Positions 1 through 64,000 of a stretch of 64,000 nucleotides of DNA are shown here, piece after piece. The notes under the pieces are model-generated. The model did not search any database. It had not been told where the DNA came from and worked only from the letters and a program-made list of their open reading frames with translations. The stretch covers positions 10,106,001-10,170,000 of the forward strand of contig OZ286468.1 of assembly GCA_965644265.1 (NCBI GenBank), read 5' to 3'. Position 1 is the first letter of the stretch, and every line of letters begins with the position of its first letter. This DNA comes from Glycera tridactyla. Its lineage: Eukaryota. Both the position numbers and the translations under genes were made by a program.

Positions 1-12566: not shown

Positions 12567-12707
12567 CTGTAACAGATATACACACTCCAGTGAGAAATCT
12601 TTCTTCCAGTGACCAAATGTTGTCCTCCTTAACTAACGTCAATAAAACCAACCGGATCCTGTTAGTCACCCATGTCCCATTAAAATAACATTATCCACTT
12701 GATAATG

Positions 12708-14700
12708 CTAGTCCACAATAAAATCCTGTAGTCTGGATGGCCTGACTGTTCTTCTCCCTGAACGTGTCTGCTGTGATTGCCATGCATCACCCTCTGATAA
12801 TCTTGTCACTGGGTCAGCAGCTTCCGGCTCATCGTGTCCTTCACTCGAACCTTCTTGATCATTCGGCAGACCCAATATTTCCTCCACCCTCACTCCAGGG
12901 GCATCAACGGCCTCTCCTTCAGGCTCAATGTCTTCTTCCACTTCGTCTGCATGTGGTTCCTCCATATCATCTATCATCGATCCTGTGTCTTGTGATGGAT
13001 CTCCTTCCTCTACTGTATGAGTGCGAGTACCGTGTGATGGGTCTCCATCCTCTGCTGTATGAGACTGTGTAACTCGCTCACCACTTTCACATTCTTTCAT
13101 GATGCTTCAATCGGTTGAAATGAACCACCTTCCTCACTCTACTTCCTACAAGCTGTATTCTGTAGAGTGTTTCCCCCCTCACTTCGTGATCTTGTACGGC
13201 CCCTGATATGGTTTGTGTAGTTTCCTACACCAGCCTCTTTTCACATGTGGGTTGTGTAGCCAAACAATGTCCCCCACAGCAAACTGACGCCCATGGCATT
13301 TCCTGTCATACCAATCCTCCTCGTACTTCAACACTGAAGCCATCTTTCCCTGAGTCAGCTCAAAAGCTTCCTGTAATGCCTGCTGCATTTTCTTCAGATA
13401 CAGAGCCCCATCCTTATACCGCTCCATTGTGTTCCCATAGATGACGTCCAAGGGTAAACGGCTCTCCCTCCCCATCATTAGTTTCATGGGTGAGAAACCA
13501 GTACTGGATGTTCACTTGACCGATATGCCCACAGGATCTTCGGCAGGAATGTATCCCAATCTTGCTGGTGGTCCCCTACCACCACTCTCAACATACCGAT
13601 AAGTGTCCTATTAAAACGCTCTACCAACCCGTCCAATTGGGGATGATAAGGAGTTGTCCTGGTCTTGTGTATGTTCAGCATCATGCAAATCTGCTTGAGG
13701 AGGTCGGATTCAAACTCAGGTCCCTGATCCGTATGGATCTGCTCCGGCAGCCCGAACATACAAAAAACCTCATCCACCAGTTTCTGAGCCACTGTTTCTG
13801 TCTTGTGGTCAGGTAGAGCGAATGCCTCCAACCACCTGGCAAAATACTCCCCCACCACCATGATACAGGTATTGCCTTGTCGTGAAGTAGGAAGCCCACT
13901 GAGTATGTCTATGGCAATTCTCTCCATCGGATAACCTGAGGCTGCTGTCATCAATGGAGCACGTGGAGCATGAGTAGGCATTTTAGCCTGAGCGCACTGG
14001 TGGCAGGATGCACACCAAATCTTGACATCCTCCGCCTGGTTTAACCAGTGAAACCGGTCTCTTGCTTCGTCCAAAACCTTTTGATACCCTAGGTGAGCGC
14101 CTGTTGGGTCATTGTGCAACTGCTGCAAAATATCTTTCACCACTTTTGAGGTTACCACAATCTGAAACCTCTGCTCTCCTGTGTCCTGCTCTATACACCG
14201 GACCAACAAGCCATCCTGTATTTTTAGGCTATCCCATTGAGCCCATAAGCATTTCAAAAACTGTCCAGCTCCGGCTGGCAGTTCAGGTTTCTCTACCAAC
14301 TCCTCCTTCCAATGTTTCATGACACCAACTTACTTGTCCTCTGTCTGTGCTCAAGACATGTATCCAGCACCAATCATTGAGCCATCATCCTGCAAAAGAA
14401 TGGCGTTGGAATTGTGGCTACTGCAACTTCATTCCTCACTTCACTGTCAGTCTTCTGGCAAGCCACTCGCTTACCCCGTCGCCATGAGACGTCCACTTCT
14501 TCCTTCACACATCCTCCCACAATTGTAGCTGCTGCAACAAGGGCTGCCTGTTTGGATTCCGCTCGCGACTTCAATACTTGGTTGTGAGGCATTACCTCAG
14601 CCACACATGCCACATTCTCACTTACTTTTTCTGTTGATACTTCTCTCAACCTTGACATGAAGTCGGCATTTCCATGCTCCTTGCCGCTCCTATGTCGCAC
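12708..14700 (-). pseudogene. RNase H end, integrase and C-terminal tail of Gypsy-1, broken into several frames
   Basis: HNADFMSR; HHCC finger HNDPTGAHLG...CHQC; DDE residues in IDILSGLP, HTDQG and GLVERFNR; GPY motif (KPYQGPY). Confidence 0.9.
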
Positions 14701-14736
14701 ATTGAACTGGTAGACACTAAGTTGAATTGCCCATCG

Positions 14737-16902
14737 CTATCTCCTTCCTGTCGGATCACTGGCACCTTGCAAGTTTCTCAGTCCCACCAACGGCTTATGG
14801 TCAGTTACGACTTCAAATGGAAAGCCACACAAATCTGGTCGAAAATGTCGTATTGCCCAAACTATGGCCCAGAATTCTTTGTCATATACAGCCCACTTCA
14901 TCTCCTGCTTTGTTAGCAACTTGCTGCCATATGCCACGACCCCTTCGTGTCCTGCAACAGTCTTCTGCGCAAGTACAGCTCCAACCGACTTACCCGAAGC
15001 ATCCGTGTGGACAATAAAAGGCTTCCGGAAATCAGGGTACATGAGTACATGTGGAGATACCAGGGCTTCCCGTAACACCTCAAATGACGTCTGGCATGCT
15101 TCAGTCCACTCAAACTTCACCCCTTTATGTGTGAGGGCTCTTATGGGAGCCTCTATATCAGCGAATCCTCTGATATATTTGCGATAATATCCGGCCATGC
15201 CCAAGAAAGATCTCGCCTCAGCTGCTGAATTGGGCACAGGGCACTCGCGAATTTTCCGTGTGTTTTCAGGAGCAGGTTCCACGCCATCAGCTGACACTTT
15301 ATGCTCCCTGAAAAACTGACACTTTGCAGGCTTCAGCTTCAGACCATGTCTCCGCACACATTCAAAGAATTCCCTCAACAGGACTAAGTGCTCCTGTACT
15401 GATGTGCTGAACAAAATTGCATCATCTAAATAGACTAAGCATTGTTTCCAGCTGATACCTGCCAGAACGAGCTGCATAAGCCTCTGGAATGTTGCGGGAG
15501 CATTTGTCAACCCAAAAGGCATCACTTTGAACTGATACAGACCATTTGTCGTCACAAATGCAGTCTTCTCCCTGTCTTTACTTTCAACTTCGACCTGCCA
15601 ATAACCTGAAGCTAAATCCAGAGTGGAATACACATGAGCACCTCCTAAAATATCAAGGCAGTCATCAATGCGTGGTAGAGTATGTGCATCTTTCACCGTA
15701 CACGCATTCAATTCTCTGTAATCGACACAATACCGTAGAGTTCCATCCTTTTTCTTCACTAATACAATGGGCGCTGACCTTGGGCTGATACTATGTTCGA
15801 TGATACCATCCTCCAACATATCCTCTGTATGGGCTTCAACTGCTTCCCTCAGGTGGTATGGTACTCTTCTTGGAGCTTGCTTGATGGGTGCTGTTCCATC
15901 TGTCTTGATGTGATGTTGCAGTGTTTTTGTCCTCCCAACATCATGGGGTCCTGTGCTGAAGATATCAACATATTCGTCAAATAACTCTGTGGCTGTGGAT
16001 CTCTCTCTCCCCGTGAGCTTGATTGATTCAGCTGTTTCCACCAATAGTTTCTCACCTACACCCTCCTTGGATGCCCCATGCATCCGCTGTGTTCCCACAT
16101 TTACAGATGCCACTTGCATCTGCCCATGTGGCATTTCCAAAATCTCATATACACCGACATGGGACACTGTCCTCTCCACTGTGTGAAATTCACCAACTAC
16201 AACATCCTTCTGCAGTTTCAAGGCAGTATCTGTGACATTCATCACCTGCGCTATGGTGTTACCATCATTTACTGAGGCTACTGTACGGGCAAACATCAAA
16301 CCTTCACCCTGATCAACTCGGCAATTGGCTTCCATGATTCCCGTGAATCCGTCTGGCACAACCTCAGTTGCGTTGCCTGGAACCAATCTGACAGGCATAG
16401 CTCCAACCCACCGAGGTGGCACTTCCATAGTTGATTTCATCACTGCCAAACATGTTCGAGGATATACATGCCATCTGCGAAGAAAAGGGACCTGGCATGC
16501 ACCTACCTGTAAAAGGCCTTCCTTTGCATTGACAGTCATGCCCGTACTCATGATAAAATCCCAACCCAACAATAGTGGGTATGACACATTACGAGCGACA
16601 TAACAACGATGACTGGTCTCCATGCCGCCGATCCTCAATTTCGCCTCCACTATTCCTAGTAAATCTAGGGGATCTCCATTCACTGATGTAGCCATAAGCT
16701 GACCTGTCGAATCCAGTGACCGTGACTTCAAAATACGATGAGACATCATAAAATGCTCTCCCATCACTGCTATAGCTGACCCAGTATCGACCAGTGCCTT
16801 TGCTGACATACCTTCCAAATCAATCTCCACCACTGATGTCATCTCATCTTCTTTTGTCCCAGCTGGTGCTACTGCCCGAACACCGGCCTCCTTTAGTTTA
16901 AA
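14737..16902 (-). CDS. Gypsy-1 pol (protease-RT-RNase H), in the -1 frame relative to gag
   Basis: LVDTGS protease, LDLASGYWQV, MPFGL, YLDD, HTDAS; slippery TTTAAAC at 16896-16902. Confidence 0.9.
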   Translation of the reverse strand, partial: FKLKEAGVRAVAPAGTKEDEMTSVVEIDLEGMSAKALVDTGSAIAVMGEHFMMSHRILKSRSLDSTGQLMATSVNGDPLDLLGIVEAKLRIGGMETSHRCYVARNVSYPLLLGWDFIMSTGMTVNAKEGLLQVGACQVPFLRRWHVYPRTCLAVMKSTMEVPPRWVGAMPVRLVPGNATEVVPDGFTGIMEANCRVDQGEGLMFARTVASVNDGNTIAQVMNVTDTALKLQKDVVVGEFHTVERTVSHVGVYEILEMPHGQMQVASVNVGTQRMHGASKEGVGEKLLVETAESIKLTGRERSTATELFDEYVDIFSTGPHDVGRTKTLQHHIKTDGTAPIKQAPRRVPYHLREAVEAHTEDMLEDGIIEHSISPRSAPIVLVKKKDGTLRYCVDYRELNACTVKDAHTLPRIDDCLDILGGAHVYSTLDLASGYWQVEVESKDREKTAFVTTNGLYQFKVMPFGLTNAPATFQRLMQLVLAGISWKQCLVYLDDAILFSTSVQEHLVLLREFFECVRRHGLKLKPAKCQFFREHKVSADGVEPAPENTRKIRECPVPNSAAEARSFLGMAGYYRKYIRGFADIEAPIRALTHKGVKFEWTEACQTSFEVLREALVSPHVLMYPDFRKPFIVHTDASGKSVGAVLAQKTVAGHEGVVAYGSKLLTKQEMKWAVYDKEFWAIVWAIRHFRPDLCGFPFEVVTDHKPLVGLRNLQGASDPTGRR

Positions 16903-17796
16903 GGAGCCGATGGGCAGTCACGCGCAAAATGGCCCCTACCCCCACAGTTGTAACATGACTACAAATTACGGCCAGAAGTACTCATCCCTGTCTGTCCTCT
17001 ACCACGACCACGTCCTCTTCCACGGCCACGATTCTGTCCCCGCCATTGATTACCACGAGGGCATTCCCTGGCAAAATGGCCTACCTGACCACATGTAAAG
17101 CATCCTCGTTCAGTCGCCCCTTGCGACTGCATTTTTGTCTGAACAGCCAGGACTTGCTGTACAGAAGTTCCCAGCTCCGACATCTCCTCCGCCAGTTTAT
17201 CATACTTCGAGTCCATCGGATTTGACATGGCTGTGGCAGATCCTACTTCAACTGCATTTACTGATGAGTCATGGTCATGTAGCAACTCATACTTGACTGC
17301 TTTGCGAATGGCCTCATCAATTGTTTTTGGTTCCTTTGATCGAATCTTCTTCCCAAAAGACAACCCATCACAAAAGTGTGTCATCACCAAATCTGTCTTT
17401 GCTTCTATGTTATATTTTGGATAGGCCCTCTCCACCAGTCTTTCTAAGCTCAGCGAAGACAGCCAGGTTCTCCCCTTCCATGCATTTTCTCTTGGACAAT
17501 TGTGCCCGAAAAGCATCAATCAATGCGTCAGACTGGAAGGCTTCTACAAACTGTGCCTTAATGTACTGATAAGGAGATTTCTTGTCAGTGGTCTTGGAAG
17601 GAATTTCAATTGATTTGTATAACGCAAATGCTGGGTCACCCGATAATGTGGGGAACATTTTCAATCGGTCGCCATCTTCCATGTCTGATAAGGATGACCA
17701 TAATTCAAACCTCTCTATCCAGGTCAAGAAATCATCACCTTGGTTGCCCTCAAATGGTTTTGGGATGCTCCCATATTTCAAGAAACTGCTCTCCAT
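16893..17796 (-). pseudogene. Gypsy-1 gag (one frameshift, one premature TAG) with two CCHC knuckles
   Basis: IPKPFEG...WIERFE; CFTCGQVGHFARECP; a second knuckle CYNCGGRGHFARDCP lies beyond the TAG at 16959-16961. Confidence 0.85.
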
Positions 17797-18127
17797 TGTT
17801 GTGTGTATTGAAACTACAGACTGATCAATATATATGTTCTACAATTAACACTATTTTAGTATGAAAACACCCCTGTTATAGCCGCATGCTACCACCAGTG
17901 AGTGACACTTGATCAAGTTCAATCAAGAAGAATCATGTTTCCACACAGACACATAGCAGAACAAATATATATACAACTTCTATAACTGACACATGTCAAC
18001 GCAATACATCAGCACTGTTCAGTCCCAGTTCATCAACAATCTGTCAAACGATCATCTCATTCCAATCTGCCACCTGCAGATACATCCAACTCTCTCATTT
18101 GGGTTCTCCTGTCATCTACAGAAGCAA

Positions 18128-18142
18128 CCACCGCTGCCACCA
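18128..18142 (-). promoter_or_regulatory. Primer binding site, tRNA-Leu type (TGGTGGCAGCGGTGG)
   Basis: 3 nt after the 5' LTR; complementary to the recalled tRNA-Leu 3' end ...CCACCGCTGCCACCA. Confidence 0.8.
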
Positions 18143-18145
18143 AAA

Positions 18146-18361
18146 TGTTAGGTCCCTCTTTCTAGGTACTCACCATGTATGAGTAGGGAACCTTCAGGAA
18201 CCACTGGGCTCTCGAGTCCAAACTCTTCCTTTGTGCGTTGTCACCAGCGCTCCACTGTGGACTGCCTGAACAAAGCTCTCTTCGCGCCAATTTACGTCAC
18301 TTCGGGTTGCACCTCGCATACAGACGCTCTTCTCGATTTACCTCATAGTCAGATGCTCACA
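18146..18361 (-). repeat. 5' LTR of Gypsy-1
   Basis: Direct repeat of 11263-11478, followed by the PBS. Confidence 0.95.
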
Positions 18362-18425
18362 TGATCATGTCACTCTTTCGGGCGGACTATTTTCGTGTAT
18401 GGCGTTTATGATATTTAATTCATTT

Positions 18426-18620
18426 TCATGTAAAATGGTCCCTGTTATTCAGTGTGATACATAGATAGTTTGCTGATGTTTCCTCTTCTAACATCTGATT
18501 CTGACCACTAAGCAAGAACATATAGCTAAACAGTTGTTTCTGACGCGTGAGTTGGAGCACGCTGTATTTTTCGACATTAAATCGAATGCTCCCCATTTCA
18601 TCAAGTTGTCTAGGTCCAAT
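18426..18620 (-). pseudogene. Small degenerate CR1/L2-like RT fragment
   Basis: IRFNVEKYSVL...NYLCITLN resembles the FNxxKC...YLGV segment of LINE RTs. Confidence 0.45.
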
Positions 18621-18779
18621 TGGAGCTGATCCTGATCTCATGACCCCTACGTTGGTGACGTTTCTAACGTTGGCCCTGATTGCTATCTAGGCGGGAGAGT
18701 TGATCAAAGTAACATTGAAAAGATAGGAATTACTTTTAGGGTGTTCCATGGCTTCCGTGGACTAGTCTTACCGATCAAA

Positions 18780-18918
18780 ATGGCCGCGCCCACATCTTCT
18801 CCGGTGGTGAAAGTTTTGCCGACAGATTCCGAAGTTTCTTCGGCTGCCTGCAAGCATGTCATTCAAATTGCCAACAAGGCGATAGAAGAGCGTGGGAAGT
18901 TTGTACTTGCTGTTTCAG
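18780..18918 (+). CDS. PGLS: 6-phosphogluconolactonase exon 1
   Basis: MAAPTSSP...ERGKFVLAVS G|gtgcga; phase 1. Confidence 0.92.
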
Positions 18919-19199
18919 GTGCGAACTTACGCGCTTTGTTATTCACTTGCAGGAATGAATTGAGAACAGGCGGTGCAGTCAGCACTCTACTGGTCAGCTA
19001 GTGGGAACATGGGGCTCAAGTTTCCCATCTTCTACACCTCGTTCCGCGCGCCTGTGGCTCAAGTGAAGTTTGATGATTCAATTCAATTCTAAATTCATGA
19101 CTTATTGCATCACACACACCCACCGTCACCCCCCCCCCACACACACACACACAATCAGGTCGCAGACCACATCCAGAGCGACAGAGAGTGCCAGGTGTG

Positions 19200-19590
19200 C
19201 GGGAACAGCATGTTCAAGGAGTCTTTGAGTACCAAGACGAGGGGTCACAGTCACAAGTTGCAGCTACAACACCAGATCGGACCAAGGAAAAACTTCTTTG
19301 CAGCAAGAGCAACACAGGCTTGGAACAACCTAAGTCAGGACACAGTCGAGGCTCCAACAATCAACGCCTTCAAGAACAGGCTCAGCAAGGAGTGGGAAAG
19401 CAAGGAAAACATGTACAAGTACACTTTCTCTTACTGAGCGACGAACGACCTCACGCACTGCGCTCAGTATTATTCTTGCTAGGACGTGGTACTCAACGGA
19501 AGAAGAGGATCCACATAAACCTTGGTATAGGTCTCAATACCCTCATCGGGTAATATAATGACCGTACTTGAGGTAAATACATCCAAATTG
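19200..19590 (+). pseudogene. 3' end of a CR1/L2-type LINE in PGLS intron 1
   Basis: TRGHSHKL...RKNFFAARATQAWNNL...APTINAFKNRL..W, the typical CR1/L2 terminal motif. Confidence 0.75.
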
Positions 19591-21369
19591 GCAAACGTTG
19601 GCCATTTGAGCAGGGTTGGCCAATAAGCCAAGTCGGAGTCCCGGGTGGTCTCGCGACAGGTACCTCTTCTCGCGTGATTTCACGCGAGAGCAGGGGTGTA
19701 AATATGGGACCTGTCACGGCCGAGATGACGAGTGTGATCGTGCAACACACTCGAAAATATGACATTCACCTAGATTTATCTCAACAATAAAGTATGCTAG
19801 AATTATGTCCTCTATACCAATGAATAAAAGGGGAATAGTTTAATCTAGATTCATAGGCTTCACCTTGATTTATCGAATTGTCTTGTCGCAATTTGCACAG
19901 GAAAAAGTGCCGATTTTAGGGAAAAGTTTTACTCCAATCCCGAGATTGACATTTCGAAAATATGGTGATCTGTAACTCTCGATAACTCACGAAATTCTGA
20001 GGTTATTCAAAAACCGAAAAGACCTACAGAAACCCCATGTTCTGGAGATGAAGCTTGTCCGATATCGAGCATTTGGGTGCAGATTCAGTTGTCTTAATTC
20101 ATCAGTTAATTTGAGGTGTTTTGAGAAAGTAAATCACCCACTCGCTGCCGCTTGTGGATGTGGTCATCAACTTCAAAGAGTTCTTTTATCAATTCAGTAT
20201 GGTTATTGAACATAACACAGATACAGGCGGGTGTAGAATATTGTTGTGAATGTATATTCATTAGTTGTGAAGTGATAGTCACAAGATGAGAGGAATAATC
20301 CATGTTTTTACAGGGGCAAGTTTATTTCTCGTCCTGCGAGCTCGGCCATATTGCCGTGAGCAGCATCGGTATTACACCCCTTGCTCTTGTTAATCCCCCG
20401 TGACCCCGATGACCTCCGCATGCGCAGAACGTCACTGTGATGCACTTATTGACGGACGGGAAATACCCTGATCATGTGACCGCGCTAAAAATAGATTTTG
20501 ATAAAATCGCAGATATTCGCAAATAGTGGCCATATACTGATAAATACTCCAACTTCCATCAGTAAACTTCCATTCAGTAAAGGAGAAATCTGAACACACT
20601 TGGTTATTTACTAAAAACTCACTCATCACTGCAGGGTGTACTGAAATCCCAGTACGCCCTGTGATAACAGTGCACCCACCATCCTGTGATTCCAGTACGC
20701 CCTGTGATTTCAGTACATGTATACTGGAATAACAGGCCAGGCCCCAACCTTGTGATTGGAACTCACCTCCCCCAGACACTATACTGAAGGACAAGATGGG
20801 GGGCTTTAGAGTGGCTCTCGCTGCAGGACGCTACTAAGAACGCCTGCCTCGTTCTCCTCTCCCAATGTGTGATTCTGCAAAGCCCTACGTTTAACACTTT
20901 CGGAATCAATGAATCACACGACACACACAGAAAGCAGTAGGAAAGAGGGTATGCATAGATGTGTAAACCAAACCAGTCTGAGTATGCTATCCTTGACCTG
21001 TTCAGCATGGGTTCTGTGTACTAAAAAGTTACTTGAACACGCATTTGAATCATCTGTGGTATCATTGGTTTTCATTTTCAGCAAATTTTTCAACAAAGCT
21101 GAAATACAATTACCAAAAGCACTTGAAATCAGAGGGAAGTCTAAGTGTCAGATCCACAGCTTTCGGAAGTATATGTTGATAGTTTAAGGAGATCCGCCCA
21201 CATTTCGCCCACAATTAGTCAGTCAAATCTCTAGATTGTATCTGAACACTGAGAATTCCCTTCTGACTTTAGAAGTCTGTCATATTTCTGCAGGTAGCGA
21301 TAGTATCAGGGCTGATTGGTTGTGTTGTACTGTGCTCTATGATCAAGCAGAATATCATTCTTTTCACAG

Positions 21370-21570
21370 GTGGAAGTGTTGCGAAATATATGGCAAATAA
21401 CCTCCCTAAGGAACAAACTGACTGGTCCAAATGGCGAATGTATTTCTGTGATGAGCGGCATGTTGCTTTTGATGATCCTGAATGCACGTACACAATCTAT
21501 AAGAACGGTTTGATGTCCAAAGTGCCGCTGCCCGAGAAGAATGTCTTCTCAGATAATTACAGTGTATCTG
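21370..21570 (+). CDS. PGLS: 6-phosphogluconolactonase exon 2
   Basis: ttttcacag|GT GGA AGT; GGS...WRMYFCDERHV; donor G|gtatgt; 201 nt keeps phase. Confidence 0.92.
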
Positions 21571-21593
21571 GTATGTACATTTATTGCTTAATA

Positions 21594-22162
21594 ATCCCTC
21601 ACTGAAAGGCGTAGGGATATTAAAATAGTGGCCATCCGTCACACTTTCTTGGCTGCACAAGTCCTCATTCATTTTACGTGCGATTTTCACCAAACTTTCA
21701 CAGAATGATCATCATAAGGTTATGCAGTGCATATTGTCAGGGTTTCTTGATCAACTTATTTTTTTTAGATGTTATTGCCCTTTTTTTGAATTTTACATGT
21801 GAATCATTGGCTGCGCAACTCCTCCTTCATTTTACATGTGACTTTCACCAAACTTCCACAGAATGATCATAATAAGGTTCTGCAGTGCATATTGTCAGGG
21901 TTTTGTGATTGAATCACTTTTGAAGGAGTTATTGCCCATTTATTGATTTTACATGCAGTTTTTGGCATATTTTGGCACATTCACTATGTCTGAAGTGTGC
22001 AATATCTCCCTGAAATGAACAACTTTGCCCTCATTGATAGGTCAGCTTCTCCATTCTCCTGTTGTTCATACTTGTATTATGTAAGGCCTATACAACTATT
22101 CTGAACTATTTGTGAAAAAGCACCCATGGCGAGGGATACACTGTCTGTGACAGCTTCTTGTT
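21594..22162. mobile_element. Helentron-associated non-autonomous element (HINE/DINE-1-like) in PGLS intron 2
   Basis: 5' subTIR ATCCCTC with nearby inverted AGGGAT, CCATCCGTC, internal tandem duplication, 3' subTIR GAGGGAT plus hairpin ctgtc-tgt-gacag and a T-rich end. Confidence 0.65.
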
Positions 22163-22796
22163 CTCATAGGAACAGCTTGGTCTCCAAGCCCAAGTGATGG
22201 TGGGGTCACAATTCAATAAATGGGGTAGAAGTTTGCTCTAACATCATATTGACCGTGTACCATAAAACATGGTAGAGAAAGGGCTAGCTGTCATGAGTCC
22301 ATGAATAGAATATTGCTTTAAATTGCTACACTGATACCATGCTCAATATCAAAATGGCCGTATGGATTATGGATAAATGCCAGATTTTATTGATCGATCA
22401 ACTGGTGTGGTATCAGATTACCATATTACTGGATTTCAGATTTTCCATAATTTCATGTGTCTTTCACGTCATTCACAAGCCCATGATATTGATACCTAAT
22501 AAATCTTTTGAAAAGTCCTCAAACTTTGCAATGGTTTAGTATGAGCCATGGCACATGTTTTTTTTTCTTCAAACTTTACTTCTAATATCCAAGCAGATAT
22601 GGTTCTGTTCTCTGTGGACCAACATGCCACAGGTCCTGCATATGCAACTATGACTCTGCCATTATGCAAACATGTGGCTCCCTGACTTCCCTAATTTGCG
22701 TATGATATTTGTAATGAATTTACAAGTTCTACCAGTAAGTTTATCAACTGGACTATCACAACATGTAGTCACCCAGTTCAAATCATGTTGTTTCAG

Positions 22797-22939
22797 TTGA
22801 AGAGGCTGCTAAAGAGTATGAAAGCAAGCTGCGAGCAGAGTTTGCGGGCTGTGAGTTGCCAGAGTTTGATCTCCTCTTGTTAGGGATGGGACCGGATGGA
22901 CACACCTGCTCACTATTCCCAGGACACCCGCTACTGGAG
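22797..22939 (+). CDS. PGLS: 6-phosphogluconolactonase exon 3
   Basis: tttcag|TT GAA; [25 protein letters not shown] signature; donor gtgcgt. Confidence 0.95.
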
Positions 22940-23035
22940 GTGCGTCATCTAAGTTGCAAATGACAGCCACTCTCTCTTTCTTGTAAAGACCACAGGTTCT
23001 ATGATGACTCACTTATTTCAGGACCAGCCCTAGTA

Positions 23036-23213
23036 CAGTGAAACCTGTCTTGGGAGACCCCTCTTTTGGGAGATCACCCTCTAATGGGAGACCGCTCTTC
23101 ATCGGCTCTTCTCTATCTGACATAGTCAGATATACCTCCAATGAGAGACCATCTGTCTTGAGAGACCACTTTTCGTCGGCATTTGGGGCGGTCTCCCAAG
23201 ACAGGTTTCACTG
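23036..23213. mobile_element. MITE with long TIRs CAGTGAAACCTGTCTTGGGAGAC and TA TSD, in PGLS intron 3
   Basis: 23-bp perfect TIRs and flanking TA read directly. Confidence 0.9.
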
Positions 23214-24485
23214 TACTGTGATTTCGCAGTTTACATTTGTCTGGAACCTATTTAAACCTGAATCATGACTAAGTTGTCAAAGCATAAAAGACCATTTTCC
23301 CAGCTATGATGATAGTCGATTGAAGCTTATCAAATAAAGATGATAGTTTCATAAGTGTTCACTTGACCATCCAGTTGGCAGTATCAGTATTCAACAGGTT
23401 GAGTAAAGGAGAAGGACACGTTTTACTGAAAGCTTCGTACCGTGAAAATCGTCTACAAATGAAAATTTCTTGGTTTTCTGAAGCATATCTACAAATTTGG
23501 TGTGCTAATTAAGACAAGATACAGTGAAATTATCTGGAAATGGCAAGTGTTGGATATCTAATGGCGAAATTAAGTTCAATGAGAAACCTCTTTTGAAAGT
23601 CCACTCAGTAGGTCCAGACAAACTAACATGACTTAGCTGTACCCTGTAAGCAAGAATGCATGGCGATCAAGAATACCAAGTCATATTTCACTTGGTGGTC
23701 CTGCCATGGGATCTCACAAGGCATAGCACAAAAAGATGGACACAGGCCTGTGTGATTTTTTTCTAGTCATCATCCCTGAGAGAATATTGTTCTGCCACAT
23801 CAAACTAGATTTGAATACGACAGAGGAAATTCCCGATCACTTGGAATTTGACGACATTTCTTGGATAGCAGTAATTGTACATAGAATTTATGTAGTGATG
23901 TCAATGAGATGAAGCAAAATATTTGGCAATATGGAAACATTTCCTTAAACTACCCCCACACATCATAAAATATTCGGGTTCTGAAACCCCCAACCAGATT
24001 TCAGCCATTTCTGAAATTGATATTTTTTACCCAATTTTAGGATTTCCGACATTTTCCGGAAAATTGGCAACACTGTTTATGTAATAATCCATTCGTGACA
24101 AATTCTAAATTGAAATTTCTCCAAAAATCATCGAATCTTCATGAGGTGTGAATCACCAGTTTCAGTGTCATTTGTAGCATTTATAGTGCCCTAATATAGC
24201 ATATTTGTTGTGTACCTTTTGTCTCAATTCTGTGAGGGATCCTTACATGGACCTGTAGGAGTACATTTCTATATCACATTCCAATTTCAAAATCTGAGTA
24301 GTTTATTGCTACTTTGAGCCCTCATCCCAGCTTAGGGCTGCCAGACTGGCACAGGCAGGTGAATTTGTTGTTTTAGCAGGTGATTTTATCAGTCTGCCTG
24401 CCTGATGGGCAGGTACTGAACCAATATGACGGTAAGTCTATGTAAAAGCCATCTTTGATGACTGAAACTTGTATTGTATTTTCAG

Positions 24486-24626
24486 GAGAAGACCAAGTGG
24501 GTTGCGCCGATCAGTGATTCTCCCAAGCCTCCCCCACGGAGGATCACATTGACATTCCCAGCCATCAATAATGCCAAGGCAGCTATGTATATATCATGTG
24601 GCAGTGGCAAGGCCGAGACGGTTCAG
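24486..24626 (+). CDS. PGLS: 6-phosphogluconolactonase exon 4
   Basis: ttttcag|GAG; WVAPISDSPKPPPRRITLTFPAINNA...GKAETVQ|gtgggt. Confidence 0.95.
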
Positions 24627-24706
24627 GTGGGTAATGAAGATGATCTCAGTCCTGACGACTGCGGTAGAGACAAAACTGCATGCCATGCATTCAAAACACA
24701 CTTTTT

Positions 24707-25923
24707 ATACCCCGCTCTTGAAAAAGCGGGGTATTATAGTTTCACCTGCGGCGTCCGTCCATCCACATTTCATGCAATAACTTTGGATTGGCTGGTCCGA
24801 TTTTCATAAAACTTCATAACTGTGATCTATGTAAATATTTTATTCCCGAATTTGATTTTTGTACCTGAAGGTCAGAGGTCAAGGTCACAGGAGCTATTTA
24901 TAGATTTTCTTATTTTACACTTTAACTCAATCTAGCCTCAATGGATATGCACCAAACTTACACAAAGCGATCACCCAAGGGGAGGGGGGCACCTCCCTTT
25001 CGATGGCTGTGACCCTAGGTCAAAGGTCAAGGTCACAGGAGCTATTTATAGATTTTCTCATTTTACACTCTAACCTGAGCTGGCTTCGATGGATATGCAT
25101 CAAACTTACACAAAGTAATGATCCAATGGTAGGCCACCTCCCTTTTGATGCATGTGGCCCTAGGTCAAAGGTCAAGGTCACAGCTGCTATTTATAGATTT
25201 TCACATTTTACACTCTAACCTGAGCTAGCTTCAATGGATATGCACCAAACTCACACCAAGTAATGACTTAATGGTAGGCAACCTCCCTTTTTATGCATAT
25301 GACCATCGGTCAAAGGTCAAGGTCACAGAAGCTATTTATAATTTTTTTATTTTACACTATAACCCGAGCTAGCTTCGATGGATATGCACCAAACTTACAA
25401 AAAGTAATGACCTGATGCATGTGACCCTGGGTCAAAGGTCAAGGTCACAGGAGCTATTCATAAATTTTGCTCATTTTACACTCCAGCTCAAGCTTGCATT
25501 GATTGATATGCACCAAAGTTGCACAACGTTATGACCCAATGGTGAGATCTCTCCCATTCGGTGCATGTGACCTTGGGTCAAAGGTCAAGGCCATAGGAGC
25601 TATTTTTAAATTTCCACGTCTCACGCAATAACTCAGGCTAGCATTGTTGGATGAAGATCAAACTGATCTGGGATGATCAAGCAATGTAACAACATCTCCC
25701 TTACAATGCATGTGACCCTAAGTCATTGGTCGAGGTGAAGGTTTCAGGTGCTACTGTTAGATTTTCTTATTTTACCCAGTGATCCAGTGACTTATTATAT
25801 AGCCAACGAAACATCTCAATGACCTTTTCCGGTATGGATTACCCACTGTGCTCCCGTTTGCGATATGGGTTACCCACTGTGCTCCCGTGTGCGGGGTATC
25901 TTGCCCCTCTGTGTCCTTGTTGA
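24707..25923. mobile_element. HINE/DINE-1-like element with an internal GGTCAAAGGTCAAGGTCAC satellite array, in PGLS intron 4
   Basis: 5' subTIR ATACCCCGC (24707-15), inverted GCGGGGTAT (24726-34), GTCC-type microsatellite, roughly 120-bp tandem units, 3' subTIR GCGGGGTAT (25891-99), T-rich flanks. Confidence 0.75.
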
Positions 25924-26783
25924 ATTTAATTTTATGTAAGTGCAGGGATGTGATTGTTCCTTGGATCTGCGGATTTCCGGGTTTTTGATCACAAATGCAG
26001 CGATCCATGCATATGACAGAAAATAGTATTTTATGCTGATTATCTTGGATTTGAGATCCTGAAAATCAGACTAGCATTAGTGGAGATAGAGCACATAGTT
26101 TATATGTAGTCATAGTAGCAATTAGTTAGCAGTTTTGGTATTTCTTGGTCCACAAAATCTTTGTGAAAAGCGCCTCTGGTCAGGTTTTTAGTATTTTTGG
26201 CCGTGAGCCGATCCCATACCTGGTAACTGACATGATGCGCAGTCAACAGGTCCATAAAATGTGTCAAATGCGCAAGCCCAATGTTTGGGTTTCATACGGG
26301 TCTTAACCCATGACCTTCTGAGTAAGGCATCTACTGTCAGCACTCCTAACAACTATGCCAGAGTAATTGCACACACAACACACACATGCATGCAGACACA
26401 CACACACACACACACACTCACACACACACACACTGGTTTGAGCATGAATATGAGTTTAAAAACTGGTTCTTGGCTGCTGGATTTCTGGATGTGTTATGAA
26501 ATCAAGGACAGTATTTGCCAGACAAGTGGAAACATTGTGTCAGAAAATATCTTCGACAGGCTGAGATACTCAGATGGTGTTACTTTAATGGGTGTGTTAA
26601 AAAGAGTGCCCGAATATTCCTGCCAGGCAAAGGTTTTGAAAACTCATGTCAACTTGTCAAGAATACCAGACTGTTAACAATATTAAATTTTTTCATATTG
26701 TGCCCAGCTCTTGCTAACTTTTAGCAGGAAGTCCTTTCATTACTTGGTCTTCAATGTAAGTTCTTAAATTTTGTATGTTGTAG

Positions 26784-26900
26784 AGGGTTCTAGAAGGAAA
26801 GGAGGAACCACCGCTGCCAGCAGCACGAGTAAAACTGACTCAGGGAAAAGTTTACTGGTACCTGGATGAAGGGGCTGCAGGACTTCTCAAGGAGAAATAA
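26784..26900 (+). CDS. PGLS: 6-phosphogluconolactonase exon 5 (stop); total CDS 741 nt, 246 aa
   Basis: gttgtag|AGG; RVLEGKEEPPLPAARV...VYWYLDEGAAGLL..*. Confidence 0.93.
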   Translation, partial: RVLEGKEEPPLPAARVKLTQGKVYWYLDEGAAGLLKEK

Positions 26901-29900
26901 ATCTGAAGGTCATCATCACGTGGTGCTTGCAGTCGCCACTTTGTATCAAAGATCTGATTGATCTGTCAGTCCAGTCTTCCATCGGTGCTTCACTAAGAGG
27001 GGATCATGTGCATTAGAATACTGTTAGATGTCTGCTTTTATGTAGTTTCCTAGGATACAGGGGATGTGACAGTCGGTGCAGACATCTTCAGATTATCCAC
27101 TGTGCCATCAATTAGATAACTTTTTTTCTTGGAACATAACTGCCTTCATCCTCTTAGAAAAGAATCAATCAAACCCATATTCTGCAAAGGGATACTGCTC
27201 GTTTTTCCATTTTGTTTTGGTAATTCTTGATTGTTTTCTACAATATGTGTGTATGAAATTTGCATTGAGGAGAGTCATGGAACAGGGCAATAAAGTGACA
27301 TCTGGCGGCCAGTGAGACATCCCAGTAGAGGGCGTCCTGACACACAAATGTAACCAACGATGGCCACCAACAGGTTTGTGAATGTTCTGGGTCTATATTT
27401 CAACCCAGGATTTCTTAAAATACCACACAGTCTATGAGTTGAGAAGACTGTATCATTGTTGGGCTGACTAAAGTTAGCAACCCATAGTTGTGGGTATTTA
27501 TCTGCATGGTTCATGCTCCTCTGCTAACATCAAATTCAAAGAGACTTGAAGTTTTTCAAAGACAAATACAATTTTCTGCACAAAACGCCTAGAAGAATGA
27601 TATATCAGTATCAGTATGACATCCATTACAATTCAGCATCCAGATACTATGCCCATTTTGCTTGATAAAACACTCTGTGCATCTCAAATTTTAAGACACC
27701 AGAGACAGATGATTCCATTCACAATTTGCATGACAACTATCAAAAAGATTCAGTCATAGAGAATTGGTTGTGTCAATCCTGTGACTGAACTGACATTGAA
27801 AATCAGTATTCTAAAGATTTCTGGATACTATCTGTGATAAATTTGTTGGATTAATGGTCTTTGTGCCAAATGATAATTTTATCTACATATCAGATTTGTT
27901 TTGTTGTGTAATCATGTATGGAAGTACAAGATGTAATGTGTGTGAGATCAATTTCTGGTTGCTGTCTGCATGCTCGCTAACTCACCTTTGTCTCATTCAT
28001 ATGAACAGTTATGAAAGTAACTCGCAACCAAATTCCTGATCAATACAAAATTGCCATCACATTTTTGAAAGTGATCCAATTGGAACACGTTCAAAATTAG
28101 TACTGAACGATTGTTCCACAGAAGCAGTGATGCTACCAGGCTTACATGAATTTTCATGAATTGCAAGCAAATTTCTTGAAAATGCCCCTACATACTCCCA
28201 AAAGCCACTGATTTGACACTGCAGAAGCGAAATATAATGATCTGTACAGTATCCCCCCCCCACTCAAAATGCCAAATTTACTCTTATGTACACTGGATGG
28301 ATAAGCAAGTGAGTTCAGTATTCAGTTTTTTCGGTGTGCATCCCTAGACAGCAATCTCTACTGAATTTATTTTACCTGTGTTATGATAAATATTTCCTGT
28401 TTATTGGATTTAGTTGACACTGAGTATTTTGAGACATTCCAAAGAGAGATTCAGATAAGATGTTATAAGCCTTCGAAAGTGTCATATCTGTGAACACATC
28501 TGGAATCTGTAAACAGATACACAGGCATATTGATTTGTTTTGATGCCTCCAGTCAATGCGAGTCAGTCCAAGTTCTGTTTCAATCATATCAAACTCTAGC
28601 CTAGTTCTGCTGTCGGCCCTGCCAGTGAGATGAATTGGCCATCTTCTTCGAAGGAGCTACTTAGTATTGTATGTTTTGGACCTGTTGCCAATCTGTGATG
28701 TTGCTTGTTCTTGTTGGATGATAGTCCAACAGCAACTGGCAGGTTGTGCCTAACTAACTCAGGACAGTATCCATACTTAAGGGATGTGATTGGCTAACAA
28801 CCGAGCATCTTGAAAACCTGACTGGAGGCGATTTTCACCATGATTTTGTGGACCAAGACACCCCAACAACTGCTAACTAATGGCTATTAAAACTGCTTCT
28901 AAACTATCTGCTCAATCTCCACTAATCAGGTCCAATTTTCATGATCTGAAATCCCAAATCATCAGCATAAATTGCGCTTCTCTGCCACATGTATGGATAG
29001 CTGCAATTGTGATAGAAGATCCTGGAAATCTGCGGGAACTATCATATCCCAGATACTTGCTTCATTCCTTTTGTTATGTCTTACAATTGCTGCTGAATAT
29101 CCCGGATAGATTTTAAGATTTTGGTCATTGGGCCCTGTGGCGTATCAACTTGACTCTCTTCTGGTTTTACGTCACCTCAGCACTATCTGGGCTATATCAT
29201 AATGCCCATGCGATGGGCATGTGTTGGATCCTCCAAGACTCCTGCTTTTGGGTCCCAAACAGAACGTGAAAATTTATGAAATTCCCAGACTGGGCCATGA
29301 CATATGATGGGTTATCCCCTATCCATCAAAGAATAAACAGCCGGGCCAGCAGACCAATAGTTGGAGATATTGGTTGGCCAAAAAGGCAAAGATTGAGGGC
29401 TGTGGGCCCGAGCCCTCCAACAATCTGGATCTTCTGAAAATTGGCCTCACTGTGGATGTCAATGAAATGTTGCAGACCAGGAACCTGCCAAGCGAATTAA
29501 TGCGTCATCTAAAACCTCGATCGATGAATGTGGTTTGAGGTCAGCTCTATATTTGTTTTGATGGTTATTACTAGGATAATTCAACTCTATCTAGATTCTG
29601 TTTATTTTTCAATAAAGATGATTACTCTTTATATATGCATCCTTGTGTTCTTTTTCAAGGTACTTTTTTTCCATGGGGTCTTCGCACTCTGTCCACAGTT
29701 GAGAAGTGTGTGAAAAAACGTGGAGGTAACACTAATTACCAGGGAACACATTTGTAAATACACTCAAAGCTCCTCTAAAGACCACCTCTCTATAAAGACC
29801 ACTTTTTGGCTCGCATGCGAAGCTAAATGCGAGTCTTTGTAATCACGCTACATTCTTGAAATTTGGTATACATATGCATCAGTAGTTGGACAACAACATG

Positions 29901-30284
29901 GGAGCATTCTTTTTCATAATCCATCTCATATAGGTGGGAAATTTTGAGGGAAAAGAAGACTTTTTTATTTGTGAGTTTGGAATTTATTGAGACAGCTGAA
30001 CCCATTCATTCTGCCTGAGTTGCATAAGACACCACGGAAATGTGCATGATTCTCCGCGTGTACTTTCATTGTTGGGGAAGGCTCTCCCGGTGACTCTTTT
30101 GTTCTTGGCTCTGTTACATAATCGTCTAATCAGTTTCATGCACCAACTGCTACATCAAACACTGTATAAATAGATGGACCTAAGTTCACTTTCTCATACA
30201 TACACTAGTATGCATATCCGATTATTTGCTCCCTCGAGCACAGTATAGATGGACCTCATTTCACTTTCTTATACATACACATGT

Positions 30285-30705
30285 ATGGGTGGGGTGGGGC
30301 CAGGGTCGAGGGGAAGTATTGGGCCGGGGGGGGGGGGGGGGGGGGGCGGGGCGGGGGGCAGGGGTAGGTGAAGGATGGGGATGGGTGGGGTGAGTTCTGT
30401 GGTGGGTGTGGGGGGGGGGGGCGGGCGGGCGTGGGGGGATTGGTTGGTTGGTTCCAGGGTGGGGAGGAGGGGGGGGGGGGGGGTAAGGGCCAGGGATGGG
30501 TGGCAGTAGGCGTGGGGTGGGGAAGATGGTTGGGGGTGGGCCACAGATATGGGGTTGGGTGTGTGTGTGTGAGGGGATTGGTGGGGTGGGTCTGGGGGTT
30601 GGGGAGGTAGGGCCTGGGGTGGGGAGATGGGTGAGTGAGTGGGGGAAAGGTGGGGTGGTGGGGCACACACACACAAACACACACACACACACCCACACAC
30701 ACAGA
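30285..30705. repeat. G-rich low-complexity tract followed by (CA)n
   Basis: Many G runs of 3 or more; the overlapping Pro-rich ORFs are artefacts. Confidence 0.85.
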
Positions 30706-31339
30706 TGTGTCCCCTTTCGACAAGCGGCGTGCATGCGAGCCTTTTGTGCATTTATGCCTTGTTATGCTATAAAAAGCAGTCTTCATAGAGATGTGCGACT
30801 GTAGAAGAAATAGATATTTTCTCGTGTAGATCGGAAGATGTGGAAGCACCAAATATATATTCTGTACATTCTGTCCTTGATAATGAGGACATGTTTCATA
30901 CAGCCAGGCCATCACTACAGTATTAGTCGGCCGGCCCAAAAGCTGAAGTACACTTTTGATGGCATTGTTTGTTACAAGCAGGTAACCATACTTGATGTAT
31001 GCTAAATATATCTGGGTTTAAGGTAGGGATGGTTACCACTTGAAATTTTGATCGTTTGGGTGAAATTTTCAGTTTTTTCACGGAGGATGTCAGAAGGCAT
31101 TTACTCATGCCCTGTTACCATCATTGGCAGAGATACAAGCCAGAAACATGGTCAGCTTTTGCAATTAAGTTCAATCTTTCCTTATTTAGAGGACTACCAT
31201 GCATATAGGAATGTTTTAGGGTGGGTCTGAATTAGAAAATTGTCCAAAATCTGTAAGAAAATGATGAATTTGGTCATTTTTTCTCCCAAATTGGATCACG
31301 AAGTTTGTTTTGGTTTGGTTTAGGTTCAACACCGTGTAT

Positions 31340-31990
31340 AAACCCAGCGGATTGTGTATGCCATGTGTTCCTGGTCAATGAAACTAGATGTTTGCTCCCC
31401 TGCAGACATCACTCACAAAGCCTGACTGTTCATACACACCTCTACCTATCTGGCATGAACACAGTCAACCCAGCGAAGGCACATCTGACTACAGTATATA
31501 ACTGGCTGGAAGCTGACACTCAATCCTGATGGCAATACTTACTGTTTGAGCAAAGAACAGTCCTCAAAACAAGGGAAAGCATCATGTTTGTAGAATACTT
31601 GACCAATGTGTCAAAATTATGAAAAATCAATTTCAAACCAGTTTTACAATGATGGATGCCCCATGCTCACAGTATGACGTCATCACACTTTCCAGTGAAG
31701 CTAGTCACAGCCCTAGTAACCCAGAAAGGGTGTGTGTGCTACACAGTTTCCAAATGATGACAATATCTGTGACAGGTAAACCATAAGCCACCTTCACATG
31801 CGATTATTTCACTGAAGAAATATGAAAGAGCTCAGAGTGATGGGACATGTGATGGTGTAATTTTGGTAGAGATCGCTTAAGAGACAGATGATAGAGAATT
31901 TATTTTGAAGGCATATTTTTTTTCAACCCCCAACCCAAATGATATTGAGAAAAAGAGAAGGGATGATGCTACACCTAGACCACATCATAT
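31340..31990 (+). repeat. Uninterrupted copy of a repeat whose second copy (from about 35030) is split by large retroelement insertions
   Basis: Collinear similarity to 35030-35292, 49041-49247 and 53294-53550 (shared motifs cccctgcagacatcact, ctggctggaagct, cagccctagtaacccagaa, gacaatatc, gagaaaaagagaagggatgatgctaca). Confidence 0.75.
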
Positions 31991-34140
31991 GGATATGACA
32001 TGAAACCTGTCATAAATTAATTTGAAATAGTATCTGTGAGGATTGCTATGAAGAGCCATAATACAATGCCATAATACACCAATTGAAATCAATGTGCACT
32101 GCAAGAGTATTAACACTTTCATAGTTTGTCCTACCTGCATTTATGTGGGCTTCTTCATTCAATACAGTTTCAGTTCTCTCATGGTTGTACCTGAAGACAT
32201 TTATCCTGTTGAGCTGCTGCTCCAGCCTGGCCACTGGAGTTTTATCCTTGGTATGTGTATGATCAAACTGCTCCGTCTGCCTGAATCCGTGCACTTTCAG
32301 TGGCTTGTGTAAGGCATTCTGTATAGCAGCAAACAGTCAGACTATCACCCTTCTCTTTCCCAGTGAATGCACAAAAACTTGGTCAGTCACATTAGGTTGA
32401 TTGGTTGGTTCTGGTTTGACATCATATCAGCATCAAATGGACTATATTGTGATGCTCATGCAATGGGCATGGGTGGGACTATTCAGGACTCCTTCTTCTG
32501 GGTCCCCAGCTGGTGAAAATTTATGAAACAGACATTTTACATCCATTCCACTAACATTTAACCAGTCCAAGAATCATTTTCACTTGAAATGAAACGTTGC
32601 TTCTTTGGTCCATCAGTGTGTCTGAACCACTGCAGGGTATGGATTTCAATCCATCATTACTTACCATGCATAAAATTCTGACTGGACCCAGAAATATCAT
32701 CCCAGCCAGTGTTCCCAGTGCTTGCCCATTTCTTTCAGGAAATCAGTCAACCATAATGAAAATGACATTCTTATACTTTTCTGGATCAGTCCTCAAGTTC
32801 ATTTCATCTACTACACGAGAACTGTTCAACCGCAATCAATATAAGTTTGTGATACAATTGATCAATCTGATGCAATTTGATCAATTGATCACAACGCTCG
32901 AAGAATAATTTTGATCTGCTGGGGCCTGAAGGAATAGCAGCATACCACATGTAGTTATTGGTGGATCAGCCTCACTTGTGGCTTTATTGAAGGAAATATC
33001 CTGACACATATCGACCTTTGTTCATACATACTTGCTAACAGCTACTCATAACCCTTCAACATGACCATACTTTTTGCATTACTTTCATCAATATATTTGA
33101 TCCAATATGTCAAAGCAATTGTCACATCTTCATGAAACACTGGTGGTACATATCCAAGGTTCAAGGTGTGAACTTTCTCAACACTTTTGGCATTCTGTTC
33201 ATATCTTGCTAAAATATCCATTGCTACAGTGGTATCTGTCCTCTTGACTGTACCCATCCTAACTGTATGTCCTGCTGCATGAAATAGTATTACTAATTAT
33301 TTCGGCTGTACATTCTAACCTTGGTTGGTTCTCCCATTTCTCTATGAGCGCCAATTGCACTTATGATGCCTTCAAAGAGTATGTGAAAAGGAATAAAAAT
33401 AACCTGACAGGAATTGCTACCTTCATGTGTTCCTTGTCAATAACACCCCATGTACCAGTTCTTGGAGAATATTATTATGTGGTAGCTGTTGGCCTTTTGC
33501 TCGGTATAAATCATTTTAATCAGTGTCATCGTCATCAGCCTGCATAGCCATTGTCCAATGTTCTGCCAATGATTATTATCTCCTGAGAAAATCCAATGCT
33601 GATACATTTCTCAGGTTAGTGCTGATGTATTTCTTAAATTCATAAGTCTTTCATTCTGCCAGAATATTGATATAATTGCCAGCTTATCAAATGTGTTCTG
33701 GAACTGCATCCTGGTGGAAGATCAATAATAATGGCCACTCTTGTATTACTGTTCAACTCTACAGTTCTTGATTTCTTCATTAATCTAATCAATTTGGGAT
33801 TTTTCAGTATGTGGCATGGTGTCAGTGCTGGAAATCACACAACTGACAATGATCTCTGAGGTGGAATCATGCAGTGATCTTCACTCATGAGCAGCGTCAA
33901 GAACCCTGGACTCTCTTTCTTCCGAGGCAATTCAGAGATTGGTAGTTTTTCCCACTTGTGAAATTTCTTTTGAGACTGTGACTTGGGTAATATTAGTATT
34001 GTGTGGTTGTTTCCTTGATTGGTGTTCTTTCATCCTATTAGAGATACTTGATCTTTCATCCTATAAGATATACTTGCTCACCATTGGTGTGAGTTATATA
34101 ATATAGAAGTATGGGTACAGTTCAAGCTCCCAATTTCACA

Positions 34141-34143
<3 letters not shown>

Positions 34144-34216
<73 letters not shown>
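34144..34216. repeat. (TG)n microsatellite
   Basis: Direct reading. Confidence 0.95.
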
Positions 34217-34220
<4 letters not shown>

Positions 34221-34836
34221 TGCTAATAGTTTGAACAGAAAAAATGGATGAAACATCGTAATGATGAAAAGATTAATGATAAGGATGGCTATCAATGACC
34301 ATCACTCGCAGTGGTCTGAAAGTTGGGGGAAGTGTACTGTTGGCATGCCATACTCCCGACACTTCAACAGCTGCATCATATAGACATTCCATCTACCCCT
34401 TCCTGTGTGCTGCCATCTTCGTAGATCAACCATGGACCATGTCTACCTCAAACCCCTTCACTTGCACAAATGTCCTGATAGTTGATGGAATAAAGATGGA
34501 AGTGTGTTCTCTGGCTATGGCTACTGTCATACTCATAAATGACCCTTCGATACCTGAAATGGGTTTCAGTCATTTTGACACAAAATCAGTTCACAGCTCA
34601 TATGGGACATATGAGACATCGATTGATTAAAAGACAACCAAATATATCTTATTTTTACTGCCAACAATTCCATGGCTGGTTCAGGCAGATCTGAGCATAG
34701 AATGGTCAATTGTTATGAATCATTCCTGTGCTTTGCTCTACTATGGATAACAAAATCTTGGTGGGAATACTAAACAATGATCATACATATAAATCCTGGT
34801 TGTTTCACTTGTTTTATTGTATTTGAAATTCACATA

Positions 34837-34985
34837 CAGTCAAACCTGCTCGAGAGACCACCTCTCTATGATGACCACCTGTCCATGAAGGCCTCCCTTG
34901 AATGCAGCCGTTATAGTATTTTCAAGAGCAAATGATCTCTCTAAAGAGATCACCTGCCTAGGATGGCCACTTTTTTATGCAACCA
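34837..34985. mobile_element. Partial or diverged copy of the TA-MITE family
   Basis: TA|CAGTCAAACCT start and gaccacctctctat core; right TIR not seen. Confidence 0.6.
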
Positions 34986-35292
34986 ATTGATTGATTGTTT
35001 AAGGTTTAACGGCATGTATCAACCCACAGGATTATTTATGCCGTGTGTTCCTTCCTTAATGAAAGCTAGATGTTCTCTCCCCTGCAGACATCACTCTCAC
35101 AAACCCTGAACACAAGATGATGGGGAACCTGAAAGGTTGTCAAGTGGAAGTAGCTGACAGTTCAAACACACCTCTACCTAATCTAAACATATACAAATAA
35201 ACCTAGGATGGCATATCTAACTATATAGCTGGCTGGAAGCTAACACCCAAGCCTGATAGCAATGCATTTTTTTTTTCGCAAAGCGCAGCACT

Positions 35293-36804
35293 TGAAGTGT
35301 GTAAATTACACTTCTGGCAAGTTTATAGCAAATGTACTTCTGGCATAGATGTAGGAATAATCTGAATAGATATCTGGTCAGTCTATCAATAAATCTCAAC
35401 TATAGCAAGTGTGAGAGTGAATACAAACGCAATCAGTTCCATATAAGTCCAGATTTAATGGCACACAACACAAACTATATGACTATACAGTTGTGGCCAA
35501 TAATGAATGGGTGGTGACTAAAACTAGGTGCTAGTGATGTGCTGATGATGAGGGATGACCGATGTGCTTGGTGTAGCAGCTGGGAGCAGAGTGACCCTGA
35601 GTTCTATTCTCCCACTGGTTTGTTGAACACACAGCATCATTGGTAGCATCACACACACACACCCAGCAGCATGTAGAAACATAGCAACCACCAACTCATT
35701 ATCATGCACACAGAGACACCAAAACTACTCACAGTAAATACAAATGACTACATAGCAAAATAATGATATACACATGAACAATAAGTTTCTCTGTTACAGG
35801 ATATGAATCTATTATTGGTGATTATGTTTTCAGGAGGGAATGGTGATGCTCCATCCATAAATAGTACCAAACAAAATAATTAGTACAAGACAATTGAAAT
35901 TATATTTGGGTGTAAAGGGGTGTCTGAGGCCAGCTTCCTGGCAACCGTATGCACACTCCTGTACACACATACACTTGCATGTAGCAAGTTGGTTACCTGG
36001 CATCTGTCTGACATGACAACTTTGTTTGGACATGACTGTAACCATCTAAGTGTGGAATCATTACCAATGATATTAATCTTATTTATGATCTTCTGTGGCA
36101 GGACTGTGTGGGTTGTGACTGATTAGAGCCCAACCTGTATTAAGAGACTGGTCCTTCACACAGAGGAAGATATACAATAAGATATTGCATATGAGGAAGA
36201 TTGTCTCCTTGATAGACACAATATCAGCAGGCATTTTTCAGCACACATGGAAATACTTGGGGGGGGGGGGGTTCTGACTCCCCAACTCAGTAACTGGTCA
36301 CTGACCTGGTGATGCAGGGCATGCTAGTGCCTGCCTGCTGTACAGGGGGCATGCTGAAACCAGATAACATGTTTGCATCTGAAATGAGCTTGTGTCATGG
36401 AGTCATGTCCATTCCTTTGTATGTTTGGTGACTATTTCATCAGCTAGGAATTGAAGGAAAATAAATGATGAAAATGCCAGGATTGACATTTCTGATTGTT
36501 TCAAAACAGGAAGTAGAATATAAGATAATGACCATTTCCAGGGAGACAGATTGGTTAAATATAAGATTATAGATTGTCTCAACTGGAATGAGGTCAGCAA
36601 TAGGCAATATTATAAAATAGGTCAAGTTAGAATATATCAATCAATAAAATAATTCATATTCAGATCACCTTCCTGTGATCACCTCAACTTCATCAATCAA
36701 TCAAAAACAAATTTCATCTGGCTGTCAACTTCCTGACATTGACATGGCAACCCACTGGTTCCAGTCAAACCTGTCCTCTTGACAGCACAGATTTCGGTCC
36801 TACA
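35293..36804 (-). repeat. 3' LTR of Gypsy-2
   Basis: Repeat of 47529-49040 (offset 12,236). Confidence 0.97.
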
Positions 36805-36819
36805 ACTACTCCCCCCCTC
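36805..36819 (-). promoter_or_regulatory. PPT of Gypsy-2 (GAGGGGGGGAGTAGT)
   Basis: Abuts the 3' LTR; identical to 60367-60381. Confidence 0.9.
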
Positions 36820-38266
36820 AAAAACAGGCACTAGTGTCTGTATGCCAGCGTCCTCGCTGGTAAAAACTAGAGGGTAGTATAAGTAAGACACGTGTGTAGG
36901 GCCGTAAATTGTGTATGTGAGCGATGTGTGTGAATGTGGCAAGCAGTATGGTTGCGAGTTGTGTGGTGAGTGTCTGTGTGTGCGTGTTTGCAGTGGCATC
37001 GCGGGAAGGTGGGCTGGTGTAGGCGAGGAAAGGAGTGTTTGCGCGCAAGGAGAGGTTGGGGGTAGGAGCGAGTCGCTGCGTGTGCGTGCGAATGTTTGGC
37101 GGTGAGCCGGTGTGAAATGACTGTAAACATGCTTAGTTGAACTGGCGTGACGCTGTTGCTCGTGGACAGGATGAGTGGCCCTGTGTGTGTGAATGCGCTT
37201 GTGTGTGAAGGCAATGGCATGTGTGAGTGTGCGAACAGGGTGCGTGCGTGTGTGAAGATGCTAGTGTGGCGTTGTGTGATGGTTTTTGTGTTGCGGGTAT
37301 GTGACGAAGTGGACTGAGACAACTGAGAAGACACGCGTCGTCAAGCATGCTCCAAGCGTAAAGACCTGTGGTAGAAGGTTTCACGCGCCAATTTTCCAGC
37401 AACATAAGACATGGTGTGTGCAAAATAAAAATAAAAATGCAGCAAACCAAAATGACATGATCAAGTAAACAGACAATGAAACAATGGCAACAAACTGTGA
37501 ACTGGTGAATGTGTGAGGGCGGGCGGGATGGTAAATGTAAAGAATAAAACATGTGTGATGAGGTGAGTGTGTGGCGTTTGTTCTATGGCTGGTTGAGTTC
37601 AATAAATGTTCACTGATTTGATGCATCCGTGATCCACACGTCCAGGTGGAACAATCGGCAGGAAGACAAAACTGCGATCGGGTCTTCCTGGGTCCGCTGA
37701 CAGATGGGTCAGCGTGTCTGTGCTTGAGAACATGAAATAAGGCTGCTGGTTGAACCCACCCCGTTTGTCAAGTGCAACCCTTGCACTAGCGCCGAAGCGC
37801 TCCTAGAATGGCCATCCCACCCCCTAAAGCAGCATATGAAACCCCAAGTGACCACCATATCGAGAAAGGTGGGGCGGGTGCGACAAGACAGCCCGCTTAA
37901 TTATATGACTCCAGTGCAGGCATGCGACGATTGCACTGCTGTCGGTGTAGGCGCGAGGTCGATCTGTTGTGCTTGTGGTGAAAGTGCTCCTGGCCCATCT
38001 CTGGCGCCCTCTGGCGGTGATGTGTGTAGTGGTTATGTGTCGCTGGTTCAGTCTTTCCTGGCTTTGGCGAGATGGCTGCGTGTGCTCCGCGCCCGTTTAG
38101 CAGTTGCCTCGCCTCCACCTACCACCCCAAAACAGCTAGGTGATTCAAATTCAATTCAAATTCAGTATGCATCTGGGTTGGCTGCGTGTGCTCCGCGCCC
38201 GTTTAGCAGTTGCCCCCTAGCAAGCAAAGTATTATCAAAACAAGTCACTATCATTCACTGTGTGTT

Positions 38267-40322
38267 TCACTGCATGTATGTACCCGGTGCACTAGAGGTC
38301 GCTGGCGTCAGCTGGAGGTACGAGTTGGCCGGTGTTATGACGGGCTGCACCCCCTGGTGGCTGTACGTGACTGGTTGACTTTGTGTGACCGTAGCAGGTA
38401 CGTGGTCGCGCACAACTTGCATTTCAGTACCACCTGCTTGTTCAATTGATTCGCGCCGTGATCGTTTAGATTGCCTCACACATTTAGTTGCCAACCACCG
38501 AATGATGTTGACTAGTGGACAGGCCCTAATTTTATCCTTGAATCTCCAAACAAGCACACACATACACACACATATCATCAACAAAATGCAGAAAACAACA
38601 ATCAATGCATAAAATGTGAATGCTCCCGATTTCCCTTGCGTGGGAAATTTCTTATCATCTAAGTCATCCAGCAAGACACGTATCCTATGGTGTAAGGTTG
38701 AGATGGATGGTGAACCATCCAGAAGGTGGTCCAACTGATCAGGGATCTGGTCGATTGTTCGATCCAGGTCCTCGATCAGAGGGTTCCAAATTCTGGCTGG
38801 GAGTGGTAGATGAATATGTACAGATGAGGATGAGTGCAAATCTAAGGAGGAGTCATTATAATAGTAGGGGGGTAACTGCAATGTATCACACTGAGCATAG
38901 CATGCATTAGGGAGGGAAAGTAAACCTAGGGGTGGTTGAATATGTACAATAGTGGTTGGCGCATTATCACAAACTTGTGAAAATACTAATGCGCGGCGAG
39001 TGGCAATTTGCCAAGCGCCATTTCCTATATAATATGCACGCACCGGTGGTTGCTGTGTGCGGTGCACGTTAGTGCGACAAAACCGGGTTGGGTCGGCTTG
39101 ATGGGTGAGCAGGTTGACCACACAGTTGTCGCTCAGTGTGTTTGTGTAATAGACAGGGGCATTAAGTCTACACAAATTGAAGGCATTTGACACACACTGA
39201 AAAATATTGCTCGACTCGATGAAACTGACTTTGCTGTTGTCATGTGAAATAGCCACATACTTGTGTGGTATATCATAAGTAGCAACAATAGACGTGTTTT
39301 TAAAAGGTAATTCAAACAGAATGACTTCATACACTAGGAACTCAGCTGTTAAATCAGCCAAAGGTATATCTAAAACAACAGTGAATTCATGTGGTGTTGG
39401 ATAAATCTGCACATTTAGATACTGGTAGTACTGGAACAGGTTTGTCTGTGGTGAGAAGGGTAGATGCAGGGTGGGTGGGAGGTTATCTGCTATTTCCTGG
39501 AGTATTTGGCTGAGGTGAAATGGAGAAATGACAGAGGGCGTGAGGTGACCTTGGAAGAGATCGGACAGTTGAATGGACAGCTCATCAAGGACAAGGCGTA
39601 ACTCAAGCATAGAACTGCGTGTGGTTGTGATAATGGTCTGAATTTGAGAATAATGGAGGATGAATATACGAAAGGTTTTGAGCATCAGTTCATCTTCATT
39701 AATTTGTTTTGCCACATTAGATAATCTATTAATTGCTCGTCTGTTCTTGGCAACATCTAAACGTGTAGCGTTAATAAGTGTTAAACTATCTTCTGTCACA
39801 TGAGCTACAGCTTCTGTAGATAATCTCAAATTTGTCAATGCACTATGAAGTGCTCTGATAGTGCTTTCGTCAGCCACACCAAATAGACCATGAAGAATGG
39901 ACCCCATGAATGGCAGAAGTGAACGCTGTTTCCTGTTGGCATTACGCGAGGCATCCAGAAGGATTAAGTGCTGGCCTAATTTAAGTTTCATTTCATTGAG
40001 TTCGTCCTCTAAGCTAGAGGCGAGTTTGTGTAATTGGCGCATAATTGGCAGATAAGTCGCGTAAACATCCGGAGCGAATTGTTTTCTGGTTTTACTAATG
40101 AGTGAGTTAATGTTAGATGTAACATTGACAACCTGCGACTGCATGTGAGTGATGATATTTTCATAAGGTTCTAATGGGATGTTGAGAGCAATCTGCCACT
40201 TGTTCTGTGTGGTGAAGAATTGGTTGACGGGGCGGAATGCGACCGGGCTGGGCTGTTGCGATGAACCAAGAAGGGGTGATGCCCGAGAAGCCGCGTTGAT
40301 GGAGAGGAGTATGACTGACAGC
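38267..40322 (-). CDS. env: Envelope glycoprotein (class I fusion, baculovirus-F/errantivirus-like), main exon
   Basis: Hydrophobic signal region LSVILLSINAASRA, furin site RKQR followed by a fusion-peptide-like SLLPFMGSILHGLFG, heptad region, Cys-rich ectodomain with N-glycosylation sequons, TM FTFYALIVVFCILLMICVCMCVLVW, cytoplasmic tail; acceptor ctaat...tgttgcag|G at 40323/40322. Confidence 0.9.
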
Positions 40323-40907
40323 CTGCAACAGATGTGATAAAGCACAGATTAGTTGCGATTGGCTGAGGGAGTGAGCGCATCAATTTAAAAGACAAGAACA
40401 GAGATGAATTGGGAAAAAAAAAAATTGTATGTGCCCTCAGGCGTATCTGGTGGATTTTGATGTGCCAGTCGGTGATTTTATGTGCCCGGATCGAGCGATA
40501 TTTTTTTTTTTTTTGTTTGACCACTCTCGAAGCGCTAAAACAATACAGCAGGGTATCAATAGATAGCACCAAATGCGCAGAGAGTGATTGTACTTGCGTG
40601 CATCAGGATCGTTTTCGAGAGAATTTCGATATTTTTGCCACAAACGTGATGAGAACACTCGGCAGGTATAACCATTCAAGTGTCTCCCGCCATCTTGGGT
40701 TCATCGAATTCGATCACGTGCCTTGATAGTCTGGTTCCTGTCAGAACCGTCAGGTGGTGGAGTGTGGTGTGCGGACAAAATTCGCCATCTAGCAATTGGT
40801 CTGAGACTTAGCCATGCTGAAATCTCATCATACTCTCGCAATCGCGAGAGTTCGCGCGGGATTTAGGAGCCATCTTGAAAATTTTTGAAGATGGAGGGAG
40901 ATAAACA

Positions 40908-41200
40908 TCTCTGTTAACCGGAAAGTATCACCAAAATTGACCGATTTGGTCCGGATTTTCGCCAATGTAACCGAGTTTTGGACGTTTCCATGCCAGATTG
41001 TGTGATTTTCATCTCTGTTAACCGGAAAATATCACCAAAATTGACCGATTTGGTCCGGATTTTTGCCGATTTCAGCGAGTTTTGGACGTTTCCATGCCAG
41101 ATTGTGTGATTTTCGTCTCTGTTAACCGGAAAGTAGCACCAAAATTGACCGATTTGGTCCGGATTTTCGCCGATTTCAGCGAGTTTTCATGCCAGATTGT
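40908..41200. repeat. 104-bp tandem repeat, about 3 copies, between integrase and env
   Basis: tctctgttaaccggaaa recurs at 40908, 41012 and 41116. Confidence 0.9.
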
Positions 41201-41333
41201 GCTGCGAGAAACACGCGGGTTTTGTTGTTTGATGCGATGATGGAGCGAGGCCGCGTTCAATCTCGATCCTCGCGAGTATATTGCGGCTGGAGGGGGGGGG
41301 GGGGGGGGGGGGTTTCAAGAGGATGATTGCCAC

Positions 41334-42875
41334 TTAGATGCGATTGGCCAGTCGGGAAGAGCGTCTGAGTGATTGACAGGCGTCATGAGGTTGGCGGTCT
41401 GGCTGGGGGATTTGATTGACAGGACGCGAAGACGGCGGCGGTGAAGGCGGCGGCGATTCCGGACCAGGTGTGCCGGCATCTGTTTGATGTGGTGGCGGCG
41501 TGGGGGGCGGAGATGGAGGGCGAGAAAGGAATGCAGCATCCAGTGGCGCATGAACGTGCATGTCGAGAATGCGTGCGTGTGTCGGGTTTGTGTGTGTTGT
41601 GCGTGCGTGAACTGACCGTGCGTTCAAGTTATTGTCCCGTGCTTCATGAAAAATGTATTTTGCAGAGCGACCTGTCTGAAGTGGTATGTCACGAGAAATA
41701 CCCCAATTTGGATCTTCATTCGCTTTTCTGAGAGAGCGTTCATGAAGACGTGTGACATGATCTGTGAGTAAATGCTTGACTCTGAATGTGTGTGGCCCCA
41801 GGATTTCTATGATACGGCCATGTGCAAGAAATGGCGGATCAAGTTTATCTTTGCTCAGATGATTTTTGATGTAAACTGGGTCACCAAGTTGGAACTCTTG
41901 AGTAGTAGCCTTCTTGTCATGGTACTCTTTGTTTTTAGCTGCACTCTCCTGCATGTTTGAACGTGCTTGACGCCATGCTTTATGCATTTTATTGAGAGAG
42001 ATTGTGGCGGGATTGTCACCTGTGTAATGAAGGCGTGGTTTGAGAAGTGTATCTACAGGCATGAGGGGATCTCTGCCATAGAGTAGAAAGAAAAGAGAGT
42101 GTTGAGAGGCAGTGTGATCTGAGCATCTGATGGCACTTAACAGGGCAGGCAAGTGCTTGTCCCATTGCAACTTCTCATTAGGCGGAAGTTTGCGAAAATA
42201 CGCCGTCATGTCACGGTGTATGCGTTCACATTTTCCATTTGCCTGAGGTGAGTAGTTGGCACATCTGACATGCATCATGCGTAGATGTGTACTCATGTAC
42301 TTAATTACATCATTGACAAACTCGCTCCCATTGTCAGAAATGAGAAAGCGTGGTGTAGAATGTCTCGCCACGATATCACCTAGGAGGAAATCAGCCACCG
42401 TGGCAGCAGCTTTGTTTGCTGTTGCCTTGGCTTCGACCCAGCCTGTAAACTGGTCAATTGCAGTAATGATGTAATTGTTACCATCGTAAGATGTGGGTAA
42501 CGGACCATAAAGATCAACGCTCAGAACTTCCATAGGGAATGTGGGTATTGGATTGGTGAGCAGGGGTGGGTCAAGTGTACCAAGATTGACTGTGTTGCAA
42601 GGAATGCAATTGTCAACGAACAAGACTGTGTCACGGTACATGCCTGTCCAGTGATAAGAACGTCGAAGTCTGGCGTACATCTTCTTTGCCCCTAAGTGTG
42701 CTCCCATGTACCCTTCATGAGCCTCTTTCAAGAGATCATTTTGCATGATCTCAGGGATCAATAAACGTGGTGGATCAGGCTCTGAAATGTAGTACAACCT
42801 GTCCTGGAGAATAGCGTATCGCTCACGCACATTGGGTGGTGTGTGTGTGTGTGAGTTGATGTTTGATGCGTGCAA
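41334..42875 (-). CDS. Integrase part of Gypsy-2 pol, out of frame with the upstream pol at an (AC)n tract
   Basis: HEGYMGAHLG...CIPC; DDE residues in VDLYGP, ISDNG and GKCER. Confidence 0.92.
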   Translation of the reverse strand: MHASNINSHTHTPPNVRERYAILQDRLYYISEPDPPRLLIPEIMQNDLLKEAHEGYMGAHLGAKKMYARLRRSYHWTGMYRDTVLFVDNCIPCNTVNLGTLDPPLLTNPIPTFPMEVLSVDLYGPLPTSYDGNNYIITAIDQFTGWVEAKATANKAAATVADFLLGDIVARHSTPRFLISDNGSEFVNDVIKYMSTHLRMMHVRCANYSPQANGKCERIHRDMTAYFRKLPPNEKLQWDKHLPALLSAIRCSDHTASQHSLFFLLYGRDPLMPVDTLLKPRLHYTGDNPATISLNKMHKAWRQARSNMQESAAKNKEYHDKKATTQEFQLGDPVYIKNHLSKDKLDPPFLAHGRIIEILGPHTFRVKHLLTDHVTRLHERSLRKANEDPNWGISRDIPLQTGRSAKYIFHEARDNNLNARSVHARTTHTNPTHARILDMHVHAPLDAAFLSRPPSPPPTPPPHQTDAGTPGPESPPPSPPPSSRPVNQIPQPDRQPHDACQSLRRSSRLANRI

Positions 42876-45645
42876 GCTTTGTGTCTTGTTCTTGGAGAGT
42901 GGCCATTTTGGCTATGTTGATGATCGGTGGTGGTGGGAGGGGGGTGTCAAATGCATGAGTGTGTGGGTCATGGTGTGTACTATCAGCCTTGTCAACTTTG
43001 CCTACTGGTATGTCATCAGTGTTGATCAAATCAACCTCGGCACCTGAGCATGAAATGATGTCCACATCATCATGGAAATCTAGCTCAATATCCACTGGTT
43101 GGTTTGGACAGGTATTTGCTATGGGCCGGTGATTTGGAAACTCGCAAATTGTGATGTTGCTGTTAGAATGTTCAATTCTGCTGAGGAAATCAGCCACAGC
43201 ATTGTTTTTGCCAGTGACATGTTTGATGTCACACCCGAATTGGGCAATGGTCATGGACCATCTTTGTATTTTCGGGTTTGTATGTTGACTACTTTTCATG
43301 TGCGTGAGAGGTGCGTGATCTGTGAACACCGTGAATGGGCGTCCATAAAGGATTGGGCGGAATGCTGATAGTGCCTTGACTATAGCAAACATCTCACGCT
43401 CATAAGTCGACCATTTCCTCTGGGCGTCCGACAATTTGGCTGACAGGAAATGTATTGGTCGGTGGCACTTATTAGTGTCAACTTGGCAGAGGACTGCTCC
43501 GATGCATGTGCTTGATGCATCTGTCCAAAGAGTAAAAGATTTACATGGATCTGGATGCACAAGTATTGGAGGCGAAAGAATGGCTTGTTTCAAGTCCTGA
43601 AATGCATGTTGACATTCAGGACTCCATACAAATTTTGCATCCTTCTTTGTAAGTGACGTCAGTGGTCTCGCTCGAGCTGCAAATCGTGGGATGTACCGCC
43701 GATAGTAACCAGTCATGCCAAGAAATGATCTGACACCTTTGACGTTAGATGGTGGTGGGCAGTTCTGAATGGCTTCAATCTTGGCTACCTGCGGTTTGAT
43801 ACCCTCCCTGGTGACTACATGTCCGAGGAACTCAAGTTCTGATTTCAGGAACTCGCATTTTGCTTTGTTCATCTTGAGTCCTGCATTTGATATTCGCTGT
43901 AGTACCACTCTCAAGTGTTCTAAATGCTCATCGAAAGTCTGAGAGTAGACGAGAATGTCGTCGGCATACGAGGTCACGAATGTGTTTTTGATGCCATTTA
44001 ATATACGATCCATTAGCTGAGCGAAGATCGATGGAGCATTTGTCAGTCCAAAAGCCAGCGTGTTGTATTCAAATAACCCTTCAGAGCAGACGAAGGCTGA
44101 TTTTGGTCTGTCTTCAGGTTTCAGGGGTATCTGATGAAAGGCGTGGCTGATATCCAGACTGCTGAAATAATGCGTCCCTGCCAGCGTGGTGAGAATCTGG
44201 TCTATCTGTTCAAGGGGCCAGTAGAATTTCTCAGTTACTTTGTTCAAGGGATCATAGTTAACGACAAAGCGAATTTTGTTCCCCTTTTTGGGAACAGCGA
44301 AAAGTGGACATGCCCAGGGGCTTTGGCTTTCTGTGATCACTCCAGCCTTAAGCATATCTCTAATCTGACGTGCCATTTCAGGCCGTATGGCGGCGGGCGA
44401 CCGATAGGGTGCAACTTTGATGGGAGGTGAATTTCCAGTTTTGATTTCAACTTCCATGAGTTTAGTAGACCCAATATCGTAGTCAAATTTAGAGAATGAG
44501 TGATCGAATTTGGTAAGTAGATTTTCAAGTGCTTGTCTCTGATGTTTTGGTGTATCAGGTGTCCCAATATTTAGTTTGCTGTAATCGCATGGTTCCCCAA
44601 ACTGTGGTTTTTTCCACTTCGAGTTCGGTGTATTTTCGGAGATTTCGTCAATTTCGGAATTTAGGCGATTTTCAGAATATTGTGACATGCGACCTTGACA
44701 TGTTGTGGTTAGTTTGATATTAGCAGCACATGTGTTTTGCGATTTACTCTTGCTGGTGTTCGCGGTGGCGACATTCCGATCAAGTTTCGCTTCCTGTTCG
44801 TGCGCGTCTGTCTCACAAACAGTATCGGATACTGGCGCTCCAGTATCATGTGTAAATGGGCGGATTTCGTGCACTTTCACAAAGCCGATTTGAGCAAGTG
44901 CTGTTCCACGCAATAATTGAAATCGTTTGCCTGTGTTGTTTACGAGTACATATGGGACGCACCCTTTCTCGTGTGTTTGAACGATGCCTGGTAAGCCAGT
45001 CAAACCAGGTTCTCGGTCAGCTATCCCATTGGGATGCTCAGAAATCTCATAAATATCATCTTCACCTAAAGGTGGCATGAGTTTAGGTATTTTGAGTTTG
45101 ACAGAAGCTGCTGAATAAGGGGGAATTTCAGTGTTCTCTGCAAGTCTGCATATACTCTCTATCTGGTAAGTGGGCGTGAGTTTTATCACGTGTTTCTTTA
45201 TAGTGAGTGTGTTTGCTCCGCAATCAAGAATGGCACCTGTGGCACGCAAGAAATCTGCACCTAGCAATATGTTTTGCTTAAATTCTGGTACTACATCAAA
45301 AGTGTGTGAATAGCGTCTGTCATCTATACCAACCTCAACAGAATGGATCCCACTATGAGGAATAGGGTCCCCAGAGGCTGATCGCAGTTGACTGTTGGAA
45401 TGAGGGAGAGCTATTCTCTTGTCTTTTGGACAAAATTTGAGCACATTTGGTTTCATAATAGACACCTCGGCGCCTGAATCTATAAGTGCACGTGTGCTGT
45501 GATCCCCAATTTTTATAATACAAGTGGGACGGTTAGTGCCTTTGGTATTTACAGTGTAGATTCTACAATTGGAGACATCTTTTTCTGACATGGGTTGACT
45601 TTGACTTCCTACTTGGTCTCCACAAGCAGGAATTTCTAGTTTGGG
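42823..45645 (-). CDS. Gypsy-2 pol (protease-RT-RNase H), entered by -1 frameshift
   Basis: LIDSGA, LDISHAFHQI, LAFGL, YADD, WTDAS; the frame is open upstream to the CCCAAAC slippery site (45639-45645). Confidence 0.95.
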   Translation of the reverse strand, partial: PKLEIPACGDQVGSQSQPMSEKDVSNCRIYTVNTKGTNRPTCIIKIGDHSTRALIDSGAEVSIMKPNVLKFCPKDKRIALPHSNSQLRSASGDPIPHSGIHSVEVGIDDRRYSHTFDVVPEFKQNILLGADFLRATGAILDCGANTLTIKKHVIKLTPTYQIESICRLAENTEIPPYSAASVKLKIPKLMPPLGEDDIYEISEHPNGIADREPGLTGLPGIVQTHEKGCVPYVLVNNTGKRFQLLRGTALAQIGFVKVHEIRPFTHDTGAPVSDTVCETDAHEQEAKLDRNVATANTSKSKSQNTCAANIKLTTTCQGRMSQYSENRLNSEIDEISENTPNSKWKKPQFGEPCDYSKLNIGTPDTPKHQRQALENLLTKFDHSFSKFDYDIGSTKLMEVEIKTGNSPPIKVAPYRSPAAIRPEMARQIRDMLKAGVITESQSPWACPLFAVPKKGNKIRFVVNYDPLNKVTEKFYWPLEQIDQILTTLAGTHYFSSLDISHAFHQIPLKPEDRPKSAFVCSEGLFEYNTLAFGLTNAPSIFAQLMDRILNGIKNTFVTSYADDILVYSQTFDEHLEHLRVVLQRISNAGLKMNKAKCEFLKSELEFLGHVVTREGIKPQVAKIEAIQNCPPPSNVKGVRSFLGMTGYYRRYIPRFAARARPLTSLTKKDAKFVWSPECQHAFQDLKQAILSPPILVHPDPCKSFTLWTDASSTCIGAVLCQVDTNKCHRPIHFLSAKLSDAQRKWSTYEREMFAIVKALSAFRPILYGRPFTVFTDHAPLTHMKSSQHTNPKIQRWSMTIAQFGCDIKHVTGKNNAVADFLSRIEHSNSNITICEFPNHRPIANTCPNQPVDIELDFHDDVDIISCSGAEVDLINTDDIPVGKVDKADSTHHDPHTHAFDTPLPPPPIINIAKMATLQEQDTKLARIKHQLTHTHTTQCA

Positions 45646-46916
45646 TTATTTTCAGGGCAGTATTTGCGCATATGTCCCAATCTGGAGCATTTTCCGCAGA
45701 TGGGCGTACCATCGGTGGCCCATTTGTAGGCGGTATTGTTTCGGGATTCAGCACCGGCATGATTCAGGACTGGAGTTTGGTTGCTGCCCCCTTCGCTTGT
45801 GACCCCCTTGTTTGCGTGAGGGGCGTTATTTGGCATCTGTACCCATCGCTTGGGTACGCGGTAGACTGCGCGTCCTGGCGGGCCTCGGTTGCTCGTATTT
45901 GGACGTGAGTGACCCCCCCTTCCTTTGTGTGCATTTCCGCGCCATTCTCGCCGAATTTCGCAAATTTCAAATCCATTTTCATCAACGAGAACTTCGTCTT
46001 CCCCAAATTCTTCCGATGCATATTCGTTTTGATACTCGTGTTGGGTCGCGTCTCCATTATCTGAGTAATTGATGTTTGGACCGAATCGTGTCGTTAAATA
46101 TTGACCACCCTCGATGGCGGAAATATCCATGGGTTCCGGAGATTCGGCTCTGCGTGGGCGATTTAAATACGCCTCAATGTGACTAGTGATCCCTGCCTCA
46201 GATGCAGCACTCGCAACCGCGGCTTGTAATGTGTTCGGTTTCCGACGGCACAAATGCTTCACGATTTGATCATTCCTTACACCAGCTACAAATGCCTGTA
46301 TGAGCATTCTCTGCGCGGCACGTGACATGATCTCATTTGCGCCAAAACCATCCATGCCTGTCTCGTGAACACGTTCGCCAAACATAGTGATAGGTTCATT
46401 TGGTTTACGAACCAAACGCGTGAGTTTGACGAGAGCACTTGATTGATCCTCAGGTTCATCAAATCTCAACCTAATTTGCCCAGCAAAATTGTCCCAATCA
46501 GGAGCTTGGTGATTTTGTAATAATTCTGAGTAGAATCGGTGGATCCAGTCAGAGGCTGGACCAGTGGCGCTCGACAAACAGAGTCTCAGACCAACTTCTG
46601 CATCACCTCCAAGAATGAGTTTGTGTTTCTCTACCTGTTTGAACCAATTTCTGAATTTTTTAGGGTTACCGTCAAATGGCGTGATCTTTTGAGCCGACGA
46701 AGAAAATGAAATTTCATTTTGTACACGCGCTAAGATATGTTGAATGTTAGCGCCTTGTTGCATAAGCATGTTCATCGGATCGGGCGGAGGTGCGGCCGGT
46801 TGGGCTGGCAGCGGCTGCTGGGGTTGCTGGCCGTCCGCCGGGACAGGCGGGAGAGGTTGATCATGCGGGGGAACATTGGGATGTACTACCTGTTGTACGT
46901 GCTGTTGCTGATGCAT
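45636..46916 (-). CDS. Gypsy-2 gag, 426 aa
   Basis: ITPFDGNP...WF capsid motif and C-terminal CCHC knuckle CGKCSRLGHMRKYC. Confidence 0.92.
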   Translation of the reverse strand: MHQQQHVQQVVHPNVPPHDQPLPPVPADGQQPQQPLPAQPAAPPPDPMNMLMQQGANIQHILARVQNEISFSSSAQKITPFDGNPKKFRNWFKQVEKHKLILGGDAEVGLRLCLSSATGPASDWIHRFYSELLQNHQAPDWDNFAGQIRLRFDEPEDQSSALVKLTRLVRKPNEPITMFGERVHETGMDGFGANEIMSRAAQRMLIQAFVAGVRNDQIVKHLCRRKPNTLQAAVASAASEAGITSHIEAYLNRPRRAESPEPMDISAIEGGQYLTTRFGPNINYSDNGDATQHEYQNEYASEEFGEDEVLVDENGFEICEIRREWRGNAHKGRGGHSRPNTSNRGPPGRAVYRVPKRWVQMPNNAPHANKGVTSEGGSNQTPVLNHAGAESRNNTAYKWATDGTPICGKCSRLGHMRKYCPENNPN

Positions 46917-47174
46917 TTTAACTTACCGGTTGAACTTCCAACACACAATTCAATAATAGATATCGATATTCAATGAATCTCTGATCCCGTTTTCTGCATT
47001 ATGTAGACAAATTCACGCACAGATTCACACACAAATACATACACTGTTGGAGTTGAAATGTTTGTGACAAGAATGTGCTTCACCTGGGGCTATGAATGAT
47101 CGCTTCTGGTGTGCGTTTTTGAGATAGGCTACCGATCACGACGAGAACAATCAAACAAAACAAATGGCACTTAC

Positions 47175-47188
47175 CATACAATGCGCAT
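47175..47188 (-). CDS. env: Predicted env micro-exon (ATG CGC ATT GTA TG|gtaagt)
   Basis: Consensus donor GTAAGT. The phase-2 end completes TGG with the G at 40322, giving MRIVWLSVILLSINAASRA. Confidence 0.65.
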
Positions 47189-47204
47189 GATGTGATGCTC
47201 TGCT

Positions 47205-47477
47205 CTAGTCTTCTGAGTCACGGGAGTTGTAGCCATCATCAGGGTAAACTAATCTGACTAGTCTTTCAAATTCACAGTGAAATGCAATGCAGATAGGGCA
47301 AATTTTACAGTACTTGATGTCACTCAGTGGATCGCAACGAGTGCACAATGTACAGGGTTTCAAACGTGGATAACCGGCAGCTATCAGTTCAGAAAGGAGT
47401 CCTGGATGGGCTCGTGTGAGTTCAAGTAGAAATTCTCGCACAGATTGCTGAGAAATAGCGTCACTGATAATGACCAT
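47205..47477 (-). CDS. Small Cys-rich leader ORF (90 aa) between the PBS and gag
   Basis: ATG-initiated and intact; CTLCTRC...CKICPIC...HC cluster; function unknown. Confidence 0.5.
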   Translation of the reverse strand: MVIISDAISQQSVREFLLELTRAHPGLLSELIAAGYPRLKPCTLCTRCDPLSDIKYCKICPICIAFHCEFERLVRLVYPDDGYNSRDSED

Positions 47478-47514
47478 TTATGTTGTGATTTACCGAGACG
47501 GCTCGAATGCTGGC

Positions 47515-47526
47515 TCTACGGCTCCA
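47515..47526 (-). promoter_or_regulatory. PBS of Gypsy-2 (TGGAGCCGTAGA), imperfect tRNA-His-like
   Basis: Starts TGG 2 nt after the 5' LTR; 8/9 match to the recalled His PBS TGGTGCCGT. Confidence 0.55.
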
Positions 47527-47528
47527 GA

Positions 47529-49040
47529 TGAAGTGTGTAAATTACACTTCTGGCAAGTTTATAGCAAATGTACTTCTGGCATAGATGTAGGAATAATCTG
47601 AATAGATATCTGGTCAGTCTATCAATAAATCTCAACTATAGCAAGTGTGAGAGTGAATACAAACGCAATCAGTTCCATATAAGTCCAGATTTAATGGCAC
47701 ACAACACAAACTATATGACTATACAGTTGTGGCCAATAATGAATGGGTGGTGACTAAAACTAGGTGCTAGTGATGTGCTGATGATGAGGGATGACCGATG
47801 TGCTTGGTGTAGCAGCTGGGAGCAGAGTGACCCTGAGTTCTATTCTCCCACTGGTTTGTTGAACACACAGCATCATTGGTAGCATCACACACACACCCCC
47901 AGCAGCATGTAGAAACATAGCAACCACCAACTCATTATCATGCACACAGAGACACCAAAACTACTCACAGTAAATACAAATGACTACATAGCAAAATAAT
48001 GATATACACATGAACAATAAGTTTCTCTGTTACAGGATATGAATCTATTATTGGTGATTATGTTTTCAGGAGGGAATGGTGATGCTCCATCCATAAATAG
48101 TACCAAACAAAATAATTAGTACAAGACAATTGAAATTATATTTGGGTGTAAAGGGGTGTCTGAGGCCAGCTTCCTGGCAACCGTATGCACACTCCTGTAC
48201 ACACATACACTTGCATGTAGCAAGTTGGTTACCTGGCATCTGTCTGACATGACAACTTTGTTTGGACATGACTGTAACCATCTAAGTGTGGAATCATTAC
48301 CAATGATATTAATCTTATTTATGATCTTCTGTGGCAGGACTGTGTGGGTTGTGACTGATTAGAGCCCAACCTGTATTAAGAGACTGGTCCTTCACACAGA
48401 GGAAGATATACAATAAGATATTGCATATGAGGAAGATTGTCTCCTTGATAGACACAATATCAGCAGGCATTTTTCAGCACACATGGAAATACTTGGGGGG
48501 GGGGGGGTTCTGACTCCCCAACTCAGTAACTGGTCACTGACCTGGTGATGCAGGGCATGCTAGTGCCTGCCTGCTGTACAGGGGGCATGCTGAAACCAGA
48601 TAACATGTTTGCATCTGAAATGAGCTTGTGTCATGGAGTCATGTCCATTCCTTTGTATGTTTGGTGACTATTTCATCAGCTAGGAATTGAAGGAAAATAA
48701 ATGATGGAAATGCCAGGATTGACATTTCTGATTGTTTCAAAACAGGAAGTAGAATATAAGATAATGACCATTTCCAGGGAGACAGATTGGTTAAATATAA
48801 GATTATAGATTGTCTCAACTGGAATGAGGTCAGCAATAGGCAATATTATAAAATAGGTCAAGTTAGAATATATCAATCAATAAAATAATTCATATTCAGA
48901 TCACCTTCCTGTGATCACCTCAACTTCATCAATCAATCAAAAACAAATTTCATCTGGCTGTCAACTTCCTGACATTGACATGGCAACCCACTGGTTCCAG
49001 TCAAACCTGTCCTCTTGACAGCACAGATTTCGGTCCTACA
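47529..49040 (-). repeat. 5' LTR of Gypsy-2
   Basis: Repeat of 35293-36804. Confidence 0.97.
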
Positions 49041-49257
49041 CACTTGACACATAGAAAAGCATTAGGTTAGGAGAATACTCAACCGAAGTGTTCAATTACA
49101 AACTGCCAACTTCAAACCAGCTTTACAATAATTTCATGTCCTATACTCGCAGTACGATGCCATCACACATCCTAGTAACCTAGTCATCAGCCCTAGTAAC
49201 CCAGAACTGGTGTGCTTGGTACCCGCTTTTTGCATAGTGACAATATCCACAGAGCAA

Positions 49258-49878
49258 ATGCAGCAACAGTACGCTACCTACTTGAGACGCCAGGGGAAAG
49301 CCCGCCTCAACCAAGTGGCTACCCTTCTCTCAGACTACAGCCGCACCAGCTTCACCCAGGCTGATGCCTATCGCAACACAGTCCGCAACCTATATGAGGG
49401 CTCTGGTGCAGATCTACAAGGGGCTCTCTCTCTTCTGGACAGCCTCTACCGCCAGGACCGCGACAGGAACCTGGCTTCAGTCACCTCGAGACGCCAACGC
49501 AACTCGGTGCCCACAGATGCAGATATCCTGTCTCACCACCTGCGTCAACCAGATTCCTATACCGCTAGGCGCCCCGCCGGCCCCTCAGCAGCTGCAGGAG
49601 CAGCCCCCAGACCCAGATCCAGATCCAGATCCCCAGTCAATCGACAGGGAAACTCCTACAGGCGGCCCCGCTCGCCCTCAGCTGGGGGACCCCGCCCGAG
49701 ACAGAATGGTCAGCAGGCTCCCCGACCACGCCCACGCCAACCACAACAACAACAACAACAACAACCACGTGTGGATGGCCAGCAGCTCACCCGGGCAGAA
49801 CAAGCAGCACTCCGTATCTTCCGCCAGAATGTGAGGGCTGGCTTCAGAGGCCCCAATCCAGCTACCAGGGAACAATAA
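49258..49878 (+). CDS. PLE ORF1, basic and R/S/P/Q-rich (RNA-binding or gag-like?), 206 aa
   Basis: ATG 10 nt inside the left TSD; helical-looking N-terminus, RSRSRSP and PRPRP tracts; TAA at 49876-78. Confidence 0.7.
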   Translation: MQQQYATYLRRQGKARLNQVATLLSDYSRTSFTQADAYRNTVRNLYEGSGADLQGALSLLDSLYRQDRDRNLASVTSRRQRNSVPTDADILSHHLRQPDSYTARRPAGPSAAAGAAPRPRSRSRSPVNRQGNSYRRPRSPSAGGPRPRQNGQQAPRPRPRQPQQQQQQQPRVDGQQLTRAEQAALRIFRQNVRAGFRGPNPATREQ

Positions 49879-52625
49879 GCACTTCGAGCCCTGGGGCCAT
49901 AGCTGCCACCAGTGACACCCCTCTCGGTGCTACTTTCACCAGCAACCTGTTATGTTTTCCACCAGCCAGAACACTACCTGTTCTCTCTAATGATCACAAC
50001 ACTACTTTGAGAGTTTCCCCCATTGTGGTCACCCCTAGTCAGGAGCCACTCAACACCCTCTCACAGACACCAGTTACCACGACGGTGGAATCTTCCACCC
50101 CGGGTTGTAGCCAAGTCTCCTCACCTTATCATGTACACCCTACCTATCTGAAAGACAGACTTGCCAATCTGGCCACAGTCCTCAATCTTACCACCCAAGA
50201 AGTGTCTCTCTCTGAGCTCTGTTTACACATTGTGCAAAATAAAAAATGTCAACTATGTTGCTCTCTGTGTCCTGTACAACAACCTTATATTGTCAATTTA
50301 TCTGATTTCACGTTGAATGATGATCACACCAGTGTGTTGTCTAAAGGCCTATCCTTCTGCCCCACTCCGGGTGAACCCGATCTAGGTGAGCTCCGGACAG
50401 ATCTCAACAGGTTTCACCGTTCACTCAGACTGAGATCATTTTTTGGCCCTTCAGAACTTGACCCTGAGTCCACATACACTACAAACACCACCAACACACT
50501 ACCCATCAACTACAACGGGAATGAACCTTTTGAACACCCAAAATTCAAACCCAAGTCGGTGTTCAACCCGAGAGGCCCACCACCTTTGGAGGCCTTTATT
50601 GCCAACAATGAGCTGGACCTCACACAGTCCCCCTCTCCCCGCCAGAAAAAAGATAACCTCTCTCGCAGGGAACGACGGGCTCTGGCAGATTTGAGAGCCC
50701 ATCAGGAATTTGTTATCAAACCAGCAGACAAAGGTTCTTCAGTGGTGATAATGAACACCTCTGACTATGTGGAAGAATGCCTCAGACTTCTGAACGATGA
50801 ACGATTCTATACCCCTCTTTCAGAAGATCCTACCACTCTCTTCAATGAGGAAATCAACAAGGAGATCAAGAGCGTGGAAAACAAAGGTGAAATCTCAGAA
50901 AAATGCTCCAAATATCTGAGGAATGACTCCCCCTCTGCAGGTGCTTTCTACATTCTACCAAAAATTCACAAGCCCCTACGCCCCCCTCCGGGTCGCCCCA
51001 TCATCTCTGCTATAGGAAGTCCAACAGAAAAAATCTCACAACTATTGGATTTTTTTCTACAACCCTACTTGACCTCTATCAAGTCATACATCAAAGACAC
51101 TACCCATTTTCTCTCATTGGTAGAATCTCTACCCCCCATCACTGGCAACTGCATTCTGGCAACATTAGATGTTGTCTCTCTGTATACTAACATCCCCCTG
51201 GAGGATGCTAGAAAAGCAGTAGCCATTGCCCTCAGAGACATGAGACCAGGGGCAACACATCCTTCCAACCAATCTCTCATCAAACTCTTAGATTTGGTCT
51301 TTCAAAAGAATGTTTTCACATTTTGTGATCAAAAAGACACCAGAATTTTCCTCCAAAACTCAGGTGTAAGCATGGGTTCAAAATGCTCTCCAGCTGTGGC
51401 ATGTGCTTTTATGAGCACCTTTGAAGAAAAACATGTATACAAGTACACCCACCAACCACTCCTGTGGAAAAGATACATTGATGATTGCATTATCATCTGG
51501 CAACATGGAGAAGAAGAATTACTGGAATTCACCAACTACCTCAATTCCAGACATCCCAGGGTCAAATTCACCCTGCACTACTCAACCTCTCAAGTAGACT
51601 TTCTAGACACCACCCTGTTCAAGAGTGACAATGGGACCTTGAAAACTACCCTATTCTGCAAACCAAATGACTCCCACAACTACCTACTGTACTCATCCTC
51701 CCACCCAGACACAATCAAAAAAGGATTACCCTACAGCGAATTCCTTCGTGTCAGGCGCATCTGCAGCAAAACAAGTGATTTTTTAGGAAACACTGCTATG
51801 CTAGCAGCCCACTTCATCAGAAGAGGCTACCCTCTCAACATTTTAGAGGAAGCATTCAACAAAGTGAAGAACACCACCAGGGAAGAACTTATCATCCAGG
51901 CAGATCTATCCACCACAGCACCACTCAAACCAGGTGTGAACAGCCAGAATGACAGTCAAACCACCACAGGTAAACTATTCTCAGTGGTGACATACAACCC
52001 CAGGGGTAACCCCAATCAGCATGTCATCAAACATAATTGGAACATGCTGGGCACCTCAGGGACAACCTGGGACCTCTACCAACACCAGGTCATCCATGGA
52101 TACAGAAGACCAAAAAACTTACGAGACCTCCTGGTCAACTCCCGCCTGAAACTCCCATCAACTACCACTAAGAGGGGGGTTTCAGGCATGGTGATGAGGG
52201 ACTGCACCCGCAGTGACTGCACATATTGTCACAAACTAAACAAAACTGGCACAATATCTTCACCAGTTACACACCAATCATCCAAGTGCTGCCGAAACTA
52301 CACCTGTGAAAGCAGTAATGTCATTTACTGCTTACACTGCCAGCACTGTTCTAAACTCTATGTGGGACAAACTAAAAGGAGACTCAGAGAAAGACTATAC
52401 GAGCATTTTCGCTCTATCAAAAAACCACTCAGGGACACCCCCATGGGCGCACACTTCTCTCAACCTGGCCATCCAGGCCTGGAAACTCTCGAAATCTTTG
52501 TCCTTAAATTTATTAAGGCCAACCCAGATTCAGCTATAGCCCAACACGACCGAGACATCCATGAAACTAAATGGATCCACCGTCTAAGGACTTCCTTGCC
52601 ATTCGGCCTAAATAGTATGGACTAA
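49569..52625 (+). CDS. PLE ORF2: reverse transcriptase plus GIY-YIG endonuclease (stop-to-stop extent; no upstream ATG)
   Basis: LSKGLSFCP, KPADKG, LPKIHK, GRPIIS, LDVVSLYTNIP, GVSMGS, KRYIDD, CTRSDCTYC linker, NVIYC...LYVGQT...EH; no stop between the TAG at 49566-68 and 52625. Confidence 0.93.
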   Translation, partial: APRRPLSSCRSSPQTQIQIQIPSQSTGKLLQAAPLALSWGTPPETEWSAGSPTTPTPTTTTTTTTTTCGWPAAHPGRTSSTPYLPPECEGWLQRPQSSYQGTISTSSPGAIAATSDTPLGATFTSNLLCFPPARTLPVLSNDHNTTLRVSPIVVTPSQEPLNTLSQTPVTTTVESSTPGCSQVSSPYHVHPTYLKDRLANLATVLNLTTQEVSLSELCLHIVQNKKCQLCCSLCPVQQPYIVNLSDFTLNDDHTSVLSKGLSFCPTPGEPDLGELRTDLNRFHRSLRLRSFFGPSELDPESTYTTNTTNTLPINYNGNEPFEHPKFKPKSVFNPRGPPPLEAFIANNELDLTQSPSPRQKKDNLSRRERRALADLRAHQEFVIKPADKGSSVVIMNTSDYVEECLRLLNDERFYTPLSEDPTTLFNEEINKEIKSVENKGEISEKCSKYLRNDSPSAGAFYILPKIHKPLRPPPGRPIISAIGSPTEKISQLLDFFLQPYLTSIKSYIKDTTHFLSLVESLPPITGNCILATLDVVSLYTNIPLEDARKAVAIALRDMRPGATHPSNQSLIKLLDLVFQKNVFTFCDQKDTRIFLQNSGVSMGSKCSPAVACAFMSTFEEKHVYKYTHQPLLWKRYIDDCIIIWQHGEEELLEFTNYLNSRHPRVKFTLHYSTSQVDFLDTTLFKSDNGTLKTTLFCKPNDSHNYLLYSSSHPDTIKKGLPYSEFLRVRRICSKTSDFLGNTAMLAAHFIRRGYPLNILEEAFNKVKNTTREELIIQADLSTTAPLKPGVNSQNDSQTTTGKLFSVVTYNPRGNPNQHVIKHNWNMLGTSGTTWDLYQHQVIHGYRRPKNLRDLLVNSRLKLPSTTTKRGVSGMVMRDCTRSDCTYCHKLNKTGTISSPVTHQSSKCCRNYTCESSNVIYCLHCQHCSKLYVGQTKRRLRERLYEHFRSIKKPLRDTPMGAHFSQPGHPGLETLEIFVLKFIKANPDSAIAQHDRDIHETKWIHRLRTSLPFGLNSMD

Positions 52626-52905
52626 CCAGGCAAACCGGGTGCCCCCACCCCCCGTTTCTAACAGGGGCTACCTGGTTTCCCAGGGCACGGGCTTAAAGAT
52701 ATTTTCTTTAACCCCTGATATTCATTTTAACTGGCAAACCAACCAATATAGTAGGCCTAGTAAAGACAACATATGTCTTACTAAATCAATCAATCAATTA
52801 GATTGGTAGGTGACCCCTAAGGCACCAATCAACCCAATGAAAATCAGTGAATGAGCTCTTTTTCAAGCAGGCAAATACCTGCCAGGGTATACCATACTTC
52901 ATATG

Positions 52906-52970
52906 GAGACAGCTATGCACCTGATGAGTCCCATAAGGGACGAAACAGCATCTTTTGTCATCAACTTGTC
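52906..52970 (+). ncRNA. Hammerhead-ribozyme-like motif (type I topology) in the PLE 3' region
   Basis: CTGATGA-GTCCC(ATAA)GGGAC-GAAA; stem III ACA/TGT followed by C (GUC site, 52957-59); proximal stem I pairs poorly. Confidence 0.65.
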
Positions 52971-53636
52971 AGCCCCAGGACACTAATTTCAAACCCTTGT
53001 ATCTGAATTCTCTTGGTCTATCCAAGATGGGCCAGCCACCCATCAAGGAGAGACAATCAACAAAGAGCCTATTGTTGGCTTCGCCTCTGTGACGTCCTCG
53101 ACGTCTCGACGTCCCCTCTATGACGTCACGGGCTTATCGTTGCTCAGCGACGTTGTTACGTAGTCAAGAAACCGGCTACGTTGATGACGCAGGTGAACCG
53201 GTTGCCAGGTTCCGCCAGTTAACGTGAGAATTCATTTCTCACCTCGCTGTCGTGCAGATCAGACGTGACTCACCTTCTTCTTCCCCCGTCTAAGCATAGT
53301 GACAATATCTGCAACAGGCAAACCGTTAGCTACCTACACTGGAGACCATTTCGCTGAAGAAATAAGAAGGAGCTTAGAGTGATAGAAAAGATGTGAAGAG
53401 AAAGAAACCATGGTGATAGTGTAATTTTGGTAGAAAATACCTAAAGACAGATGACAGAAATTTGGAAGGTATGTTTTCATTCAACCCCCACACCAAAAAC
53501 CTATTGAGAAAAAGAGAAGGGATGATGCTACATCTAGGCCACATCATCCCCGATGGCAACACTTCAAAGAAAAAGACCCGCGCCCATTGGTGGCTGCCTT
53601 CTGTAGAGACCCTGGACTCCCACCCTACCCACATAT

Positions 53637-55599
53637 TGTAGGACTGAAATTCTATGTCTGAGAGATTTGAAAGTCTGAATTTAGAAGTTTGAATTTGAAT
53701 TTAGAAGGTTTGAATTTGAATATAGAAGGTTTGAATTTGAATATAGGAATTGAATTGCACGCCACAGTTGGATACACTCTTAGTAGATATGGATGTTGGT
53801 TTTAGATCATGAAACAGAGGTTCATCACACGAGTCATACTTAGGAGTTTATTATCAGTAGTATTGGTGGAATGACTGTGAACAGCAATGAAAGAGTGTGT
53901 AACTGTGCTCAATAGTTTGAATGAGAGATATGAATGAGACCTATGAATGTGATGGATGTCTTGAGCAGTATGCGAGGCATGCTGACACATGATGGTTAAA
54001 TGATTGAAATATGATTTCCATGTTTTACAGACATGATATTGTGAATATTGGTGATTTATACAGATAGCCAGGTCTGGAATGGTCTGTGAGAATGGAACTC
54101 ACAGATAGGTAGAGAAACTGGATTTCTCTCTTCTAATTGAATATCGTATCATGTATTGTTGAACCAATCATTAGATCTTAGATAGAAACTAGAGTATATG
54201 ATTGCAATATATCATATTCATATTTAAGCCAGCTTAGATCAGATGATTGTGGCATGAACATGGTGAATGCCAGCTGGCATGGGAATCTCCCTGATGTACA
54301 TCTTTTTGCACATCAGAGGCATGTCTCAAACATGACAGTTTACAGTCAAACCTCCCTATAAAGACCGCCTTCGGTCGCATCAAAAAGTGGCCTTTATAGG
54401 GAGGTGGTCTTTATAGAGAGGTCATTAACTGTTGAAAATACTTCCACGGTCGCAGTTCAGGGCGGTCTTTATAGGGAGGTGGTCTTTATAGAGAGGTGGT
54501 CTTTAGAGGAGGTTCGACTGTATTTTCTCTTGTTTATTTCACCATCATTACTGAAAATTACATCAATTAAGAAATATTTTGATCATCAGTCTATCCCAAT
54601 ACCTTGATATGTTGCTCATGCCCTGTACATGTAAACATGGGGAAATGACCAACCCGCATCTCATTATGCAAGAATGCTCACCCCCAGTTCCCACCACCAT
54701 CTGCAAGCTAGCTCTTGCTAGAATTGCCCCTGAGTGGCTTGGATTTAATTTGTATCAAAGATCCCAATCTTCAGGATAAATACCTGGCTGATTCAGACAC
54801 AATTATTTTAGAAACATTCTGAAGTCAGCGTGAAATTCTTCAGAGTTTATCTCAACAGAAGTGTTGTGATAAAGTTGCATGAATGTGAGCCATGAGTGGT
54901 GCACTGATTGCATCAGTGCATCCCTCTGCCACTCTCCTACACTACCCCTAGCAACCGGCTACAACAAGTACAGCCTGTTGTGGGGGAAGCCCTCATTTAC
55001 CTTGGCTTTATGCGAGCAACCTATTGCAGCTCACATTCAGCCAGTGATTGTTTATTTCTGTGTCCATTCATATTTCTGTCAATAGTTAACATATTACAGT
55101 CAAACCCATCTTGAAAGATGTGTCTCAGTGTCAGGCACGCATTGGTATATAGTTCATATGTTTATTCAATGTTTATTTCATGATGTGCATGCCTTTCCCC
55201 ATAAACCCTAATATTGTATATGGTCATAGAGAGGTTGTGAAACCTTCTCTGTATAATGAGGCAAGTGGTGGACAAGTTTGGGACATGTTTTGGGGGAGGA
55301 TGCTTGTGATGCTAACTTTGTCTATATGAGTCAGTGTGTGGAAACAATCCTGATCACTTGGCTTCCTGCAGACATACGTTGCACATCAGTCACCATCATC
55401 ACCCAGCACTTAGTCCTTAGTTTGTATAGCACTTCTTCATTATTGGCTACTCCCTAGAAAGAGTACCAGTAAATGATTTATAGACTCTACCTACTCGTTT
55501 GTCTTCTTACAAGTGACATTCTATCCGACATTTTGTGAAGTTCAGTACACATATCATCACGGCCAAAGGTAGGAAGTGTTGAGAATTTACTCCACTTCA
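53637..55599 (+). repeat. 5' LTR of element 3 (contains a MITE insertion)
   Basis: 1963 bp minus the 180-bp insertion equals 1783 bp, matching 60382-62164. Confidence 0.95.
54343..54520. mobile_element. TA-MITE inserted in the 5' LTR of element 3
   Basis: cagttTA[CAGTC...GACTG]TAttttctc versus the empty site cagttTAttttctc in the 3' LTR (about 61085). Confidence 0.95.
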
Positions 55600-55601
55600 A
55601 G

Positions 55602-55614
55602 TGGTGCCTAAGAC
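55602..55614 (+). promoter_or_regulatory. PBS-like site of element 3 (TGGTGCCTAAGAC), partly tRNA-His-like
   Basis: TGG 2 nt after the LTR end; the first 7 nt match the recalled His PBS. Confidence 0.55.
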
Positions 55615-55688
55615 TTCAAGGATATGAACTGTCTCGGTATCACAGGAGCTATTCACATCAGGATCCTACTATTGTCTCTCTCTTACAC

Positions 55689-56153
55689 ATGGATTTCAAT
55701 GAAATAATTGGACTGAGTACATCAGGAAACAACATCACATGTTCTGGAACTTCCCTTTCTACAAACTGTAAGTTATTCAACATACTTGGTGAACATTACC
55801 AGGAAAAAACCTTACCTTGCCATATCAGGACAAGTCAGTTATCCATCTGTGACTTCCATCCACGTTACACCAGTGAATTGACTTTTCACTCATCAGCAGC
55901 GCCTTATGCGGACATTTATCTACTTTATCAGTCATCGCTTCAATTTCGAGGTCGGGACATTTCGATGCCAGGTTTGGTACTAAAGGAAACTGACATTATG
56001 GGAAGCAGCACCTTACATTGTGACTTCAAGGAGGGATACATTCCACTCATCAGACTTATTTCCACACAAACTGTACAGGCTAACCAGCCACACCAACACT
56101 ACATTCTAGAACCTAACATTTGCTTTCAGAGATCTCAGCCTTATCTCATGTAA
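55689..56153 (+). CDS. Leader ORF of element 3 (154 aa), possible homologue of the Gypsy-2 leader ORF
   Basis: Same position after the PBS; shares HPxxxSEL...AAxY and [FL]HC[ED]F...L[IV]RL[IV] motifs by eye. Confidence 0.35.
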   Translation: MDFNEIIGLSTSGNNITCSGTSLSTNCKLFNILGEHYQEKTLPCHIRTSQLSICDFHPRYTSELTFHSSAAPYADIYLLYQSSLQFRGRDISMPGLVLKETDIMGSSTLHCDFKEGYIPLIRLISTQTVQANQPHQHYILEPNICFQRSQPYLM

Positions 56154-57489
56154 CCATGTCCATGTTGTGGAAATATTAGTGTGGTTTTTGATATTGGAAA
56201 GCTTTGGCTGCAGTTTCGATTGTTATACGTGTTCCATGCACATATTTCAATCAATAGGCAGTAATGGTTCTAAATATTTTGACCATTTTCCTGTAATGTG
56301 TAATGATGTGTACAGATATTTATATGGTTTACTTGGAAAGCTTTGACTACAGTTTTGATTGTTAGATATGTGCTCTCAGTCATATGAGTGTACTGATTTC
56401 ATCAATAGGTAGTAATGGTTCTCAAGTCCTGGTTCAAATGTCTTCATATTTGTAATGTAAACTACACGAATTCATGCCCTTTAATTGCAAAATTGACCCC
56501 ACATTTCCCCACATTTAATGCAATCAACCGTAAAACCCAAGTGCACATTCATTTATGACTCACCCAGATCCAAGAACCATTATCAATGTTCTTCCATCCA
56601 TACATCCATCAAATCACCCACTCACTCATCTCACTTGATCATCCACTCATCTCACTCAATCATTCACTGATTTCATTCATTCATTTGTTCATTCATTCAT
56701 CCATCCATCCACTGTTCAACCATCTCATGCTATACTATTCATGGAGATCATATCAATTGGTTGACTTCCTGTTTACTTGCCTGACTTATATGTGAATGGC
56801 CTAATGTTTGACACCTCTGTATTTTCATCATTTGTAGCTGATATGCATGCCAGTTGGATGGTCTTTAGTTTTGGATACCAGCCTTGTCATGTTTCACCAG
56901 CTAAAGAGGCCCAGTATGTCTGTAGCTACTGCATCTCATTAGGAATCAGGAACTTGATATCCTACCCCTATCCTGGTAGAGATGGGTTGTCCAGAATCCC
57001 CCAAATGATCTCAACAGGGTCACTCATCTCTGGTGTGTAGAATAGAAGAGAGAGGGAACTCATTCTGCTATTTTGTTCTAGCATCCCCTGACCATCTCCC
57101 GGGGGATTAGTGTGTAGAGAGAGGTTACCTCCAGTCAAGCATGACTCTATAGGGGTTGCTTGTCTGAAGTGCTCTGAATACCTCTATTGAGCTTTCAAAT
57201 TAAATGCCTGTAGATAGCTATATAAACACAAAAAGGATTGTTTTGATGGTGATATCCTTCATGAAGCTAAAACAGCAGATATGACATCTCAGGTTTGCCT
57301 GAACATATTACCTGTTATGTTAGGAATGTTCAAATTCTGACAAAAATTATGACTATTCAATAGATAGGCCCATACATTGTTCGGGGTGAAATTGCCGATC
57401 CCTCTGAATTGGCTACTTCCAGAAAATACTTTGATGATATCCCTGATCTCGCTTTGATGTGCCCTGAGGAACACCATAATTACATACCT

Positions 57490-57498
57490 GCAATGATA

Positions 57499-57562
<64 letters not shown>

Positions 57563-58071
57563 TAATAATAATGACAATGATGAAAATGATATGAATGATT
57601 ATATGAGTAATAATAATAACAATAATGTGAATAATGAGAATGAAAATGATATCAATAAACCATGATAGGAACAGAATTGGTAATCAATATGGCAAAACAA
57701 TTTTTGTATGGGAGTGTCTTGGTCATGATTATGTGAAATCTACTGATTATGTATCCTTGATTAATGGATGTATCATGACTTTTGTATGATTTGCTTGTAA
57801 CCTTTTCATCTCACCAGAATCACCTGAAANNNNNNNNNNNNNNNNNNNNNNNNNNNNNNNNNNNNNNNNNNNNNNNNNNNNNNNNNNNNNNNNNNNNNNN
57901 NNNNNNNNNNNNNNNNNNNNNNNNNNNNNNNNNNNNNNNNNNNNNNNNNNNNNNNNNNNNNNNNNNNNNNNNNNNNNNNNNNNNNNNNNNNNNNNNCACG
58001 TGTACCCATGCATGCACACACAAATGCACACACACAACCTTCTCATGTATGCACACTGCACACACATGCTC

Positions 58072-58113
<42 letters not shown>

Positions 58114-58380
58114 CTGCCTTGAACACACACTTGCCTACCCATGCATGCACACACATATGCACACACAACCTTCTCATGTATGCACACCGCACACACGCAT
58201 GCATACACACTGCACACACACACAGCTATCTTAAGACAACACGCACACAACCTTCTCATGTATGCACACTGCACACACACACACATGCTCCTGCACACAC
58301 ACACACGCTCCTACACACACACACAAGCACACACACACACACACATACACACACTCATGCACACATACACACAGCTCTGT
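57490..58380. repeat. (TAA)n and CA-rich simple repeats (with a gap) interrupting element 3
   Basis: Direct reading. Confidence 0.9.
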
Positions 58381-58384
58381 GTCT

Positions 58385-59170
58385 GCATGTTACCTCATCT
58401 CTTCCTTATTAACACCAACTAGCCAATATTTCACAGCAAGAGTGCAACCATACCTCCTATCCTGCATGTCTCCTTTCATATCCAGAAGGATTTATTCTGA
58501 TATTATCAATCCCTAATAGTCCAGGTCCATCCTAGTCCAGATGCCTTCAAAGTTATTAGTGAGATACTATTGGCAGGTGTCTCCAGTTAGATATCTATGA
58601 ACTGATTCTGTTTGATTCCTTTTAAAAACACCACAATTGTGACATCATATGATGTTGACCAACAATACATGGCCATTTCACCTAATTCCAGTACAATAGT
58701 ATTTGTTGACCAATGACATTTTCCATTCATGTTCATTTCAATAGCAATATTCTATTACGATGCACAAAAAAAAAATGAATTGTCACTCTACCACCCTTGT
58801 TTGGATAATTCCCCCATGATCAGCTTCTACTCACCCATGCATGCTATGCCCATCCAAAACGTCATCCACTACCCCTTCATAACCTCACCTGTTCATACAC
58901 TCCCTCCCCATACCCTCCAAAATTTGGGATCCGGTTTCTCTGGAGATGGAACATTCAATTGTTCATTTTCCCGACATGCTGGATCAGATTTTGGGAGACA
59001 CCCCCACCCATCTATACTCTCAAACAACCCTTAGAGACCACCTTGACACCCTTAGTGACACCTTCTACCCCACCCATTCCCAAACCACTTTCACCTTCTA
59101 TGCCTCTAAAGTGATCACTATTGTTGTGTGTATTGTAGTATGTATAGTTGCAGAGGCTTGTAAATATTTG
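58385..59170 (+). pseudogene. env: Decayed env remnant in element 3
   Basis: PPILHVSFHIQKDLF*YYQSLIVQVHPSPDAFKV...PFKNTTIVTSYD...YMAIS versus Gypsy-2 env PPTLHLPFSPQTNLFQYYQYLNVQIYPTPHEFTV...PFKNTSIVATYD...YVAIS; FPDMLDQILGDTP...TFTFYA versus IPDQLDHLLDGSP...AFTFYA. Confidence 0.85.
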
Positions 59171-59261
59171 CACTTGAATCTTCATGTTTTATATTTTAAT
59201 GTGCCTGAATAAGTTCTGTTTTAAGAACGGCACATCTGGGAATGACGCGGGAAAGCAAACC

Positions 59262-59670
59262 GCTCCCACTTAACAGATCGAGATGGAGTACCTAGCGTGC
59301 GGTAGACTTCCGCAACGGGCTAACTGCTAAACGGGCGTTGAGCACACGCAGCAAACCCGGAAGGCAGGTCTCCATCTATGTTGCAGTCTGGAAAAGAAAG
59401 GATGAATACTGACAGGGGTCAGTTAGGATTTGTTGCACTGACAGACGTTCAGTCATCTTATTGTGTTTTGCTCCCACTTAACAGATCGAGATGAAGTACC
59501 TAGCGTGCGGTAGACTTCCGCAACGGGCTAGCTGCTAGAAAGGGCGTCGGGCACACGCATGCTACCTGGAATGCTGGGCTTCATCTATGGATCAAATCTG
59601 GAAAGTTGGGACACTGACAGGTGTCAGTTGGATCTTGTTTTTGCACTGACGGACGCTCAGTTGCAGTATT
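59262..59670 (+). repeat. 208-bp tandem duplication downstream of the env remnant
   Basis: gctcccacttaacagatcgagatg recurs at 59262 and 59470. Confidence 0.9.
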
Positions 59671-60366
59671 TTGTGTTTTGTTTTGACTGATCAACAGGCT
59701 GGATGCCTTGCACCTATGTGATTTGTTTGCAAATGTGTATTATTGACCAAGATTTTGGGTTTTTGCCACTGTTCTCATAAGTGCCTGGTTCACACACACC
59801 ACGCACGGCGGGCAGCAATCGTAGCAACTCGGGCCACTGCATGTGCGACCTGAGCATGTGTTCACACTACATGTGCTGGGCACGGCTGTCAGAACCAACT
59901 GCAAGCACCATTCCAACACTACCAACACCCACAAACAAACAAACTTCACTTCATTAACCAACATACCAACACTTCACTTCACAGGGCACAACACATTTTC
60001 CTTCCCACTGATCCTGTCTCGCCTGCGTGTACACAGCTCTCTCACCCACCCGGTGCATACACAGACTCAGCACGCACATCAGCTTGGATTCCCCTGACCC
60101 TAGGTCATCAGTCCACTCCCACATGCCGGCTCTCCTACCCCTGATCCTAATCGCGAATCCACAGTTGACACATTTACAAAACCACGCATGCACACACTCA
60201 CACATATCTACTACACCGACCCAGCCACGCACGTCCATCCCCGACCATAGACATTGCTCATAGTCCTGATTGGACGCGCACACACACAAACATTCAGCCC
60301 TACAACCAGCACATGTTCATGGTTTAACGACGAGGACGTCGTTGTCTCGTTCTACGCACGAGTTTT

Positions 60367-60381
60367 GAGGGGGGGAGTAGT
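60367..60381 (+). promoter_or_regulatory. PPT of element 3 (GAGGGGGGGAGTAGT)
   Basis: Abuts the 3' LTR; identical to the Gypsy-2 PPT. Confidence 0.9.
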
Positions 60382-62164
60382 TGTAGGACTGAAATTCTAT
60401 GTCTGAGAGATTTGAAAGTCTGAATTTAGAAGTTTGAATTTGAATTTAGAAGGTTTGAATTTGAATATAGAAGGTTTGAATTTGAATATAGGAATTGAAT
60501 TGCACGCCACAGTTGGATACACTCTTAGTAGATATGGATGTTGGTTTTAGATCATGAAACAGAGGTTCATCACACGAGTCATACTTAGGAGTTTATTATC
60601 AGTAGTATTGGTGGAATGACTGTGAACAGCAATGAAAGAGTGTGTAACTGTGCTCAATAGTTTGAATGAGAGACATGAATGAGACCTATGAATGTGATGG
60701 ATGTCTTGAGCAGTATGCGAGGCATGCTGACACATGATGGTTAAATGATTGAAATATGATTTCCATGTTTTACAGACATGATATTGTGAATATTGGTGAT
60801 TTATACAGATAGCCAGGTCTGGAATGGTCTGTGAGAATGGAACTCACAGATAGGTAGAGAAACTGGATTTCTCTCTTCTAATTGAATATCGTATCATGTA
60901 TTGTTGAACCAATCATTAGATCTTAGATAGAAACTAGAGTATATGATTGCAATATATCATATTCATATTTAAGCCAGCTTAGATCAGATGATTGTGGCAT
61001 GAACATGGTGAATGCCAGCTGGCATGGGAATCTCCCTGATGTACATCTTTTTGCACATCAGAGGCATGTCTCAAACATGACAGTTTATTTTCTCTTGTTT
61101 ATTTCACCATCATTACTGAAAATTACATCAATTAAGAAATATTTTGATCATCAGTCTATCCCAATACCTTGATATGTTGGTCATGCCCTGTACATGTAAA
61201 CATGGGGAAATGACCAACCCGCATCTCATTATGCAAGAATGCTCACCCCCAGTTCCCACCACCATCTGCAAGCTAGCTCTTGCTAGAATTGCCCCTGAGT
61301 GGCTTGGATTTAATTTGTATCAAAGATCCCAATCTTCAGGATAAATACCTGGCTGATTCAGACACAATTATTTTAGAAACATTCTGAAGTCAGCGTGAAA
61401 TTCTTCAGAGTTTATCTCAACAGAAGTGTTGTGATAAAGTTGCATGAATGTGAGCCATGAGTGGTGCACTGATTGCATCAGTGCATCCCTCTGCCACTCT
61501 CCTACACTACCCCTAGCAACCGGCTACAACAAATACAGCCTGTTGTGGGGGAAGCCCTCATTTACCCTGGCTTTATGCGAGCAACCTATTGCAGCTCACA
61601 TTCAGCCAGTGATTGTTTATTTCTGTGTCCATTCATATTTCTGTCAATAGTTAACATATTACAGTCAAACCCATCTTGAAAGATAGGTCTCAGTGTCAGG
61701 CACGCATTGGTATATAGTTCATATGTTTATTCAATGTTTATTTCATGATGTGCATGCCTTTCCCCATAAACCCTAATATTGTATATGGTCATAGAGAGGT
61801 TGTGAAACCTTCTCTGTATAATGAGGCAAGTGGTGGACAAGTTTGGGACATGTTTTGGGGGAGGATGCTTGTGATGCTAACTTTGTCTATATGAGTCAGT
61901 GTGTGGAAACAATCCTGATCACTTGGCTTCCTGCAGACATACGTTGCACATCAGTCACCATCATCACCCAGCACTTAGTCCTTAGTTTGTATAGCACTTC
62001 TTCATTATTGGCTACTCCCTAGAAAGAGTACCAGTAAATGATTTATAGACTCTACCTACTCGTTTGTCTTCTTACAAGTGACATTCTATCCGACATTTTG
62101 TGAAGTTCAGTACACATATCATCACGGCCAAAGGTAGGAAGTGTTGAGAATTTACTCCACTTCA
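60382..62164 (+). repeat. 3' LTR of element 3
   Basis: About 7 substitutions noticed versus the 5' LTR; lacks the MITE. Confidence 0.95.
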
Positions 62165-63041
62165 ATATGCAACCAAAGATGGCCTATGTAGACAGGTTTG
62201 ACTGTATATGGTTTTGATAGACATGATGAGAAGCAAACATGGTATCTAGCAAGGATCAGTGTATACTCACAGAATGAAGAAAGGCTGAAGGGTTAATGAG
62301 GTTGGGAAGTGTGACCCTGACCAGGGTGGAGAGGGGAAAGGGGGAGTTCCCAGGGTGGTGGATGTTTATGGTATCTCATATTACAGTTGATGAGCCATGG
62401 TGTTGGAGACGGCCTCCCTATGGCAAGCCAAAGTAGAATCTTGACAAATTCTAGTTTTTCCCTGTTTTTGACAGGCCAAATTTGACATAAAAAATCAAAA
62501 GAAAGAGTGGTAACCTACGTAATCCGCCTCAAGACATCAAGAACAACCAACCTGTGGTGGTTATTTGCTTGTAACAAAAAATGCCATCAAAACTTTTTAG
62601 AAGCATATTTTCTGAAGTTGGCCGGCCGACTATATATGTTTCTCGGACCTTCCAAGATATCGTTTACAAAGCCCTGTCAGAGGCGAATGAAAATTTGTTT
62701 GTTTGTTTTGTTGGGGGTTTTGCTATATTGTGACGCCCATGCAATGGGCATGGGTGGGATCATTCAAGACTCCTCCTTCTGGATCCCGAACAGAAGGCGA
62801 AAATTTATGAAATTCACAGACACTCAAGGTGTCATTTCTGTTATTAAAAATGTTGACCGTGGTGTTACCATGTGGCGAATGAAAATATACAAACATCATG
62901 CATAGACCCAGTTATGGTTTACTGATGATGCGCCAATTATCAATAAAATTCAACTCTCGTCCTGATCTTTCAGGCCATCTTGATTACCAATATGTCACTG
63001 GTAAGACAAAGCAATACTTATTAGTCTTTTTGTCACATATA

Positions 63042-63180
63042 CAGTCAAACCGCTCTATGAAGACTGCCTTCGGTCGCATCAAAAAGTGGCTGTTATAGAG
63101 GTCATTTACTGTGGTAAATACTACCAGGGTCACAGCCCAGGGTGGTCTTTTTAGAGAGATGGTCTTCAGAGGTTCGACTG
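63042..63180. mobile_element. Diverged TA-MITE copy
   Basis: TA|CAGTCAAACC...GGTTCGACTG; core similar to 54343-54520. Confidence 0.8.
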
Positions 63181-64000
63181 TTGGAATTAGCCATTTCAGC
63201 AGGAAAGATAGATTAATCCACACGAGCCACCAGTTCTCAAACAACTTTCATATTTATCCGAACTGCCAGCCGCTCATTTCTCAGCAGTAAATTTGAGTTC
63301 TTTCTGACCCAGTGAAAGAAGGAATTCACTGGCCCACACCTTGCATCCACTGGCCTTGATCAGCTGGTTGTATAATGTGTGAGCGGAGACTGTTGATTTG
63401 AGCTTGTTCAGGCAACCAGTGAGTGGCAAAACGAAGGTCTGAGTGGCTAACCTGCAGGTCTTACATCAAGTGGTGTTAGATGCAAGCAGACATTTCATGT
63501 CCTGAGCAGGTGAGCTACCAGAATCAGTCTGACCATGTTAGGGAGAGTCCCATCCTACTTCAAAGTGACCAATGTACAAGTGTATAACCAAAGTTAATTG
63601 GCTGAAACTGGCAGGGAGATAAAAAGTGGATTTTAGGGTCTCTGGTATATGAAAAACACAAACTAAAAGATACAAATCACACATAATACTTTTATTGTGA
63701 ATTCACGAAATTCCTGATGACAGAGAAGGATGTGAAATGTTGGGTGATTCTGCATGACCACCTGAAGGGATGAACAATACAACTATGAAATGTTCAAAAG
63801 TGGGAACTTTTTTTTTTTCAACCGCTAACTTGGTAGTGATGCATCGTGTAATACATTTCTCCACAGAGGATACCCCTATCTAATAAATTGAACTCAGAAA
63901 AGATTATACACAAGTCAAGTCCCTAATTCTCCGGATTAATCAACTCACTGTTAGTAGAGGTGAAATTTGAAATGAAGTTGACAATTTAGATGATGGAGCA

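Follow-up and report, generated by a model that had tools for sequence, protein, structure and literature searches.

The window, a stretch of 64,000 nucleotides, holds on its reverse strand a retrovirus-like element whose env frame has no early methionine codon, and it raises the question of where Env starts and what else is encoded in the leader that would supply the start. Here we follow the element from its ends to its genes, place its splice sites among related families of the same genome, and describe an additional small gene, ORF0, which outweighs the env start in importance.

Structure of the element and its host

LTRs, a target-site duplication, a primer-binding site and a polypurine tract are all present; all features described here lie on the reverse strand. 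The 5′ LTR (47529..49040; TG...CA, 1512 bp) and the 3′ LTR (35293..36804), identified by comparison of the pair, are flanked by the 4-bp duplication AGTG (49041..49044; second copy 35289-35292). The LTRs differ by two mismatches without gaps (49040-47529 versus 36804-35293), which agrees with the count in the first-pass annotation and bears out its view of a young insertion. The primer-binding site (47507..47526) is an imperfect complement of host tRNA-His(GTG), with 16/18 identities with gaps, and the polypurine tract (36809..36819) was read from the sequence.

The gene order, gag followed by protease, RT, RNase H and integrase, is that of Ty3/gypsy elements. gag (45636..46916) is matched by Pfam Retrotrans_gag and Ty3_capsid, both weakly. 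Slippery sites obey the rule X XXY YYZ, and a CCCAAAC heptamer in this phase before the gag stop (45639..45645) is a candidate −1 frameshift site into pol. The pol frame encodes protease, RT and RNase H (42823..45645) and closes before the integrase, whose H2C2 and rve domains occupy a separate frame (41334..42911; open reading frame and Pfam domains). RT/RNase H (45645-42823) and integrase (42911-41334) are out of frame in the window copy through a frameshift in a CA tract at their boundary (42830..42870), which is a mutation or an assembly error. A programmed frameshift at this boundary was rejected: the boundary lies within a single open frame in sister copies and related families, and the end of RNase H and the start of integrase share a frame in the copies on C29 and C11 and in the second C1 copy. 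The window copy is not autonomous, because pol is frameshifted before the integrase, and none of the five copies of its family has all frames open. The element had been taken as near-complete and potentially active; LTRs, gag, pol and env are indeed there, but pol is frameshifted, and activity of this copy is not supported.

The env exon (38267..40322) encodes the larger part of the signal-peptide hydrophobic core, a furin site RKQR (39934-39923), a fusion peptide and a TM stretch from codon 582 (about 38605-38549). It matches Pfam Baculo_F (E = 6.7e-14; 51.8 bits versus a cut-off of 24.1), PDB 9w4c/9w4d, ‘fusion protein’ (E = 2e-18), and, in Foldseek, the F proteins of RSV and paramyxoviruses (E about 1e-8; for RSV F, E = 9.7e-9 and a TM-score of 0.36 with high rmsd). 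Sequence and structure matches alike identify an F-type class I fusogen, as the first-pass annotation had it, furin site and TM included. A pS/pN comparison showed purifying selection on env. The window element is thus an F-type env-carrying Ty3/gypsy element, an errantivirus in the broad sense.

A homeodomain search of the host genome gave 142 matches, and one host Hox gene carries the Lox5 KLTGP motif, a host marker (PMC5431905). The host is a lophotrochozoan (a worm- or mollusc-type animal), in line with the earlier proposal of a non-insect. Arthropod cuticle (PF00379) and molluscan haemocyanin (PF14830) searches each gave 0 matches in the host, with uninformative controls.

A leader exon is predicted to supply the start of Env

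In the stop-to-stop env frame the first Met is codon 69 (40144), behind the signal region; it had been placed at about codon 66, whereas the TAA directly upstream and the lack of Met in the signal region are as first described. A predicted branch point (CTAAT) and a phase-2 acceptor whose CAG ends at 40323 precede the env exon (40323..40352). The best-scoring donor of the leader, a predicted GTAAGT with a TAA within it (47169..47174), is also phase 2 and has an ATG 14 nt earlier. Both sites were found where they had been proposed, and their phases predict an in-frame join of 47175 to 40322. The uncharged run at this junction comprises two residues on the leader side and eight on the env side.

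The coding end of the leader exon (47175..47239), read in a different frame from ORF0, whose end it overlaps, contains three in-frame ATGs. Starts at 47239 (65 nt before the donor) and 47236 (62 nt), which share one frame with no intervening stop, give an Env of 706 and 705 codons, respectively. The third, at 47188, lies 14 nt before the donor and 16 nt behind the ORF0 stop, and gives 689 codons, the length first reported. No acceptor was identified just upstream of this 14-nt stretch, and for that reason we read it, from the sequence, as the 3′ end of the leader exon and not as a micro-exon.

The splice model across related families

In 13/15 families the top-scoring env acceptor was phase 2 and a conserved env motif followed 34-40 codons downstream; this count rests on an acceptor score revised after the sequences had been seen. 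With the first score, the top site was at the homologous phase-2 position in 9/14 families; with the revised score, the phase-2 acceptor of the window copy ties with a phase-1 candidate. Leader donors were picked without regard to phase, using an approximate donor matrix. The best donor had an open phase-2 ATG frame in 10/14 families (phase 0 in 3/14, phase 1 in 1/14), compared with 127/635 (20%) of the other leader GT sites (binomial 4.6e-5, in which independence is overstated since the families share ancestry). Among the misses, L043, L053 and L055 have an ATG of their own just behind the acceptor, and in L025 the second-best donor fits. The best 10-residue hydropathy across the junction was 2.2-3.1 in 10/10 families. 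In L029 the hydrophobic run has seven residues on the leader side and four on the env side, the long leader side permitting a short env side. In L015 and L037 a Met follows the acceptor by 3-5 codons, and a start there is possible.

By sequence comparison, the window element has the ZAM/Beagle-type arrangement: a leader exon ahead of gag would encode a peptide whose reading phase matches that of the env acceptor. The env splice model is well supported by this comparison, and the phase concordance upholds the earlier proposal that env is spliced from a leader-exon start. The contrary reading, in which env is not spliced and either begins at an internal or non-ATG codon or is decaying, is very improbable given that concordance in 10/14 families, the conserved acceptor position, the purifying selection on env and the placement of the first Met downstream of the signal region.

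The choice of ATG is a separate matter. ATGs 62-74 nt before the donor are kept in 4/4 families of the window element's clade; the RT tree covers families of the host genome only, and 9/16 of its inner branches are open. The nearest family (C18) has its ATG at 65 nt and L015 has ATGs at 71/74 nt, and the 14-nt ATG is absent from both. Conservation thus favours the in-frame ATGs at 62-65 nt over the one 14 nt before the donor, and the claim that a 14-nt micro-exon supplies both start and signal peptide is not supported. Initiation solely at 47188, yielding the 689-aa protein, would have in its favour that this ATG is in frame, is kept in 4/4 family copies retaining the leader, and could serve ribosomes restarting after the ORF0 stop, and that L013 and L025 likewise have short in-frame leader ATGs (8 and 5 nt). 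We consider it unlikely, as the two related families lack it while keeping the upstream ATGs, and two in-frame ATGs precede it, one in a better context (47236: A at −3, G at +4).

ORF0, a small gene between the primer site and gag

ORF0 (47205..47477), absent from the first-pass annotation, encodes a 90-aa protein with the pattern CxxCxxC-x8-CxxCxxC. It was found in 8/14 families and was not found in the other 6/14 env-bearing families of the host genome. Like env, ORF0 is under purifying selection (pS 0.71-0.81 versus pN 0.27-0.46 in 6/6 pairs). Six Cys are conserved, five of them invariant in alignment A1. L043-type ORF0 matches the ORF0 profile weakly (E = 0.037).

In 7/8 families the best donor lies 1-40 nt behind the ORF0 stop (1 nt in L025, 2 nt in L043), L031 being without a strong donor after ORF0. 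Env leader ATGs cluster near the ORF0 stop in five families, with overlapping stop and start in L037. This proximity could suggest that ORF0 acts mainly in cis, as a translated spacer metering Env and Gag translation. We regard that as distinctly unlikely: the invariant Cys and the low pN, across families and outside genomes, indicate selection on the protein, and in L025 and L031 ORF0 sits behind the env leader donor.

Three outside proteins, without family names, match ORF0 (E = 3e-11 to 2e-8). Inspection of the sequences removed two of five outside matches as spurious (P0006, a repeat protein, and P0007, a saposin), and a later search that recovered P0004 and P0005 had both in the query and adds no independent support. 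In Pfam the window protein scored no better than E = 0.27, and the best value from a set of ten members was 0.011; PDB sequences gave a best E of 0.01, to the zinc stretch of ribosomal eL40. Foldseek found no match at E 0.001 or better in PDB and BFVD, and VIA-align, on an ORF0 model of pLDDT 72, gave a best Z of 4.4, with none at or above 5. The top ESM Atlas matches (0.91-0.92; 137-149 shared features), which include bacterial HTH clusters, were set aside as chance-level. Missing fold matches do not demonstrate a new fold.

Proposed expression of the element

We propose that full-length RNA would give Gag, plus Pol via a −1 shift at CCCAAAC, and that Env would come from an RNA in which 47175 is spliced to 40322; this RNA would retain the whole leader and bear ORF0 first and env second. 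On unspliced RNA, the env leader peptide would halt at the TAA inside the donor. The ORF0 ATG has a middling context (T at −3, G at +4), and the window sequence contains no ATG between 47477 and 47239; ribosomes passing the ORF0 start would meet none for 238 nt and then initiate Env at 47239/47236. Reinitiation after ORF0, including at 47188, would be a secondary route. The window copy would require integrase in trans. Taken jointly, and leaving the role of ORF0 aside, the −1 shift, the two-gene spliced RNA, integrase in trans and ORF0 as a real accessory gene seem to us quite probable from the sequence.

ORF0 itself is likely an accessory regulator on spliced RNA, small and probably zinc-binding; its function is a prediction. 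Tentatively, and by analogy, it may regulate the element's own RNA in the nucleus, controlling the proportions of its unspliced and spliced forms or their export. An arginine-rich RNA-binding motif is a feature of Rev; against a Rev-like role, the window protein has no arginine-rich cluster and is net acidic (K+R 10, D+E 13), ORF0 was not found in 6/14 families, and L031 has no strong donor after it. A counter-silencing, chromatin- or DNA-binding, or particle accessory protein is a serious possibility, if short of an even chance. DNA binding would fit a weak zf-CXXC match in 2/10 members (best E = 0.015; none for the window protein), and patchy presence would fit a dispensable host-conflict gene. 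That match is marginal, and the zf-CXXC pattern has eight Cys, whereas ORF0 has six conserved. Also favouring such a protein, MDG1-group elements have at this position sORF1, which is nuclear and for which a helix-turn-helix is predicted in the accessible text of PMC11952523.

Should regulation of RNA export hold, F-type errantiviruses would have arrived at the Rev/Rec logic on their own, through a protein family that is new and occurs in several genomes. There might then be ‘complex’ invertebrate retroviruses: besides gag, pol and env, their spliced RNA would yield, early on, a dedicated zinc-binding protein under whose control the element turns to exporting unspliced genomes. We advance this idea with considerable doubt. 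As a compact gene under selection, ORF0 is a directly testable candidate for the largely unexplained balance between spliced env RNA and unspliced genomes in env-carrying Ty3/gypsy elements.

Comparison with known systems

Both the leader-exon start of Env and the presence of F-type errantiviruses among annelids and molluscs have been published, and novelty of the env arrangement cannot be claimed. In the accessible text of Senti et al. (EMBO J 2025, PMC12992720), Env starts via a short leader exon in the Drosophila ZAM and Beagle subclades. Those are an insect clade and that text contains no ORF0-like gene, whereas the window element has a tRNA-His-like primer and a leader peptide overlapping a fourth gene. 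The ‘ancient errantiviruses’ of Annelida and Mollusca, as given in the accessible text of Chary and Hayashi (eLife 2026, PMC13524379), are alike in being gag-pol-env Ty3/gypsy elements of lophotrochozoan hosts, young and in multiple copies, whose F-type env has a furin site and a fusion peptide; the terms ‘splic’, ‘upstream of gag’, ‘sORF’ and ‘zinc’ are absent from its main text, and splice architecture and ORF0 are undescribed there. An F-type env begun in a leader exon outside insects is a known arrangement, extended here to a lophotrochozoan lineage, in 10/14 families. This suggests that leader-exon Env expression is old or was repeatedly invented, and that annotating these elements from genomic frames alone gives an incorrect Env N-terminus.

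An upstream gene like ORF0 in env-carrying gypsy elements was not found in a literature coverage that left out most subscription papers and Repbase entries. Closest in position are sORF1 and sORF2 of the MDG1 group, described in the accessible text of Voichek et al. (PMC11952523) as small accessory ORFs upstream of gag, under selection, with sORF1 of about 110 aa; unlike the window element, these elements are without env and unspliced, and ‘cysteine’ is absent from the main text. Closest to the proposed role is CERV of C. elegans Cer1, which exports unspliced RNA (Sun et al., PLoS Genet 2023, PMC10309623). ORF0 has a conserved cysteine cluster, as CERV does, with a different spacing, and the likeness is one of functional analogy only: CERV is an accessory protein of a Ty3/gypsy element, comes from spliced RNA, as is predicted for ORF0, and has a cysteine-rich region that is essential.

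Structure of the element and its host

The element, an env-carrying Ty3/gypsy LTR retrotransposon, lies on the minus strand of the window from 49040 to 35293. The LTRs at its two ends (1,512 bp, TG...CA) differ at two sites, as the first-pass annotation had reported, and align without gaps; a 4-bp target duplication, AGTG, borders the element on both sides. The primer site that follows the 5′ LTR (47507-47526, minus) resembles the 3′ end of the host tRNA-His(GTG) (16 of 18 identities, with gaps), and a purine tract precedes the 3′ LTR. Pfam matches comprise gag (weak), protease, reverse transcriptase (RT), RNase H, integrase and, for env, Baculo_F (E = 6.7e-14). The F-type nature of Env, proposed earlier, is borne out by this last match, by a match of an env profile to PDB 'fusion protein' entries (9w4c/9w4d, E = 2e-18) and by a Foldseek search with the modelled ectodomain (pLDDT 75, pTM 0.49), which retrieved RSV and paramyxovirus F (best E = 9.7e-9, TM-score 0.36, high r.m.s.d.). 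One Hox homeodomain in the host genome is followed by KLTGP, a motif described as marking Lox5 in lophotrochozoans and flatworms (PMC5431905). This places the host outside the insects, as had been suspected.

Primer sites in the window copy and in the fetched copies L013-L057 are tRNA-His-like, with mismatches or small insertions in 13 of 16 copies, and those of close copies differ, one being perfect and the other altered (L013 versus L017; L057 versus L055). Such alterations could be a way to evade silencing by tRNA fragments, or could stem from the use of other primers. Genes for tRNA-His, -Lys and -Met share a 1,864-bp unit present in about 90 tandem copies (G000:C1:94.71-94.97 Mb). In the window's family, integrase and env lie about 1 kb apart with a 104-bp tandem repeat between them (40906-41217 and 41334-41640, minus), and the integrase tail is about 100 residues longer than in relatives, in which the env frame abuts pol.

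Origin of the Env N terminus

The first-pass annotation had env take its start codon and signal peptide from a 14-nt micro-exon (ATG at 47188, joint 47175-40322). This model was assessed by sequence comparison. A protein search of the genome gave 109 env matches, and 35 other copies were fetched. Near-duplicates were excluded, as were the three most distant copies and any copy lacking a recognisable LTR pair or leader. One copy per family was analysed, giving 14 families including the window's own (15 for the acceptor).

The top acceptor candidate lies in phase 2, 34-40 codons upstream of a conserved env motif, in 13 of 15 families, using a score adjusted after the data had been seen (9 of 14 families with the first score). 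The exceptions are L043, with a phase-0 site followed directly by an ATG, and L049, with no site and its own ATG. For the donor, the GT with the highest score in the interval from LTR to gag was picked blind to phase; the ATG frame open at this site is in phase 2 in 10 of 14 families, with three families in phase 0 and one in phase 1. The background is 127 phase-2 ATG frames at 635 other leader GTs (binomial 4.6e-5, overstated since the families share ancestry). Three of the four donor misses have their own ATG downstream of the acceptor. In all ten families tested, the phase-2 donor consensus makes the leader frame end inside the donor in unspliced RNA, and at or just past the predicted junction lies a hydrophobic stretch (mean 2.2-3.1). 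In outline the earlier finding was largely right.

The micro-exon itself does not stand: the exon upstream of the predicted junction takes in the entire leader. In the nearest family, ATGs lie 65 and 44 nt from the donor, with none at 14. Leader ATGs lie at 74 and 71 nt in L015, and at 68, 59, 50 and 8 nt in L013. In the window, ATGs at 47239 and 47236 are in frame with that at 47188 with no intervening stop; the context of 47236 is A at -3, G at +4. An env leader coding part of 62-65 nt, which would give an Env of 705-706 codons, is more likely than one of 14. The leader of the window's family would supply the start and n-region of the signal peptide, and the env exon most of the hydrophobic core. 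A second strong donor-like site (CCG/GTAAGT, 46926-46921, minus) lies 10 nt upstream of the gag start codon, and none of the three phases offers an open ATG frame there.

A cysteine-rich frame between primer site and gag

ORF0, a 90-codon frame with the pattern CxxCxxC-x8-CxxCxxC (47477-47205, minus), lies between the primer site and gag. Frames of this type (90-310 residues) occur in eight of 14 families, that of L043 being weakly related (E = 0.037), and were not found in the remaining six. Among the four closest families, the part of ORF0 outside the env-leader overlap shows saturated synonymous divergence (0.71-0.81) and non-synonymous divergence of 0.27-0.46, similar to env (0.74-0.82 and 0.20-0.34). 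Searching 1.84 billion representatives with an ORF0 profile yielded five matches, of which three are unnamed proteins of 83-93 residues with the same cysteine pattern and a YPDxGY tail (E = 3e-11 to 2e-8); the other two were spurious. Family and fold searches (Pfam, PDB sequences, Foldseek) gave no significant match. The L031 leader holds a second 90-codon Cys/His-containing frame upstream of ORF0, overlapping the env leader donor.

The best donor lies 1-40 nt past the ORF0 stop in seven of eight families, so ORF0 is placed for production from spliced RNA; in L025 and L043, where no env leader peptide depends on the donor, it lies 1 and 2 nt past the stop. In the window, ORF0 opens on an ATG with T at -3, and the interval from there to 47239 holds no other ATG, an arrangement compatible with leaky scanning from ORF0 to env. 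We propose that ORF0 and Env would both be made from spliced RNA, Gag from full-length RNA, with gag downstream of ORF0 and other leader ATGs, and Pol through a -1 shift at CCCAAAC (45645-45639).

For ORF0 itself we tentatively favour regulation of the element's RNA in the nucleus, a possible rather than a probable role, on the basis of its position on the predicted spliced RNA and of analogy with CERV, the accessory protein of C. elegans Cer1. Against it, ORF0 is acidic, has no arginine-rich motif and is missing from six of 14 families; counter-silencing, DNA-binding and particle roles are jointly about as likely.

Integrity and relatives of the copy

The insertion is young, but the earlier description of it as near-complete has to be qualified, as the window copy is not autonomous. 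RT/RNase H and integrase lie in different frames, the shift being near 42870-42830, within a CA tract. A single frame crosses this point in three sister copies and in most related families, which rules out a programmed frameshift; the shift is therefore a defect or an assembly error. The window's family comprises five near-full copies (97-100% identity), none with all frames open, and at least two solo LTRs.

Copies of several related families have uninterrupted frames. A many-copy, 7.8-kb pol-less family (L104, G000:C17:51316400-51326399; L105, G000:C34:17497800-17507799), about 94% identical to the element's LTR and 3′ region, is probably a non-autonomous passenger. Together, the open-frame relatives and the 99.9% alike LTR pairs of these pol-less derivatives point to recent mobilisation in the lineage. 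L106 and L107, which are young and derive from a related family by internal deletion, have lost pol and the env start and kept ORF0 unchanged. The distant elements L061, L063 and L065 have longer env-like frames (887-1003 codons) and a very divergent RT.

Other elements in the window

A Penelope-like frame, open over 1018 codons (RT plus GIY-YIG; 49569-52625, plus), adjoins the 5′ LTR; a 248-codon frame without a Pfam match comes before it (49132-49878). An older gypsy element (13484-17519, minus) retains gag, pol and integrase frames, with 92%-identical repeats at 11246-11479 and 18131-18362. Near-identical repeats (99.5-99.9%) at 53636-55600 and 60381-62165, about 6.6 kb apart, possibly mark a further young LTR element.

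Comparison with known systems

An ORF0 of plants is reportedly the subject of one paper. Young F-type errantiviruses have been reported in annelids and molluscs (PMC13524379); the main text of that report mentions neither splicing nor upstream ORFs, and its supplements may already list the window's family. Env-less MDG1 elements carry two frames, sORF1 and sORF2, ahead of gag (PMC11952523), and CERV is described in PMC10309623. The env-splice mechanism is already known, having been described for the ZAM and Beagle subclades of Drosophila elements (PMC12992720). Our literature search found no cysteine-rich gene upstream of gag in env-carrying gypsy elements, and ORF0 is the part that appears new.

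What the first reader, a model, noticed from the sequence alone, without database searches (positions are those of the whole stretch)
53637..62164. Env-only LTR element that looks like a retrotransposed spliced subgenomic RNA of the errantivirus-like family
Seen: LTR-PBS-leader ORF-decayed env-3' region-PPT-LTR with TSD ATAT and no room or motifs for gag-pol. It shares with Gypsy-2 an identical 15-nt PPT, LTR termini (TGTAGGAC[C/T]GAAAT; aatttac..cacttCA), similar LTR-internal blocks and clear env homology. Internal length (4782 bp, about 3.9 kb without the simple-repeat block) is close to the predicted spliced Gypsy-2 internal length (354 + 3518 nt). The LTRs are about 99.6% identical although env is full of stops. 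Inference: a spliced env-type RNA was copied in trans, and the lineage kept moving as a parasite of an autonomous env-bearing element long after env decayed.
Basis: partly seen in the sequence, partly recalled or inferred. Interest (0 to 1): 0.8.

Follow-up and report, generated by a model that had tools for sequence, protein, structure and literature searches.

The report
Defective LTR element with envelope remnant
This is a real, recently inserted LTR retrotransposon copy that has lost gag and pol and keeps only about a third of an envelope gene, so it is an ordinary non-autonomous relative of the envelope-carrying gypsy element next to it, and nothing in the sequence shows that it began as a copied spliced envelope RNA.

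Summary
The anatomy is largely confirmed. Two LTRs (53637-55599, 60382-62164) are 99.66% identical, with a 4-nt ATAT duplication, a TGG-starting primer-binding-like site and a polypurine tract. The tract plus LTR start match the window's full gag-pol-env gypsy element, G2 (35293-49040, minus strand), in 32 of 33 nt. No gag or pol is detectable in the read letters.

"Env-only" overstates it. Envelope homology covers only 58426-59104, matching G2 Env residues 281-580 of 692 at 38% identity. It is broken by stops, at least one frameshift and an internal deletion. The N-terminal 280 residues, including the conserved cleavage and fusion-peptide block, are found nowhere.

Between the leader and the remnant lie about 2.8 kb: an open stretch with no relatives among 1.84 billion proteins, an AT-rich block, the assembly gap and a CA-rich block. 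The junction a spliced RNA would leave is therefore absent, and the length match is not evidence.

Supported: the copy was made from an already defective template, so it was moved in trans.

Not supported, and not refutable here: a spliced-RNA origin.

The parts
53633..53636 (.). Left copy of the 4-nt target-site duplication (ATAT)
53637..55599 (+). 5' LTR of E1. It is 1963 nt, starts TG and ends CA, and includes a later MITE insertion.
54343..54520 (.). 178-nt MITE inserted in the 5' LTR only. It has a TA duplication (54341-54342 and 54521-54522) and 13-15-nt terminal inverted repeats. Relatives of it occur elsewhere in the window.
55602..55619 (+). Primer-binding-site-like stretch. It starts with TGG 2 nt after the LTR, as in G2. 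The tRNA was not identified.
55602..56153 (+). Leader with an open stretch of 183 codons (the ATG ORF is 55689-56153, 154 aa). It has no Pfam family and no relative among 1.84 billion representative proteins, so it is probably not a gene.
56154..57829 (+). AT-rich block (GC 0.36) with no detectable coding on either strand. It holds an imperfect repeat of about 140-150 nt (56194-56425) and an (AAT)n run (57492-57626).
57830..57996 (.). Assembly gap of 167 N. Its true length is unknown. It was left unfilled.
57997..58385 (+). CA-rich low-complexity block with repeat units of about 106-133 nt. It is the likely cause of the assembly break.
58426..59104 (+). Remnant of an F-type envelope gene. It is homologous to G2 Env residues 281-580 of 692 at 38% identity. 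It is broken by 3 stops within the aligned stretches, at least 1 frameshift and 1 internal loss of about 70 codons. The N-terminal ~280 and C-terminal ~110 residues are not detectable.
59105..60362 (+). 3' non-coding region. It holds a 208-nt tandem repeat of 1.9 copies (59262-59661), and a 50-nt block of that repeat is 82-84% identical to tandem repeats just after env in G2.
60363..60381 (+). Polypurine tract with its flanks. These 19 nt are identical to those before the 3' LTR of G2.
60382..62164 (+). 3' LTR of E1 (1783 nt). It shows 6 substitutions against the 5' LTR.
62165..62168 (.). Right copy of the target-site duplication (ATAT)
35293..49040 (-).
- LTRs of 1512 nt (47529-49040 and 35293-36804), differing by 2 substitutions; AGTG duplication.
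- gag 45636-46916.
- PR-RT-RNaseH 42823-45591.
- Integrase 41334-42875.
- env 38267-40345, matching Baculo_F.
- Proposed env intron 40323-47174, GT...AG.

Best explanation
E1 is a non-autonomous LTR retrotransposon of LARD type (a large, non-coding derivative element). It belongs to the same broad lineage of envelope-carrying Ty3/gypsy (errantivirus-like) elements as G2.

Shown:
- It keeps the cis signals: LTRs with the lineage's termini, a TGG-starting primer-binding-like site, the lineage's polypurine tract, and a conserved block near the 3' end of the LTR.
- It encodes no gag, protease, reverse transcriptase or integrase.
- It keeps only a broken middle third of an F-type envelope gene, which cannot make a fusogen. 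Signal peptide, cleavage site, fusion peptide, the cysteine-rich segment and the membrane anchor are all undetectable.
- The rest of the interior is non-coding filler rich in tandem and simple repeats.

Inferred:
- The LTRs differ by only 0.34% while the remnant is heavily broken, so the RNA that was copied was already defective. Proteins for copying and integration came from another, autonomous element of the lineage with closer LTRs than G2.
- The 4-nt duplication fits the same integrase type as G2.
- After insertion, a TA-targeting MITE landed in the 5' LTR.
- How gag-pol was lost cannot be read from this copy. Internal deletion or template switching, followed by growth of repeats, needs the fewest extra events.
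For: - LTR pair, duplication, termini, primer-binding-like site and polypurine tract.
- Relationship to G2: shared 33-nt stretch, LTR block, envelope homology, and a shared 3' repeat block.
- G2 is a gag-pol-env element with a Baculo_F env.
- No gag, pol or integrase in E1 by four tests: tblastn with G2 and G1 proteins, phmmer, Pfam on open stretches of both strands, and an exhaustive search with the 183-aa leader stretch that gave 0 hits.
- Extent and breaks of the envelope remnant.
- LTR divergence and the MITE.
- Repeat-rich interior.
- Non-autonomous LTR elements of this size are an established class (PMC13570524, which cites Kalendar 2004).
- Envelope-carrying Ty3/gypsy elements are widespread in invertebrates (PMC13524379).
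Against: - Only one copy is visible, so a family, and thus repeated mobilisation, is not shown.
- No autonomous partner with matching LTRs is in the window.
- The gap is of unknown true length and could hide sequence.
- LTR identity could be raised by gene conversion. The MITE present in one LTR only argues against conversion since that insertion.
- The tRNA matching the primer-binding-like site was not identified.
Confidence: 0.72

Rival explanations
1. The founder of the E1 lineage was a spliced env subgenomic RNA of an autonomous errantivirus-like element. That RNA was packaged, reverse-transcribed and integrated in retroviral fashion. Later the lineage lost the 5' 40% of env and gained about 2.2-2.8 kb of filler between leader and env.
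For: - gag and pol are absent, while both ends and an envelope piece are kept in the right order.
- A spliced env RNA keeps R-U5-PBS and PPT-U3-R, so it can be copied in principle (established retrovirology).
- G2 has a convincing env intron: exon 1 ends with ATG followed by GTAAGT, the acceptor is a pyrimidine run ending in CAG, and an ATG 14 nt before the donor lies in the env frame across the junction. The same arrangement is mapped for the ZAM and Beagle subclades in Drosophila (preprint 10.1101/2023.08.03.551782).
- There is a precedent: HERV-K(HML-2) loci formed from spliced transcripts 'in a retroviral fashion' (PMC3590776).
Against: - No junction is present.
- The env segment that would follow an acceptor is absent from all six frames.
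- The leader runs into an open stretch with no relatives and then AT-rich sequence.
- The length match comes from compensating differences and includes a gap of unknown size.
- The model needs at least two further large events that a plain deletion model does not.
- A GTAAGT still sits at internal position 169 of the E1 leader. This has little weight, because chance alone would give such a match in about a third of cases.
Confidence: 0.12
2. Assembly explanation. The gap at 57830-57996 hides much more than 167 nt, for example the missing env 5' part or gag-pol. Alternatively, the scaffold joins halves of two different copies, so the env-fragment-only structure is partly an artefact.
For: - The gap length is only an estimate.
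- The gap sits exactly between the two unrelated halves and next to a CA-rich repeat that assemblers handle badly.
Against: - The same ATAT lies on both outer flanks.
- Both flanks match one repeated unit in order and orientation.
- The four gaps in the window have different, non-round lengths (982, 197, 129, 167), which suggests sized estimates rather than placeholders.
- The sequence adjoining the gap on both sides is non-coding, not gag or env. Even a long hidden stretch would leave an abnormal element, with 1.7 kb of AT-rich filler after the leader and a CA-rich block inside env.
Confidence: 0.1
3. An old, immobile deletion derivative. It would be a once-complete copy that lost gag-pol and decayed in place, with its LTRs kept alike by gene conversion, so no trans-mobilisation ever happened.
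For: - Only one copy is seen.
- Gene conversion between LTRs is known in general.
Against: - The 180-nt MITE insertion is present in one LTR only, and 6 scattered substitutions show no recent homogenisation.
- The neighbouring G2 has similarly young LTRs with open reading frames for gag, pol and env, so the lineage has been active recently.
- The amount of damage in env is far out of proportion to the LTR divergence.
Confidence: 0.06

Closest known systems
Large retrotransposon derivatives (LARDs) and other non-autonomous LTR retrotransposons (Kalendar et al. 2004, as cited in PMC13570524; non-autonomous LTR elements in mosquitoes, PMC3286476)
   Same: It has LTRs with a target duplication, a primer-binding site and a polypurine tract. 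Total length is over 4 kb. The interior lacks gag-pol and is largely non-coding and repeat-rich. It depends on a related autonomous element.
   Different: E1 still carries a recognisable piece of an F-type envelope gene. The host is an invertebrate animal, not a plant. Family size and conservation of the internal domain were not tested.
Envelope-carrying Ty3/gypsy elements of invertebrates ('ancient errantiviruses', Chary and Hayashi, PMC13524379) and Drosophila errantiviruses
   Same: G2 has gag, pol (PR-RT-RNaseH-IN), an F-type env (Pfam Baculo_F), a 4-nt duplication and a leader-to-env intron. E1 shares G2's termini, polypurine tract, one LTR block and envelope homology. The only named Env relative found comes from a bivalve, at 26% identity.
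   Different: E1 fails the defining gag, pol and intact-env features. The host taxon of the window is not resolved.
HERV-K(HML-2) loci made by reverse transcription of spliced proviral RNA 'in a retroviral fashion' (PMC3590776)
   Same: A provirus-like locus with LTRs but without gag-pol.
   Different: In those loci the exon-exon junction is present and defines the origin. E1 has no such junction, and its env lacks the 5' part.
Env splice architecture of the ZAM and Beagle subclades of Drosophila errantiviruses (preprint 10.1101/2023.08.03.551782)
   Same: In G2, a short coding start upstream of gag is joined by splicing to the main env ORF. The in-frame ATG lies 14 nt before a GTAAGT donor.
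   Different: In G2 this is predicted from sequence only, with no RNA evidence. It applies to G2, not to E1.

Membership tests
Envelope-carrying Ty3/gypsy (errantivirus-like) element | LTRs ending TG...CA, flanked by a 4-nt target duplication | tested here: met
   E1 has ATAT on both sides and G2 has AGTG on both sides.
Envelope-carrying Ty3/gypsy (errantivirus-like) element | tRNA primer-binding site after the 5' LTR and a polypurine tract before the 3' LTR | tested here: inconclusive
   TGG lies 2 nt after the LTR, and the polypurine tract is identical to G2's. The tRNA was not identified: the window holds no tRNA gene and the PBS table of PMC13524379 is not held.
Envelope-carrying Ty3/gypsy (errantivirus-like) element | gag ORF | tested here: not met
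   No similarity to G2 or G1 gag, no Pfam gag family, and 0 relatives of the leader stretch. Caveat: gag is poorly conserved, and G2 gag itself found no relatives by word search.
Envelope-carrying Ty3/gypsy (errantivirus-like) element | pol with protease, reverse transcriptase, RNase H and integrase | tested here: not met
   No hit in E1. All four domains are found in G2.
Envelope-carrying Ty3/gypsy (errantivirus-like) element | F-type envelope gene | tested here: inconclusive
   Homology is met (E 4e-15 and 4e-13), but only for profile positions of about 284-593 of 659. The gene is broken, and both its N- and C-terminal parts are missing.
Integrated copy of a spliced env subgenomic RNA | Leader exon joined directly to the env exon at the partner's donor and acceptor | tested here: not met
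   With G2 as the only available proxy, E1 has about 2.8 kb of unrelated sequence plus a gap between leader and env remnant. The true partner is not available, so the exact-breakpoint test could not be run.
Integrated copy of a spliced env subgenomic RNA | env exon present from the acceptor onwards (start, signal peptide, cleavage site, fusion peptide) | tested here: not met
   The profile built from 10 Env proteins finds nothing for positions 1-283 in any frame of E1.
Integrated copy of a spliced env subgenomic RNA | gag-pol absent, with both LTRs and a target duplication present | tested here: met
Non-autonomous LTR retrotransposon (LARD type) | LTRs, duplication and PBS/PPT signals, length over 4 kb, and no coding capacity for its own copying | tested here: met
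   The element is 8528 nt, and no intact gene is detectable.
Non-autonomous LTR retrotransposon (LARD type) | Multi-copy family with a shared internal domain and an autonomous partner with like LTRs | not tested
The window holds no second copy. The host genome does not appear to be in the protein collections, since the window's own ORFs found no near-identical hits.

The most novel reading that the evidence does not exclude
The E1 lineage was founded by a spliced env RNA of an envelope-carrying Ty3/gypsy element that was copied and integrated in retroviral fashion. It then persisted as a parasite of autonomous relatives while its env decayed and filler accumulated. This would be the first such case described for the errantivirus-like lineage outside vertebrate retroviruses.
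Probability: 0.12. Interest if true: 0.55.

Novelty: new member of a known kind. Interest (0 to 1): 0.25.

Why it matters
As it stands, this is a routine annotation result: a non-autonomous derivative sitting next to a full-length envelope-carrying gypsy element in a transposon-rich stretch of an invertebrate genome.

Two things have modest value. First, E1 shows that this lineage has defective riders that were copied recently. Second, G2 gives a clean, sequence-level model of env expression by splicing, with the start codon in a short leader exon, in a host outside the insects where this has been mapped.

If a genome-wide comparison later showed E1-family members with an exact splice junction, it would document subgenomic RNAs as a source of new non-autonomous LTR families in invertebrates.

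Tried and rejected
- **gag/pol remnants in E1.** I tried tblastn at E up to 50 with G2 proteins, tblastn with G1 and Penelope-like ORFs, phmmer, and Pfam on open stretches of both strands. Nothing was found.
- **A gag profile.** G2 gag found no relatives by word search, so no profile could be built.
- **The leader ORF as a gene.** It has no Pfam family and 0 hits among 1.84 billion representatives. I treat it as a chance open stretch.
- **The env N-terminus in the AT-rich block.** A profile of 10 Env proteins gave nothing. The block's GC of 0.36, against 0.44 for the G2 env N-terminus, also does not fit.
- **G2 as the cognate partner.** Rejected. Nucleotide similarity is limited to env (66%), a 50-nt repeat block, the PPT/LTR start and one LTR block.
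- **A closer Env among database hits.** None; all are 29-38% identical to the remnant.
- **Nested transposon in the middle of E1.** No inverted repeats or flanking duplications were found.
- **Rfam.** The only hit is a sub-threshold mir-297 match inside the CA-rich block, which I take for chance.
- **tRNA for the PBS.** No tRNA gene in the window, and the paper's PBS table is not held.
- **Host identity.** Not resolved.
- **An empty-site paralogue for the insertion point.** The flanks match one repeated unit, but the alignment stops 89 nt and 558 nt short of the insertion.
- **Technical.** timed out and was rerun.
- **Left out on purpose.** I made no search with the joined exons of the G2 env model; the exons were only read as they stand. 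The gap was not filled. No DNA of other copies or of a partner was fetched.

Full report
**What is there**

A self-comparison of the window finds a direct repeat pair. One arm is 53636-54342 plus 54521-55600; the other is 60381-62165. Identity is 99.5-99.9%.

Reading the junctions fixes these features:
- The LTRs are 53637-55599 and 60382-62164. Each starts TG and ends CA.
- ATAT lies on both outer sides, at 53633-53636 and 62165-62168.
- A TGG-starting stretch lies 2 nt after the 5' LTR.
- A G-rich polypurine tract abuts the 3' LTR.

The LTRs differ by 6 substitutions in 1783 aligned positions, which is 99.66% identity. They also differ by one 180-nt insertion in the 5' LTR. That insertion is a 178-nt MITE with 13-15-nt terminal inverted repeats and a TA duplication. 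Relatives of it occur at several other places in the window.

It includes 167 N at 57830-57996.

**The comparator in the window**

It has 1512-nt LTRs that differ by 2 substitutions, and an AGTG duplication.

Its ORFs carry the following:
- a weak gag signal;
- protease, reverse transcriptase and RNase H;
- integrase;
- a 692-codon env ORF that matches Pfam Baculo_F (E 5e-14).

Env relatives in the protein collection are 21-42% identical. The only named one comes from the bivalve Mactra antiquata.

Envelope-carrying Ty3/gypsy elements are now known across invertebrate phyla (PMC13524379). G2 is therefore a member of a known kind.

**What E1 shares with G2**

- The 19 nt before the 3' LTR are identical, and the first 14 nt of the LTR differ at one position. 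Together this gives a 33-nt stretch at 97% identity, E 9e-7.
- The LTR ends are alike, and a short box about 30 nt into the leader is shared.
- One 215-nt block near the 3' end of the LTR is 63% identical. It scores 52.5 bits, against at most 29.7 bits in 30 shuffles.
- A 50-nt block of E1's 208-nt tandem repeat matches tandem repeats just downstream of env in G2.

Everything else is unalignable at the DNA level except part of env, at 66% identity. The two elements are therefore of one lineage, but G2 is not E1's close partner.

**Coding content of E1**

With G2's proteins as queries, only Env hits E1. There are two aligned stretches in two frames. Their outer bounds are residues 281-580 of 692 and window 58426-59104, at 38% identity and E 4e-15.

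A profile built from G2 Env and nine relatives was searched against every open stretch of 15 codons or more in all six frames of E1. It finds only profile positions of about 284-593 of 659, all in that same place. Nothing matches positions 1-283, which hold the invariant cleavage and fusion-peptide block.

The breaks in the remnant, by count:
- 3 stops inside the aligned stretches;
- at least 1 frameshift;
- one internal loss of about 70 codons, which takes out the cysteine-rich segment;
- the N-terminal ~280 and C-terminal ~110 residues undetectable.

gag, pol and integrase give nothing. Pfam finds no family in any open stretch of either strand.

The interior is otherwise an AT-rich block with repeats, the gap, a CA-rich block and a repeat-bearing 3' region.

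**The gap**

No frame or homology reaches the gap from either side. Unique AT-rich sequence lies to the left and a CA-rich repeat to the right. The env remnant begins about 430 nt further right. 'In frame or not' therefore does not arise, and continuity cannot be shown.

Three observations bear on it:
- The matching ATAT supports one insertion in the right order.
- Both flanks resemble one repeated unit elsewhere in the window, in the same order and orientation.
- The four gaps in the window have different, non-round lengths, which suggests sized estimates.

**Interpretation**

With 0.34% LTR divergence, about one substitution is expected in the 679-nt remnant since insertion. The damage is far greater than that. 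With no gag or pol of its own, the copy needed proteins from another element.

The unsupported part is the spliced-RNA origin. A copy of a spliced env RNA should show a leader exon abutting the env exon from its acceptor. E1 instead has about 2.8 kb of unrelated sequence and a gap there, and it lacks the first 40% of env.

The length agreement (4782 nt, or about 3.9 kb without repeats, against 3872 nt) comes from an excess of about 1650 nt upstream of Env residue 281 and a deficit of about 750 nt downstream. These figures are computed from the coordinates.

The origin is not refuted, since later events could have erased a junction. But it needs more events than deletion or template switching. 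A precedent for such an origin does exist in HERV-K(HML-2) (PMC3590776), so the idea itself is not new.

**G2's splice model**

An ATG 14 nt before the donor lies in the frame that continues into the env ORF across the junction. The env ORF itself has no methionine before residue 68.

This is the arrangement mapped for the ZAM and Beagle subclades in Drosophila.

I read the frame from the two printed flanks only.

Copy number and exact breakpoints therefore remain untested.

One slip must be declared. To obtain references for the family scans, my scripts printed the bounds of open stretches in the interior of E1, and those bounds coincide with stop codons, some of them in the env remnant. I did not mark or use them as a list of breaks. 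I repeat none of them here, and I have deleted nothing.

One search printed weak alignments with positions rounded to 100.

**Verdict**

E1 is a real and fairly young non-autonomous LTR element with an envelope-gene remnant. It is an ordinary kind of thing. The attractive origin story is possible but has no support in this copy.

Noticed in passing
window 35293-49040 (-): G2 is a full-length gag-pol-env Ty3/gypsy element with LTRs differing by 2 substitutions. Pol lies in two overlapping ORFs. The sequence-level env splice model is clean: a GTAAGT donor after a short leader coding start, and a CAG acceptor just inside the env ORF. G2 gag found no relatives at all by word search.
   Followed up: partly
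window 54343-54520; also 5156-5311 (-), 34834-34984 (-), 29756-29802 (-), 63040-63098: This is a family of MITEs of about 180 nt, with a TA duplication, terminal inverted repeats and internal 17-nt tandem units. One copy landed in E1's 5' LTR after E1 inserted.
   Followed up: partly
window 11263-18362 (-): A second gypsy element (G1) has short LTRs of 217 nt that are 94.5% identical. It carries zinc-knuckle gag, PR-RT-RNaseH and integrase ORFs. A 260-aa ORF downstream (11784-12566) matches neither Pfam nor the Env profile.
   Followed up: partly
window 49210-52625 (+): Penelope-like element: an 872-aa ORF with reverse transcriptase and a GIY-YIG endonuclease domain, preceded by a 222-aa ORF with no family. 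It lies between G2 and E1.
   Followed up: no
window 53300-53547 and 62722-62821 versus 31758-31988, 32442-32528 and 29191-29290: Both flanks of E1 resemble, in the same order and orientation, another repeated unit in the window. E1 probably inserted into a copy of an older repeat.
   Followed up: partly
window 40906-41187 (inside G2), 1872-2457, 24869-25617: These are tandem repeat arrays. One, with a period of about 104 nt, lies between integrase and env in G2. One has a period of about 72 nt and lies next to the 982-N gap. One has a period of about 148 nt.
   Followed up: no
window 58138-58208 (-): A sub-threshold Rfam match to mir-297 (36 bits against a gathering score of 90) lies inside the CA-rich block. 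I take it for a composition artefact.
   Followed up: no
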